From contig NMRA01000065.1 of NCBI GenBank assembly GCA_002633005.1, forward strand, positions 1,097,276-1,161,275: a DNA stretch of 64,000 nt. The letters are read 5' to 3'. The translations under genes and the position numbers were made by a program. The stretch is from Phoronis australis (lineage: Eukaryota > Animalia > Phoronida). The notes below the pieces were generated by a model. It ran no database searches, was not told where the DNA came from, and saw only the letters and a list, made by a program, of their open reading frames with translations. Positions within the stretch are counted from its first letter, which is position 1. Each line of letters begins with the position of its first letter. This document shows positions 1 to 64,000 of the stretch, piece by piece.

Positions 1-2314
1 GTAAAAACAACTCCACAACGTTAGAAAACTCAATTACCTCCATTGTGGTCGACATCTCGAATAATGCACTGAACACCAAAGTTCAAGCTTAGAACTGCAC
101 GCGCTACTGCTAGATATAATGTAACACTTACCGGACACACGTGAGGTCTTCACTTTGCCGACGACGCCAAACATCAACTTGAAGTCTTGTTCTGCAGTCT
201 TGGGAAACGATTCTTTGGCGAAATAAAAGCTGCCTGATCCACACGTTTTTATGGTGTTTTTCTGATAACTAAGTCAGATTCTTCAATTTCGTTATAAGTC
301 TGAGAAAACTGTACTTCAAATCAAAACACAATGTTGCAGAAGCTTCTACGCTGAAAATTTGGGGGGGGGGGGCACGGGCCCCCCCGCTTCCTACGGCCCT
401 GATACATTAACGGCCTCCTCAGAGGCATCTCTCTACACGGTACTTCTAAACTTATAGGAACATGATTTATGGTTTAACCAGTGTGTTATGTTCGTAGAAC
501 CAGTAAAACAACACAGATGAGAGTAAAATTTAATACGTCTATTCACTTGGAGAACTAATACAAGAAGGGGACGAGCACGTGGCCTGTGGGCATAAATACC
601 ACGTGACTATATTCTAAGGAAAACCACAAGTAGCATTGCCAATACACAACACAGTGTGATGCATAATTGGCCGACAAGCATCCGCATATGAAGTACCTAT
701 GTTATGAATACCGTCTCTACTGGGTCAGCGGTATTGTCTAAGGCCTAAGGCAGACAAGGGGCTGAACAAGTTAAAAAACAACTGGTGGTAACATTTAAAC
801 ACACTTGGAAAACACCAAGATGTACCTTTCAAAAATACGTACCTGTTTTTCAAAGCTATAAAGTTGTTACTTCTTTCTCTTTCTTGAAATGTGGTCCATA
901 ATATACTTTTCCTGCTAACAAATAATGCACTCGTGTTTCAGAATGTTCCTATCTTGTTCAGGTTAATTGGGTGTTTCAGATTTTGAATTAAGTCTAATTG
1001 ATTTTCTTGAGAAATTTTGGGCAACGTCTGTATCACTTTCAGCAGCTTCAGCTTTAGTACTACTGCTGGTGTCTTGAAACGTTGCTATGCCTTTCTATGT
1101 CCTTTCAATTTTTGGTCTAACACTTGGTCATTTGTAGCAGTATACTGTGTATAGGCTATAACAGGACATGCAGCTGTTTTCTGCACAAACGTTTGTGACA
1201 CCTCTTCTTCTTTTTGGTCTACTGATCTACAGAGTTCCACAGTCCATCAGCTTTCGTCGGGATGCTTCTCTAAGCTTCTTCAGGTTCTGGCATCACAATT
1301 TTGTGCTGTTTGATAAACCTTGAATTATACAGGCACCACACTCCATGGGAGCAGCCATACTGAAGTAACTAAGCACAACAATACAATCTGGCTCTCTGAT
1401 TGGTCAATTCAATAAAAAAGCGCCACCAAGTGGCAGGAATGTGCATGATATTTTGTGCAAGAAAAACACCTTTTTTAAAAATGTGCAAGTGTTGATGTGG
1501 GAACTTTTTGGAATTTGATTTATATGTATATTATCTAGCCACATAGAAAAAACTAGGTTGCCCCCCAAAGTACTCACAAGGATGAACGCTATGAGATCTG
1601 CCCCACCGACTAATATCTTTGACTGGTTGTTATGCTACAACTGAAACTAGGCTAAACGTTGAGCTCATTTACCTCTTCATTCAGTAAATCTGACGACATA
1701 ACAGCATCTTCAGCAGAAATAGCATCGTCATAAACATTGCTGCAGACAACCTCGAAAAAATCAACCAATCTGCGATTCACTTAACATCACAGGTAAACAC
1801 TTTCCCAGTGGGTTCTCGAAATGTTTTCTCCATTTTGGCACTTCTGAGGGTGAACATTTTTACCTGACTTATCACCTTAATCGAATATGTTCGTCAGAAA
1901 GTTCTTAACCTTTACTGAAAATCTTGTTGACCTTTTACCTTTTTTCAATGCCTAACCTATTACTTCAGCATTCGTCTCATACACATAGTACTCTGAGGCT
2001 GCCTCAAATGGCGCTCCGGTTCTTGCATCTGAAAGCATTTCTGACCACTGTCGTGCGATATGGTCAAACGTGGTTTCCCTCTGTAAATGTTCGGTGTGGT
2101 TACCCGCATCCAAATGCTGGCCTAGTTCTGTGTCTGTAGCAAAAAAATTCGAGTAACCTTGCTGGGTACAAGGGAACTTTTGTTAAGGCTCTTCACTAGA
2201 TACAATGCCAACCGTAACTCTTGGTGTTGAAAATCCGCCATGTCTAGAGATGTTAGTGTAGTTTAGAGAAATAGGTTTCCCATTTTCTCAGTATTTGTAA
2301 GAACTTACCGTCAC

Positions 2315-2680
2315 CTACATGGAATGATTTCCACAGGCGAATTCCTTGGGTGGAGTGGTGGGAATTTGGGAATGTGCTAATACCAGGAACTGAGTATTTG
2401 CATTGACTGAACATGCATACACATAACGTCCCTTCACACGGCCACTGGAAAGTAATGCTTCTTTTAAATCCAGAAAGTTTATGATATTGTTACCTTCGGC
2501 TACAAAGTACTTCGCATGTTGTTTGAATGGAGCGATCTTGCGATCACAGAGATCCTTTCCATTCCGACTTTCACTAAAGTCATATCTCGAAGCAGAAATG
2601 CCAGTAGAATTTGATAAGGCTGCTACGTTTAGGAGGAGAGGAGCAGAGTGGTACCATCCAGCATTACCTGACTCTTCCAT
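2315..2680 (-). mobile_element. Degenerate DNA-transposase fragment (Sola3-like)
   Basis: The SGNAGWYH...YDFSESRNGKDLCDRKIA...EGNNI motifs resemble the SDNAGCYH / GKxxCDR blocks I associate with Sola-type DDD transposases. Family assignment is from memory and was not searched. Confidence 0.5.
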
Positions 2681-3057
2681 GCCGGTGAGGTACTTTCCTG
2701 TTTCTCAAATGTTTAGTGGTGTCTTTGACATAACTCACTAAAGCACAAAGCTTTTGTGGTCGCATTTTTTCAGAATAAACTGTAAAGGAACATGAAGGCC
2801 CATCGACATCGTCCGCATTTTTGTCTTTTTAAAATGCACTTGCTTCTCTCAAAACCAGTCTTTACAAATATCAATTCTTACTCGTTTAAACTTAAAGGCA
2901 TTTATTTTCATTTTAAAGTTCTACAGAGTGTTTAAATTAACCTGATAATGTAAAAGGCAAATAAATTTAAAAATCCGATGAAAGACACTTGTGTAGACAC
3001 TACGAAAGTTTGTTGTGCAAACTAATTAAAGCAAAGAACAGATTACTTTTCAATGAA

Positions 3058-3123
3058 ACATATATGTATATATGTATGTATGTATGTATGAATGTATGCA
3101 TGTATGTATGTATGTATGTATGT
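3058..3123. repeat. (TATG)n microsatellite
   Basis: Directly visible imperfect TATG run. Confidence 0.95.
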
Positions 3124-4863
3124 GTAGTCGGTCAGGAAATTTTCATGCATCCAAGCGATTGTCATCACTTTTGGTATACCCTGTATTTTCATGTTCCACA
3201 TAGGTTTGCAAATCGTGCCTCGCTGTTTGCTTGTAACCCGTTTCCCGTATCGTAGACGCTATATACATGTACTCGGAATCTGGCCATCTGACAGAAGTCG
3301 TCGCGAGATATCGCCATGTATTACAAGAAATGCACATGATCCCACAATTTTCTCGTGAGATTCGTTAGTCTACTTAGGCCCGCATCGAGCTATTTGCTAA
3401 GCTATTTTTTCACTTGCGGCAGGCAGCTGAACTTGCAACTCTCCGTCTTCCCCGTCTTAATTCAAAGCACAGGAACGCACATATGCAGGTTAACTGCTTT
3501 CTGTCATCTATCGATTCACAGGTACAACAAGGTATCATTAGCATATTCTGTTGGATAACGAATCGCTTATTCTGCCGACGAGTCGCATGACGCGCGTGTG
3601 TGCTGTAATGAAGATCTTGGTTATTTTGTAATTTCATCTTAAGCTGGAGTACAGCAGGTGGAAAAAATTTTGCACATCGCTTGCGATTGTGTGTGGCGGA
3701 TTCATACCAGGTATGACTGTCTTGAGAGAGGTAACCAGGGAAGATTGCTAGTGTCACTGTCACTAATTAAAGAAGGTAAGAGCAGAATTGCTTTGCATGA
3801 GAAAAGAAATTCAACCCATGGCAACAGAGATAGTTTTGTAATAAAAGAATGTTTATGACATTAACGGCCTTCGGCAAGGGAGAAGGATTTTGCAGCTCAC
3901 TCTTTCAAATTAATAGAATTTTAGTGAAGCACTCCACATGTACACCACTGTGGTCATGTAATGTCGTAAATCTTTTTGTTCAACCTAATTTCCAGGTATG
4001 ATGTAGCTAAAGCTCGGAGAATGACATTGGTTGTTGAAACTTCGCTAGAACAGAATCCGACAGTGCGGAAAGCCGACCCAGAGGTGTGTCCATTTGAGCT
4101 CTTATAAGGGAGTCAAAATCGAGATGTATTAGATCTTCGAGGAACCGACCAAAACTGATTTAAAATCAAAACTCGTACAGTAATAAGCACTGAACGACCC
4201 ATGACAGACAAATTGCACTCTGACTCTGGATAGATCCTGCCAGTAAACCATAAAAGACACCCCCAAAATTCGAGGAACCACAAAAACAATTCCACAATCA
4301 TGCAACTGATAACTAACTGACTGATGACAGACAAAATACAGCATTTGTTGAGCCCACCAGAAATACCCAAAAATTTTGCTCACGGAATGCCGTTGAAAAC
4401 GTGAGGCAAACTAGCTTTCGAAGCCCTGGCCAAAAAGGAATGATCTTGCCTCAGTGAGCATCAAATAACCCATGACGCAAAACTTGTCTTTTTTAACCGC
4501 CAGAAAACCCAAAATAATGCCCCAAAAATTGAGCTACCTCAAATATTGGAGGTACCGCAATACCATTTCTATGTGATTCAGTATTTATCACTGATCACTT
4601 CATGACTCTCGATAGAAAATCAGTTCCAAACTCCCAACATCTCATACTGAATACTCCCGGCCTTCTAAGCAAAAATTGTTTTAAAATGAACCATCATGCA
4701 ACAATGAGCACCGAGTCACCTTAGCAGAATAATTAAAGCACAGAAAACGCCCAACAGAGAATAAAGAAGAACATCACCAAACAGAGCTTAGCTTGCTCAT
4801 TACTTCTCTATAATGTTGTTATAAATCGGATAGGCGATAGCTTCTAATACTAGTTGAGTTCAG

Positions 4864-5239
4864 TGCCCAGTTGCATGAAACAGTCCCAAATAGGGACTCA
4901 ACTAAGTCCCCTAAATCTTCTGCGTAGTTGTGCCCTTTCTTAGTGCTGTTTGTGTCTTTACCAAGTCAACTTTTGACTCTGCTACAAATCGAGAGGAAAC
5001 TATAAGTTGAATTCTCAATAGTACTCAAAATAAGCAGGGATCTTTCCTTAATTTAAGTCCCTAATTATTAAGACTTAATTAAGGGCCCAGGTTTTATCAT
5101 ATTAGAAAATGAGGTGCTCTTAATTAAGATAAAATGATAGAAAAATATAACATCTGTGAGTAAAGGACGAAACAAATACACAAAAGATTTAGGGAACCTA
5201 GACGAGTCCCTATTTGGGACTGTTTCATGCAACAGGGCA
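4864..5239. mobile_element. MITE, PIF/Harbinger-type
   Basis: About 75-bp imperfect terminal inverted repeats (TGCCCAGTTGCATGAAACAGTCCCAAATAGGGACTC.. / ..GAGTCCCTATTTGGGACTGTTTCATGCAACAGGGCA) flanked by a 3-bp CAG duplication (4861-63 and 5240-42). Confidence 0.8.
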
Positions 5240-5959
5240 CAGACGTTTTATTTTTCTGGAGAGCCGGCATCCAGTCTTCTACGGAGGTCAATGTTATACT
5301 TGAACGACTTAGGATTTACCACTAGCGCCACAGGTGTCAATTTGCACGACTGAGTGGCAGCCGTGGATGGTGTAAGTAACTACATAATGGGAATTCAATT
5401 GATAGGCACCAAAACCGCTAATGCTTAATATCGGAGGGACGTTATCAACTATATAACGGGAATTACATTGATGTTCACGCTCCTGGTGTCGGTTAGGATA
5501 ATAGGAGGGCTAGAGCCCGAGGCAAACTATCGTCGACAGTAGTTTCAGTCTATCTATTATATAAAATACATCGTTTGCACAAACTCCGTCTTCCGCGCTC
5601 CATAGCAAATTTTCTAAATACATTAACCACTAAGTTTCGTAAAAAACGCGCGTATTGATATACTCGGTGGATATACAAACGCTGATCACAGTTTACAATA
5701 TCACATGGATTCATTTTTTAATATTCTTTCAATCTCGTTTAACCAGATTTTTGACCTGGAAACAGTTGTATCAGGAAGAGAATCTCTTCCTGGTTGTACT
5801 TAAATTGAGAACACCCCATTAAGAAAATTATAAGGGATAGACCTAATGTTAAAGTTTGTAAGCAGGATGATTACCTCGATGTTATTATTTATTATCGGAA
5901 TAGGAAGTCCTCCAACTTGGTCATGAAAAATAACATTTCTAAAGCGAAAGTCCGCCCTG

Positions 5960-6230
5960 TTGCACAATGTTACATTGGTCAAACGGTTTGCAGTCTTTCC
6001 CGTCGGTTATCCATGCATCTTCAAAATGGCGCCATCCAAGATCATTTTCTGCAATGTCACGAACGTAAAATCACCCGTCAAGAAATTGCGGAAAACACGT
6101 CAATTCGCTACGTGGAGCAAGATGTGCTGCGTTTTAAAGTATTGGAGTCCCTTTTAATTGCTTTTGAGAAGCCTGTTTTGAATGAGCAGCAAACAGGGTC
6201 GCGCCGCACGTTACCCTTGTTTGCGTGGCT
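5960..6230 (+). mobile_element. Penelope-like retroelement remnant, GIY-YIG endonuclease C-terminal part
   Basis: CYIGQT..LSRRLSMH..GAIQDH..LESLLI..KPVLNEQ matches the PLE GIY-YIG pattern. 5'-truncated, no RT domain. Confidence 0.85.
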
Positions 6231-6730
6231 TTCCTGTTACCCCCCTTCCTTAGTCATTCTTTGCAGTATTTCACACCCACCGTGTCTCATTGTATGTGTC
6301 ATTAGCTTATGCTCTGTGGTGGCATTACTGAGTTATTTTATCTTCACTTTAGAATGAAACAAGTATATTTCGAAATGTCGTGTGTCTTTTAATTATGTCG
6401 CAAGGTCAGTTACTGTATCTATGTTCAGTTGAGAGTAGAGTTTTGTTCCGAAAGTACGAACGCAACGGAATAAAGACTGTGAACAATGAAAAGTGTCGTG
6501 CATTTAACAAATTCTACATGCATATACAATTTTTATGCAAGTTTCCATAGGAAGTTCTTCTTGTAAATTTGCGAAACACAGTAGTTAGTAACTGCATAGC
6601 AGCCCTACATGTAATAAAACTCTTATTTTTATGTTGTGTGACACTGTGCATTTTGGTATCTGGCCATTTTGGACAGCTGTTATTAAAATCTCTTGGTCTA
6701 TTTACACCGACCTCTCGTCTATTTACACTG

Positions 6731-6775
6731 TCACGACGTTTCGGTCGGTCTATTCTCCGGCCATCGTCAGGTGTT
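6731..6775 (-). ncRNA. Minimal type I hammerhead ribozyme motif (PLE-associated)
   Basis: The minus strand reads CAC-CTGACGA-TGGCCGG-AGAATAGA-CCGACC-GAAA-C-GTC-GTG: conserved core boxes, stem II, a GTC cleavage triplet and a short stem I. It lies about 500 bp from the Penelope fragment. Confidence 0.6.
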
Positions 6776-6835
6776 CCTGCGTTCTTAGAAGAACGAGCAC
6801 GAATACGTGGTACACTCGTCATGGTGCGACTTTTT

Positions 6836-6917
6836 GTCCAAGGCAGGATTTGAACCCACGACTTCTGAAACTACAAATAATTTGAGTCAAGCACCTTAAC
6901 CACTACACCACGGAGTC
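6836..6917 (-). pseudogene. tRNA-derived sequence (SINE head or tRNA pseudogene)
   Basis: The minus strand has an A box (TGGTGTAGTGG) and a B box (GGTTCAAATCC), but the acceptor stem does not pair. Confidence 0.65.
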
Positions 6918-7334
6918 ATCCATTTACTTAATTAGAGGGAATTTTATTATACTTAAACCTTCCTAAGTAGACTGAGTCGGATTTCACTTGGTTGTTCTCT
7001 TGGTCCAACCTGTTTCACTGTCAAGTATTCGGATGTTGGATATTGTGTTATTTCGACCACATGTGTTCTGCCACTCCTGATGAGGTATTACCCTCTCTAC
7101 AACACCTCTTATATTCTCGTCTCCAGTGGTCTTAATGTTTCTCCGATATATGATTCTTCACATTCACATGGGATTTCATAGATGGCATTTTCTTTTCCCC
7201 CATGTCAGTTCTTGGTTTGACTTTTGTCAGTCGCCGACCCAGCGAGCTATGTCAGAATCTTACATGGATGTCAACCAACTAGTTAGGTGTACACCTTACT
7301 TGGATGACAACCAACAAGCACACGTCACCTTGTG

Positions 7335-8290
7335 GTTGGTTGACATCCTACATAGCTTCGTAAAGCTATAAAGGGATAGATAGTTGGTTAGTTGGTTGAC
7401 ACCCAACATACAATAACTGCTCCACCTGGTGTACAAACGATCACCTGACAGATACAGCTAAGATGTATTTAGTTGGATGACATCCAACAGCTCCCTCACC
7501 TGGTGGTCAATTACGAAGTTATACAAAGGGACAGATAGTTGGTTAGTTGGTTCAGATCCAACATCCAGTAGCTGCCCCAACCTGGTGGTCAAATAATGAA
7601 GCTAGGCAAAGGTACATATAGTTGGTTAGTTGGTTGACATCCAACATCCAATAGCTGCTCCACCTTGTGGTCAAATTATGAAGGTATGGACAGATAAATG
7701 GTAGTTAGTTGGTTGACATCCAACATCCAATAGTTCCTCCACCTGGTGTCAAACGATCACTGGCAGATACAGGTAAGATATAGTTAGTTGGTTGACATCC
7801 AACATCTAATAGCTGCCCCACCTGGTAGTCAAATTATGAAGCTATACAAAGGGACAGATAATTGGTTAGTTGGTTGACACCCAACATCCAATAACTGCTC
7901 CACCTGGTGGTCAAACGATCACTGGCAGATACAGGTAAGATGTATTAGTTGGTTGACATCCAACATCCAATACCTGCTCCGCTTGGTGGTCAAACGATCA
8001 CTGGCAGATACAGGTAAGATGTATTAGTTGGTTGACATCCAACATCCAATAGCTGCTCCACTTGGTGGTCAAACGATCACTTGAAGATACAGGTAAGATG
8101 TAGTTGGTTAGTTGACATCCAACATCCAATAGCTGCCCCACCTGGTGATCAAATTATGAAGCTATACAGAGGGACAGATAATTGGTTCACATCCAACATC
8201 CAATAGCTGCCCCACCTGGTGGTCAAATCATGAAGCTATACAAAGGGACAGATAGTTGGTTAGTTTGTTGACATCCAACATCCAATAGCA
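7335..8290. repeat. Minisatellite, about 60-65-bp unit, about 15 copies, two unit subtypes
   Basis: Shared core GTTAGTTGGTTGACATCCAACATCCAATAGCTGCYCCACCTGGTGGTCAAA followed by either CGATCACTGGCAGATACAGGTAAGAT or TTATGAAGCTATACAAAGGGACAGATA. Confidence 0.95.
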
Positions 8291-11200
8291 AATTTTAATT
8301 TAATTGCTAAGAAATTAATATAGTTTTAAAGGAAAAGAAATTTATTTGAAAAGTAAAACATGTTCAAAAAGAAAATCTTAGAAAACAATTTTGAAACTAT
8401 TTTGTATTTAAGTTGGAAATATTGAAAATAACAGGTGTTCTTGAAAACATCAGACATAAAACAATTAAAAAAATTTGAAAGTGAAACATTTGCAAAACCA
8501 AAATAAATCACTATCAAATATAAAATATTATTCTTTTTGTCTCCATTTTCAAATGATTTTAAAATGAAAAGCAGCCTTGGCTGCTACAGTTGATGAGCTC
8601 ATGTGGAGAATTTCTTACTTACACTGCTCACTGCTCAGATTCCCTTAGCCCCAGACAACTTTTAAGATGCCTATTCAGCACGCCCTTTGTATTGATGTAG
8701 ATCTGAACTAGTGAAGTGGAAAGGTAATAGCTAGCACTGATGTCTCAACAATGATTCTTGTTAATTTACCCAAGTTGGTTTCCTCTGGCAATAGTGGAGT
8801 TGCAGCTGTGACTGTTTAAGGATTGCAAGTGTGGAGAGTAGTTTAAACTTGTTATATTAAATATCACAAAACGGCACAATTTAAATACAACTGTGTCCAA
8901 GTTAAAAATCGGGTTAAACGAATTTGAAAGAATATTAAAAGAATAATCCATGTGATATCGCCAACTTTGATCAGTGTTTGTAAATCCACAGAGTATATCG
9001 ATACCCACTGTCGTTTAGCTTCAATCGTATCCAATGTTAGTAGTTCTTATCTTATTAGTTCATCGATTTTTAAAAATCAAAAATCGTTGTTTTTTCCAAC
9101 TGACTACCGCCGTGGTGTTTGTCTTTCACGAAAGTTATTTGTTAATGCATTTTGAAAACTCGCCATTTTTTACAGGCAGAGATGTTTAGTACAGTTTAGG
9201 GTTCGGGTAATTACACTTAATTGGGTCTTTCTCTTATGTGTGGGACAATGAGGTCATCACAACTGTAGCGTTCATTCACTGTTAATTATTACATGTACAT
9301 GACTGTAGGTCTATTTGTGTCCATATACAATCATTCATTGATAGTTTGAGCTGTCTAAGTGCCACAATGTTTGTACACAGAAAGTTAATGAGCCTGTAGT
9401 AATATGGCCCCACACAATAGTCGAGGTTGGTAGGGTCAGTGAGCTGTATGTGGGCCAACAAAGGATTAATTTGGACTAAGAACACTCATAATAGAATAAG
9501 TGATCACACTGATACCAAGGACACAGCAGTGACAAAAGATTAAAGTGAATTCTTATAACAACAAATACAGATCTTTTACAACACTGGATGGAGACTGCAG
9601 TGATATGAAATGTGTTGTTATAAAATTGGTGCATATATATTAGTGCATGAAGAATGGCTTCAGAAAAACATGTCAAGATAAACAGAGCATTTGATTATTG
9701 TTTTTTGAGGCGCCGCTTGTGTTCGCAGTTGAATTGTACATGCATTTTGCAGCCCCTTAGGAAGGTAAAAATTATCGGGGGGGGGGGCACAAGCCATTTC
9801 GACGTCGCCAAATAATTGCCCCCCTCGCCCCCGTCCTGCCGATGCCACCATATTTGTACCGAATCTCCCACGTGGGGAGGCACAGTGGCGCATTCAGGTT
9901 GCCAAGAGGCCATGACCCTCCTAAAATTCTCCCAGATTCCATTTGGCAGTTTGGAGGCGCCAATTTATGACTGGTAAAACCCTGGCTAATAATCTGTCCT
10001 GCCCTCCCCAACTCAAAATCCTGGATCTGCCTCTGGGGCAATCCCGGGGATCCAGCCATTAAGAGTTGAGTAACCGTGAACCAACATGGAGAGTAAGAAT
10101 GGGCCTAGGACCAGTACACTGACTTGTAGCGAGGAGCTTAGCTATAGCTGAGATGTAAGTGTGACAATACGAAATTCTCGATGAACTAAACCTAGTGGCT
10201 GGTCAGCTCAACTATGATTCACTTGAGACAGGCAGCTCTTACCGGCCGTCTGCGTTCGTTCTAAGGTCAAGCTTGCGACTTTCCAAATCTTACAGTGTTG
10301 TATGAAAAATATCATATATTTTTGGTTTTATATGTGACTGTCCTGTTAACAAAGAAGATGCTTACTGTGAGTTAGCTCTGGAGTGTGTCTGAAAAAACGT
10401 TATTTTTGAGAAATCTTCAATTGGTTTTGATGCAGGGTGTTGAATGCGGAGGACAGTGTCAAGGTGAAAGATTCATTGGCAACTACAGGCTAAGGCAAAA
10501 CCACTGGTGGCCAGATATCCGTGGACGTTATATAGCCGCTTGTAACCTAATAACGTCACTTTTTGAAGTGGGTATGGCTAGCTAGTGTTATCATTTTGCT
10601 ATATGTATACAGTTTGTTGTGGCTGACACAAGTGAAAAATGGAGGACTTTCATGTAGCAATGGGGGCTGACTACATGGAACAAGCTACCAGTGAGAAGAT
10701 ACTTCATCTGTGCAGTGGGAGGCACAAAGGAACATAGCCTTGAATAAGTGTGTGTGAGTAGCAGTGAGAAGTTAAAGGAAGTGAATTCAAATTACTTCCC
10801 AGTCCTCCACAGGGCAAAGGTATCCTGTTCCAGGTGATCAGCCGTTACTTGACCATATAAATGCCTCCTGTAGGAAGCATGATCAGATTTTCATCCACTA
10901 CAGAGGTCACGTGAAACATGTGAGGATGATAAAGGCTGCTTTCAGTATAAAGTCCATAAGTACACGAAAAGTATTGTATTGTAGCTCGTGTTTTTCCATG
11001 ACTTCTCACCAGACATATAATATACAGCATGTAAACTTTCAACAGTCTCTCTAGTTCAAAGTATAGTTTCATGCACATTGGGTTCTAATTGCTCTGTGTC
11101 TTTGTGGTGCTTTCAGAGATATCCAAATGTGGTAACTGATCTAAGTGCTAATGGATTGGCTCCAGTATGACACTCCTATGTTAACTGTTTAAAACACATG

Positions 11201-13314
11201 TAACTCCTCAGTCTGTATATACAATGTTGGACCACTTTAAAGTAAAAAGTGATATTTAATGCGGCTAGAATCTGGTTTAACACTCATCGTCCAGTTAATT
11301 TATACAAAGTAGCATGGAAAACACGTGATATCTAAATGTGTTAACAGATCTAAATACCAGTGAATTGGCTCAAGCATGACGCTCCTGATGTTAACCATTC
11401 AAAATACAGGTGACCTTGGCACCTCCCTTAACTCATCATCACAGACCCTATAAATAACTCGTCATTCTGCAAAAACAATGTTGGAACAAATTAAAGTAAA
11501 AGATGATGTTTACTGTGACTGCAATCTGGTTTAACACTGGTCATCCAGTTAATTGGTACAACGTAGCATGGGAAAATGAGATATCTAAATGTGTTCTTTG
11601 ATCTAAATGCCATTAAATTGGTTCAAGTATGACATTTCCAAAGTTAACCTTTCGAAATACATGGCCCCTTCCTCAACTTTTCATCACATATACTAGCTGC
11701 AAATCGCCAGTCTGCCTAAGTCACCACCTTTCCTTAAGCGTGTACATAAGTCAACACTCAGATAAGGCCTCGCTTTTTAGTTAAGTGAGGTTGAATGTAA
11801 TATGAATTTGAAAGATGAAAACTGAAATACCAGCGTCTTTGAATAAATTGGACAACCAGAACACTGAGTAAATGTCCGAAATTTTACTGACAAAATAACA
11901 ACAAGTGTTGCTATATTCTGTTTTGCATTTAGGCTACCTCAGTTTCTACAATATCACATCAATAACAACTGGTTAAATCACTCAGGCAACCCCACAGATT
12001 GTACAATGTTTGGGCGAAGAGGAAATCTGGAATAGAGAGAAGTTTTCAATTCAAACTTTTTTGCATAGTACACTTTAGGTCTCGCGAGGGACCAGGCCAG
12101 CTTGATTTTTGTAGATCGTGAGTTTCAGTGTACTTCTGGTTCCTCGGCGAACTAGTCTTGTGATGTTTTTTTACCAAAGTGTGCTTTGTAAAATTATCTA
12201 TCTCAGCCAGTACTGTTTGGTCCCGCCACAGATCAACTATGTTTATAGGGATAATAAGCACAGGTGTACTTTTGGTCTCGTGACGGACCAGTCCTTTTTG
12301 TGTACTCTCGGTGTACATCTGGTCCCTCTGCGAACTGGTCCTGTTTATATTTTCACCACGATGTACAGAATGTTTTGGTTTCTTGAAACTGTTTTCAGCT
12401 GATTCGTTTCCAGATACATCTGATGTTTTTCAATTGTGGTCAACGTGATTCAGCTTAATGAATTGATACCTAATTGTTTATTGTCGCTTTTAATAATATA
12501 CTATGAGCTGAGAGCACCATCGTTTGCCAGTTTTTCTCATAATTAGACAGAACAAATGTTTATTTCCAGACTAACAGTACAGGCCTTCGTTCTTAAACAA
12601 CTTGAGGCTGCTGTTACGCGATCATCTGATATTCAATGCTTTACTCCCCGTCGGGTGCTCCTTATGCTCTTGAATATTTGGTAGTTGTCTAACCCACCAC
12701 ACACACCACACTTTTTCATATACGACTTTTCGTATGCTAAAAAGGTGTGTATAAGCAGATGTTCCAACAAAAATTTTTGCTGGTGGCGTGATTCATACCC
12801 AGATGTGCACAAATATGGTTCCACGAAACTTGTGAGCCACGTTCATGCGACGAAATCGAGAAGGGTTTTAAATTATCTTAAGAAAAACTCAAGAGACATG
12901 TTATTAGTGCCAGAAACTTACCAGGATGCATGGAAATTTCACTATTTGGCTACACAAACAAAAAAATGGTCTTACACGGAGGGGGGGAAACCCCCCTCCC
13001 GACCTCCCCCCTCTCNGGGGGAAACCCCCCTCCCGACCTCCCCCTCTCGGCGCCACGTGCCTCGGATTCGACCTTTGCGGGAATCCTAAACCCCCCCCTT
13101 ACTGAAAACGTAGATCCGCCCCTGTACAGCATAACCTAAGTCAGTCTACAAAGAGAACAGCTGCATTTGGGGCTGGTCCAAGTCCGAATCAGTCCACAGA
13201 AAATAGTGAAGGACTCTGTTGTGCGCAACACATTCAGTAGACTGTTGCAGACCCGAGCCGCCTCGAAGCGAAAAGATTTTTTACCATATTTGACAGATTT
13301 AACAAGAGGAATAT

Positions 13315-13480
13315 CTAAAAAGTTGCTGTAGCAAAGGAGTAATTGTTTTCTTGATTCTTTAAAAGTGAAAGAAGCATCTTGGGTGATTCACCATCAAGGA
13401 TTTTAAATACTTCTATTGCAATAAGTCGAAGTCTGTGAAGATGAAGGGGTGGTTCGTTAGATTGTGTGTCCCCATTATAA
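13315..13480 (-). mobile_element. Short CR1/L2-like LINE 3' fragment
   Basis: PPLHLHRLRLIAIEVFKILDGESP resembles the post-RT C-terminus of CR1-group elements. Confidence 0.45.
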
Positions 13481-13559
13481 AGGAAGCTAGAATAATGTAG
13501 GCCCAAGCCTGTTGATGTTGAGTTCATTAACTAAATAAACAAGTCATGGAATGAGCAAA

Positions 13560-14665
13560 AACAATGAAAGTGACTGGTTTGCAATTGCGCCCTCTACAGG
13601 AGAAAACGTTTTTAGCCCTATTTCGGGGTGCGCATGCGCCACGTCCAATATTTCCGCCATCTTTAACCGGAAGTCAACGATTTTCCGCACAATTGTAGCA
13701 CATGCGTTCTAATATATTCGTACCGATTTTCAGCCATGTAGGTCGAAAAATGCGGCCTCTACGAGTATTTGACTGTGAAATCGGATACAAAATGGCCGCC
13801 ACGTCTGCCATTTTGTATCCGATCATGACCAAAAACAATAGCGTTCCAGTGATTCTCGATCTACATGTTGTGTGTAAATTTCGTGAAAATCGGACCAGAA
13901 TTGCGACCTGTAGAGAGCGAACAAACAAAAAANNNNNNNNNNNNNNNNNNNNNNNNNNNNNNNNNNNNNNNNNNNNNNNNNNNNNNNNNNNNNNNNNNNN
14001 NNNNNNNNNNNNNNNNNNNNNNNNNNNNNNNNNNNNNNNNNNNNNNNNNNNNNNNNNNNNNNNNNNNNNNNNNNNNNNNNNNNNNNNNNNNNNNNNNNNN
14101 NNNNNNNNNNNNNNNNNNNNNNNNNNNNNNNNNNNNNNNNNNNNNNNNNNNNNNNNNNNNNNNNNNNNNNNNNNNNNNNNNNNNNNNNNNNNNNNNNNNN
14201 NNNNNNNNNNNNNNNNNNNNNNNNNNNNNNNNNNNNNNNNNNNNNNNNNNNNNNNNNNNNNNNNNNNNNNNNNNNNNNNNNNNNNNNNNNNNNNNNNNNN
14301 NNNNNNNNNNNNNNNNNNNNNNNNNNNNNNNNNNNNNNNNNNNNNNNNNNNNNNNNNNNNNNNNNNNNNNNNNNNNNNNNNNNNNNNNNNNNNNNNNNNN
14401 NNNNNNNNNNNNNNNNNNNNNNNNNNNNNNNNNNNNNNNNNNNNNNNNNNNNNNNNNNNNNNNNNNNNNNNNNNNNNNNNNNNNNNNNNNNNNNNNNNNN
14501 NNNNNNNNNNNNNNNNNNNNNNNNNNNNNNNNNNNNNNNNNNNNAAAAAAAAAAAAAAAAAAAAAAAAACTTGCTGTCAGAGCAACGTACTTGGCGGAAG
14601 AATTCCGCCAAGTAAAAAACTTGCTGTCAGAGCAACATACTTGGCGGAAGAATTCCGCCAAGTAA
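13560..14665 (+). mobile_element. Helentron/DINE-1-like non-autonomous element spanning the assembly gap
   Basis: Typical core TGTGTAAATTTCGTGAAAATCGGACC followed by AACAAACAAA into the gap. After the gap there is a duplicated 50-bp unit with a terminal hairpin TACTTGGCGGAA-GAA-TTCCGCCAAGTA. Confidence 0.55.
13933..14544. other. Assembly gap (612 N) flanked by A-runs
   Basis: N run in the sequence. Confidence 1.
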
Positions 14666-14935
14666 TTATGCTATTTTGGCCTAACATATGACATAAGCAA
14701 GAGCTACAATGGATGGGAGAAAATGTCAAAGCATCAGATACAAAAGGATAAGGTGGTGTTCAAAATTTTAGAATGCATAACTTGCACAGAAAGTCAACAA
14801 ACTTGCCACTTGGTTAAGTAGGTCAAATTTCCTAGTAAGCAAGGCTGGGCTATGATACAGACATATTTCCTGTTAGAGATTTGCTCAAGTAGATGCAACA
14901 TGTATGTTGGAGTCACATGTAGATGAACCTGAACC

Positions 14936-15017
14936 ATGAAGTTAAACACAGGACTCTTCCACCTGTTAACCACACTGTGGTGGCTATACTGGGGTCTGGG
15001 ACAAGCAACTGGTACAT
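14936..15017 (+). CDS. Gene 1 exon 1, signal peptide (MKLNTGLFHLLTTLWWLYWGLGQATGT)
   Basis: ACCATG start, hydrophobic core, small residues at the likely cleavage site, and a GTAAGT donor at 15018 in phase 1 matching the next exon. Confidence 0.75.
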
Positions 15018-18000
15018 GTAAGTTGGTGTAAATCCTTGAGAGTTTTAACAGTGTCCTGAATGAAACCTATACATGATAGTACATTCACAACACAACAGTT
15101 ATGCACCACATAGTTACACAGCATGGCTAGATTAATTCGCTCAAGGTTTGTTGATACACAAAGCTGGCAGCTCTAAGACAGTGCCCAGGTGGATCAGCCA
15201 GTCATGTCAGAGTAAGTGCTTGGAGGTTCTTTGTAATTTATAAGGTCGGAGTGTAAGTCACATTTGGCAGGTGGCACTACACAACTAAACCAGGCACGGG
15301 AAGAATGCCATTCACCCATTTCAGGATATGTTGGCATTTGTTTTCTAGAGAGGTCGAGTGGTGTTTTCAAATAGTTAAATAGCACCTTAAAATGAGGACT
15401 CCCTTACTTTCTGCAGTCAGTCACAAACTGGGTGTCCAAAATTTGATGGTTTGTTACAATCATTCATAGCATAATCAGACAGTTTAGCATGAACTGAGAT
15501 TGCAGGCAACCTTGGCTAACTAAATTGTACACTTGCAGGGACATCTTGGTATCCCTGCGCTTGGTTTGTTGTGAAACCTAGGTTAATTGCTGAGAATAAA
15601 GGGTATAATGGCTTTGGTTATAACCTTTCAAGTTCTCCAAATCAACCCAAAATTTGTAATTGTTGGGTCTTGCTGTGCATTATAATGAAAAACTTTAGTG
15701 TACATAATCAAGGTCAGGGTTTGTTGCTTAAACAGAGCCAGGGCAGCAATTAACTCACCTATTGAAGGCAATCGATGAGACCAATGATTTTATATTTTGC
15801 TATCATGTTAACAGTATCACACCTATCAAGATGTCCCATAGGTATTAACAGGTACAATTATTCACTCTAGTTTGGGACAGTAAAAATGAGTTACTTTGCT
15901 CAAGGCCAGAGTTTGTACCAAATTTTAGAAATAGGCAATTCTTGCTGTCTCAACACTGTGGCCATGGAAGATAAAATAGCTACCAGGTGTGAAATTGGAG
16001 AACAGAATTTATAGTATTAACATTTGAGGCAACTTGGAGGGCACCTTGACATTATTCTACCCCCCCAGAACTTGAAAAGTTCAAAAAACACATACTGTAT
16101 TCGCCCTAATAACCGCCCTGGGCACTTAGAAGAATTTGTTTCAGGGGGCGCTAATTGTAACCCAAGGCGGTTGACACCCAGTCTCCGAAACGGGTGAAAT
16201 TAGATAAAAAAATTCATCATATTTATAATCTGACGTACCTGTAACCTATGACAGACTTACTACAAAATTGTGGTGCATTGCTATCAAACTTTGTTGTTAA
16301 ATTACGATCATTTTACAGAAAATTGCAAGCAAATTACCTCAAATCCTCCTTCAGTTTTCCAAACAGCGTCCCTAAGATTTTTAAGTTGCCGTGGAATCGG
16401 GATAAAGGGCAGGTTAAGTCCAAATCTGTACTAGATTGTGCCATCTATGACCATAGGCCCACCTGGCAACACGAGAAAATCTCTGGACAAACACACATGT
16501 TGTTGTCACGTGACATTTCTTTTGAAGTTTGTTTGCCTGTGTGAGTAAGCGAGCGCTTGCGTGTCACCAGAGTTCAATTTCCAGAGTAAACGCTATCTAA
16601 CGAGCTGGATGTGTATTGTCTCTCAAAAAAATTAGCACAAGCAGTAAAGCAGAACCTGTTTTATTCAGCACTTGTCGGTCTCATATGCTAAAAACGTTTG
16701 ACATTTGTCTCGATAAGGCCCATATTAGTCGCCATGTGGCTGTATGCGTACGTGACTGTATGACAATTATATTTCGGTGTAAGGGTGTGTAAGCATTCAC
16801 TGTCAGTGGTCATTTTATCGGATATTTGGCTTTAAAAATACCAATTATGATTAATTAAAAAATCCCTCTTAAAAATAATGCAAATGTTTTCGATGGTATT
16901 AGAAACTTTCGGAAATTAGTGCCAAATTTCTTGCCGATGCTATAGATAGGTCCCGAAGATTAATGTCTGCGATGACAGGTGTGTAACACGTGCTTCCTGG
17001 CCACGTGGTTTTGACACCAATTTTTTATTAGTCTTCGATTCGCGGTTTTTACATGTACAAAGAAATTTGGAATCCTGTTGAGGTATAAGATATGGAATCT
17101 GTACAGTATAGATTCAATCCCGTTGACATGTACGCTGCGTTCTTTTTAGAGCACGGCGGAAGTTTGAAGTGTATAGTCATGGCTAAATACCGACATATAG
17201 CCGCGAGGCTAGTGATCTAGAAATTCAGCGCACAATGATTTTTACACGACTACCAGATTTTGTGGACAAATTACTGTGGAATTTTAGCGCTGTAAGTAAG
17301 GCATTTTTCGCACGTACACGTTCATGGGGTGGGCGCTTATTTCAGCAAAGTCTGAAAACACGTGAGGGGGCGCTTATAGGGGCATAGGCAGTTATCAGGG
17401 CAAATACGGTATCATTTTAATTAGGATTTCAGCTCATAATGCACTTCAAAATTACTTTACATATTTGTGCTACGAGGCTAATGCTTCATGTCCATGAGTC
17501 CTTTTTATAATGTTATCTCTCTTAAAGGGTGAGTGCTACAATTTCTCAGTTGTCCATTCCATCAAAAGTGGTGGAGTATTCTTAACTTGGCCATTTTCCA
17601 CACACAAGGTCGTGCCAAAGAAGCTGGTATTCTACAGATAACACAGTAAATTATACAAAACTGATGAAATATTTTAGAATTTCTGGTATGCAGTTAATGT
17701 TCTCTCTCTTAACCTCCATTCTGTTCCATAGAAATTCAGATTTTAAAGATGACAAAAATGACAATGACAGTTGGATTGTGACTGGACTCATGACTTGGGG
17801 GCACAGGTACAAGCATGCAGGTCAATGAACTGTGATGACTGTCATTATCCATACATCATGTGCAAGAGAAGATATTTCTTTGTAAACTAACTTCTCATTC
17901 AGTCCATTCAGTTCATTTAAAACCCTATTGAAATGCCCAACTTCATCGCTCAGTGTCAAAACCTAATGCACTGGGAGGCAATTAGAGGCGCCATAATGAG

Positions 18001-21000
18001 GACAATCGCAGCAATAATGAGCTGTGACTACCACGACTTGCAACTTTGCGCACGAGCACTCCACATTCCTGTCTACATCCTCTGCCTCCCTACCGTTTCT
18101 GAGCACATTCCTGTCTACATCTTCTGCCTCCCTACCGTTTCTGAGCACATTCCTGTCTACATCTTCTGCCTCCCTACCGTTTCTGAGCTGTGTGTGAAAA
18201 CGTCTGAAGACACTGATCACCTTGTACCATGTCACTTGCGCTGTGTCAAGGGACTATTCATCAGAAAATCAACAAAATCAATTTTAAAACCAATGTTAAC
18301 TAATAAACCAGATTGTTCAACTAACACATGATATCTGAAAGTAAAAGTAATAAATCCCCCAATATAAGCCTCATTGTAAACAACTACCAGGGCAACCCTT
18401 ACAATTACTATTGCTAGTAGTTAGGGATTTGGCTAAAGAAGGTGATAGGCATGCTGTGATGTTCCATACAGAATGCTGGGGTATGTGGTTAGATCTACTA
18501 TTGGGATCACAGGCATCAAGCACAATGAAAGTTGTTCTGAGCAGTTTATTGGGAGAGAAATAGATTATTTTGTGTCGACAGCATTGTCCTAGGAATTTAT
18601 TTCGCCTATCTGAACCCCCCCCTTTGGATTTGGAGGAATAATGCTACAAAGACAGTGTGATAGAGATATCGCATGCTATACCGAAAAACAAACATCTGGT
18701 AAATGTAATGACTGAGCAAGCACAGAGCTTCTAATATATAACTAATATTTCATGCTTAATACAATCTCAATGAAAGTTGTTTATTTCAAACACCCTTTGT
18801 AGGGACATGAAGTTGATTAACTAAACTCTAAGTGATCAACTGATTTGTAGGTAAAGACGAATGTCAATTTCAAAATAGAATTTAATACCAATGTTCGTCT
18901 TTTTACTTTACACTATTTTATCTACATTTTAACCGTTGGTAACAGCACGGCATTTCGACACCTATTTTAATTTAGGTTTACTTTGAATATTCTCAAGAAA
19001 AACAAATTGTTTATTTTCCTTTCAGGGAAAGACATATGCGCTGGACGGAAGGCATTGGTGGAGTGCTTTGGTTCTAACGAAGTACTTCTCATCAAAAATG
19101 TATTGTATGGAAAAAGGCCTAACTGTGAGAAAGGAGAAGGCTATTGTCTTGGAGCTGTAGATACTGATTATGCAAACAGTATTAAAGGGAAATGCAGTGG
19201 ACATCATCAATGTGAATTTCTAGTACGGACAGGTACAATAAAACCTGATAAAGGCAGTTGTCCAGGTGCTACAAAGACAACTGAAAGTAACTATATGACT
19301 GTTCAATATGAATGCGTATCAGGTAAGATAACTGCCAAGACTGACAGCTCTAGTAAGTCATCTTTATATTGCAAATCATTGGATTTAGACGATTGTGTGA
19401 TGCTCTCATATTTGTTTTTTTCTGTAACTGAGACACCTATATGTGAAAATAATGCAGACATTTGTACAGTATGGCAACTCGTCATCAGATGTCTCTGCAT
19501 GTGCTAGTCCACCCTCTTGCCATGGCAACTCCCATCTATCCTCTCCTCCACCATAATGCAATTTTTTTCCCCATTCACACGCACATACACACTTGTGGCG
19601 GGGGTCATTTACAACTAAAAAATAAACTGCCTCAAAATAAAAGTACTGCAGGGGCCATCTATTATTAAAATCTTCAAATTTTAGATTACCGTAAAATAAG
19701 TATTTTTCAATTTTGGAATACTCAAACACTTCCCTTTTAAAGTAAGTCAAACTGGGAGTCGTGTTTTTAAGACGCTGCCAATAAATATGAGATTTTCCTA
19801 GACAAATAATTAGAATATTTACATTTTGTCTTTTCAAAAATACATCTAAATTTGAACTCTCTAATGAGCTTCCGGTTTTGTTAATAATCCAATCACCAAT
19901 TGAAATCCAGAAAGACCTTGTTAAACCACAGTAATACAGATGGGCAACATCCTGTGGCACTTTTTTATAAAATGTGCAGATCTGTATGTTTAACTCTTAC
20001 GTAAATATAAGTTTGTGGGTGTTAAACGATGTATGAGTGTGATTTGTTGAAATATATACATATGTCCATAGGCCCAAAGTATAACATGCACAAGAAAGCA
20101 CATTGCCAGGGGCATTACAAACTGGATAATAAATTGTGACGCTTGAGAGCATATGGACGAATTTTAGAAGTAAGGTATCCGGAGTTCGCATGAGAGATTC
20201 AATTTAGGTGTCGTGGGAGAATGAAAAAACGATCACTTAAGTACTTAACCCTCAGGTCTTGGTACGCACTGCAAACTAACACAAGGTGGTATTCATTCTC
20301 TACACATCTCGAATTTCACAACCTATTTTCATAGGGAATCTTTGTGAGGCGACCGCTTTCCACCAGTAACGAATGATTTGAACATCGCAATCGAGTCAGA
20401 GACTGGATAAAAACATGTGGGATACTAAGTATTTCTAAATAATTCTCAAGACAATACATTGTTTTGTACCTCACATAGTAAGGCAGTTTTGTGTTACATT
20501 CGATATCTGATTGCCTAAGCCTTGCAAATAACAGTCGTTGACAAGTTGAGAAAAAACTGTCAAGAAATACACTTGGTTTACCACACCCTGATAAATCCAT
20601 ACCTCTGAAAAACCATACACAGACAGAAGTTTCCTTACAAAACTTGCCCAACTATAAGAAGATTTTCCGATCAGGTCTAACTGAAAAAGCATATCATAAA
20701 CTGCCTTTACCACGCGATTACTAAGCATCTCCAGTATTTTGAACCAGTATTTTATACAGGATACAAAATATTTAGTAAACAACGGGAATCGACCACATTC
20801 TCCCATAATTGCCGAGTTTGAACAACAACTGCCTGCTACTAAAAGGCGTTTAAAAACTTGATATGTACATTTTCCACTAGTTCATATTCCATTACGCCCC
20901 ATATCTCAGCACCGTAACACAGAGAGGGGTAAACCATTTTATCGAACAAGTGAAAGGCTATTGATGGAGGTAGATCACATCTTCGCTTTAATTTACAAGT

Positions 21001-24000
21001 TGCAGAGGCAGCTTTATTTGCTTGACTAGATAAGGCTTTAATGGCTTTGGTCCACGAAACTTTTGGAGTAATAAGAAGTCCAAGGTATTTGTAATGAGGC
21101 ACCACATCAACCAAATTCAATTGTAAAACGATTTCTCATATCATCTAAGGTGACCCTTAAACCAACATTTCTGAAAACGGCCACCTTGGTTTCCTTCAAG
21201 TTTACTTATGAATCTGAAACCATCTCAATCTAGTGTCACTAGTAAATTGTAAAGAATAAGAATACACATTTCACCACCAATCAGGAGTTGCATCAATACC
21301 AAGGTCAGTTTCCCACTTACATTCACTGTGTTGGCTTTGTATGAATAGATTTAATTAAATGATATGGTTGTTTTTTCGCTAAACTTACAAATACAACTGG
21401 CATATTTGGGAGACTAACATTAAAAGACATTGCCTGTGATCCTTTTCTCAAATTACAAATTGCCTTCTTGAGACCATAAAACAAAGTGAAAGGAGGAGAA
21501 AAGCCATACCTAATACAAAAGAACTTATAAGTCATAAATGTTCAATCAATATCTAGCAAGTTACAAACATGAGTAATACCTCATTTAAACCACTGGCTAT
21601 AAAATATTACATTGTTATCCACTAACATGTTACTATTATACCAGATTGGAATGTAAGGGAAGTCAGCAGCATACAAACATATAATTTAAGCTAAATAAGT
21701 AAAGACCTCAGACCAAAATACATTCTTAATATCTTCTGCTATAAAACGCATTTCTAAAAAGTAAATAGTTACACGATCTCATGGTGACGGCAGAGCCATA
21801 AAAAGATGAATTAATTTCGGTAAGAGAAGTAATTTTATGACAGACATTTTGCCAAGACGAATTGGTGCTCTTCTCGACGAGGTTGCCAAGTCTTTTTGAA
21901 TTTTTCGGATTTTCCGAGTGTAATTAAAATCAGGAATCTCGGATAGATTGATGCTGAAGTTTATTACCAAAAACATAAATTGACCTAAAGGCTATTAGAG
22001 ATTAACCTCTGGACATAGATGGTTGTTACTCAGTTTTCTAGCATCAATCCATATGCAACGAGATTTGTCCATATTAGGTTTCAGTCCCAAAAACTACAAT
22101 TTGCATTCCCTTTGTATTCTTAAAAATGAAAACAAACGTCTTGATTTTTGGACAGCAATTATCTTAATGGCATCAGCTTGATTGAAACCCATGAAATTAC
22201 ATTATCCATTGAACAGAAACTTGAGGTTTTCCCAAGAATTTCGACCATTCTGAGCAAGTTGTGTTATGACCATTTCTTACCCACCCTCTCTTCCATCAAG
22301 ATCAACCCACTTACTGCCCAACCATGTCCCACCCATTCCTACACCATGCTCCACCCGCCCACTCATGTCAGACTTGGCAGTGAAAAGTCACTTTTACACG
22401 CGAGACAGATGTCACGTGCAAACTGGATCAGCATGGCTCATTTACACAAACACTGCCTGTCAATGCTCACATAAACAATAGTGAACATCCAAACCATGTG
22501 AAATGTCAGCGGATAACTCTATATACGCTATTGCGCAACCTCATTGAAAGATGATTCCTTTCCCCGTGCCCCAGTTGTGTTCAGATGAGTTGTTGAAAGT
22601 GGAACAAAGTAGCTACTTTCCAGTTTTCTATTGGCTGTCGTACTTTCCTGCATATTTACAAGGAATGATTGAACAATTGTTTATCACATGGAACTTTTTC
22701 GTCTTATAAACATGAATGTTTGTAAGCGCCATATTTGGCAACATGCTTATTGTATCTATCATTCGTTTATGAGTCAAGTTTATTACAGATTGGAAATTTT
22801 TGTTAAAATGGGGAGAAAACGATTCTTGAAACACGGTTTTGGATAGAGAATGAAGAGCAGAAAGTAGCCCAGTTGTGTTCTTAGCTATATGAAACAAGCT
22901 TAATAAAGTATTCATTAAACGTTTTGAGACACATTATTAGGCCATCACTTTTTGTCAATTCTCATCATTTTAGTGGGCCAAAACCCACGGAACTTCAATT
23001 TGCATTTTTTCCATGTTTATTTTATGTAATGACGTAAAATTTGTATAAGCCATATTATTCTCATTTCCAGATACCACGTTAATGGATGTTTGTTCAGTTA
23101 CCACAACAACAAGAATAAAAGCCAACTTTGTTAGCCCTGGATTTCCATCCCAGATCAACACAACCAGCAGACCTTCAGAGTGTAGCTGCATCTTAAATAC
23201 AAGGGCTGCAAAAGGTTTTTACTTTTATGTCTACAGTTACTTCACACCTGAGGACTGCAATATTGGTGAACAGTTACTGACAATAACTAACAAAGACAGA
23301 GCTGAGGAATATTCTTATCCTTGTTCTCAACTGACAGACACTACTGCAAAGTATTTGTCCAAGACTAAAAACATACACATCAAATTCACATCAAGCATTA
23401 ACAGAGGACGGTTTTGGTTTCTTATCCGAGGTATGTTATTTTATTTCTTTGAGTTGGTCACACATTTCACAGTTTGCTAATTGTCTTCATTAAAGCACTG
23501 ATAATTGCTCACCATCAGCCTGAGACGCCTAGCGTGGAACAGAACACTTGTTATGCAACAACAACAATTTACCCCCAAAAATGTAAATCAAAACGCCTGG
23601 AACTTACTTGGAATATTTTCCTGTGCTTCAAATTGGACGCAAAAAATAAAATCTGCCACTAAACAATACAGTGGTATTCGCATCCATCCAGAATCAATGC
23701 CAGCCAAGCGCTATAATGTCCCTCGAATTTCATGATGATCCTTGTAACCATTTGGCTGAGACTAGATGCAAAAAATATAACCAAAATACTAACGTTTCCA
23801 AAATACATGTAGCTGTAGTAGGTTGAGTGGAAAAAATTATGAGTAGCATCACATTCATAATAGAATACATCCATCAAATTTCGTAAAATTTTAGCAAGAA
23901 GTACATATAAAGGCAAATGGAAAAACTTAAATTGCCCTCTAGTGGTAATCAGATCTGACCAAAATTGTGGTCATCCATCTTCAATTTCATAGGAACACGT

Positions 24001-27000
24001 CTGTCAAACTTCATGATAATCTTAATAAGGACATTTAGCAGCAGTTGTTTAAACCAATAGGAGACAAGTTGAGAATGAGAGGGTAGAAGCTAAATCACTG
24101 ATGAACGAGTCTCTTGCCCGCCAACACCTGCAGATACTGAATCATTCAAAAGACCTGGTAGTTGCAGATAAGTCAGAGAATGAGGGGACAGTCACACAAA
24201 TTTTAACAAAAACTTAAGGATAACTCCAACCTTATTCACAAAAATTGGCCATTTTTACAATATTTCACGTGTCTAGCAAAATACCTTATCTTCACTTTCG
24301 GTGAACTTAAATACAAAATATATACCGCATAGCGAGAAAAAAAGATTTAGCAGAACCACCTTGGAAGGGCACAATCCCGTGGATATTTGTTTACTACTTA
24401 TCCAAGGTCAGGTACAGAACAGCTTTGTATACCCTCTGTCCTTTCATTCACAAAGTTGCCGTAACATCTAGTCAATGAAGTACACTCATGATAGAATGGT
24501 GCTGGGGGAAAACAAAGACGTAGTTTTGATTCTAAGGGAGTTGTGCGTCTACATGCATACGACCGTTGGCACTGAGAACGAATGTTACGAGTCACCTCAG
24601 GCCTCTGTGGTCATGAGCACAACAAGTTCTGAAAAGAGATAAACTCTCACCCTAATTCCTTCATTCAATTAATAAATTGACATTTCGATGTTTCGATCTC
24701 ATGCTAACAACATGCTTTAAAATCACTGATTCGATTTTTGTTATCAGTCTCCCAGCACATGACGTGTAAGAGGCTATGTGTATAACAGTGAACTGTGACC
24801 TACTTAGAAAGTACCGTATTCGCCGTAATAACCGCTATGCCCCTATTAGGGTCCCCCACGCGTTTTCAGACTTTGCTAAAATAAGCGCCCAGTCCATGAA
24901 CGTGTACGTGCGAAAAATACCTTACCTACATTCCTAAAATTCTACAGTAACGTCTTCAATTTATCAATAATATCTGACAGTCCTGAAAAAATCATTGTGC
25001 GCAGAATTTGTAGCCCACGAGTCTCGCCGTTATGTCAGTATTTAGCCGTGGCTATACACTTCAAACTTCCGCCATGCCTCAAAACAACAAAACTTCTGTT
25101 GATATTGCGAGGATCAACGGTCTGGCATTTCAGAACAAAAGTAGTGTACTTGTCTACGGGATTGCTTTGTAGATATTTCCCGCTTTCAACAGGAATCCAA
25201 ATTTCTTTGTGCACCTGAAAACCGCGAATCAAAGACTAACAAACAGCTTGGCCAGTGTTAAAAGCACGTGGCCAGGAAGCGCGCGCTACATACATGAACC
25301 TGTCATCAAAGGCATTAGTCGGGTAATATCCATTCATGAAACGGGTAGCATAACATCGGCAAGAAATGAATATTGGCATTAATTTTCGACAATTTCGCAT
25401 TCTATAAAAAAATTTTACGTTATTTTTAAAATGAATTGTTTGATTAACCATGATTGGTGTTTTTAAGCCAAAAATCCGATAAAATAACAATTGACAGTGA
25501 ATGCCTACACACCCTTACACCGAAAAACAACTCACGGTCAGATAGTCACATACGCATCCAGCCACACGGCGACTAATATGGGCCTTACTGAGACAAATGT
25601 TAAACATTTTTAGCGCATGACAGACCTGCAAGTGCTGAATGAATTAAACACACTCTGGTTTAGGCCTACTGCTTTTGCAAATTTCTTTAGATACAATGCG
25701 CATCTAGTTTGTTAGATTGCATGGCTCTGGCCAAAAGACGGTCTCTGCTCTGGCAAATGAACTCTGGTGACACGCACGCACTCGCTTACTCACAAATGCA
25801 GACAACTTCAAAACAAACGTCACGTGACAACAACATGTGTGTTCATCCAGACATTTTTCTCATGTTGCCGTTCATACATGTAGGTGGCACGATATCAGCA
25901 AAGATTTGTACTTAAACCTGCCGTGATCCCGGGAACTTAAAAATCTTAGAGACGCCAAACTTGGAAAACTTAAGGAGTATTTCAGGTAATTTGCTTGACT
26001 TGAAACTGTATTTTTATTCAAGCATTCAAGTCGCCATATCGACGATTGCGAGGCAGGCAGTCGGCGAGTTTTCGCTCTGGGATTTCAGCACAATTTCCAA
26101 TCTGTAAAATGATTGTAATTTAGCAGCAAAGTTTGATAGCAATGCACCACGGTTTTGTAGGAAGTCTTTCATAGATTACAGATAAGTCACAGAGTGTAAA
26201 TGTAATGAATCTTAGCTTGCGATTTCACCCGTTTTGGAGACCGGGTTTCAACGGCCTTGGGTTATAATAAGCGCCCCCCCTGGGCGCTTATTACGGCGAA
26301 TACGGTAGGTGGTAAACAACAGTAAAAGTTGGCTGAGAACAATAAGTCTGTTTGAGGCTTTGAGGATAATTAAGTTAATTACGCACTGCAAAACCAGTTG
26401 ACATTGTGAGTGAACGTTCAAATAGCTAACATAGTTAACGCTTATATAGGTTATGTGTACCGAAAACAAGTTTTCACCGAGAACCGAAGACTTTGAGACT
26501 TTCACTCGTCCCAGTTTAATCGGCATTTTCTCAGCTTCGACAAATCAACTTTATTTGAAATTAGGAACACTAGTTCTCGAAAACAGCTTGGTGGATTTCG
26601 CTGAAACTTTCCAAACTTAATATTCAGTCATCAATCTCAAAAACACTTTTAGGATTTTCAATATAAAGGCCTAGTTTTTGCGTAATGTGACAAAGACGAA
26701 TAAGACTTCAATTTTTTACAAAAATACCTTACATTTTGCGAGTTGATTTGTCATAGAAACCAAACGAACAGACTTTAGATTTTAGTAGAACAGACAGCTG
26801 GTTCACCAGATAATTCTTCATTCATTTCAAGCAGGCCTATTCAATGTAATTTGTTTCATAAAAATAGCCACTAGACTTGTTTTACATATCTGAGTGCCCA
26901 TATTAGTGGTTGACATGTACGTAGTATAATCATAACTCAGATATAAAACAACAGATTCATAGGCAACATTCCGCAGTTGGCAAGTGTGCTTTGTTTAGTC

Positions 27001-30000
27001 TGTCTTCGGAGGTCATAATCAAGGTCACCACTAAAGTACTGACCACTGAGGTTAGGCTGGTGTTGCTTCATCAAAATCACTACCTTTGAAATGTTAATTT
27101 GAAAGGTTACAGTAGGACTCCGAATATCGACTTGTTACGTGTGTCTGTCACAGTGCCGGCTCGACCATCGGCAATCACTGGATACGAAATTCTCGGCTAA
27201 ACTGTTACAGTTACAGCTCAGTAGGTTTCTTGGTCCCCTAAATATTTTAGTAAAACGTTCGTTTTGCTTTGAGAGAAGAATTGTTATTCATTAAGGATTT
27301 TTACTATTATTTTTAACCGCATTTGTGCAGTTTTTGTCGACGCTGATGTCAACTCTGAGGCTCGTAAGATTTGCGTTGACTTCTGAAACATCCACGGGCG
27401 GTTTACATGTCAGGTGTCCTCGACTTAAATTTTCACCCCGTTCCCGTTGGAATCTTTTCTGAAGGCTGTTGCCTTTTGTCTTTGTCATGTCGAGATTCAT
27501 ATGGAAGATAATGTTCGCCAAAGTCTGCGTGAATATCAGTTCGCATACCAGTCTTGCTTGACGAAGCCATTCTCTGATGTCGGACTTCCGCATCACGTGA
27601 CATCATAGGCGGAGCGATCTTCTGCTGGCGTAAGGTCAATTGTTTCATCCAAATGAAAACACATTCGACTAAGCCCATGAATACTGACTAGCTCACTTAA
27701 ATTTGAGACAAGGCCATTGAGCCATTGTGCCGAGAACTGTGCTGGAGACTGGGGTGAAAGATTCACACATTCTCCTCCACTTGTGTGCAAATACTGTTAG
27801 TGCACCAGTTTCCTAATGTCCTGCAGAAGTCGATTACTTTGAAATCAACTAGATTGTGACATCCAAAATGACTCAAATTGCCTATCATGTAGAAAATAAA
27901 AACATTTTATTCAAAGAAGCATGATGCAAGGCTTCTGGAATACACCAGCTTCTGTGAGACACATGTCTGCCACACACTGTCTTGTCTTCCAGCAAATGGA
28001 GTCTAATACATGCTTCTTTTAACCTATCCAGTACCTGACCCTGTACTAATCGCAGATCTTCAAATGATGTTCGACCAGGCACATGGAGAAGTGCTCGTAG
28101 ACAGAAAAGTTCAATGCCTTTTGGACCTGCAGAGTAAACACGGCCAATAAAATTCTTACCCCCTTTTTTCCTATAATGAAGATGAAGTTTTGAACCAGTA
28201 ATTGGGATTTGTAATCAATTATTTACAAAAACGTATTTTCAGACTTGAGTTGTTTTTTAGTGAATGGCTGTAAAAGAATAAAGAAATATGATTAAGTAAA
28301 ATAGGGCCATCCTAGATGGTGACAGCATTCTCGTTTGTCCTGGAGATAAGATTGTGACCTTGGGTACATTTTCATAGATCCTGTCGGGGACCGGCGAGGT
28401 GTATAGCCATGGAAATATTCGATTTCAACCGTTCAATAAATACAGGAATTGAACAGTTATCTTCAAGAAAGGGAATTCTATTGGGTTCAAAATTAACCTG
28501 ACAAACTTGTTTTACCCACTCGCTTTGCATTTTCTTGTCTCTCATTGATGTCCAGTTTATCAAACATTATCACATCAGAGTAATGCAGCCCACAGCAGGG
28601 CAGTAATACTTTGTTAGGATTGGAAAGATGAATGTTGCCAAGAAAACCTTACAAAGAAACAACAACAAAGACAATGTGAAACTCCAATGACAAGAAAACG
28701 AGGTAGCAAATGTGCCTGACTGATGCTTATGGCATTGTGGGTAAATACAGCTGGATTCGAGTGTCGCTGTATAATCCCGCACACCCACCTGGTAGCCATT
28801 TTCAGTTGATATCTCGATGTTCTCCATGACCAGTTTTAACCTGTTGCTTCAACAGGTTTGCAGATGCTCCCGACAGGTTTGGGTAACCTGCAACATACAG
28901 GCTTTGTGTTTGCCAATAACAAAGAATGCGGCTAGATCGAATCCCGAGTTACGTCTTTCTGACAGGTTTGGATTTTCAGTTGTGGAGAACACTAACTATG
29001 TAGCATGTCAAACATAAAATGAAAGTGTCACACATGAAAACATGAGTGCAATTCTACATGTGATAAACCTTATTTGATAACTTGAAAACTGTTTCGTAGA
29101 AAATAGGTCACGAAACATCTTACTTTGGACAGTCTTGGTAGCATACATTATGGTTACCGTGTTTAGTGTGGTGTCATTAGGTATCTACTTGTTGTGAATT
29201 AGAAACAGTAAACATTATTTTTATTTAAACTGCTTATTTGTTGTACAACTTATTGGTGTCCAAAATGTTTTTCTAACATCAATCCTCAATTCTGACAATG
29301 AGAGTAGCGACTTTTGTTATCTTCTGGTTTCTTCTCAAAATGACATAGACCATTCAAACTCCATCAAAAGACCCTCTTTTTCAATTCCCTTTCTGCGCAG
29401 TAATAATCACTATTTCGTGCTACATACCTGGGAAGCCGATGAGTCCGACACCGTGTATTCGGCATGCTTTATCAGAGTGAACCATGTTTAGCGGTCCGTG
29501 TGTCGTGTTTGTGAGTCCATGACTGTATATTTTGGATTAATGAATCGTGTTTTGCGAGTCCGATCCCGTGTATGTGAGTCAGTGAACAGAGTTTGCAAGT
29601 ACGCGAGTAGTGCTTTTGCGTCCAACACCATGTTTAGCAGTCTGTTAACCGAGTAGTTCTGTATTAAAATGGCTGCTATACAACGACACTACTTTCACTG
29701 AGACTCACACTTACAACATGAAACAAAAAGTTTTAGCCATTATAAGAAAGAACCAAGGTATGCTATTCTGTAAAAGTCCAATGAGGCAAAGCCTTGATAT
29801 AGGCACCAGTTTCAAAATGTTCAGCCAAGTAATGACTTTCATCTCGGTTGATCAATGGGTAAGCACCTGACCTGATGCGGGCCTACCCGAGCACTAGTTT
29901 ACAATTGAATTTGAACCCAAAATGCAAAAATGTGGTGATCGTCCTCTATTTATGACCATAATATTTCAGAGCAGGACTGATTCCTCAACAGAAATCACAG

Positions 30001-33000
30001 AACAAATGCTGAAATGAATGATTAAATTGGGAAACATGAAACCTTTCAACAGTTGACCCAGTGGGCTGGTACAGACAAAACCAGGAAAACTCCAGTATGG
30101 CATTACATGGGCATCAGTTTGCTTTTTACAAAAATGGGCAAAAAGTGGACCTATCTGCACTAAAGATTGGAATAAAGGTTGAGATCATGGCCACTTACCT
30201 CTAATATAAAAGTACTTTTAATGAGAATAAGCGAGGAACTCGCAGTCCTTAGTCACAGAAGTTTTAAAGTATGTGCTGCTGCAAAACACTGCGCTTAGTT
30301 TTCCGTCATGGGAACGAAAGGGAAGCAAGAGTGGGGTAGGGGCGGGTGTCTGCGCAGCCGCTTTTGAGTTGTTATTGCCCAACTGACTCGAAGCCAACAT
30401 CCGGATCTCCTTTGAGCATTTAGATTATTTATTATTGTTTATGCAGTTTGTGTGTACATATCTTTGTCTTTATTTCCGTATTTGCAATTTTAGCTTCTTC
30501 ATGTTGTGCCTTATTTTGTAAAATGTCACTAATTATTTTAAACTGAGTGGCATTGTATGCATAGGTGATTAGAGTGAGCCACGTGAGGCCTTTGCTTGTA
30601 CTGGATTTTGTACGAGAATTGCTTTCATGAACATCTGTGATTATGCCTAGCTATGATTTGAACAGGGTAGTTTGAGCTGCGATTTTAAACTTGGAAGTCC
30701 TAAGTGTATGTAAGATTTTCAATGTTAAGAATACATATATTATATGAATCTATCAGCAAAATATTTACCAATATACATTTCAGACGCCAGTAGTGATGAA
30801 TCCAAATGGGAAACCATTCACATTAGCTGCAACAGTCATGTGACCACACCGCCGTTGAAAACTGCAACGACAACTGATCCTGAAGGGGCAGGTGTCACTA
30901 CAGGTCAGTTATTGACCAAGCATCCAGTGTCCACTAGTGAAGGTACTTCTACAGACACCTCTAACACTCGCGGCATGCACTCTCACACGGCACTCCCAGG
31001 TATATTTACTGGTTTTATAACACATAAAACAGTAAAATTACGGCAGTGGGAGAAACTGCACTGGGAATGTGTCACAATTTGGATGGGGTATAAACTAGTA
31101 TGGTGATGAGAAGTTAGAACATTCAGTAGTCACCACGATAAGTAATGGGACATATCTAACAAAGGAACAGCGGATTTGCTATGCTCGTTAGTTCTATTTT
31201 CTTTTGCTGTAGTTGACTGATTTTTGCCATTCAACTTTCAATGACAGTTTTAGTTTTTACAGTTTCTAAAATGGTCAGGCACGAGCTGCTCTACCTCAAA
31301 ACCTGGTGACAAAGTTGTCAGCCTGGTGTCGATTTGTTGCGTATCAGTTGCATTAACGCAGATATTTGTGCCGAGTGAAGTTGCTCTGCATCAGCTGCCT
31401 GCACAGCACCACCTTGTATAGTGTAGTGTAGAGAAACAATACTGATATACAGAGCAATCGGGAGGATTAAGGTTATCTCAAACTTTATTTAGTGGCCTCC
31501 ATTCTAATTTGTATATCAAAAAAGATCAGGCTTTGTCAACTGGTAAAAGAAAAAAGATCAGTGATTATAAAAATATATTTTATATTATGCGCCATTTTCA
31601 TTATTACATCGATGCCTTTTTATTCAAAATTTCATTTTTAAGAAAGATACATTCAAAGCTGTATAAACCCTCGGTCGATTTTATTGAAACCTTTTTTAAA
31701 TGAAAACTTCACCAGTTACCTCAAAAACGCTGTAGGGAATTTTTTATTAGCTTTTTAGTTTAGTTTCGTTTCTATGACAAACTTTCAAAACGTAAGGCAT
31801 TGTTGCAAAAACAGCAGTTATGTTCCTCTTGGTTACACTAAAAAAAACTAGGCCTTTATATCGAAGATATTAACAGCGTTTTTGAGATGAATAAATATTA
31901 AGCTTGGGAAGATTCAGCAAAATCTACCTAAACGTTTTCGTGAACTCGTGCTCCTAAGTTCAAATTAAGTTAATTTGGCGAAGCCAAGAAAAAGCCGATT
32001 ACGTAAGTTGGGACACGTGAGAATCTCAAGGTCTTTGGTTAATTATTCGGTGAAAACTTGTTTTCGGTCAATATGACCTATACATTCCTTAACCATGTTC
32101 GCTATTTTAACATTCACTTGTACTGTTAACGGAATTTATAGTTTATAATTAACTTATCATTAAAACGTTTCAATATTGTTTGTGGGGTTTCCTGCACCTT
32201 ATGTTATCTAGGTCAGAAGGCGGAGTCAACAGTAAGTAGGCCAACAGTCCACTGTATATATAACACCCACCGGGAGGATGACTTAATAAACCAAGTATGA
32301 AATGGACAATAGAAACCGAGTCGGTGATAAATGCTCACCGTGAGGATGAGATCAGAATGGCGAAATGTCTGATAACCAATCAAATTAATGAATTTCTGGA
32401 AGGATTTATCGTTTTTTAACAACTTGCTAGGTTAGTGAACACTTAGTCATGGAGGCTTGCGGCAACTTGGATCATTCGTTTTCAACAGTCATATGCATGT
32501 AGACGCACAACTCCCTCAGGATCAAAACTATGTTTCGTCTTTGTTTTCCATGGCATCTTTCTATCATATGTACACCTTGTTGACTCAATATCATGGCGCA
32601 CACTCTGAATGAAAGGACTGGGAGTACATACAAAGGTGATCTATGCCTGGTGGCAGAATCGGATAAGTAATAAACAAATTTACACGTGGTTCCAAGGTGG
32701 TTCTGCTAAATATTTTTTCTCGCTACACAGCATATATTTCGAATTTGAAGTTCCTCGAGAATGAAGATAAGGTATTTAGCTAGACATGTGAAATATTGTA
32801 AAATCGGCCAATTTTTGTGACTAAGATTTGAGATATCCTTAATGGCAAGAGATTGAACAGACAGAATTATGAATCATGACGTTTCTCTGTATGTGGAATC
32901 ATTATTTTGTCGGATGACAAAAAGCATATACTACAATAATATTCTAACTAGCTCATCAGCAGATAAGGTAAAATTTCTTGTCAACAAAGTTTAACTCCTT

Positions 33001-34925
33001 CCAAAAAGCACAAGACCAGCTGACCTGAAGGCATAGATAAATAATCATTAGGTTCACTAACATAATAATAATTTGAAAATAATCACACACCGCCAGCCTA
33101 ATTCAATAGATCATAGTCAAGTTAACAAATCTTCCTCACATGCAGCTTCCATGATTGTTCATTACTAGCGTCCTCGATCTTTTTCTTACAAGCTCCTAGT
33201 TCTTTCCTCATCAACCTAAATGAAGGTCGTGTACCGCAGGAACAGTATTCAAACACACTGTCAAAATGCCTGTTGTCTTTACAGAAACGCTAATTGTATG
33301 TACCTAATGATCATACAACCACTGTACAATGCATATCATTCTGGATAACTAAAATGAACACCTGATCATTTCAGACAAAGTCATGTGGGCAGTGATTGGT
33401 GGTGTTTTATTTGTTATCGTCATTGTAATCGTCATTGCCATTATATGCTACAGGTAAGTGTATCACTTGAAACATTGTCAGGGGTCTTTAATTCATAAAT
33501 TCAGTCTTAACGTTATGTAGGACCCTAGAAAAATAGCCAAATTTAGCAACTTGGGGAAATCAGATGTCGGAAATTATTGATTGGATTCACAAAAAACTTT
33601 CAGATACTATGCTTAATGCAATGTACTCCAAAATGCTGTTAAGAATTTTCAAAATAACCCACTTTTGCAACAAGAGGGGCTTACAAAGCAGGACTTTGAT
33701 GATATTTAAGGAAAAAATAAAAAAGCTGCAAAAACAAGATTGGACTAACTTAGAAAACTGTAATAGCATTTTTAGACTTTATCTCTTATTAAATTCAATT
33801 TGGTCTCATAATTGATATTGTTATGCTATGAAAGTACATTCCCGTTTTGCTAAATTTTACTAACATGACCCAAGTGGTTGCAGATTGATATAGGACAACC
33901 TGTAACTTATTTTACATTATATTTGAATTTACTTTTGTGACAACAGGTGGCTTATACAATATAAAAAATGCCTGTACAATTATTGGTCTTGGACATGGTT
34001 GACTTGATAAGTATACCAAAATTACATGCAAGATATGTAAATGTTTAGTAGGTCACTTAACAGCCACATGAGATGAGAGCTCTATTACAAGAACATTAAG
34101 GATCCAACGTTTGAGGAAAATAGGTTGTTCCACTGTGAAGTATAACCGGTGTATTCAAATATTTAGCATTGCCAACTGACCAAGTAACAAATTAAAATTC
34201 ATTTCTTGTATTTCTCCTGGTCATGGTTTGACAGAAATTACACGATGAAGGATGCATTTGGTGTCAGCTAAGTTGTTACAATGAGCCAAAATTAAACTTT
34301 TCAAATATAACATGACGATGGAAAATGTGTTCCCAGTTTAAATACAAAACGTCAACTTTGACCAGTATACAAGTAGATTTAGGAATTGAATTTACTGATA
34401 TGAAACAGATGGACAGTGTTAACTGAAGACGAGATCTATTTCAGAAAACGGCGCAGGAAACCCCATAAAGAGAATGCAGTACGTTTCAACAATGACGACA
34501 ATAAAGTGTCCTTCGGTGATGAGGAGGACTACCCCGAAGACCATACATATGCCGAAGTGTCGGATCACCAACAGGGTGCCAACACTGCTCTGAAACAACT
34601 AAGGAATCCTCATAAACATAATGAATACTCGTATGCATATAGTAAGGTTCCCGATGACAATAAGAATACAACAGACTTACAGGGAGCGTACGCGTATGCA
34701 GATGTCCCACGCAATGACAAGAATTACTCACACGCACCAGACGAAGGTACAACAAACCAGCCAGTCAATTCAAGTACTGATGCACCAACATATGCAGCGG
34801 TGAACAAACCATTGAAAAATAACCAAGATGAACTGATTGAAAATAGCCTATACGAGGCTGACGTCACTGCAAGGGACACAATTCCAGCAGATGTGGAATT
34901 GGTTGAAAATGATATATATGAGTAA
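14936..34925 (+). CDS. Receptor gene 1: SP / SUEL-type lectin / CUB-like / S-T stalk / TM / Tyr-rich tail, 504 aa, 6 coding exons
   Basis: Exons 14936-15017, 19026-19322, 23071-23430, 30784-30999, 33375-33453, 34445-34925. All introns are GT..AG with phases 1,1,1,1,2. Total 1515 nt = 504 codons + TAA, with no internal stop. Confidence 0.85.
16095..17409 (+). mobile_element. Non-autonomous Tc1/mariner(pogo)-type element, copy A (gene 1 intron 1)
   Basis: TA-flanked TIRs CTGTATTCGCCCTAATAACCGCC / GGCAGTTATCAGGGCAAATACGG. Homologous along its length to 24814-26305 in the opposite orientation. Confidence 0.85.
18062..18187. repeat. Tandem repeat, 42 bp x 3
   Basis: CACATTCCTGTCTACATCYTCTGCCTCCCTACCGTTTCTGAG repeated three times. 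Confidence 0.97.
19026..19322 (+). CDS. Gene 1 exon 2, SUEL-type lectin-like domain
   Basis: tttcag acceptor and GTAAGA donor. Eight Cys in SUEL spacing: DIC..VEC..LYGKRPNC..YC..KCSGHHQC..SCPG..SNYMTVQYEC. Confidence 0.9.
19630..22130 (-). mobile_element. Degenerate L1/Tx1-like LINE, split by a nested insertion (gene 1 intron 2)
   Basis: IKLLLLPKLIHLFMALPSP and an IWYN-type block at about 21300-22100. The C-terminal NILIICLGKSHIY..PSLTYFKRE block resumes at about 19630-19990. Many stops and frameshifts. Confidence 0.7.
20000..21210 (-). mobile_element. RTE-X-like LINE 3' fragment nested in the L1/Tx1 remnant
   Basis: YKYLG..LFDKMVYPSLCYGAEIWG..GECGRFPL..KYW..SWAS..LTRLRCSNHSLLVESGR..ENEYH..C, in broken frames. 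Confidence 0.8.
23071..23430 (+). CDS. Gene 1 exon 3, CUB-like domain
   Basis: tttccag acceptor and GTATGT donor. DVC..FVSPGFPS..ECSCIL..IHIKFTS..GRFWF resembles the CUB SPxYP...C and terminal GF strands. Confidence 0.85.
24218..26770 (+). mobile_element. TTAA-type (Kolobok-like) non-autonomous element, copy A, truncated and interrupted by the Tc1-type copy B
   Basis: Starts TTAA|GGATAACTC. Segments about 24218-24750 and about 26330-26770 are reverse-complement homologues of 31471-32838. The right boundary is approximate. Confidence 0.75.
24814..26305 (-). mobile_element. Non-autonomous Tc1/mariner(pogo)-type element, copy B (gene 1 intron 3)
   Basis: TA|CCGTATTCGCCGTAATAA ... TTATTACGGCGAATACGG|TA; inverted relative to 16095-17409. 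Confidence 0.88.
27885..28160 (-). mobile_element. Helitron RepHel fragment
   Basis: IGRVYSAGP..ELFCLR..HVPGRTSFEDLRLVQGQV..KEACIRLHLLED, the conserved block between the Rep and helicase regions. Confidence 0.8.
30784..30999 (+). CDS. Gene 1 exon 4, end of CUB-like domain (last Cys) plus Thr/Ser-rich stalk
   Basis: atttcag acceptor, CCAG|GTATAT donor, phase 1-1. Encodes ETIHISCN then TTPPLKTATTT..STSEGTSTDTSNT. Confidence 0.8.
31471..32838 (-). mobile_element. TTAA-type (Kolobok-like) non-autonomous element, copy B, complete (gene 1 intron 4)
   Basis: TTAA at 31467-70 and 32839-42. Imperfect TIR GGTTATCTCAAA / TTTGAGATATCC with RR..YY termini. Confidence 0.8.
33375..33453 (+). CDS. Gene 1 exon 5, transmembrane helix (DKVMWAVIGGVLFVIVIVIVIAIICYR)
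   Basis: atttcag acceptor, AG|GTAAGT donor, phase 1-2, and about 23 uninterrupted hydrophobic residues. Confidence 0.9.
33505..33885 (+). repeat. Dispersed repeat, about 370 bp (second copy at 48136-48490)
   Basis: TCTTAAC..GGACCCTAGAA..TTGGATTCA.AAAAA..CAGATA..AGAAAACTGTAA..ACATGACCCA shared between the two copies. Confidence 0.75.
34445..34925 (+). CDS. Gene 1 exon 6, cytoplasmic tail
   Basis: Phase-2 acceptor gives a RKRRRK stop-transfer run. 11 Tyr, including YAEV, YSKV, YADV, YAAV, ENSLYE and ENDIYE-stop. Confidence 0.88.
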
Positions 34926-37900
34926 ACATATATCTGCACACAAAGTATCTGTTGGTATGGAAAGACAAGATTCAGTTAGAGAGTCTTCAGAATTATCATT
35001 GCTTTTGCAAGATGTAGAAAAATCATTTTTGGACCCTATCAAGCTGAAAGTCTATTTGGCATTTTATACTTCAGTACTTAGTTAACTTACTTTAAACTAT
35101 GCAATGGCAAAACATCAGTAATTTAGGATACAGACAAGTGAAATGTCATTTTTTGAAAAAAACATGAGCATCAAAAAGTTGTTTATTATGTTATAACTCT
35201 ATATCATTGCAAGCATTAGACAATGTTGTTTTTTCAGGAATTGGTAAGATCTTAACGTATTCATTATGAAAAGTGCGTGGATGGATCACGACTACAAAGG
35301 TTGTATTGTTTAGTTATATTTTACTGGAATAGCAATATATAAAGCTTTAAATGTTGTTTTTGTAACACAAAAGCGTACGGAAAAGTCCTACCAATTTCAG
35401 ACAAAACTGATTGCCAAAATTGCATTTTTTGGTTTTTCAAACAGTGTTGTGAATGCCCACAATTTTTCAAATATTTTTTGTTGGTATCCATGATACACAA
35501 CTGAAATATGGCAAAGCATCGTTCTGGTATGTCATTCGTGAAAAATGAGAAAAAAAATTTTGCCCGTTCGCCGTATTATGTCCTAGTTGGTGAGATTGAA
35601 ATGAACTCTAGCAGCTAGCATCATTCCATAAAGCATTCCTTTGGTAAACTCAAGAAATTGATCAAATTGTGAATTGTCTCTTGTAGTAGATGTTAGTATG
35701 TCATATGTATAAAGACTATGCATTTCATTATTACATAACATCCTTTCACTACACATACAGTGCTAATGACCCATACTCATGGGGGCTAACACCCACTAAA
35801 CACCATGGGTGTTGAGCTGAGAATGGGCTGATGATAGATTTTGTTGAAGTCGTTAATAGACTCACTCGAGTTAATGCCCAGACCATTGTATTGATGTCGC
35901 CTCTTTTTCATTATAGCGATGACTTAATGAAAAAAAAAACTCTGTCGCCAGATGGTAAAAGGGTATTTGGTGGACAACATTCAGCACCAACTAAGGTTCA
36001 TGTATCTTGGATTAGAGATTTTAAAGAGTGGAATTTCTTTGCGTTTTTGTATAAATTCTTTGTTGTGTGATAAATACCTTTCATGCAAACTGTCTGAAGA
36101 AAAGAAATTATGTTTTGCATTTGTCAACTTGACTCTGACGTCAAGTCTTCCTTACCAGAGTTTCAAAAGGTCAAGTGAGTTACTTTGATGCTCTCACAAT
36201 GCTAAAGACCTCTAATCAAATGCCTGCTATTCAGATTGACAAAAACAAATGAAATTAGTTTAGGAATACCTGAGCCTTCAGGATAGTGAGCTATGCTTTG
36301 TAAGTTAAAATTAATTTTGTTTACTCTGTAGTGAGCTATGTTTTGCTACTTCAATTATTTTAATTTTGTTTACAAAAGACTGTAGTGAACTATGCTTCGC
36401 AAGTTAAAAGTTTGCTTTTGTTTACAAAAGGCTGTTTATGTATGCCATAATACGGCTCAGTATTGAATCTTACAAAATATATTCTGGTTTCATAATTGGC
36501 ATTCACTAATAAAATTCATTTTCATAGAAAGGAATTTGTTTGTTCAAACTTTGTGTTCACTTTTCGTCTGTTTTGAAAAATTTTATTGACAAACTAGTTG
36601 TAGTTGAATAATAATATTGTGGTTAAATTGCCACATCCCAGACTTTGCCCTAACTCACATTTTTGTAAAAAAAACTACAATGCAATAACTAGTGGTACAA
36701 AGACAAAAGTTGTACAACGTGTCTATAATTATGCCAGTACTGTGGTGGAACACAGAGATTGTAGGCACAACGAAAAGGCAGTGAAATGGTGACATTAATT
36801 CCTGACAATGGCATAAAGTGCAGCCTCTTGAACCAAATACCACCGCATGGAAACTGGCTGGAAATTACATGGAACAAGTTGTTCTAAAACTTTGAGACCA
36901 ATTTGCTCCACTAGGTAGGGCATATTGACACATATGAATACGCTCTAAACAATTGTCAATGTGCAAACACAGGCAATACAAAATAACAAAAAGACGATAG
37001 CAAAATTTCCCCATGCTACGCGTGAACATTATAGTTCAAATGAGTTGGTTTGACAGTTCTGTTCAAGGCAAAATAATTCAGACAGAATACCATTTCCTCG
37101 TCATGAGCGGTAATCCTGTTAACAATAAAACTGATATGTGGACAAAATTTTAATTTCAGAATGCCACTCAGTAATCTCACAAATGGTATGGGAAGTTTTG
37201 AATTTGACAGTTAAATTTGACTTCTGCCCAGCTGTTATGAGCGGGTACTACAGATCATTTTGTCTGAATACTTTTGGGGTCCAGTGTAATACATAACATC
37301 AGTTGTCAGGAACAGGCAGCCATACCATTGTACCTAATTGCCATGTATTCCAACAGTAAAGCCCATTAACATAAGCACTAGGCTAAAGTCTGTGTGTTGG
37401 AGCAGGGAGTCCTCCATGGCTCATTTTTGCAGCTGGCAACAAACAGCACAAACAACACATGCAGCTGTATTAAAATTTCTTTTAAGTTCCAAAGCATCTT
37501 TAGATGTTTTGAAAAAAATTACTTATAAGCCCTTCTTGGAAATGCGATATTGCTGAAAACAATGGTCTTCAAACTGGAATTACCAACATGGGTGGTAAAC
37601 ACACGACCAATGTGCACACACAAAGACAATCCTACCTTACTGACAGTCTACCTAGACTTGCTCTCCACAGGAAAACTTACCTGAAAAATAAAAACATCTG
37701 CATTACTAATTTGTAATACCAAATCACAAAAGAATATACAAACAATATATTAGTCCCAAATGTATCAACTTAAAAGACCCCTTCTTGTGTCAGGAGTCAG
37801 AACCAGAAAATTTCCTGGCACATTATTATTAGTCAGCAGTCAAATTACAATAAGGCATTTTCTTAAATCTTACTCAATGTTTACCAATACAACATGTCAG

Positions 37901-40900
37901 TTGTTCCAAACCACACAAATTACATTGAAATGGCAATAGTGGAAACTCGTTCTCAAAAATGTGAGCATATTATATCCAACTATTACATGAAAATCCCCAG
38001 AGGCAGGTGCAGTAATATTCGGCGAATTTACTTTTAAGTGAAGCATTTTGAACCAAGTGAGCTCAAACATCAGAGAAAGGTACAAGAAATTTCACATGGT
38101 ACGCCACTTAACTTTATGTAAAAGCTAGAACTTGTTACAACTCAAATTTTATCATGTATTTTGTAAATTGAGAGTATTGATTTCCAGTGCCCACAATAAG
38201 ATCATGAGATTTACCAATATTTTACTGGAAAGTTACCAAACAAGTAATTACAGTATTTCCACATTGCTCATACTTCTAAAACAAGTTCAGGTGATTTTAT
38301 ATCAGGAAATAGACCAACTGCTTCAAAGGATTGTAATATGGTCAAACACATTGTAATTTTCACCAGAATGGATATATTTCGGTGTAGTTCCGCACAGGTT
38401 TAGTTCGTCATTACATCTCAGTTTTACAAGATTGCGAATTAGGACGAGGAACACGCTGCCTCACCCGTGTCGCCTACACCACAATACTGATTCAACGTCC
38501 CATACCGACAGCAATAAAGCAACACAACATCCAATAGCAATGTGCCCTGTTACCGGAGCATTCAGAGGTATAGTCATCCTATCTGGCAGCTAACTAATAA
38601 TATCCATTATATGTATTACAGAGCAAAATGGTTTCGGCCAATTGCATGCTATACCTTGCCCAAAGTCTAATAGCAAGTTACATCAGTGCAATATACACTT
38701 CTCATAGCAAGAAGGCAGATCTGTTGTCTGATTTGGGGACAGACAATAAGAGCACAGATCAGATTATGTGATGAGCGTTCAGTCCATGAATGTTCAAATG
38801 TGAACTTTAATCAGACGGCAAATCAGACGTCCAAACTGTTATCTATTGGACAGCAAGTGAATGCTGATTCTGCCTCAAAAGCTGATCTCAGGACCATTCT
38901 ACGAAAATTAGTAACTAAATAATCTATCAATATAATTACTACAAAATGTTATACTACAATTTGTGATTATGACAATTATTATTTTAACTTTTTAAGTGGT
39001 TTTTCAGTAAGGGGTCTGTGAGACAGTAGTAAAAGATTTAAAGAACGCTAAGTAAGCACCATGTGTTCTTGTCATTTACATTCAAATTTCAAGGAAAATT
39101 TTGCCCTTCATTCTATTTGAATAGATATATTCAGAAATTTGTCATAAATTTGATGTCAGTGCTGAAATTGGCAGTAGTCTTTCAAACTGCCATTATAAGG
39201 AAACAGGGTTCAAAGTAATGACATGCAAAGAACAGCCATTACCCGCAATACCACACTGTTCTTTTTGATTCAGAAATATTTACCCACTGTGGGCAGCTGT
39301 GCATCAGCAGGGCACACATGTCCCACGGTTGTACATTTTCACCTGACGGGCAAATAATTATTTCACATTAAACAAAAGTTTTTGCATTCAATATTCAGGT
39401 GACAATCAAGTTTTACTGTTACTCAGTGAGGTGTGATACGTTGTTCTTCCCTTGTCCAACTCGATTCAGAACACTGAATATTAGAGGCCATTCTTTTCGA
39501 AAACTGAGTGTAAGTCAATCATTTGATTTCTTTTTCTATCTCCAGAAAAGAGTTGAATTTGAGACGAGGGAACTGATCTTTGATTTTGGTTCGGTCACAA
39601 AGCAATGGCAGTATCTAGAATAGCTTGAGCTGCATTTTGCCCTGTTCAGGGGCTAAAAAACAAAAAAAAAATGTATAAAAGTTGATCTCACAAAAACAGT
39701 ACCAAAACATCTCTCACTGTGATGAAGGATACTATTTCCATTACCCACAAGACACCATGATGAGCCAAGCTTTTTCTACAACACGATAATTTGAGATCAG
39801 ATGAAGGTGATAACATTGCTTAAACTAAAAGCCCTTCAGTTAAAATTCAAAATCAACAGGTAAATGGGCAAAATGCAGCCTCTCAAGAGGCATTAATCCA
39901 GCCTTGCATCACAAAAACACCTTTTGGTTTAGACCACTTACCACCATGAAATTGTTCTCAAATTGTTCTTTAGTCAAATTAGAGGTAATATAATAGATTC
40001 AAAAGGACAGCTCATTATGGCTTGAGACAAAGTTGGCTCACCATGGACGTGTCATTATAAAGTGTGGAGCATGGTCTCAAAAAAACAACAAAACTCACAT
40101 CTTTACAAACCCAGATATAACTTCTCATCTTTAGACCAATAATGCATAGGCAAGTAATCTAAATCTAAAAGCTGCTCCTTGGGTTCAACAACAGCTTTGA
40201 AGAATTCATTCACTTTAAGGTAATTGTCAACCTTCGTGAAGTCGTGTCACTTCTTCATCAAATAATGTTTATTATTTTCAACATGTAAACGTGTCATTTT
40301 TTGAAACCCTGTTGACTGAAAAACTAGGATTTGTAATTGCTGTACAATTTATATAATCACGTGTCCATCAGTTTTAAGAAAATTGTCCTTTTTAACAAGG
40401 ATTTCTAAAAAATCTACGCTAGAGACAATTTCCTGTTTAAACTACATATTCTTACAGTCACGGAACTGCATCCCACACTTCTATTTATCCTCAAACAACA
40501 GTATAAGCCATAAAAGTTGTTTTTAAACCAAGTCGCAAGTCTTCATTTTTCATCTGAGTTGATTAAAAGGAAATCAAACACCTGAGACCCAATTCCCTTG
40601 AACCTAAAAAATAAAATATGAGCGCAAAATTTAACGAAAATCGACTCATGTACTAACCAGATATTAAATCTGCTAAAAGCACCAGAAATCAAAAGACCTT
40701 AACAGATTTGCCAGCTGGGTGTAATCAAACGAAGTCACCCCAATTAACTGGCATTTATGACTGGCATAGTATCATGGATAAAAAACGGGGGTCACAGGCT
40801 TGTTTCCAGATGTCCAAAAAAGGTAATTTATGATGACTAAATAGAAATACAAAGAATAGAAATGAAAATAAATAGGCAAAAAGCTATAATATCTGGAAAG

Positions 40901-41469
40901 CTGGGCTGCAATAAAAACTACAACAATAAATTTGGCATTTAAATTATGTGATAAAAGAAATTTTATGGGCAATGAATAGCAAAAATATATGTAATTTTAA
41001 ACAAGAACTTTTAAAAAATTGTGCAAATCTTGAATTTCCTTAAGTAAACAAAAATTGAAATGTGACTTTTTATCAGCAATATGATGCTTACATTTAAAAC
41101 ACAGCCAAATAGTACATTTATAAACACTCAACAAATAGAAGAATTAGATAACGAGAAAAGAAATTTTGTAGGAAAGGCAGTGCCTGTAGTACAAGAACAT
41201 TGAACTTGGCATTTATAACTATGATGTCTTGACCATGGCGATGTCCAGTGACTAATGGCTCTACTTGCTGGTCATATAACAGCAGTCATGATAAGATACC
41301 AGCAATAAACAGCCTTTTGTACCAAAGGTGTGTACCTGGTTTCCAGTACTCCTGAATCATTTATGGTGGTGATTGAGCCACCTGTGACATCACATTCTTA
41401 ACCTCTATCTGGCCGATGTCATGGTACTCCCAGTAGAACTACACATAGACATATATATGGAAGTTTAAA

Positions 41470-41548
41470 ATGCCTGGTCATCTTCATTATGTTGTTTTGT
41501 TCATGGTTTTGTCTCTTGGGACCAACTGTAGAGCAGCAGACTATACAA
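41470..41548 (+). CDS. Gene 2 exon 1, signal peptide (MPGHLHYVVLFMVLSLGTNCRAADYT)
   Basis: AAAATG start, hydrophobic core, CRA cleavage-like site, and a GTAAGT donor in phase 1. Confidence 0.82.
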
Positions 41549-44500
41549 GTAAGTAGACATCTCACATCAGTCTTGCTTTAGCTATTAATACTAAAGCAAA
41601 AATCTCACCAATTAAAGATACAATATGAGGGGCAGACGAAATTATATTTTCACATTTTTTTCACAAGACACATAGCATCAAATTAATGCTTTAAATTGTT
41701 CAAACTCTATACCGCAGCTACCATGAGAAAACATTTTGAAAAACTGTGAACATTCGCAGCAATTTTATGGATCTGTAAAAACAAAAAAGGGTAGTCATGG
41801 TAATTATTTTTGTCCTACACAGATTGATTACAATATAACAAGTCAGGTTCTGCTTTCATACTGATGATGAGGAGTGAAACATGCAGTTTGGTATCAGTAC
41901 ACTGAAGCTTCAGACATGAACAAAACCTGCAAACAGATTTGATGGAATTTTGAAAATACCTTAGATGTGTCCACTCCAGCCTAAAACAGAAGAGACTGTT
42001 ATGTAGGACCTGTTGGCAAGTATATAATTAATCAAGTATGTAAAAAACTACAAAAATTAACAATGTAAAAAATATATTTTCTGAAAAGAAACTTGCTTTA
42101 GACTGCTTTTTAACTTTATACCGACTCCCTGCCATCAATTGGGTGGTCTATAACATGGCCTAATTTCATTGACAAAATGTGCAAGATGAAATCTCCAAAA
42201 CCTTGTTACAATATATTTTAGCTTTAGTGTTTGTGCAACATGTTTTATCATAAAATCTCAATAGTCCTATAGCCTGACAACCCCTTCATGCAAGAGTGGA
42301 AAATCTCAAAAAACAATGCATAACAGAGTTCAACAGAACAATGCATAAAACACAGTATGTCAAAGTTTCATAGGATTCTGATAAGCCGTTTCTGAGACAT
42401 GTCATCTCAATTTAGCCAAATTTGGACACTCTCCAAGGTCTTATATAACCTTACAATTGACATGAACTTCCTGCTTTCAGAAATATCTCTATCCAACTGC
42501 TACGGAGGCTGGTTAACTCTCTCCTGCACCTATCCATTAAATTTACGAATCATCGATGGAGAACTACATCGCAGCAAAACAGCGTCATGTGATCTAAGAA
42601 CCACTAAATGCTCTAATCCCATCAGTGCGACAAAGCCGGTTTATATGCGCTCAACTGTTGCAAAGTGTACACAGCAGTATTGCCGTATTCAAGTCGACTG
42701 GGCCAACATCAAATGTGGACTAATATACCTTAGCAACTACGCATCTTTTGATTACATTTGTATTCAAGGTATGTCACTTATTCCACCTAAATAGTACACA
42801 TTTTTATGCACATAACTTAATTAATAAAAACTCCACTATAACTGAGAACTAATTAGTCAACATAGCCTATCATAATATGACAATCATTTTAAACTAAGAA
42901 ATCGGTAAAAAAGTCTTTGAATTACGTCAGCACGCAATATCAAACCAAGCCACTAAGTTAACAGAAAGCTGTATCTGATAACTGCCATTTTCTCATTTGA
43001 CACAAGACTTGAGACAGAAGCACCAGTTTTCTTGACTGAACTTAGGGTATCAAAATCGGGAATCAATGTAAGTGACTCAGTTGCTTAAAATTGGGCATTG
43101 AAATTCTTCATAAGATTAGCTTAGTGTTTGCAAGATAGTTCACAAATGGGACTTAACTGATTACTTTCTAGATGACGATGTGTCACACTTCTGCAGCAAT
43201 AGCTCAAAAGGTGACAGTTCTAGAGGCCTGCTGGAGACTGCACGATATCCCCACCTACAACCGCCTGGCACCACCCTGGACTCTCAGTCGGTTGAGTGTC
43301 GCTGCCAACTGCAATCTTCTTCAGACATATCCCTTGTTATCAACGAGATGTATATGGAACGTATCCAAGAACTTGTGGTTCAAACCATAGACAAACTAAC
43401 CAAAGAAAGAGGTCCTATCTACATCACTTCCAAGACAGTTACATCCACATCCCCAAAGATGGCGATACTGGTGAGGAGCGGATACAATGGAGTCATACCT
43501 GGACGCCTTTCAATCAGATATTTTGGTAAGATGAAATTGCTGATGTCATCGTTTCCGAGATTTTCGTATTTCTCAAAATTCAAAGGGTTGGCATTTAGCA
43601 TAGTAGTCAAGCTGTAGGCATCACAAAAGGACTTTTCAAAAAGTTGAGGATGGCGTTTAGTCAAACTGACAATTTTTAGTTAACCAAGCATTGCTATAAG
43701 CCACTTCGTAAGCAAATCATGCGCAATATAGACAGTGAGCTTCTCATGAGTCGAAGGTGAGTGAACAGCATGCTGCTGTGTTTGAGGAGCTGGAGTGAGT
43801 ATTATGATTGTATTGTGCTATAAGTTACCAAAAGCTTTAGATATGTCATGTACTAAAGTGGTTGAGTTAAATGATGCATGGACATTTCAAAAATAAAATT
43901 CAGAAAATTAGATGATGGCCCTTTAGCCAAACGTAAACATTAATCCAAAGAAATACAAGTAATTGATGAACATCTTTTCAGCAAGCTCTCCAGTGACATT
44001 GAGGTGTTCTCCCTCAGAGATCTCAGAGACACCAGTGATACTACCAGAGACAACTCCAATGGAACTACGGACATCAGCACCCTCTGGTGGAGACTGGAGT
44101 AAACACACAACTATTCAATCAAATCAACAACCTGGTCAAACCTACATGCCAGGTGAATACGAGAAGTGCGAAACACAAAACAAGAGGGCTGATGATACTT
44201 GACAAAGCTTTTGTAACAATCGACCATTTGCGGTATAACACATACCAGGTCTCAAAACTGTTGCAATTTCAAGTGTTGTCTAACAATATGCCTTCAGTCA
44301 AACCCATGAGTTAAGTATTTAGCTCACTGGTCAAATACTGCCACTCAAAAACAACGATGTTTTTATTATTGTATTATTTAGTATTTAGCATCTTCTAACA
44401 AGCTACTATAGCTATAACAAATAGGCCTTCATTTATGTTTTCAAAAGCTCAAATGGCTCAATATGATGGCAAAGTTTTAATTTGATTAGGAGATGAAGCA

Positions 44501-45533
44501 AGCTTGGAAATGTTATTGAAGAATAATGACAAAAAAAAATGTTGTGCAATCTACCTTATTTTCAAATTTCTTCCCTTCTAGTGGCCTCTTACTTGGGTGT
44601 TCTAATAGGACTGGCCCTCAGCTTGCTCTCAATGGCAATTTTGATAACATTCATCATAATCAAAAAGTAAGTAGCCCATGCCAACATTTAGCTCAAACTT
44701 CCGCAATATTATCAACATTTACTCACAAGCATTGCTTGCTATAAGGTAGACAATAGTCTGAATAGTTGGACACTGTTGTGTTAACATTGGAGTTGACTAT
44801 GTGAATTAAGTGATCATAAATAATATGCACATGACAATATTTACACCAAGGTTCTCATGTCAGCCATTACAAGAACTATAGCAGTTATTCAGGAAGCCAA
44901 TCATGCACTTACTTCCAAATGCATGTAGGAGATAGCTAATATAGAAGTTAGAACAATCAAGCTTAAACTTCCTTCTAATTTTATTACAGGAAGCCTACAG
45001 GATGCAAATGCAAACGACGAAAAAAGGCACCATCGAAAAAGTTTGTAACACATACGCCACCAACAATATCAAAAGTGGACATTGGTGATCCCCAACTCTC
45101 CCTTGGCAATGGGCAAATAAGAGGCCAGTCAAACACAGGATATGAAATCAGTGAATATGATGACGACAGTTTTGAGGAGTATGACTCGGACTTTGATGGC
45201 GACTTCAGTGACCGACAGACCAGTGAGACCACAGCCAGCGAGGACTACCTAGTGCCAGTGGGCCACACAACAAAACACAGTGATGGCCGCCAGCAAGCAC
45301 AAGTGACAGAACAGTGTTTGGCAGATAGAAAGGCAGATCCAGTAACATACCATGAGTATGGCCATAATGGGGAGGAGCCAATATATGAAGTCATAGAGGA
45401 AGACTGTTCAAGCGACAGTTTACGGAGGCGTCAGAGCGCAGCAGAAGCATACATTAAGTCTAAGGAGGTTACAGCGATGACCGTGCGAGAACGTCCTGAG
45501 ACTATTGACACATATGATGTGACGCAACTGTAG
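41470..45533 (+). CDS. Receptor gene 2: same architecture, 506 aa, 6 coding exons
   Basis: Exons 41470-41548, 42481-42768, 43172-43525, 43982-44152, 44582-44666, 44990-45533. Phases 1,1,1,1,2. Total 1521 nt, open to TAG. Confidence 0.88.
42481..42768 (+). CDS. Gene 2 exon 2, SUEL-type lectin-like domain
   Basis: ctttcag acceptor and GTATGT donor. Eight Cys; CYGGWLTLSC..LRIIDG..SNYASFDYIC. Confidence 0.88.
43172..43525 (+). CDS. Gene 2 exon 3, CUB-like domain
   Basis: tttctag acceptor and GTAAGA donor. HFC..RGLLETARYP..ECRCQL..GRLSIRYFG. Confidence 0.85.
43982..44152 (+). CDS. Gene 2 exon 4, last Cys plus short P/S/T stalk
   Basis: ttttcag acceptor, CCAG|GTGAAT donor, phase 1-1. Encodes SPVTLRCSPSEISETP. 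Confidence 0.8.
44582..44666 (+). CDS. Gene 2 exon 5, transmembrane helix (VASYLGVLIGLALSLLSMAILITFIIIKK)
   Basis: cttctag acceptor, GTAAGT donor, phase 1-2. Confidence 0.9.
44990..45533 (+). CDS. Gene 2 exon 6, cytoplasmic tail
   Basis: attacag acceptor in phase 2. Juxtamembrane KPTGCKCKRRKK, acidic Tyr motifs, EDYLVP, PIYEVI, ends TYDVTQL-stop. Confidence 0.88.
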
Positions 45534-45853
45534 TGCAATAAACTATGTGTCTATATAGATATATTGATGACAATACTTGACCCACTTTGATATTAAATAT
45601 AACACAAAATACAATAAAATATAAAACAATATGACAGGAAGCAATTTCATGGATTACAGTAACTGCTGAAGTAAGGTATTAAAAAAACTTTAAAAATAGT
45701 TGCAGGTTTTCAACAACTGTAACCTTAAAAAGAGCAAACAGTCTGCTGCTTATCAATAAGGGCAGCAGCTAATCAATATTTGCACAACACCTGAAATATC
45801 TTTAAAATATACCAATTGTACATTCATAATGAATTCTTAAATTCCTTAGACTT

Positions 45854-46053
45854 CAAATAGGTGAATAAAACAACAAGAATGGATCAACTGAAATTTTCAG
45901 ATGTAATAACGTCCTTTGTCAACAGAAACAGAAATAACGCAAAATATATTATTATTATTATATTTTGCGTTATTTCTGTTTCTGTTGACAAAGGACATTA
46001 TTACATCCGAAAATTTCAGTTGATCCATTCTTGTTGTTATAAGTACCTATTTG
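45854..46053. repeat. Near-perfect 200-bp palindrome (fold-back/MITE-like) just 3' of gene 2
   Basis: AACAACAAGAATGGATCAACTGAAATTTTC..AAATAACGCAAAATATA, an (ATT)n loop, then the reverse complement; only a few mismatches in the inner ~80 bp. Confidence 0.95.
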
Positions 46054-47137
46054 TATTCTACATTTCGTGAAACAATAGCATCCTTGGGAGGATCTGGATT
46101 GCCTTATTTAGTTTCAGAGTTATTTTCTACGTTATTAGACTTCAAAAAACCTAACACTCACAGAACAGCAAAAACTGCAAAATTTGGGGCAAAATCATTC
46201 ACAAAAAGAGGATGATTAGATTGTAGACACTAACCTACTGATTGTAGTCACTGACCTACTGATTTTGTAATTACGCAATGCTATCCAAAATATTCAAAAG
46301 GAAACATTTTACCCAAGTATAATTAACTTGTAATTTTCTAATAAATCTGCAATAAACACACATTCAGTCAAAGAAACAAGCTTTTGATGGTCAGTGATTA
46401 GCACGGTCTCTTGACACTTGGCATATGCAAAATGTGAGTTAAATTCTCGTCAAAAGCCACAAAAATTGTGCCCTAGGCTCACTATTCTCATGCTACTTTG
46501 TGTTCAGTTTTGTATTCCTTCAAGGATTGTAGTAGCAGATGTTAATTTTTAAAATGAAAATTCAAAAACATAATATATTTTGCGTTATTTAATGATACTG
46601 AATCTGGTGCATCAATTCAAAACAGCGATGCAGTCTCAATTATCTTTCAGCATTCACAGGTCACCTTCATAATCCATCATCACCACCAATAAGTTCAGTT
46701 ACCATTCAATTTCTCAAAGTGTTACTGACTCCTCAGGCATTGTGTAGTTATACTCTGAACCTATCGACTCTTGAGAGAAATATTATTTATAGCAAAAGGC
46801 AAAGAACAAACTATCAGAGCAACATTTTCAGTTTGAAAATACCACTTAGCTAAAATTGAAAGAAATCTTGATACCTATGACTAAGACTATTGAACAAAGA
46901 TGTTGAATAAATCAAAATTGTTTTCACTGTTATGAACAATGTTGTACTTATTAATGGGATTCTCAATAGTAACTTAGTTTAAATAAAAAAGCTTACTTTA
47001 AAATCATTTTTACAACAACTTTTAATGTAATTTCTTCATGAATCAAGCCGTTTGTTTAAAACTATAAAAACATTTTAAGAATGCAGAGAACAACAAGCCA
47101 CCTCAAATCAGACTGATGAGCACTGAGCACCTGAACA

Positions 47138-47151
47138 GTTGCCATGGCAAC
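47138..47151. promoter_or_regulatory. Perfect RFX X-box palindrome GTTGCCATGGCAAC, with CCAAT at 47184-47188, upstream of gene 3
   Basis: Exact match to the RFX consensus. A strong donor (GAG|GTGAGT, 47351) follows, as expected for a 5' leader exon. Confidence 0.5.
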
Positions 47152-48041
47152 CAGCTTGTAGCACATTAACCTGGCAATATCAACCAATAGGACACTGTCA
47201 AATGTGCTTTGATGCTCACAGCAGATTAGTCATAGTTTCAGCACAAGATATATGACATTACGGAGAAATGGAATCCATTATGAGAAGCAGTTCTGGAGTT
47301 GCATTGCAGGAACAATAACAAGTTCTTCAGCCATTATTCAGTTCCCTGAGGTGAGTTCATTGCATTGTCAGAACTAAAATTTGTACCTATTACAAATTTC
47401 ACAGTTGAATCTCATATCATTGGATCTTGTTTGTTCCCGGTTCATTGTCAATCCAACATGGCAGACAATGCTTTTAATTGCCACTTGTGGAACACTACAG
47501 CACCACTCTGATTCAGCAGTTTTTACCCACAATACTGTGCATTTGTAGGGCATTAAACCCACACTTCAGCTTGCCTTGATGCCAATAAGTTTTTCTGTTG
47601 CATGGTGAGTTTCATGGTGAGACATCTTTTCCAACTGATCATAGATGCTAGCATCTAACTTTTGAAAACTACATCAATCATAGAATTTATTTTCTACCTT
47701 TGGAAAAAGTAGACTTAGATCTGGAAAATAACCTTTGACCTAACAATATCCTCATACGATACAGGATGGACGGCCAGTTACTACCTAATCATGGCTGCCT
47801 CAAGTGAGCTAATTAGCGGAAATCAGCCACTGCTTGTCGTTTTGAGACCAAAATTTGCAATCAACCAAACTAAAGGTGCAGTGAATATCTTTTACAGGAC
47901 ATGAGACATAAGCAGTTGGTGGATTAGGAAGAACTACAGGAAACCACACATATCCTCCACTGACACCACTGGCAATATTTAATTAGACAAAATAACAGAT
48001 AATTGTCATCTTCACCAAACTGCCCAGAGAGTGGACGAGAA

Positions 48042-48135
48042 ATGGTGGCTTACCAGGATCTTACTACAAAGAAAATGTCTTGGATATTGATTTTACTGAC
48101 AGTGTGGACAAGTGTAGACATCACGCACACTAGAG
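48042..48135 (+). CDS. Gene 3 exon 1, signal peptide (MVAYQDLTTKKMSWILILLTVWTSVDITHTR)
   Basis: Two in-frame ATGs (48042, 48075), hydrophobic core WILILLTVW, and an AG|GTAAGA donor in phase 1. Confidence 0.65.
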
Positions 48136-51100
48136 GTAAGATCTTAACATAATGGAGGACCCTAGAAGAATGGCCATATTTTTCTAACTTTGGAAATCAT
48201 AATTCTAGGAAATAGCCGATTGGATTCATAAAAAATTCAGATATTATTCTTTATACACTGCTTAGCACTGTTCTCCAAAGCGGTGTTAGAAAGGAATTGT
48301 TTTAAAGTGTTCCACTTGTACATGAGGGGCTATCAAAAATGGAATTTCATAAATAAAAACAAAATGATATCACAGAAAACTGTAACAGCGTTTTTGACAT
48401 TTCAGATTGAAAAATTAAATTTGGTCAAGAGCGTTAACTTTGTTTTTTGCTACATTTATTCAAAATACATGGTCACATGACCCAGTAAATAGAAGATTGA
48501 AAATTTCATAAATCAAATTCTACTGGCTTTCTACTTTGAGAAAATATGTACTTTTATGGAGCTAAAATCAAATGACAGCAGAGTTCAGGTAAAGTAGGGT
48601 AAAGTTTTGTTTTAAATTTTATTCTTCAACAATATACACAAATAATTTTTTCAAAGGGTGAAAGGGTGAACAAGGAAAAGGGGTAAGGACTTTCACTCAC
48701 ACACTCACACACTCATTCACACACTTCATCACTTAATAATAATACCACTGAACAATATATGATACAGATACTACAGATTCATTGCATGGCAGCACTGAGG
48801 CACATTTTAATATTAATGTTGTCTGGTTCCTTTTGTTTTTGAAAATTAAATATTGTAATTTTAATATATTTTGACATGAATAACTTAAGGGCAGACCAAT
48901 CTGGATGCATCTGCTGCTGGCTAAGTAAATAAATAAAATATTGGGCAATAGTGATAACATAATTAATCAACAGGGAGAATTCATTCTTGGTTATTCTGAT
49001 GTCTTCCTCAAAGGAAGATGACAAAATATCCTGAACATTAATCAACAATCTTGGCACTACACCACAATGGAAAAATATGTTCAGTATTCTGTACTAGATT
49101 ACAATAGGGGCATTTATCTGAATTAACAATCTTCATCTTATATAACAAAGAGTTAGTATACACTCAGTTATGTAACAACATATACTTAAAAATTTAATGA
49201 TTTAATGCATGGATCGAGGGGAAGTGTAAAAGGCAAGGAATAAATTTTTCGGATATTTTGTTTGGAATAATGCTGCAACAATTTTTCATAATTGTCTGGT
49301 TTTTTGCAATATTTTTGTAACAAAATACTCTTGATTATTCTTTTGCAATTTTATTGTTGCAGCCAACCAATCGCTGATGACCTTGATCAATTTTTCTAGA
49401 TAAAATAATACATATTGAATTAAAACTTAGAATTTGAGAATTTAACAATATTTATTTTGCCTTGAGCACCTCACACGATAAAAGCTTATTTTCAGCATCA
49501 AGAAATTCATTGATGAAACATAGTCCATTCTTAGCAAACTCTTTATAATATAGTGACTTATTATAAAGTGTTATCTCCCTGTTATACCATATAATCTGAT
49601 CACAAACAGGTACATCTTTAAAAGCCTTATGATTCAACTGCTCACTCACTGACAAAACCTCTCTATAAAAATCATCATTTACCGTTCTAAATAGTTTGCT
49701 TACTTTAAAATTACATGACCACAACAGTTCACCACCATAATTCTTGAGCATATGTTGTGGATAACACTTCCAACTTCCACATTCTGGAGACTGAAGTCTT
49801 TTAACCCAGTGGACTAAAAGGCCTTCCTTTATAAGGGTCATGTCAGGAACTTTTAAACCACCATCTTCATGAGAGGTCATTGCAATGCTTTTCTTTATTT
49901 TAGGTGGTTTCCCTGCCCAAATAAAATCATTCAAAATGTTGTCTATTCGTTTGCACAAATCCCTTGTCAATCCAAGGACAGATATAACATGAATCAATTT
50001 GGATAACGCAAAAGCTTTAGTTATGATAATTCTTCCCTTAATTGCTAATTTTCTTGTTTTCCAAATACTTAGAACTTTCCTAAGTTCCGAATTTTTGCCC
50101 ATTTTTTCTTTTTGATATTTACCGAAGTAAACGCCCAGACATTTAATATTTCTTTTTGGCCATTTTATATCACACATTTTCTTAAGTTCAGACTGGTGGC
50201 CTACTAAAAAACATTCCTTTGCATTTTCGCCTATTTAATTTAAGATCAGACTGTCACCAAATCTTGTGAGAAATTTAAAGCATTCTGTTCCCGACATTTC
50301 ATCCTGGGGTTAGTTCTAATGTAATGACTCATGAACTCCACACATAGTATAAACAGTTGACTACTTACGGGGTCCCCTTGACGAAGGCCTCTCTTAACAT
50401 TAAAATAACCACATGTAAATCCGTTGTTTTGAACACAAGACATAATATCATTATATATTGTTTTCACACGTTGAATAAATTTGGGACCAAATTTAAAGGC
50501 CAGAAGGGTTTTCTGAAGAAAGGACCAATTTAAAGTCATACGCTTTCATAAAATCTAAGAGTACAATTTGTCCATTGAGATTATTATTTGTATAATACGA
50601 TATTATGTCCTGTATTAATCTAATATTTTGACCAATAAATCGTTTTGAAACAGACGTTTGGTCTGGATGAATAAGCTTATGAATGTACTTATTTAGTCGG
50701 TTGGCAATAACCTTTGTAAGTTGTTAGTTGGCACATTTAAATTGAATTCATAATGGTTTATGGAATTGGACTTTTGCATTTTCAATACAAAATCTTCTCT
50801 GGTTGCTTATAAGTCAGGCGATGTTCGGCCAGCACAAATTGCCAAACAACAATCAAATGGATTTTAAACAAACCTGTTGCAAATGTCATTATTTTTATTG
50901 ACATACTTTACACGGGTAGGTATAGCACAGCTCAGACATCAATAAAAAAACTATACCATGAAAACATGGGCAAGGTAAGGTCATGAATTTGACAACACAA
51001 CGAGACTCCATTCCATTTTGTTTAGCTTACAACATTTTGAAGACTTCACCGAACCGCATTCAGTCGGGGTTTAAAAATATCTCCGTGCTAATCTGACCTT

Positions 51101-54100
51101 GAATTACTGCCCTAAGAGCTAGCAATACAGTCAAAGACTGCACCATTTTCTTTTGAATTTGTGATTACAAGGTGGCCAAATGCAATAAAGGGTGTGTGTG
51201 TACATTGTTGTTCGACTGTATTTGAGTTTGTATAAATATCATTTTTTCAGTGAGGCCTGGAATATGTTGCAAGTAGTTTATCACGTTCAATCCACCATCT
51301 TTTTGATCACATCACGTGACCTAATGAATATAAGTCCGAAAAGATTTCTGCCCCGGACCGAGACGCCAACCCAGGACCTTCTGATAACCGTGCAGACGCT
51401 CTAGCCACTGAACAATCAGGACCACTGGTAAAATAAAGAAATCCGATCCATAGAGATTATGGGTTAAGATGTCCACTACTAAGTCTGTGTTTGACCAGTG
51501 GTCCCGATGGCTCAGTGGCTAGAGCATCTGCACTATTAGATGAAGGATGAAGGTCCTGGGTTCGCGTCCTGGTCAGGGGCAGAAATTTTTTCGGACTTAT
51601 AGTCATTAGGTCACGTGATGCGATCAAAAAGATGGTGGATTGAACGGGATAAACTACTTGCAATGTAATTGAGTTGATTGAAACTTTCCATCAAGAAATG
51701 TATAGTTGACATAGAACGAGAACTTTCTCCGAGTAAAACATGACGACATTTATTGAACCTGTGGTGTAAATTTGAGGCAAGACAAATTCAGCATGCAATG
51801 TGCCCTGTAAAGAGTGTAGTGTGAATAAGACTCTATGGCTGTTACGTGTTTCAGAGCTGTATGGGTACCAGATCAAAACATCAGAGAGGTGTATACTAGA
51901 CCCAGACAGACACCTGAAGCTAGAGTGTTCTTATGGGAACATCTTCATTGTGTCTGGCAGCTATGGTCTGGATGATTGTGATGGTGATCCTACCACAGTC
52001 TGGTCTCTAGCCTGCTTGTTGCCCCTCGCGCGACACCAACAGCAGTTGTACCAGAAGATTGTCCAACTGTGCTCTGGGGAGAGGGACTGTGACGCCATAC
52101 AAGTGAGCCAGATAGGTCTGCCTAACAGGTGTCGCCAGCCAGGTGACCCAAACACACAGTACAGTAACTACCTGAGACTGAACTACATTTGTGTGCCAGG
52201 TATGGGGTAGTGTTAAAGAATGTAGACCTTTTCGTTGACGCTGTTACTGGTGTTGATTATTTGTCCAGTTTAAAGTCCATGCTTGATTACAACCCAACAC
52301 AAAAAATCCAAATGCTCACCACCCCTGATATTTTAGTTCCCAATTTAAGCACCATGGTTGGTAACCAAGGAAATGTACAGCAGCTCAAGGTGACAAGCAA
52401 GTGAAAAAAATTATTCTACCTTTCGTTTTCTCACAAAATTTAAGTAGCACCAAATAAATACATTATCACTTTGAAGTTCTATACACTAGTTACCATCAAG
52501 CAGACAATGCTTGGATGAATTGTGGGTAATAACAATAATGGTAGGAGGCTTTAAACAGATCAGTTTTGGTAACTATAGTGGTCCAAACTAGGTGAGATTT
52601 TAGTCTATCAAGTTTGCAGTACAAGAAATGCATGCTGAAATGGCTTTAGGTTCCATTTCTGTAACTTTGAAACTAATATGGAATAGTGCTTCCTGAAGAA
52701 AACCTCAGTCACATAGCACAAATCCTTCTATATTGAACCCTATTCCACTCTGATGGTGTCTGAGATCTAACAACCACTGACCTACTTTTCCAGATTCCCA
52801 GTACAGAAGAATCACACAGGTGTCAAACTTTACCTTCAAAAAACGTGGGGTCATAACAAGTTACGATTATCCAAAGCCCTTGCCTGGCATTACCATCACC
52901 CACAAGTGGCAATGCACTTTCACACCAGAGCAAAGAATGAAAGCCATTGCACTACGAATATTGGAGATGAAACTCATGGACATTGTTAACTGCCAGCAAA
53001 CAGTCATTGTGGAGTTGTACAGAAGAGTCCAGGACCACTCACCATTTCTAGTCCTGCCATACTATTGCCATTATTTGACCAACGGTGAACCAAATGGACT
53101 GGCGAGGAAAATTACTGTCAAATTTGAAAACAGACATTCCAAGGCTGAAGGTCGGTTTGCAGTGCTCATAGCCAGTGATTCGACTATCACTGGGAACTGC
53201 ATGCAGGTGGCACCACTTGTTACAACACTGGAACCAACACATAACCCAACAACTACAACAGTGGTAACACCAACCATAGCCGAGGTAACAACAACAACAA
53301 CTAGTACTACAGCAAAAACGACAACCGCAAAAAGGACATCATTGGTAACAACATTGGGATACAAAACGAGTCTCGCAACAACAACCGAAAGAACATTAAC
53401 CACAATAGATGACAGATCAACAATACCAAAGCCAACAACCACTGCCACGTCGTCTGTGAGCATGATGACAACAACGGAACAACATGAGACCAGAACAGCT
53501 GACACTGGTAAACTGTCTACAATATCATCTGCTGTACTCACAACAATGGCACCAACTAAGAACACTGGCGAAAAGGGTAAAGTGGCAGAAATGTCAGGCA
53601 ACAGCAGTAAGCAACACTTTGTTACTATTGATTCAGGTGATGGCATGACACCTCTGCCACCATGTCATGTGAGACAAACTGTTCCCAATATACAATGTCT
53701 CATAGTAGATGAAAGGTTCCGATAAAATAATCCAAAGTGCACTAGGTATCCTATGCAGCACTGGTGTATGAGCGTGGGAAAGAACACAAGTCATCCTTTA
53801 TTAAGCCTGGTTTGATGGCACAATTTACAGTCACAAGGCTGACTCGCAAACATTACCATTTGCCTCTGTTATCAACAAAAATAGAATGCAAATTACTATT
53901 TCTTTTGTTAAGAAGTCAATGTTGGCACATAATTGTTTGATGGAGTACTCAAGCTTATCAATAGAGGGCTCAAATTTGGAACAAAATTTCAAGTTAAAAA
54001 TTGAAAAACAGCGGCAGTGGATATTTTGTGCATGTGAGCATCTCTACTTTATCAGAAGGCAACACATCTGAAAGAGACATGCTGGACAGCAGATTTTCAT

Positions 54101-55796
54101 GTTGCAAAAAGACTTAAGGTTATTGTGACGAACATTTAGCATTTAACCTATGATAATTTAACTTGTGATATTCATTTAACTTGTTATATTCATTTATTGA
54201 GATACCATTAGATGCATGTTCACTTTCTTTTAGGAGACTTAATAGGTGGAATAATTGGATCTCTCATCACTGTGGTAGTCATAGCAACACTAATCACAGC
54301 TATTTTCTGGTATAGGTAAGAGATGACAATTTTCAATATCCTTAGGCCTTGTCACTATGGATACTCCTAAAGTAACCATGGTAACCCAACAAGGATCCAT
54401 TTGAAATGTTTCCCTCAAGTTGCATGACTGTGATAAAATACAAGACAAAGCTGAATCAGACGAAGTATCATTTCTCCATCATGATGGCTAATTTTGTTAA
54501 CAGCAAAAATGACTGCAAAATTGTAGTGACAGAATGGCTCAGCCACCTGGCTACCTTTCTTGTTCTCCTTCATGAGGAAAGACTACTCCGACAATGATTT
54601 TGGCACCATGAGGGGGAATTTCGCACCATGTTACATGAATACGTTTTGTGTGTATTCACATGAAAAAGTGAAAACAGTCCGAAGGTCAAACACAACAAGG
54701 GAGACAAAATGAGAAATGTACATCAAAATGTGCACAAAATACGTCAATATGCTGAAGCTGCATTTTCCTTTAATAGAGATATAATTACGTCAATCATACT
54801 GGACGTCAACATTTCTTGTCATGATGGCATCCACTTTAAAATTCAGTAAGAACAGAGAGATAACTAGTGATTGACTTGAAGTGGTCAAAATTTGGGAAAG
54901 CTGACAAGACTTACGAGTTTCTGAAGCACCATTGACAAAAGAAATAAGAGTTTACCATATTCTATAGGAGTAGTCAGGCACCGTTATGAACTCAATAGTT
55001 CCAACAGCTAAGCCAGCAGAAATGTATTTTCAGTTGAATTTAGTCATTGTTAGAATACTGTCAAATATCAACAAAATTTTGAGAAAAGTCAAACGATGTC
55101 TCATTATTCAGAATTCAGATTCACAGAAAACTATGTTCAGAAAACTGTTCTTTTAAGAATGTATTCAGTTTCTCAATTTAAACAATCTTTTGTGTTTCCA
55201 GGAGGCACAAAAACAATGACCAGGTGCATAGTAAGTCAGATAGCAATGACTACAATGGAGGGGAGATCTACTGTGAGCCTCATGAAGAAGACCGCTACGC
55301 CAGCTTACAAAGGGGCAAGGTTGGCCATCAATACACAACACTGGACATCCGCAACTACGGACGGCCACGACAGCCAATGAACGACAACAAATACAGCGAG
55401 CCCATAGAAAAGCTGTCTACACCTATGACCGGAGATTCATACGAGAAAGGTGCTCAACACACACAATCTCACCCGTACTCGACACATAGACACGGTCAGA
55501 CGGTGAATTACAGTGGAGGCAATGCCAACAAACTCGCTATCATTGAGCCCATATACACTGAACTACCAGCAAACAACAGGCCGTACAACATGAACCAGCG
55601 TCAACTGCCAGCACTGCCAACAGCTTCACAAGCACCAGGAGTATACAGTGCACAGGCAACAACATGTGACAACCATGGATCACCATTCGAGCCTTCTTAT
55701 TTTGAGTTAGAACCGCCTACTAGCATGGTTCAAAACAACCCTACTTACACACATTCTGGGGAAGTCCCAAAACCTGAAGAAGTGATTTATTTGTGA
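48042..55796 (+). CDS. Receptor gene 3: same architecture with long mucin-like stalk and ITAM-bearing tail, about 652 aa, 5 coding exons
   Basis: Exons 48042-48135, 51855-52199, 52794-53636 (alternative in-phase donor after 53576), 54234-54315, 55202-55796. Phases 1,1,1,2. Total 1959 nt, open to TGA. Confidence 0.82.
48136..48490 (+). repeat. Dispersed repeat, second copy (see 33505-33885)
   Basis: Same blocks as the copy in gene 1 intron 5; begins at the gene 3 exon 1 donor. Confidence 0.75.
48740..50720 (-). mobile_element. 5'-truncated, degenerate L1/Tx1-like LINE ORF2 (RT) in gene 3 intron 1
   Basis: LIHPDQT..FIGQNIRLIQDII, KRGLRQGDPVSSQLFILCVE, IKCLGV, KGRIIITKAFALSKLIH, DGGLKVPD and IWYN blocks, with frameshifts. 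Confidence 0.92.
51267..51663. mobile_element. Palindromic element with two divergent tRNA-derived arms
   Basis: About 165-bp inverted arms around a ~60-bp spacer. The right arm has GGTCCCGATGGCTCAGTGGCTAGAGC (A box) and GGTTCG (B box); the left arm is its diverged reverse complement. Confidence 0.85.
51855..52199 (+). CDS. Gene 3 exon 2, SUEL-type lectin-like domain
   Basis: gtttcag acceptor and GTATGG donor. Eight Cys; LKLECSYGNIFIVSGSYG..CSGERDC..SNYLRLNYIC. Confidence 0.9.
52794..53636 (+). CDS. Gene 3 exon 3, CUB-like domain fused to a Thr-rich mucin-like stalk
   Basis: tttccag acceptor. RGVITSYDYP..WQCTF..ITVKFE..GRFAVLI followed by about 150 aa rich in Thr. The 3' donor is ambiguous (53576 or 53636, both phase 1). 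Confidence 0.82.
54234..54315 (+). CDS. Gene 3 exon 4, transmembrane helix (GDLIGGIIGSLITVVVIATLITAIFWYR)
   Basis: cttttag acceptor, AG|GTAAGA donor, phase 1-2. Confidence 0.9.
55202..55796 (+). CDS. Gene 3 exon 5, cytoplasmic tail with ITAM-like and NPxY motifs
   Basis: tttccag acceptor in phase 2 gives RRHK. 15 Tyr, including EEDRYASL-x8-YTTL, IYTEL, SYFEL and NPTY. Confidence 0.88.
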
Positions 55797-56819
55797 CTCC
55801 ACTCTCAACTATTAAAATCAGTCACAGAGCCTTTCTTTAAAAAATTTTTATATTCCTATTAGACATACTTAGAATTAAGGAAGCATAGCTATATCAAATA
55901 CATGAGACATACTACTCAGAGGAAATTTGTAATTAGTTTTCAGTGTCAAACAATTTCTTGTGCTTAGAGATTGAGAAAAAGGTAATGATGTTTGCACACG
56001 CATTCAAGTGCAGGTCACTAACGTTGCGCCTATCTTAGCTGATTTGAATTTGAATCATCCCAATTTAGTACTGACAAGAAATCCAAATGTACACGGTATG
56101 CAGACATTCTCAATCAGCTGTAAAATGTGTTCCCATTAACCAGATACACTGTATTATATTAAAATCTCTAGTAATAAGTACAATAATTTTTAAAATATTT
56201 CACACAAAAATAATTGCCAAAATCGCAATTTTCAAAAGGTGATCACCTTGCTGCAAAGAATGTCATACAATTCCCTTTGACTATATCATGCCTGAGAAAT
56301 GGAACTTTTTGAAGACTTACATATTGTTTTCAGCCATTCCTGGAATTTTATTTTCACCCAGGATATTAAACAGAGCATCTAAAACGGTTAGTGGAATAGA
56401 ATAAAATTGATTTAAGTTCTAGGGTACATATGCCATGCCTTGAAAGGTGTGAGAGAGTCCAGAGGAGAAGTCACCTACGTAGGTGTCATCAAAAAACATG
56501 AAAAGTTATAGAGGAGCTATTATATGAGGTGTACTAAAATGTTGCCAGAAATAAGAATGCAAGAAAACGAATTTACTGAGAACTGATGGTATTTTTTGTA
56601 AATTATGAATCTCTTTTCTTGAGAAAGGCACAAAAAGTTGGGATAAGTGGCAGTTGATTCAAATTGCTGAGAAACAACGAACAAATTTTTTCGATTTTGC
56701 ATACTCCACAGAACAAAATGTATTCTTTGTTTAATTGAAGTTTCCACCACAGAAAACAGAGAAACTGTTCTGTTACTTAATATTCACCCTCTCGATACAT
56801 CCCCTTTGTTAAACACTCC

Positions 56820-57232
56820 TCTCTATATCTGCCCAGCCTACAGGCACACTGTCAAAGGTTGTACTCTATCTGTGCCCAGCCTACAGGCACACTGTCAAAG
56901 GTTGTACTCTATCTGTGCCCAGCCTACAGGCACACTGTCACAGGTTGTACTCTGTGCCCAGCCTATAGGCACACTGTCATAGGTTGTACTCTATCTGTGC
57001 CCAGCCTACAGGCACACTGCCATAGGTTGTACTCTGTGCCCAGCCTACAGGCACACTGTCACAGGTTGTACTTTGTGCCCAGCCTACAGGCACACTGTCA
57101 TAGGTTGTACTCTATCTGTGCCCAGCCTACAGGCACACTGCCATAGGTTGTACTCTGTGCCCAGCCTACAGGCACACTGTCACAGGTTGTACTTTGTGCC
57201 CAGCCTACAGGCACACTGTCATAGGTTGTACT
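56820..57232. repeat. Minisatellite, 36/40-bp unit, about 11 copies
   Basis: TGTGCCCAGCCTACAGGCACACTGTCAYAGGTTGTACTC(TATC) repeated, between genes 3 and 4. Confidence 0.97.
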
Positions 57233-58387
57233 CACATACAAAGTAAGGTTGTTCGTCTGTGTGCACATATAGGCAAGTGCATCACCTACAGTAATAAATT
57301 AGCACTTGATGCAATTGGTGGTTATCTTGAATTAAACTTAGTAGTAACAACTGGTTAGCTTCGGAGCTTTACAAATCAACAGTTTGTACTGCGCAATTAG
57401 ATTTAACTGTGGCACCTTTTCTAACTTCTACATATTACAAAATAAATTTTGAAATTTCTAAAATTAGAAGAACACATTTAATTCCTTGGTAGCGAAGCCA
57501 TCTTTGACACTAATATTTTTTAAAATAATGTTTTCATTAAATTTGCTTAGTTTGAATAATACTTCAGTGTTGTAATTATTTTGTTTTTTGTTAATAGATT
57601 TAGTTGTGAACCCTAATATGAAAAACGGATGTTCCTTTGTTAAATATCTTGTTGGAATGCTTGTTGAAAAAATAAACAAGATCTTACTAAATGCTTACCT
57701 AATATCTCATTTTCTCTCAAATATCAGGTACAACCTGGTATGTTCTATACCAATTGCACAGAAACTTATTGCCAAAGACAAAACACAACTCACAGTAGGG
57801 TGAATCCACAATAACTGAGAAGTCAGTAACATGGCATTTCATTTATGTTCAACACTAAATGTCCCAGAGTGACTTGACTCTGCTCCATTGATCAAAAGGA
57901 CTGTGAATTAGGAAACCAAAGGTTACTTATACTTGATCAGGTTACAAATCGCACCAAATCAAATAAAATCACGAACTTTCAGGTTTTAAGTTTTAAAACA
58001 CATAAAATGTAATGATTAAGTAATAAAAAAACAGCAACCAATGAAGACAAAACAAAGTGCAACAAGCACATCAACTATATTTAGTGAAGAAGTAACAGCC
58101 AGTGAGTACACAAACTCAACACTACATTAACTACAAGTGTGTGAGTACATGAAACCACAAGTTGGTGTATCCAAACCACTTTTTGAATTGTTTCACACCC
58201 TGACGTCAGTCCAACAATGAACTCACCCACCCAGTTCATCTGCTGGTGTTATTTCTCTAACAAACACAGGGCTGACCTATTTGCCAAGCTGACTAAGTAA
58301 GTGGGACTGTCCAGATTAGCATATGACAAGGATATCATCATAAACCAAGGTTGTTATCAGTCCCAGGCAGTTCATCCTGTTTGAAGA

Positions 58388-58463
58388 ATGTGGGCTGCCA
58401 GCCTGGCAGGTGTGTTTATGTGTTTAGTGTGTTCTGTGATGAGAAGACTAGGAGCTGAAGCAG
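58388..58463 (+). CDS. Gene 4 exon 1, signal peptide (MWAASLAGVFMCLVCSVMRRLGAEA)
   Basis: Hydrophobic core, AEA cleavage-like motif, and a CAG|GTATAA donor in phase 1. Confidence 0.65.
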
Positions 58464-61400
58464 GTATAACTGAACTGATTCATGTCTCATGTAGCATTTA
58501 ACAAAACTATTCATTTAGTTAGATGGACAGTTTGTCAATAAGATTGAAATCAACACCCTGCAGTCCAAACCAGTGTTGTTTATCAACACCTACAGCAAGA
58601 ACAAACAGTACTCTACTGGTTATTAATGCTACACAATCAACGTGGAGAAAGTTATTTCACATTATGTCCAGCAGTCATTATTAATAGTTTTTTAATCCGC
58701 TATTAAGACATTACTGTGTAACCCATACTTAGTGTGATATTTCAAGGAATCCAGGCAAGGCATCTCGGTTCAGAGCACAGCTTAAAGCAGCAAAAACGAA
58801 CAAAAACCAACTTTGCAGATAGGTCACTTACTGGCATAAATGTATGTTAAATCATGGAAGTTTTTTATATGGGTGAATGTTATTAACCAAGGTTGCCCAG
58901 TAAACATTTAGATGAGGCCATGTGAAAAAAATTACTTGGCCTAGCAAGCGAGGTTAATAACATTAACTTAATAAAATGCACACAGTTTAACATGTTTACA
59001 CCATATAATTATTTAAATTTTAATTCACATTTCTGTGGCAACTCCTGTGCAGTAACTGCATCACATGACAGAACATTTACAGTGACATGTGACACGATTA
59101 CTGCACAGAGGCATCAAGACGTATAAGGTATGTCACCAGTTTCAGTTTGCTGCTTATTTAAATTAAAAATGATTACTAGGTGTGAGAAAAAAGTTGATGT
59201 ATTTAACACCAGACCATGGTTTATAATAGCTTTAATAGTATTTTATAATTTATCCATGGTGGAAACAGGGTCACACAACTGTCTATTGTCAGTGGCAAAT
59301 TCTTGCCCTAGTAACTTTACAGATGACAAGTAGGGAATTACAGAAGCAGTAGATCCAGGAGTGATCAATAATGTTATCATCAAAGCATGTTTTAATCTGA
59401 TCTTATTATCACTCTGCATAGAATTTACAACTGAACCTTTGTGTTGATCATTCCAGAGTCAATTGGTGGATATGAAGTCAAGACACAAGCACGCTGTTTC
59501 TATAACGCCAATAGGTTCTTTAGCCTCAGTTGTAAAGTAGCGACTAAGATATACATTGTATCAGCCACCTACAGTATAGAGAACTGTAAACGTGGGCCGG
59601 ATAAGTACACAGGGCGGTCATGTTCTAGGCCAGTACATGAGGTGAACCCTGTACAGTACCAGCATATGATCACCCAGTGTACAGCCAGACGACTGTGCTA
59701 CAACAGAATACAGGCCACACAAGCTGACTTGAGGAATCACTGTAACACCACATTCTACACAGACACAGTGACTATTAAGTGGATATGTGTTCCAAGTAAG
59801 ACTGCATGACACACGTTTTTTACTAGTAGTTGCCATACATGAAGCTTTCCAGAACTTTACCCACTTGGGCATCCTACAGCCCAAAATATCCTGCAGCATT
59901 GAAGAAAACGAGTAATTAGCAAGGTGATAGTTGCCACTAAGAATAATGAAACTATACAACCTTCAAGGAGGCAACAGCTAGGGAACATTTGACATTTAGC
60001 TCTTTAACATTGTGCACAAAAGCATCTTGCATGACCTAATCTTTAATTGAGGTGTGCAAAAAGGGCAAGTTGACTGGGGCAAAATGCAATTTCTTTTAGT
60101 TGCATTCACCCCGATATTTGAGACTTATTTGGAGATTTTTGTGTGAATCCCTTGATTATCCCAACACACAAAAGTGACAAATTGTCAGCATAAAGTGGGA
60201 CTGCAAACTTAAAAATGCTGTTTACCAAATACTCAATGGCCACCTAGTCACATGGTGTATTTCATTACGGAGCTGCTGTATCAGAAGATGGCTTTTCACA
60301 AAACACCTTACACAGTATTTGATGCAGACATGCATCCACAACAGTTCTTACAGCATATAGTTAATCCTGGTCTATGACCTGACTCATTTAAGACCTGCGC
60401 TCAAAGAATAAAAAAAAACACCCGTCAAGGACTTTTTCTTTTTGAAGAGCAGCACTATTGAACAATTGAGCAAGGTTTGAAATGCCATGGTTTGCCAAGC
60501 ATTGAGTAAAATCAAACTCCGCAAAAAATAACAGAACCACCTACAGTATGCTTTTTTGACTACAAGCATTTCACCAAAAATGTTTGTGTACTTACCAACT
60601 ACATTTATACTTGATGTCAACTTTCAGCATCTGCAGCATTTGACATGTGTCCCAGCATGACAGAGTCAAAAATTGGGAAGAGGGGAATCTTGCAAAATAC
60701 ACGTTACCCACAATACAGTAGTTTACCACCATCAATGGATTGTCAGTGCAAGCTGTCTGTGATGAAACAGACCACAATATCCATATGGATAGTAGAACTA
60801 CAACTGAACAGTCAGAAGACTGCGTGTTCATCTGAACTGGCACTGACAGCTCCACACCAACCATCAGCCAGGTTTGACTGTCAGTACCGTGCTCAAACAA
60901 TGGTAGTAAGGAAGAATCTAGCAAAAAGTGCTCAAGTAAAGGTGTTACTGACATCTGATGGCATCTCACAGAATGGCCGATACACACTGCTCTATCAAGG
61001 TATGTTCACGCTCAAGTATTGTTAATAGAAAACAAACCAAGTATCAGTTTCAAAATTGTTAAAGCTGTAGGTGACTTTGCATTCTCAGTTTCACATAGTT
61101 ACATTTAATGAATTGAATGGAGTTCACTTGATGCCATCTATGGCTAGACTAGATGCCTTTATTGTTGTCTGGAGCTCTAAGTGCACCTAAGGTTAAACAT
61201 CCTTTGAGTCTGCTTAACCTGCACTGCTTGAGGTGAAAGCCTGTAATCATGCAATCATGCTCATTCAGGTAACTGTACAAATGTACAGGCAGTTAGGAAC
61301 AAGAATGATATCTATCCTGTTATCAAGCTCATACTTTCTAGGAACAATGGCAGTTAATGTCACATGTGGACTCTACCCATTCCAAGTCCGGTCAACGACA

Positions 61401-63120
61401 CAAGCACAATCATCTTCTAGATTGTCATCAATACCTACAGGCCATGGCCTTAACACATCTGTTACACCTTCAATGTAAGTTTAACAGTGGTTATGGAGAT
61501 GTAAGGTTATATTAGCACTACAAGAGCTGCCATACCAAAGTATGTACACCATCCATTCTGGAGATCTGACTTGAGCACAGCATCAACTGTCACACAACCA
61601 ATGTGAGAACATCACTATCTGATCCTGAGATGGAACATCATCAGGTCATAGAATCAACAGATCTACCACAACATCACTATAAGTAGTATGTGTACCAATT
61701 TCTCTTGAGATGTAACCTCATCAGGTCATAGCATTGGCAAATCTGCCACACCATCACTATAAGTAGTATGTGCACCAATTTTTTATGAGATGTGACATCA
61801 CTAGGTCACATCACCAACAGAAATGTCACACCACCAACAAGTATACAAACTGTTCATGACCAGCGCTCCCCTATTCAAATTTCACTGCATTCTTTGGGGG
61901 TATTAAGATAACTGGATAAGAGCTGGTGTAGAGGAGTCCTAATAGCTCTGGCGTTGCTCACGGTGGTAATCACAGACACGCATCTTTGTTCCCTAATCCC
62001 AAAACAAAAGAAGTCATCAAAGTTCAGGTACTGTGGTAAGTGTCAACAGAAATCACAACCACGATAAGAAGCATTCAAGGTTCCCAGTTAGGAAACAGGT
62101 GCCGGTAGTGCCTAATGTCTTGAGGTCTGACATCACCAAGTCACAGTATCAACCGAAGTGTTACACCATCAATGTATGAGTACCGACAATTTCTTGAGAT
62201 GTACTATCACACAGCTGTCATAGCAACACTTGGAAAGCCACCACATTACCTGCTATACCAGCTATGCACAGCTAGCTTTAAAAAAAAACAAGTTATTTAC
62301 AATATACCAAGTCTTTGTGGGACCCCAGTGCAAGTAGTAGATAAAACAATTAAACAAACTTCAGTGTAAACAATCTGGTCAATGGCCAGGCTCATGTAAG
62401 CTCTCTATTCCCGGTTTTGAAAATGACAGAATTAAAAATGAAAATTAGCCAAAATTGTTGTATTAGGCTTCAGTTCTCTGATACCCATTTACGGATGCTT
62501 TCGAATCCTGGCACCAGACACTGAAAGAGCATATAAGAACGTTTAATGGACTAGATTGATATCTGAACAAACCTCAACTTAGCAACCACTGCCGCTTGTA
62601 GTTGAAACCTAACAAGAGGTTTTTGTAATATCTTCTATATAGTTGCCATCTTCTTCCAGAAACAAGCCTGAGCCAACTGTTACGCCAGCTTCCATCTCAA
62701 AAGGTATTTATTGTAAATTTTCAATGTTATATTTAGAATACGTAAAAGTCGCAAAAGTCACCAACCTTAACTTAAAATGGCAAAAAGGACCAAGTATTGT
62801 TAGTCTCCATGCAAGTATATCAATAGACCACTTGCATGTTTCCTAATTTAACAGGGGATTAGTGGAATCAAATTAGGCTGTTAGTTTTGCTGTGGAAATC
62901 CAGTATGAGGTCTGTGCAATAACAATTTTAGCATTATGAGGAAGGGTGGGACAAAATCAGCATTGTTTCTCATCTCGAAAAAGACGTGTTAGCATGGTAA
63001 ATATTAGTAAAACGTTAATCGATCATCCGTTTGATGTGCAGAGGCTGTAGCTGGTGGAGTGAGCGGTGCTGTTGTGGTTCTTTTGGTGCTGACAGCAGTC
63101 ATAGTCTTCTTGTATATCAG
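58388..63120 (+). CDS. Receptor gene 4 (3'-partial; tail exon outside the window)
   Basis: Exons 58388-58463, 59457-59795, 60628-60999, 61342-61474, 62660-62703, 63042-63120. Phases 1,1,1,2,1,2; open frame of 347 codons + 2 nt. Confidence 0.8.
59457..59795 (+). CDS. Gene 4 exon 2, SUEL-type lectin-like domain
   Basis: ttccag acceptor and GTAAGA donor. Eight Cys; FSLSC..KIYIVSATYS..CTARRLC..IKWICVP. The N-terminus resembles gene 3 (GYEVKTQARC vs GYQIKTSERC). Confidence 0.9.
60628..60999 (+). CDS. Gene 4 exon 3, CUB-like domain
   Basis: ctttcag acceptor and GTATGT donor. DMC..RGILQNTRYP..DCQCKL..NGRYTLLYQG. Confidence 0.85.
61342..61474 (+). CDS. Gene 4 exon 4, last Cys plus S/T stalk part 1
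   Basis: tttctag acceptor. Encodes AVNVTCG..STTQAQSSS. GTAAGT donor at 61475 in phase 2. Confidence 0.75.
61415..62250 (+). repeat. Degenerate 80-bp tandem repeat starting inside gene 4 exon 4
   Basis: GAGATG..CATCAGGTCATAG..ATCT.CCACA.CATCACTATAAGTAGTATGTG units begin at 61627, 61707 and 61787, with weaker units either side. Confidence 0.75.
62660..62703 (+). CDS. Gene 4 exon 5, 44-nt stalk mini-exon (NKPEPTVTPASISK)
   Basis: The cttccag acceptor gives the phase 2 required by exon 4, and the AAG|GTATTT donor restores phase 1 for the TM exon. Confidence 0.65.
63042..63120 (+). CDS. Gene 4 exon 6, transmembrane helix (EAVAGGVSGAVVVLLVLTAVIVFLYIR)
   Basis: tgcag acceptor, CAG|GTGGGT donor, phase 1-2. 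79 nt, the same length as the gene 1 TM exon. Confidence 0.9.
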
Positions 63121-64000
63121 GTGGGTTATTATGCAGTTGTCACTTACAGGGGTCTCTACACTTTGAGAACCAGTTCCATGCTTGTTGTTCAGTGAGGAAT
63201 ACTGGGTCTCAAAATGCAAGACTGTAAGTCGTGACAATTGCCAATCATATTCACATTGGATTATTTCTGTGCTAGTCACCATAAATCTAGGGCTCTTCAT
63301 GAATTCATAACCATTAGAAATTTCAAATAATAAAATTTGAAGAAACTATTGCGGCATTCTTAGTCTTTTTAATGGAGAAGTGGTTTTAGTCAGGCCCATT
63401 AGCACTTCAAAATCTCAACTTTTGAAAACTAAGGAAATTCAACATATCAACATTAAAACTTAAGAGAATTGTAGCACTTCTTCAGTTTTCCAAGGAGTCA
63501 CGAGTGTTATGATTTTACTAAACTGGAGTTTTCAGAATATTATTTTGAATGTAACCAACATCTGAGTGTTCTCCACAACTTAAAACCGGACTGTTGAAGT
63601 GTGTGACCAACAACGAACATGATATATTGCCCACCCCCTACTTTTGAACATTTCTGAATAAAGTGCCGACTGTTCAGCTAAGTGCGTACCCTCTACTTTT
63701 GACAACTTTCAATTAAGCACTCACTCCCAGGATTGGCACCCAACTGTAACTTGTATCACACAACTAATTCTCAAAACAAGAAGGCATCCTTTCAAATGAG
63801 GAAATCTGATGAAATGCAATTTCAAAGCTGATACAAACCCATATCCTGAGGCTGCGAAAACAAATTTTAATATAGATGAGTTGCTGTTATAAAATTGGTC
63901 TCAAGCTGTCCCTCACATTCGAAGCAGTTGATGGACAGACCTGGGGTTCAGGTAGTGAATTCCCAGCCAATTTATTTCATCAGTTAAACAAGATCTTAAG

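Follow-up and report, generated by a model that had tools for sequence, protein, structure and literature searches.

Gene 3, a predicted receptor gene, lies in a window of 64,000 nucleotides of Phoronis australis DNA, the whole stretch that was analyzed. It is flanked by three paralogues that are encoded on the same strand and share its exon plan; their domains are 11–32% identical. The window is intron-rich animal DNA with 34–42% GC in most 2-kb bins, and it contains an assembly gap at ~13933–14575 and 613 N overall. Gene 1 (19026..34925, + strand) encodes lectin-like, CUB-like, stalk, transmembrane (TM), and tail segments in a stop-free model, in which a signal-peptide exon was not identified. 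Gene 2 (41470..45533, + strand) follows a six-exon plan and encodes 506 aa, also in a stop-free model. The stop-free model of gene 4 (59457..63120, + strand), with tentative stalk exon boundaries, comprises lectin-like, CUB-like, stalk, and TM segments and was matched by the gene 3 lectin exon in tblastn at E 4e-16; a tail exon for this gene was not found within the 64-kb window. Elsewhere in the window, an ORF at 5809–6357 had a weak GIY-YIG match (E 0.002) and is probably a fragment of a Penelope-like element, and a tandem array at 56821–57233 consists of about 10 copies of a 39- to 43-bp unit.

Gene 3 model, transcription, and ectodomain

The gene 3 model is a 632-aa frame with GT-AG introns, donor phases 1, 1, 1, and 2, and no internal stops. 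The predicted order of the protein is a signal-like N-terminus, a SUEL-like domain, a CUB-like domain, a Thr/Ser stalk, a TM segment, and a tail. Coding exon 1 (48042..48135, + strand) carries the ATG and a stretch that resembles a signal peptide by eye, and ends in a phase 1 donor. It is followed by an exon resembling SUEL/rhamnose-binding lectins (RBL) that encodes eight Cys residues (51855..52199, + strand) and by the exon of the CUB-like domain and stalk (52794..53576, + strand), which was assigned from a sub-threshold Pfam CUB match and from composition. For the latter exon, the donor at 53576 was chosen; an alternative in-frame donor at 53636 would give 652 aa. The TM exon (54234..54315, + strand) encodes a hydrophobic stretch without a charged residue and has a phase 2 donor, and the last exon (55202..55796, + strand) encodes a predicted cytoplasmic tail of 197 residues.

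Transcription was assessed in three RNA runs (X5, X6, and X7) that share a species label, with 18–19% of the reads of each run being used. In X5, sense reads (+ strand RNA) occurred at depths of 0.8–6.9 in every bin with a predicted gene 3 exon, including the bin of coding exon 1 (47864–48204), and they extended across the last exon and downstream of it. X5 depth was zero in intron bins 47523–47863, 52297–52637, and 53661–54001, 0.9 in intron bin 54684–55024, and far higher in repeat-bearing intron bins. X6 and X7 had no reads across 52638–53660 or 55025–56047. Gene 3 appears to be transcribed in some tissue or state. The joined gene 3 frame is a prediction, because none of its splice joints is among the RNA joints listed, which are dominated by repeats. 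Upstream of the coding exons, a non-coding first exon is suggested at ~47200–47350 by low X5 sense coverage of that bin (depth 0.44) and by a GT donor at ~47351.

Two repeats lie in front of the lectin exon. In intron 1, ~48500–51000 is occupied by a high-copy LINE-like remnant (minus-strand ORF at 49452–50234; class assigned by eye, with no Pfam match), whose summed contig depth was 550–3000 versus ~52 for unique DNA. Just upstream of the lectin exon, at ~51280–51640, an element bounded by inverted repeats and containing a tRNA-like part reached a depth of ~18000 and is probably a SINE or MITE.

Several comparisons place the lectin exon in the SUEL family at the level of the fold. The top three ESM Atlas clusters for the gene 3 exon were SUEL_Lectin clusters scoring 0.94–0.95 (family on 21–36% of members), the best of them at 0.95 with 211 features in common, and the neighbors came from Rotifera, Annelida, and Chordata. 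A profile of the four paralogous lectin exons matched latrophilin RBL domains at E 3e-5 (E 0.028 for the single sequence), and these domains were its best sequence match in the structural database. The gene 1 lectin matched Pfam SUEL_Lectin directly (E 1e-5). The gene 3 domain has eight Cys, and six Cys are invariant across the four paralogues.

The sequence hallmarks of a canonical sugar-binding lectin are degenerate in gene 3. RBL domains are reported to carry YGR and DPC motifs and to contact sugar through Glu, Tyr, Gly, and Lys (PMC3269628). The gene 3 domain reads YGL in place of YGR, lacks DPC, and carries Asn instead of Lys; next to the first Cys, at the site of the latrophilin Glu, it has Ile. 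Both the Glu (placed by alignment) and the Lys that would contact sugar therefore appear to be lost in gene 3. As all four paralogues have other residues at both of these positions, classical rhamnose or galactose binding is doubtful, and a protein or a non-canonical glycan seems the more likely ligand, judging from the sequence.

Assignment of the CUB-like domain is weaker than that of the lectin. It is modeled as a beta-sandwich at about 52796–53200, followed by a stalk with 45% S+T over 121 aa. Pfam CUB matched gene 3 at E 0.038 (14.7 bits) and gene 4 at E 0.00097 (19.9 bits), both under the gathering cut-off of 21.4. AlphaFold models of the lectin and CUB-like domains were poor (pLDDT 42), and the low-confidence CUB-like model retrieved only generic jelly-roll/beta-sandwich matches (Z<=6.3), with no CUB entry among its best 50 structure matches. 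The single PDB sequence match of the CUB-like profile was irrelevant, and Pfam matches to RWD, ELMO, V-set, and Toxin_6 (E 0.007–0.16) were rejected as noise.

Tyrosine motifs of the gene 3 tail

The gene 3 tail contains 15 Tyr residues, including four YxxL and three YxxP sites, and ends in I-Y-L. On the + strand of the last exon, 55284–55343 translates in frame to EEDRYASLQRGKVGHQYTTL, which the earlier note had described as an exact ITAM. The published ITAM consensus is (D/E)xxYxx(I/L)x6-8Yxx(I/L) (PMC8005572; PMC7582382), and the spacer ranges given in PMC4034164 and PMC3598417 agree with it. Gene 3 conforms to this rule, with D/E-xx-YASL-x8-YTTL at 55287–55343, an acidic residue at −3, a spacer of 8, and a distance of 12 residues from Tyr to Tyr (codons at 55296 and 55332), so the description was correct. 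An additional acidic residue, E at 55263, lies at −11 from the first Tyr; it was spotted post hoc and extends the pattern to E-x7-E-xx-YASL-x8-YTTL (55263..55343, + strand). We take this residue to fit the longer form of Reth's motif. In the GT-AG model without internal stops, the first ITAM Tyr lies ~33 residues past the predicted TM helix, close to the distance of about 30 aa proposed before, and the motif is predicted to sit in the cytoplasmic tail of a single-TM type I receptor.

The further tail motifs named in the earlier note were likewise present in the translation. IYTEL (55551..55565, + strand) is the third YxxL, SYFEL (55695..55709, + strand) is the fourth, and NPTY, an NPxY motif (55737..55748, + strand), lies 15 residues before the C-terminus and ~140 residues downstream of the ITAM. 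The three YxxP sites flank the ITAM at 55269–55403 (tail Tyr 23, 52, and 64) and are presumably, by preference, sites for Crk/Nck/Abl-type SH2 domains. The C-terminal ends of gene 3 (I-Y-L, 55785–55793) and gene 2 (T-Q-L, 45522–45530) resemble, we assume, class II and class I PDZ-binding ends, respectively. No ITIM or ITSM consensus was found in the gene 3 tail, and neither ITAM Tyr is in an ITIM context. Searches with the motif itself returned little: no Pfam family at E<=10 for the motif peptide or for the tail's first 66 residues (in a search whose HMMER filters discard short matches of low score), no PDB sequence match for the motif peptide, and no usable ESM Atlas match for the motif region. 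A Logan DNA contig covers 54486–55664 with four differing letters; its run may be the source sample of the window.

The odds of obtaining the motif by chance depend on what is held constant. When single residues of the gene 3 tail were shuffled, the ITAM core arose at a frequency of 0.019, the core preceded by D/E at 0.0021, and the long form at 0.0003. Keeping each Tyr and its next three residues intact raised these values to 0.18, 0.023, and 0.0026, and keeping the seven-mers from −3 to +3 gave 0.19, 0.14, and 0.017. Much of the improbability of the ITAM arises from the general YxxL enrichment of the tail (four of 15 Tyr, P 0.002, with no YxxV). Under the block nulls, the long form fell inside the first 75 tail residues in 0.08–0.4% of shuffles, a figure to be read with the −11 criterion having been set post hoc. 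NPxY arose in 12% of tail shuffles, and we therefore give the gene 3 NPxY little weight.

These numbers bear on a tentative alternative that we consider possible, if short of probable: the tail would be a multi-Tyr docking or sorting tail, in which each YxxL acts alone as a single-SH2 site or clathrin-adaptor signal together with NPxY and YxxP, the ITAM spacing is incidental, and gene 3 is an endocytic, adhesion, or co-receptor protein like EVA-1. With four YxxL in the tail, 18% of block shuffles place two of them at ITAM spacing, and this long tail of 197 aa has 13 Tyr that are not part of the ITAM. We presume that gene 3, so understood, would also resemble DCBLD-type receptors. To our knowledge, EVA-1 has neither a CUB domain nor a mucin stalk. 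The RBL domain also occurs in the non-immune EVA-1 and latrophilin, and both EVA-1/EVA1C (C21orf63) and latrophilin are described as membrane receptors with a SUEL/RBL domain (PMC3269628), as gene 3 is predicted to be. Latrophilin is nevertheless a 7TM GPCR, and its domain differs from that of gene 3, which is without the canonical YGR and DPC (PMC3269628). Against a docking tail, the ITAM pair is membrane-proximal and preceded by acidic residues at −3 and −11, and the long form arises in only 0.3–1.7% of shuffles under block nulls.

A second alternative, which we regard as quite improbable, is that the pattern arose by chance, without a signaling role of its own, in a tail that evolves fast and is probably disordered. 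The six frames of the 64-kb window contain 17 bare ITAM cores (six of these in one degenerate repeat array on the minus strand, ~7230–8290), the motif was chosen by its pattern out of many windows, the paralogues are divergent (11–32% identity between domains), and their tails barely align. The D/E-preceded core and the long form matched only once each in the same scan, both at the gene 3 ITAM. Chance is also opposed by the residue at +3, on which selection is suggested by the YxxL enrichment of gene 3 and the corresponding excess of YxxV in the gene 1 tail (P 0.0026); both P values become ~0.03–0.04 after correction for 15 tests. The gene 3 ITAM beats most ITAM pattern matches, yet with YxxL richness kept it would arise by chance in 2–14% of cases, which makes it suggestive, not proven. 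A genome rich in Tyr-rich tails will hold a few such motifs by accident.

Paralogue tails and searches for orthologues

The tails of genes 1 and 2 contain no ITAM under any of the six patterns tried, and no consensus ITIM or ITSM was found in the tails of genes 1, 2, and 3. The gene 1 tail (34446–34922, + strand) has 11 Tyr, with four YxxV and no YxxL/I. The YxxV Tyr are at tail positions 35, 65, 84, and 116 (34548–34802), 19–32 residues apart, and their enrichment mirrors the YxxL bias of gene 3. Gene 1 also has two distal hydrophobic-x-N-x-x-Y motifs, placed like the gene 3 NPTY. The gene 2 tail has nine Tyr, one of them in YxxI, and ends in T-Q-L. The counts of 11, nine, and 15 Tyr in the three tails, together with acid-preceded Tyr and distal NxxY, would also suit a family whose habit is Tyr docking and not ITAM signaling. 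In a weak MAFFT alignment of the tails, gene 1 EDHTYAEV falls near gene 3 EEDRYASL, and gene 2 PIYEVI aligns with gene 3 PIYTEL (the third YxxL), which suggests that the ITAM may have been built from an older single-Tyr module. The gene 1 Tyr that possibly matches the first ITAM Tyr reads YxxV and has no partner; this, like the missing ITAM in both paralogue tails, counts against Syk/Shark signaling by gene 3.

A wider proposal, which we think rather unlikely, is that the four genes form an undescribed paired-receptor array on a de-sugared SUEL, CUB, and mucin scaffold. Gene 3 would be the activating member (YxxL, ITAM, and Syk/Shark), gene 1 would dampen it (YxxV and an SHP-2-type phosphatase), and the ectodomains would have diverged for different ligands. 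From SHP-2 preferences, we presume that the gene 1 YxxV sites would suit a phosphatase of this type. The role of gene 1 as an inhibitory member is speculative because no consensus ITIM or ITSM occurs in any of the three tails.

Orthologues were sought in collections that are mostly prokaryotic, so their absence there is weak evidence. None of the 235 candidates in which the tail was compared with longer proteins was orthologous, and none was found among 90 candidates for the CUB-like exon or 2852 candidates for the four-lectin-exon alignment. HMMER, run in full with the lectin exon as query, gave two matches, both spurious and from bacterial repeat proteins, and a metagenome scan gave one match in 127 stretches, 18 residues long in a bacterial-looking ORF of 61% GC, which was rejected. 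In the literature searched, which included few subscription papers, we found no receptor combining SUEL, CUB, a TM segment, and an ITAM. The lectin-CUB-mucin ectodomain with an ITAM appears to be new; invertebrate ITAM receptors are already known.

Known ITAM receptors and a candidate mechanism

The closest parallel in geometry is oyster CgIgR, an invertebrate single-pass receptor with one D/E-xx-YxxL-x8-YxxL ITAM, like gene 3 (PMC6994640). Its ITAM is reported to recruit CgSyk and to promote ERK phosphorylation and phagocytosis (PMC6994640). The ectodomains differ, with five Ig domains in CgIgR versus SUEL-like, CUB-like, and mucin-like segments in gene 3 (PMC6994640). Gene 3 may function in the manner of CgIgR but does not belong to its family. 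For the vertebrate subunits CD3, CD79, FcR-gamma, and DAP12, which share the motif consensus with gene 3, a spacer of 7, an intron splitting the first Tyr module, and an acidic TM residue are described (PMC4536121). Gene 3 was rejected as such a subunit, with its spacer of 8, its motif within one exon, and its uncharged TM segment.

The NPxY of Draper is membrane-proximal to its ITAM, whereas that of gene 3 is distal. The analogy to Draper/CED-1 engulfment receptors, which the earlier note had drawn from the combination of NPxY and YxxL, is weak. Draper, MEGF10, and CED-1 are described as single-pass proteins with tails that combine NPxY with an ITAM or YxxL, as in gene 3, and with an EMI and EGF-like/NIM ectodomain, which gene 3 lacks (PMC8092387). 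Both tail motifs are indeed present in gene 3, which may function in a similar way; given the missing EMI/EGF domains and a distal NPxY with 12% chance odds, we rejected its membership in this family.

Receptor arrays offer further comparisons. Among Hydractinia Alr proteins, 14 (six that are bona fide and eight that are putative) are reported to have ITAMs in divergent tails, and homologues of Syk and Shark are also reported from this animal (bioRxiv 2022.03.04.482883). The Alr genes resemble the present array as tandem single-pass genes with divergent tails, some with an ITAM and some with an ITIM (bioRxiv 2022.03.04.482883). They differ in having Ig/Fn3 domains and 41 reported loci, in contrast to four genes with SUEL-like and CUB-like domains and no consensus ITIM here. 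The Biomphalaria PTC1/GRC, PTC2, and LG5R clusters are likewise tandem, divergent, and single-pass with lectin-type outer domains, but these are galactose-binding/fucolectin and scavenger-F-like domains (PMC13712769). Neither ITAM nor SUEL occurs in the main text of that paper (PMC13712769).

The most likely reading, at about even odds, is that gene 3 is a lineage-restricted receptor that would signal through Src and Syk/Shark, by analogy with oyster CgIgR. A ligand would cluster the single-pass receptor, a Src-family kinase would phosphorylate the two acid-flanked ITAM Tyr, and a Syk/Shark-type kinase with tandem SH2 domains would dock on the doubly phosphorylated ITAM. The distal YxxL, YxxP, and NPxY motifs might add SH2/PTB adaptors or drive internalization. 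The sequence and the reads show the motif and its frame, the stop-free model, the SUEL-like domain, the four-paralogue array, and X5 sense coverage of the exons; the splicing, surface topology, phosphorylation, kinase, and outcome we infer. The earlier note had called gene 3 an activating or phagocytic receptor. The membrane-proximal position in a type I model, the X5 sense reads, and the CgIgR geometry are as expected of a functional ITAM, and the words "activating" and "phagocytic" were left without support. For the SYK of amphioxus, inhibition of NF-kB is reported (PMC13344425), so Syk binding need not mean activation or phagocytosis.

Outside vertebrates, few receptors represent ITAM signaling through Syk/Shark: Draper, CgIgR, one amphioxus receptor with an ITAM, and the Hydractinia Alrs, the last of these on the basis of the motif. 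The array described here offers a neat comparison, in which one scaffold carries tails with opposite biases at the +3 residue. If the gene 3 motif is functional, the SUEL-CUB-mucin architecture would be an added class of ITAM ectodomain, leaving the concept unchanged, and it would support the repeated grafting of ITAMs onto unrelated, fast-diverging invertebrate receptor arrays.
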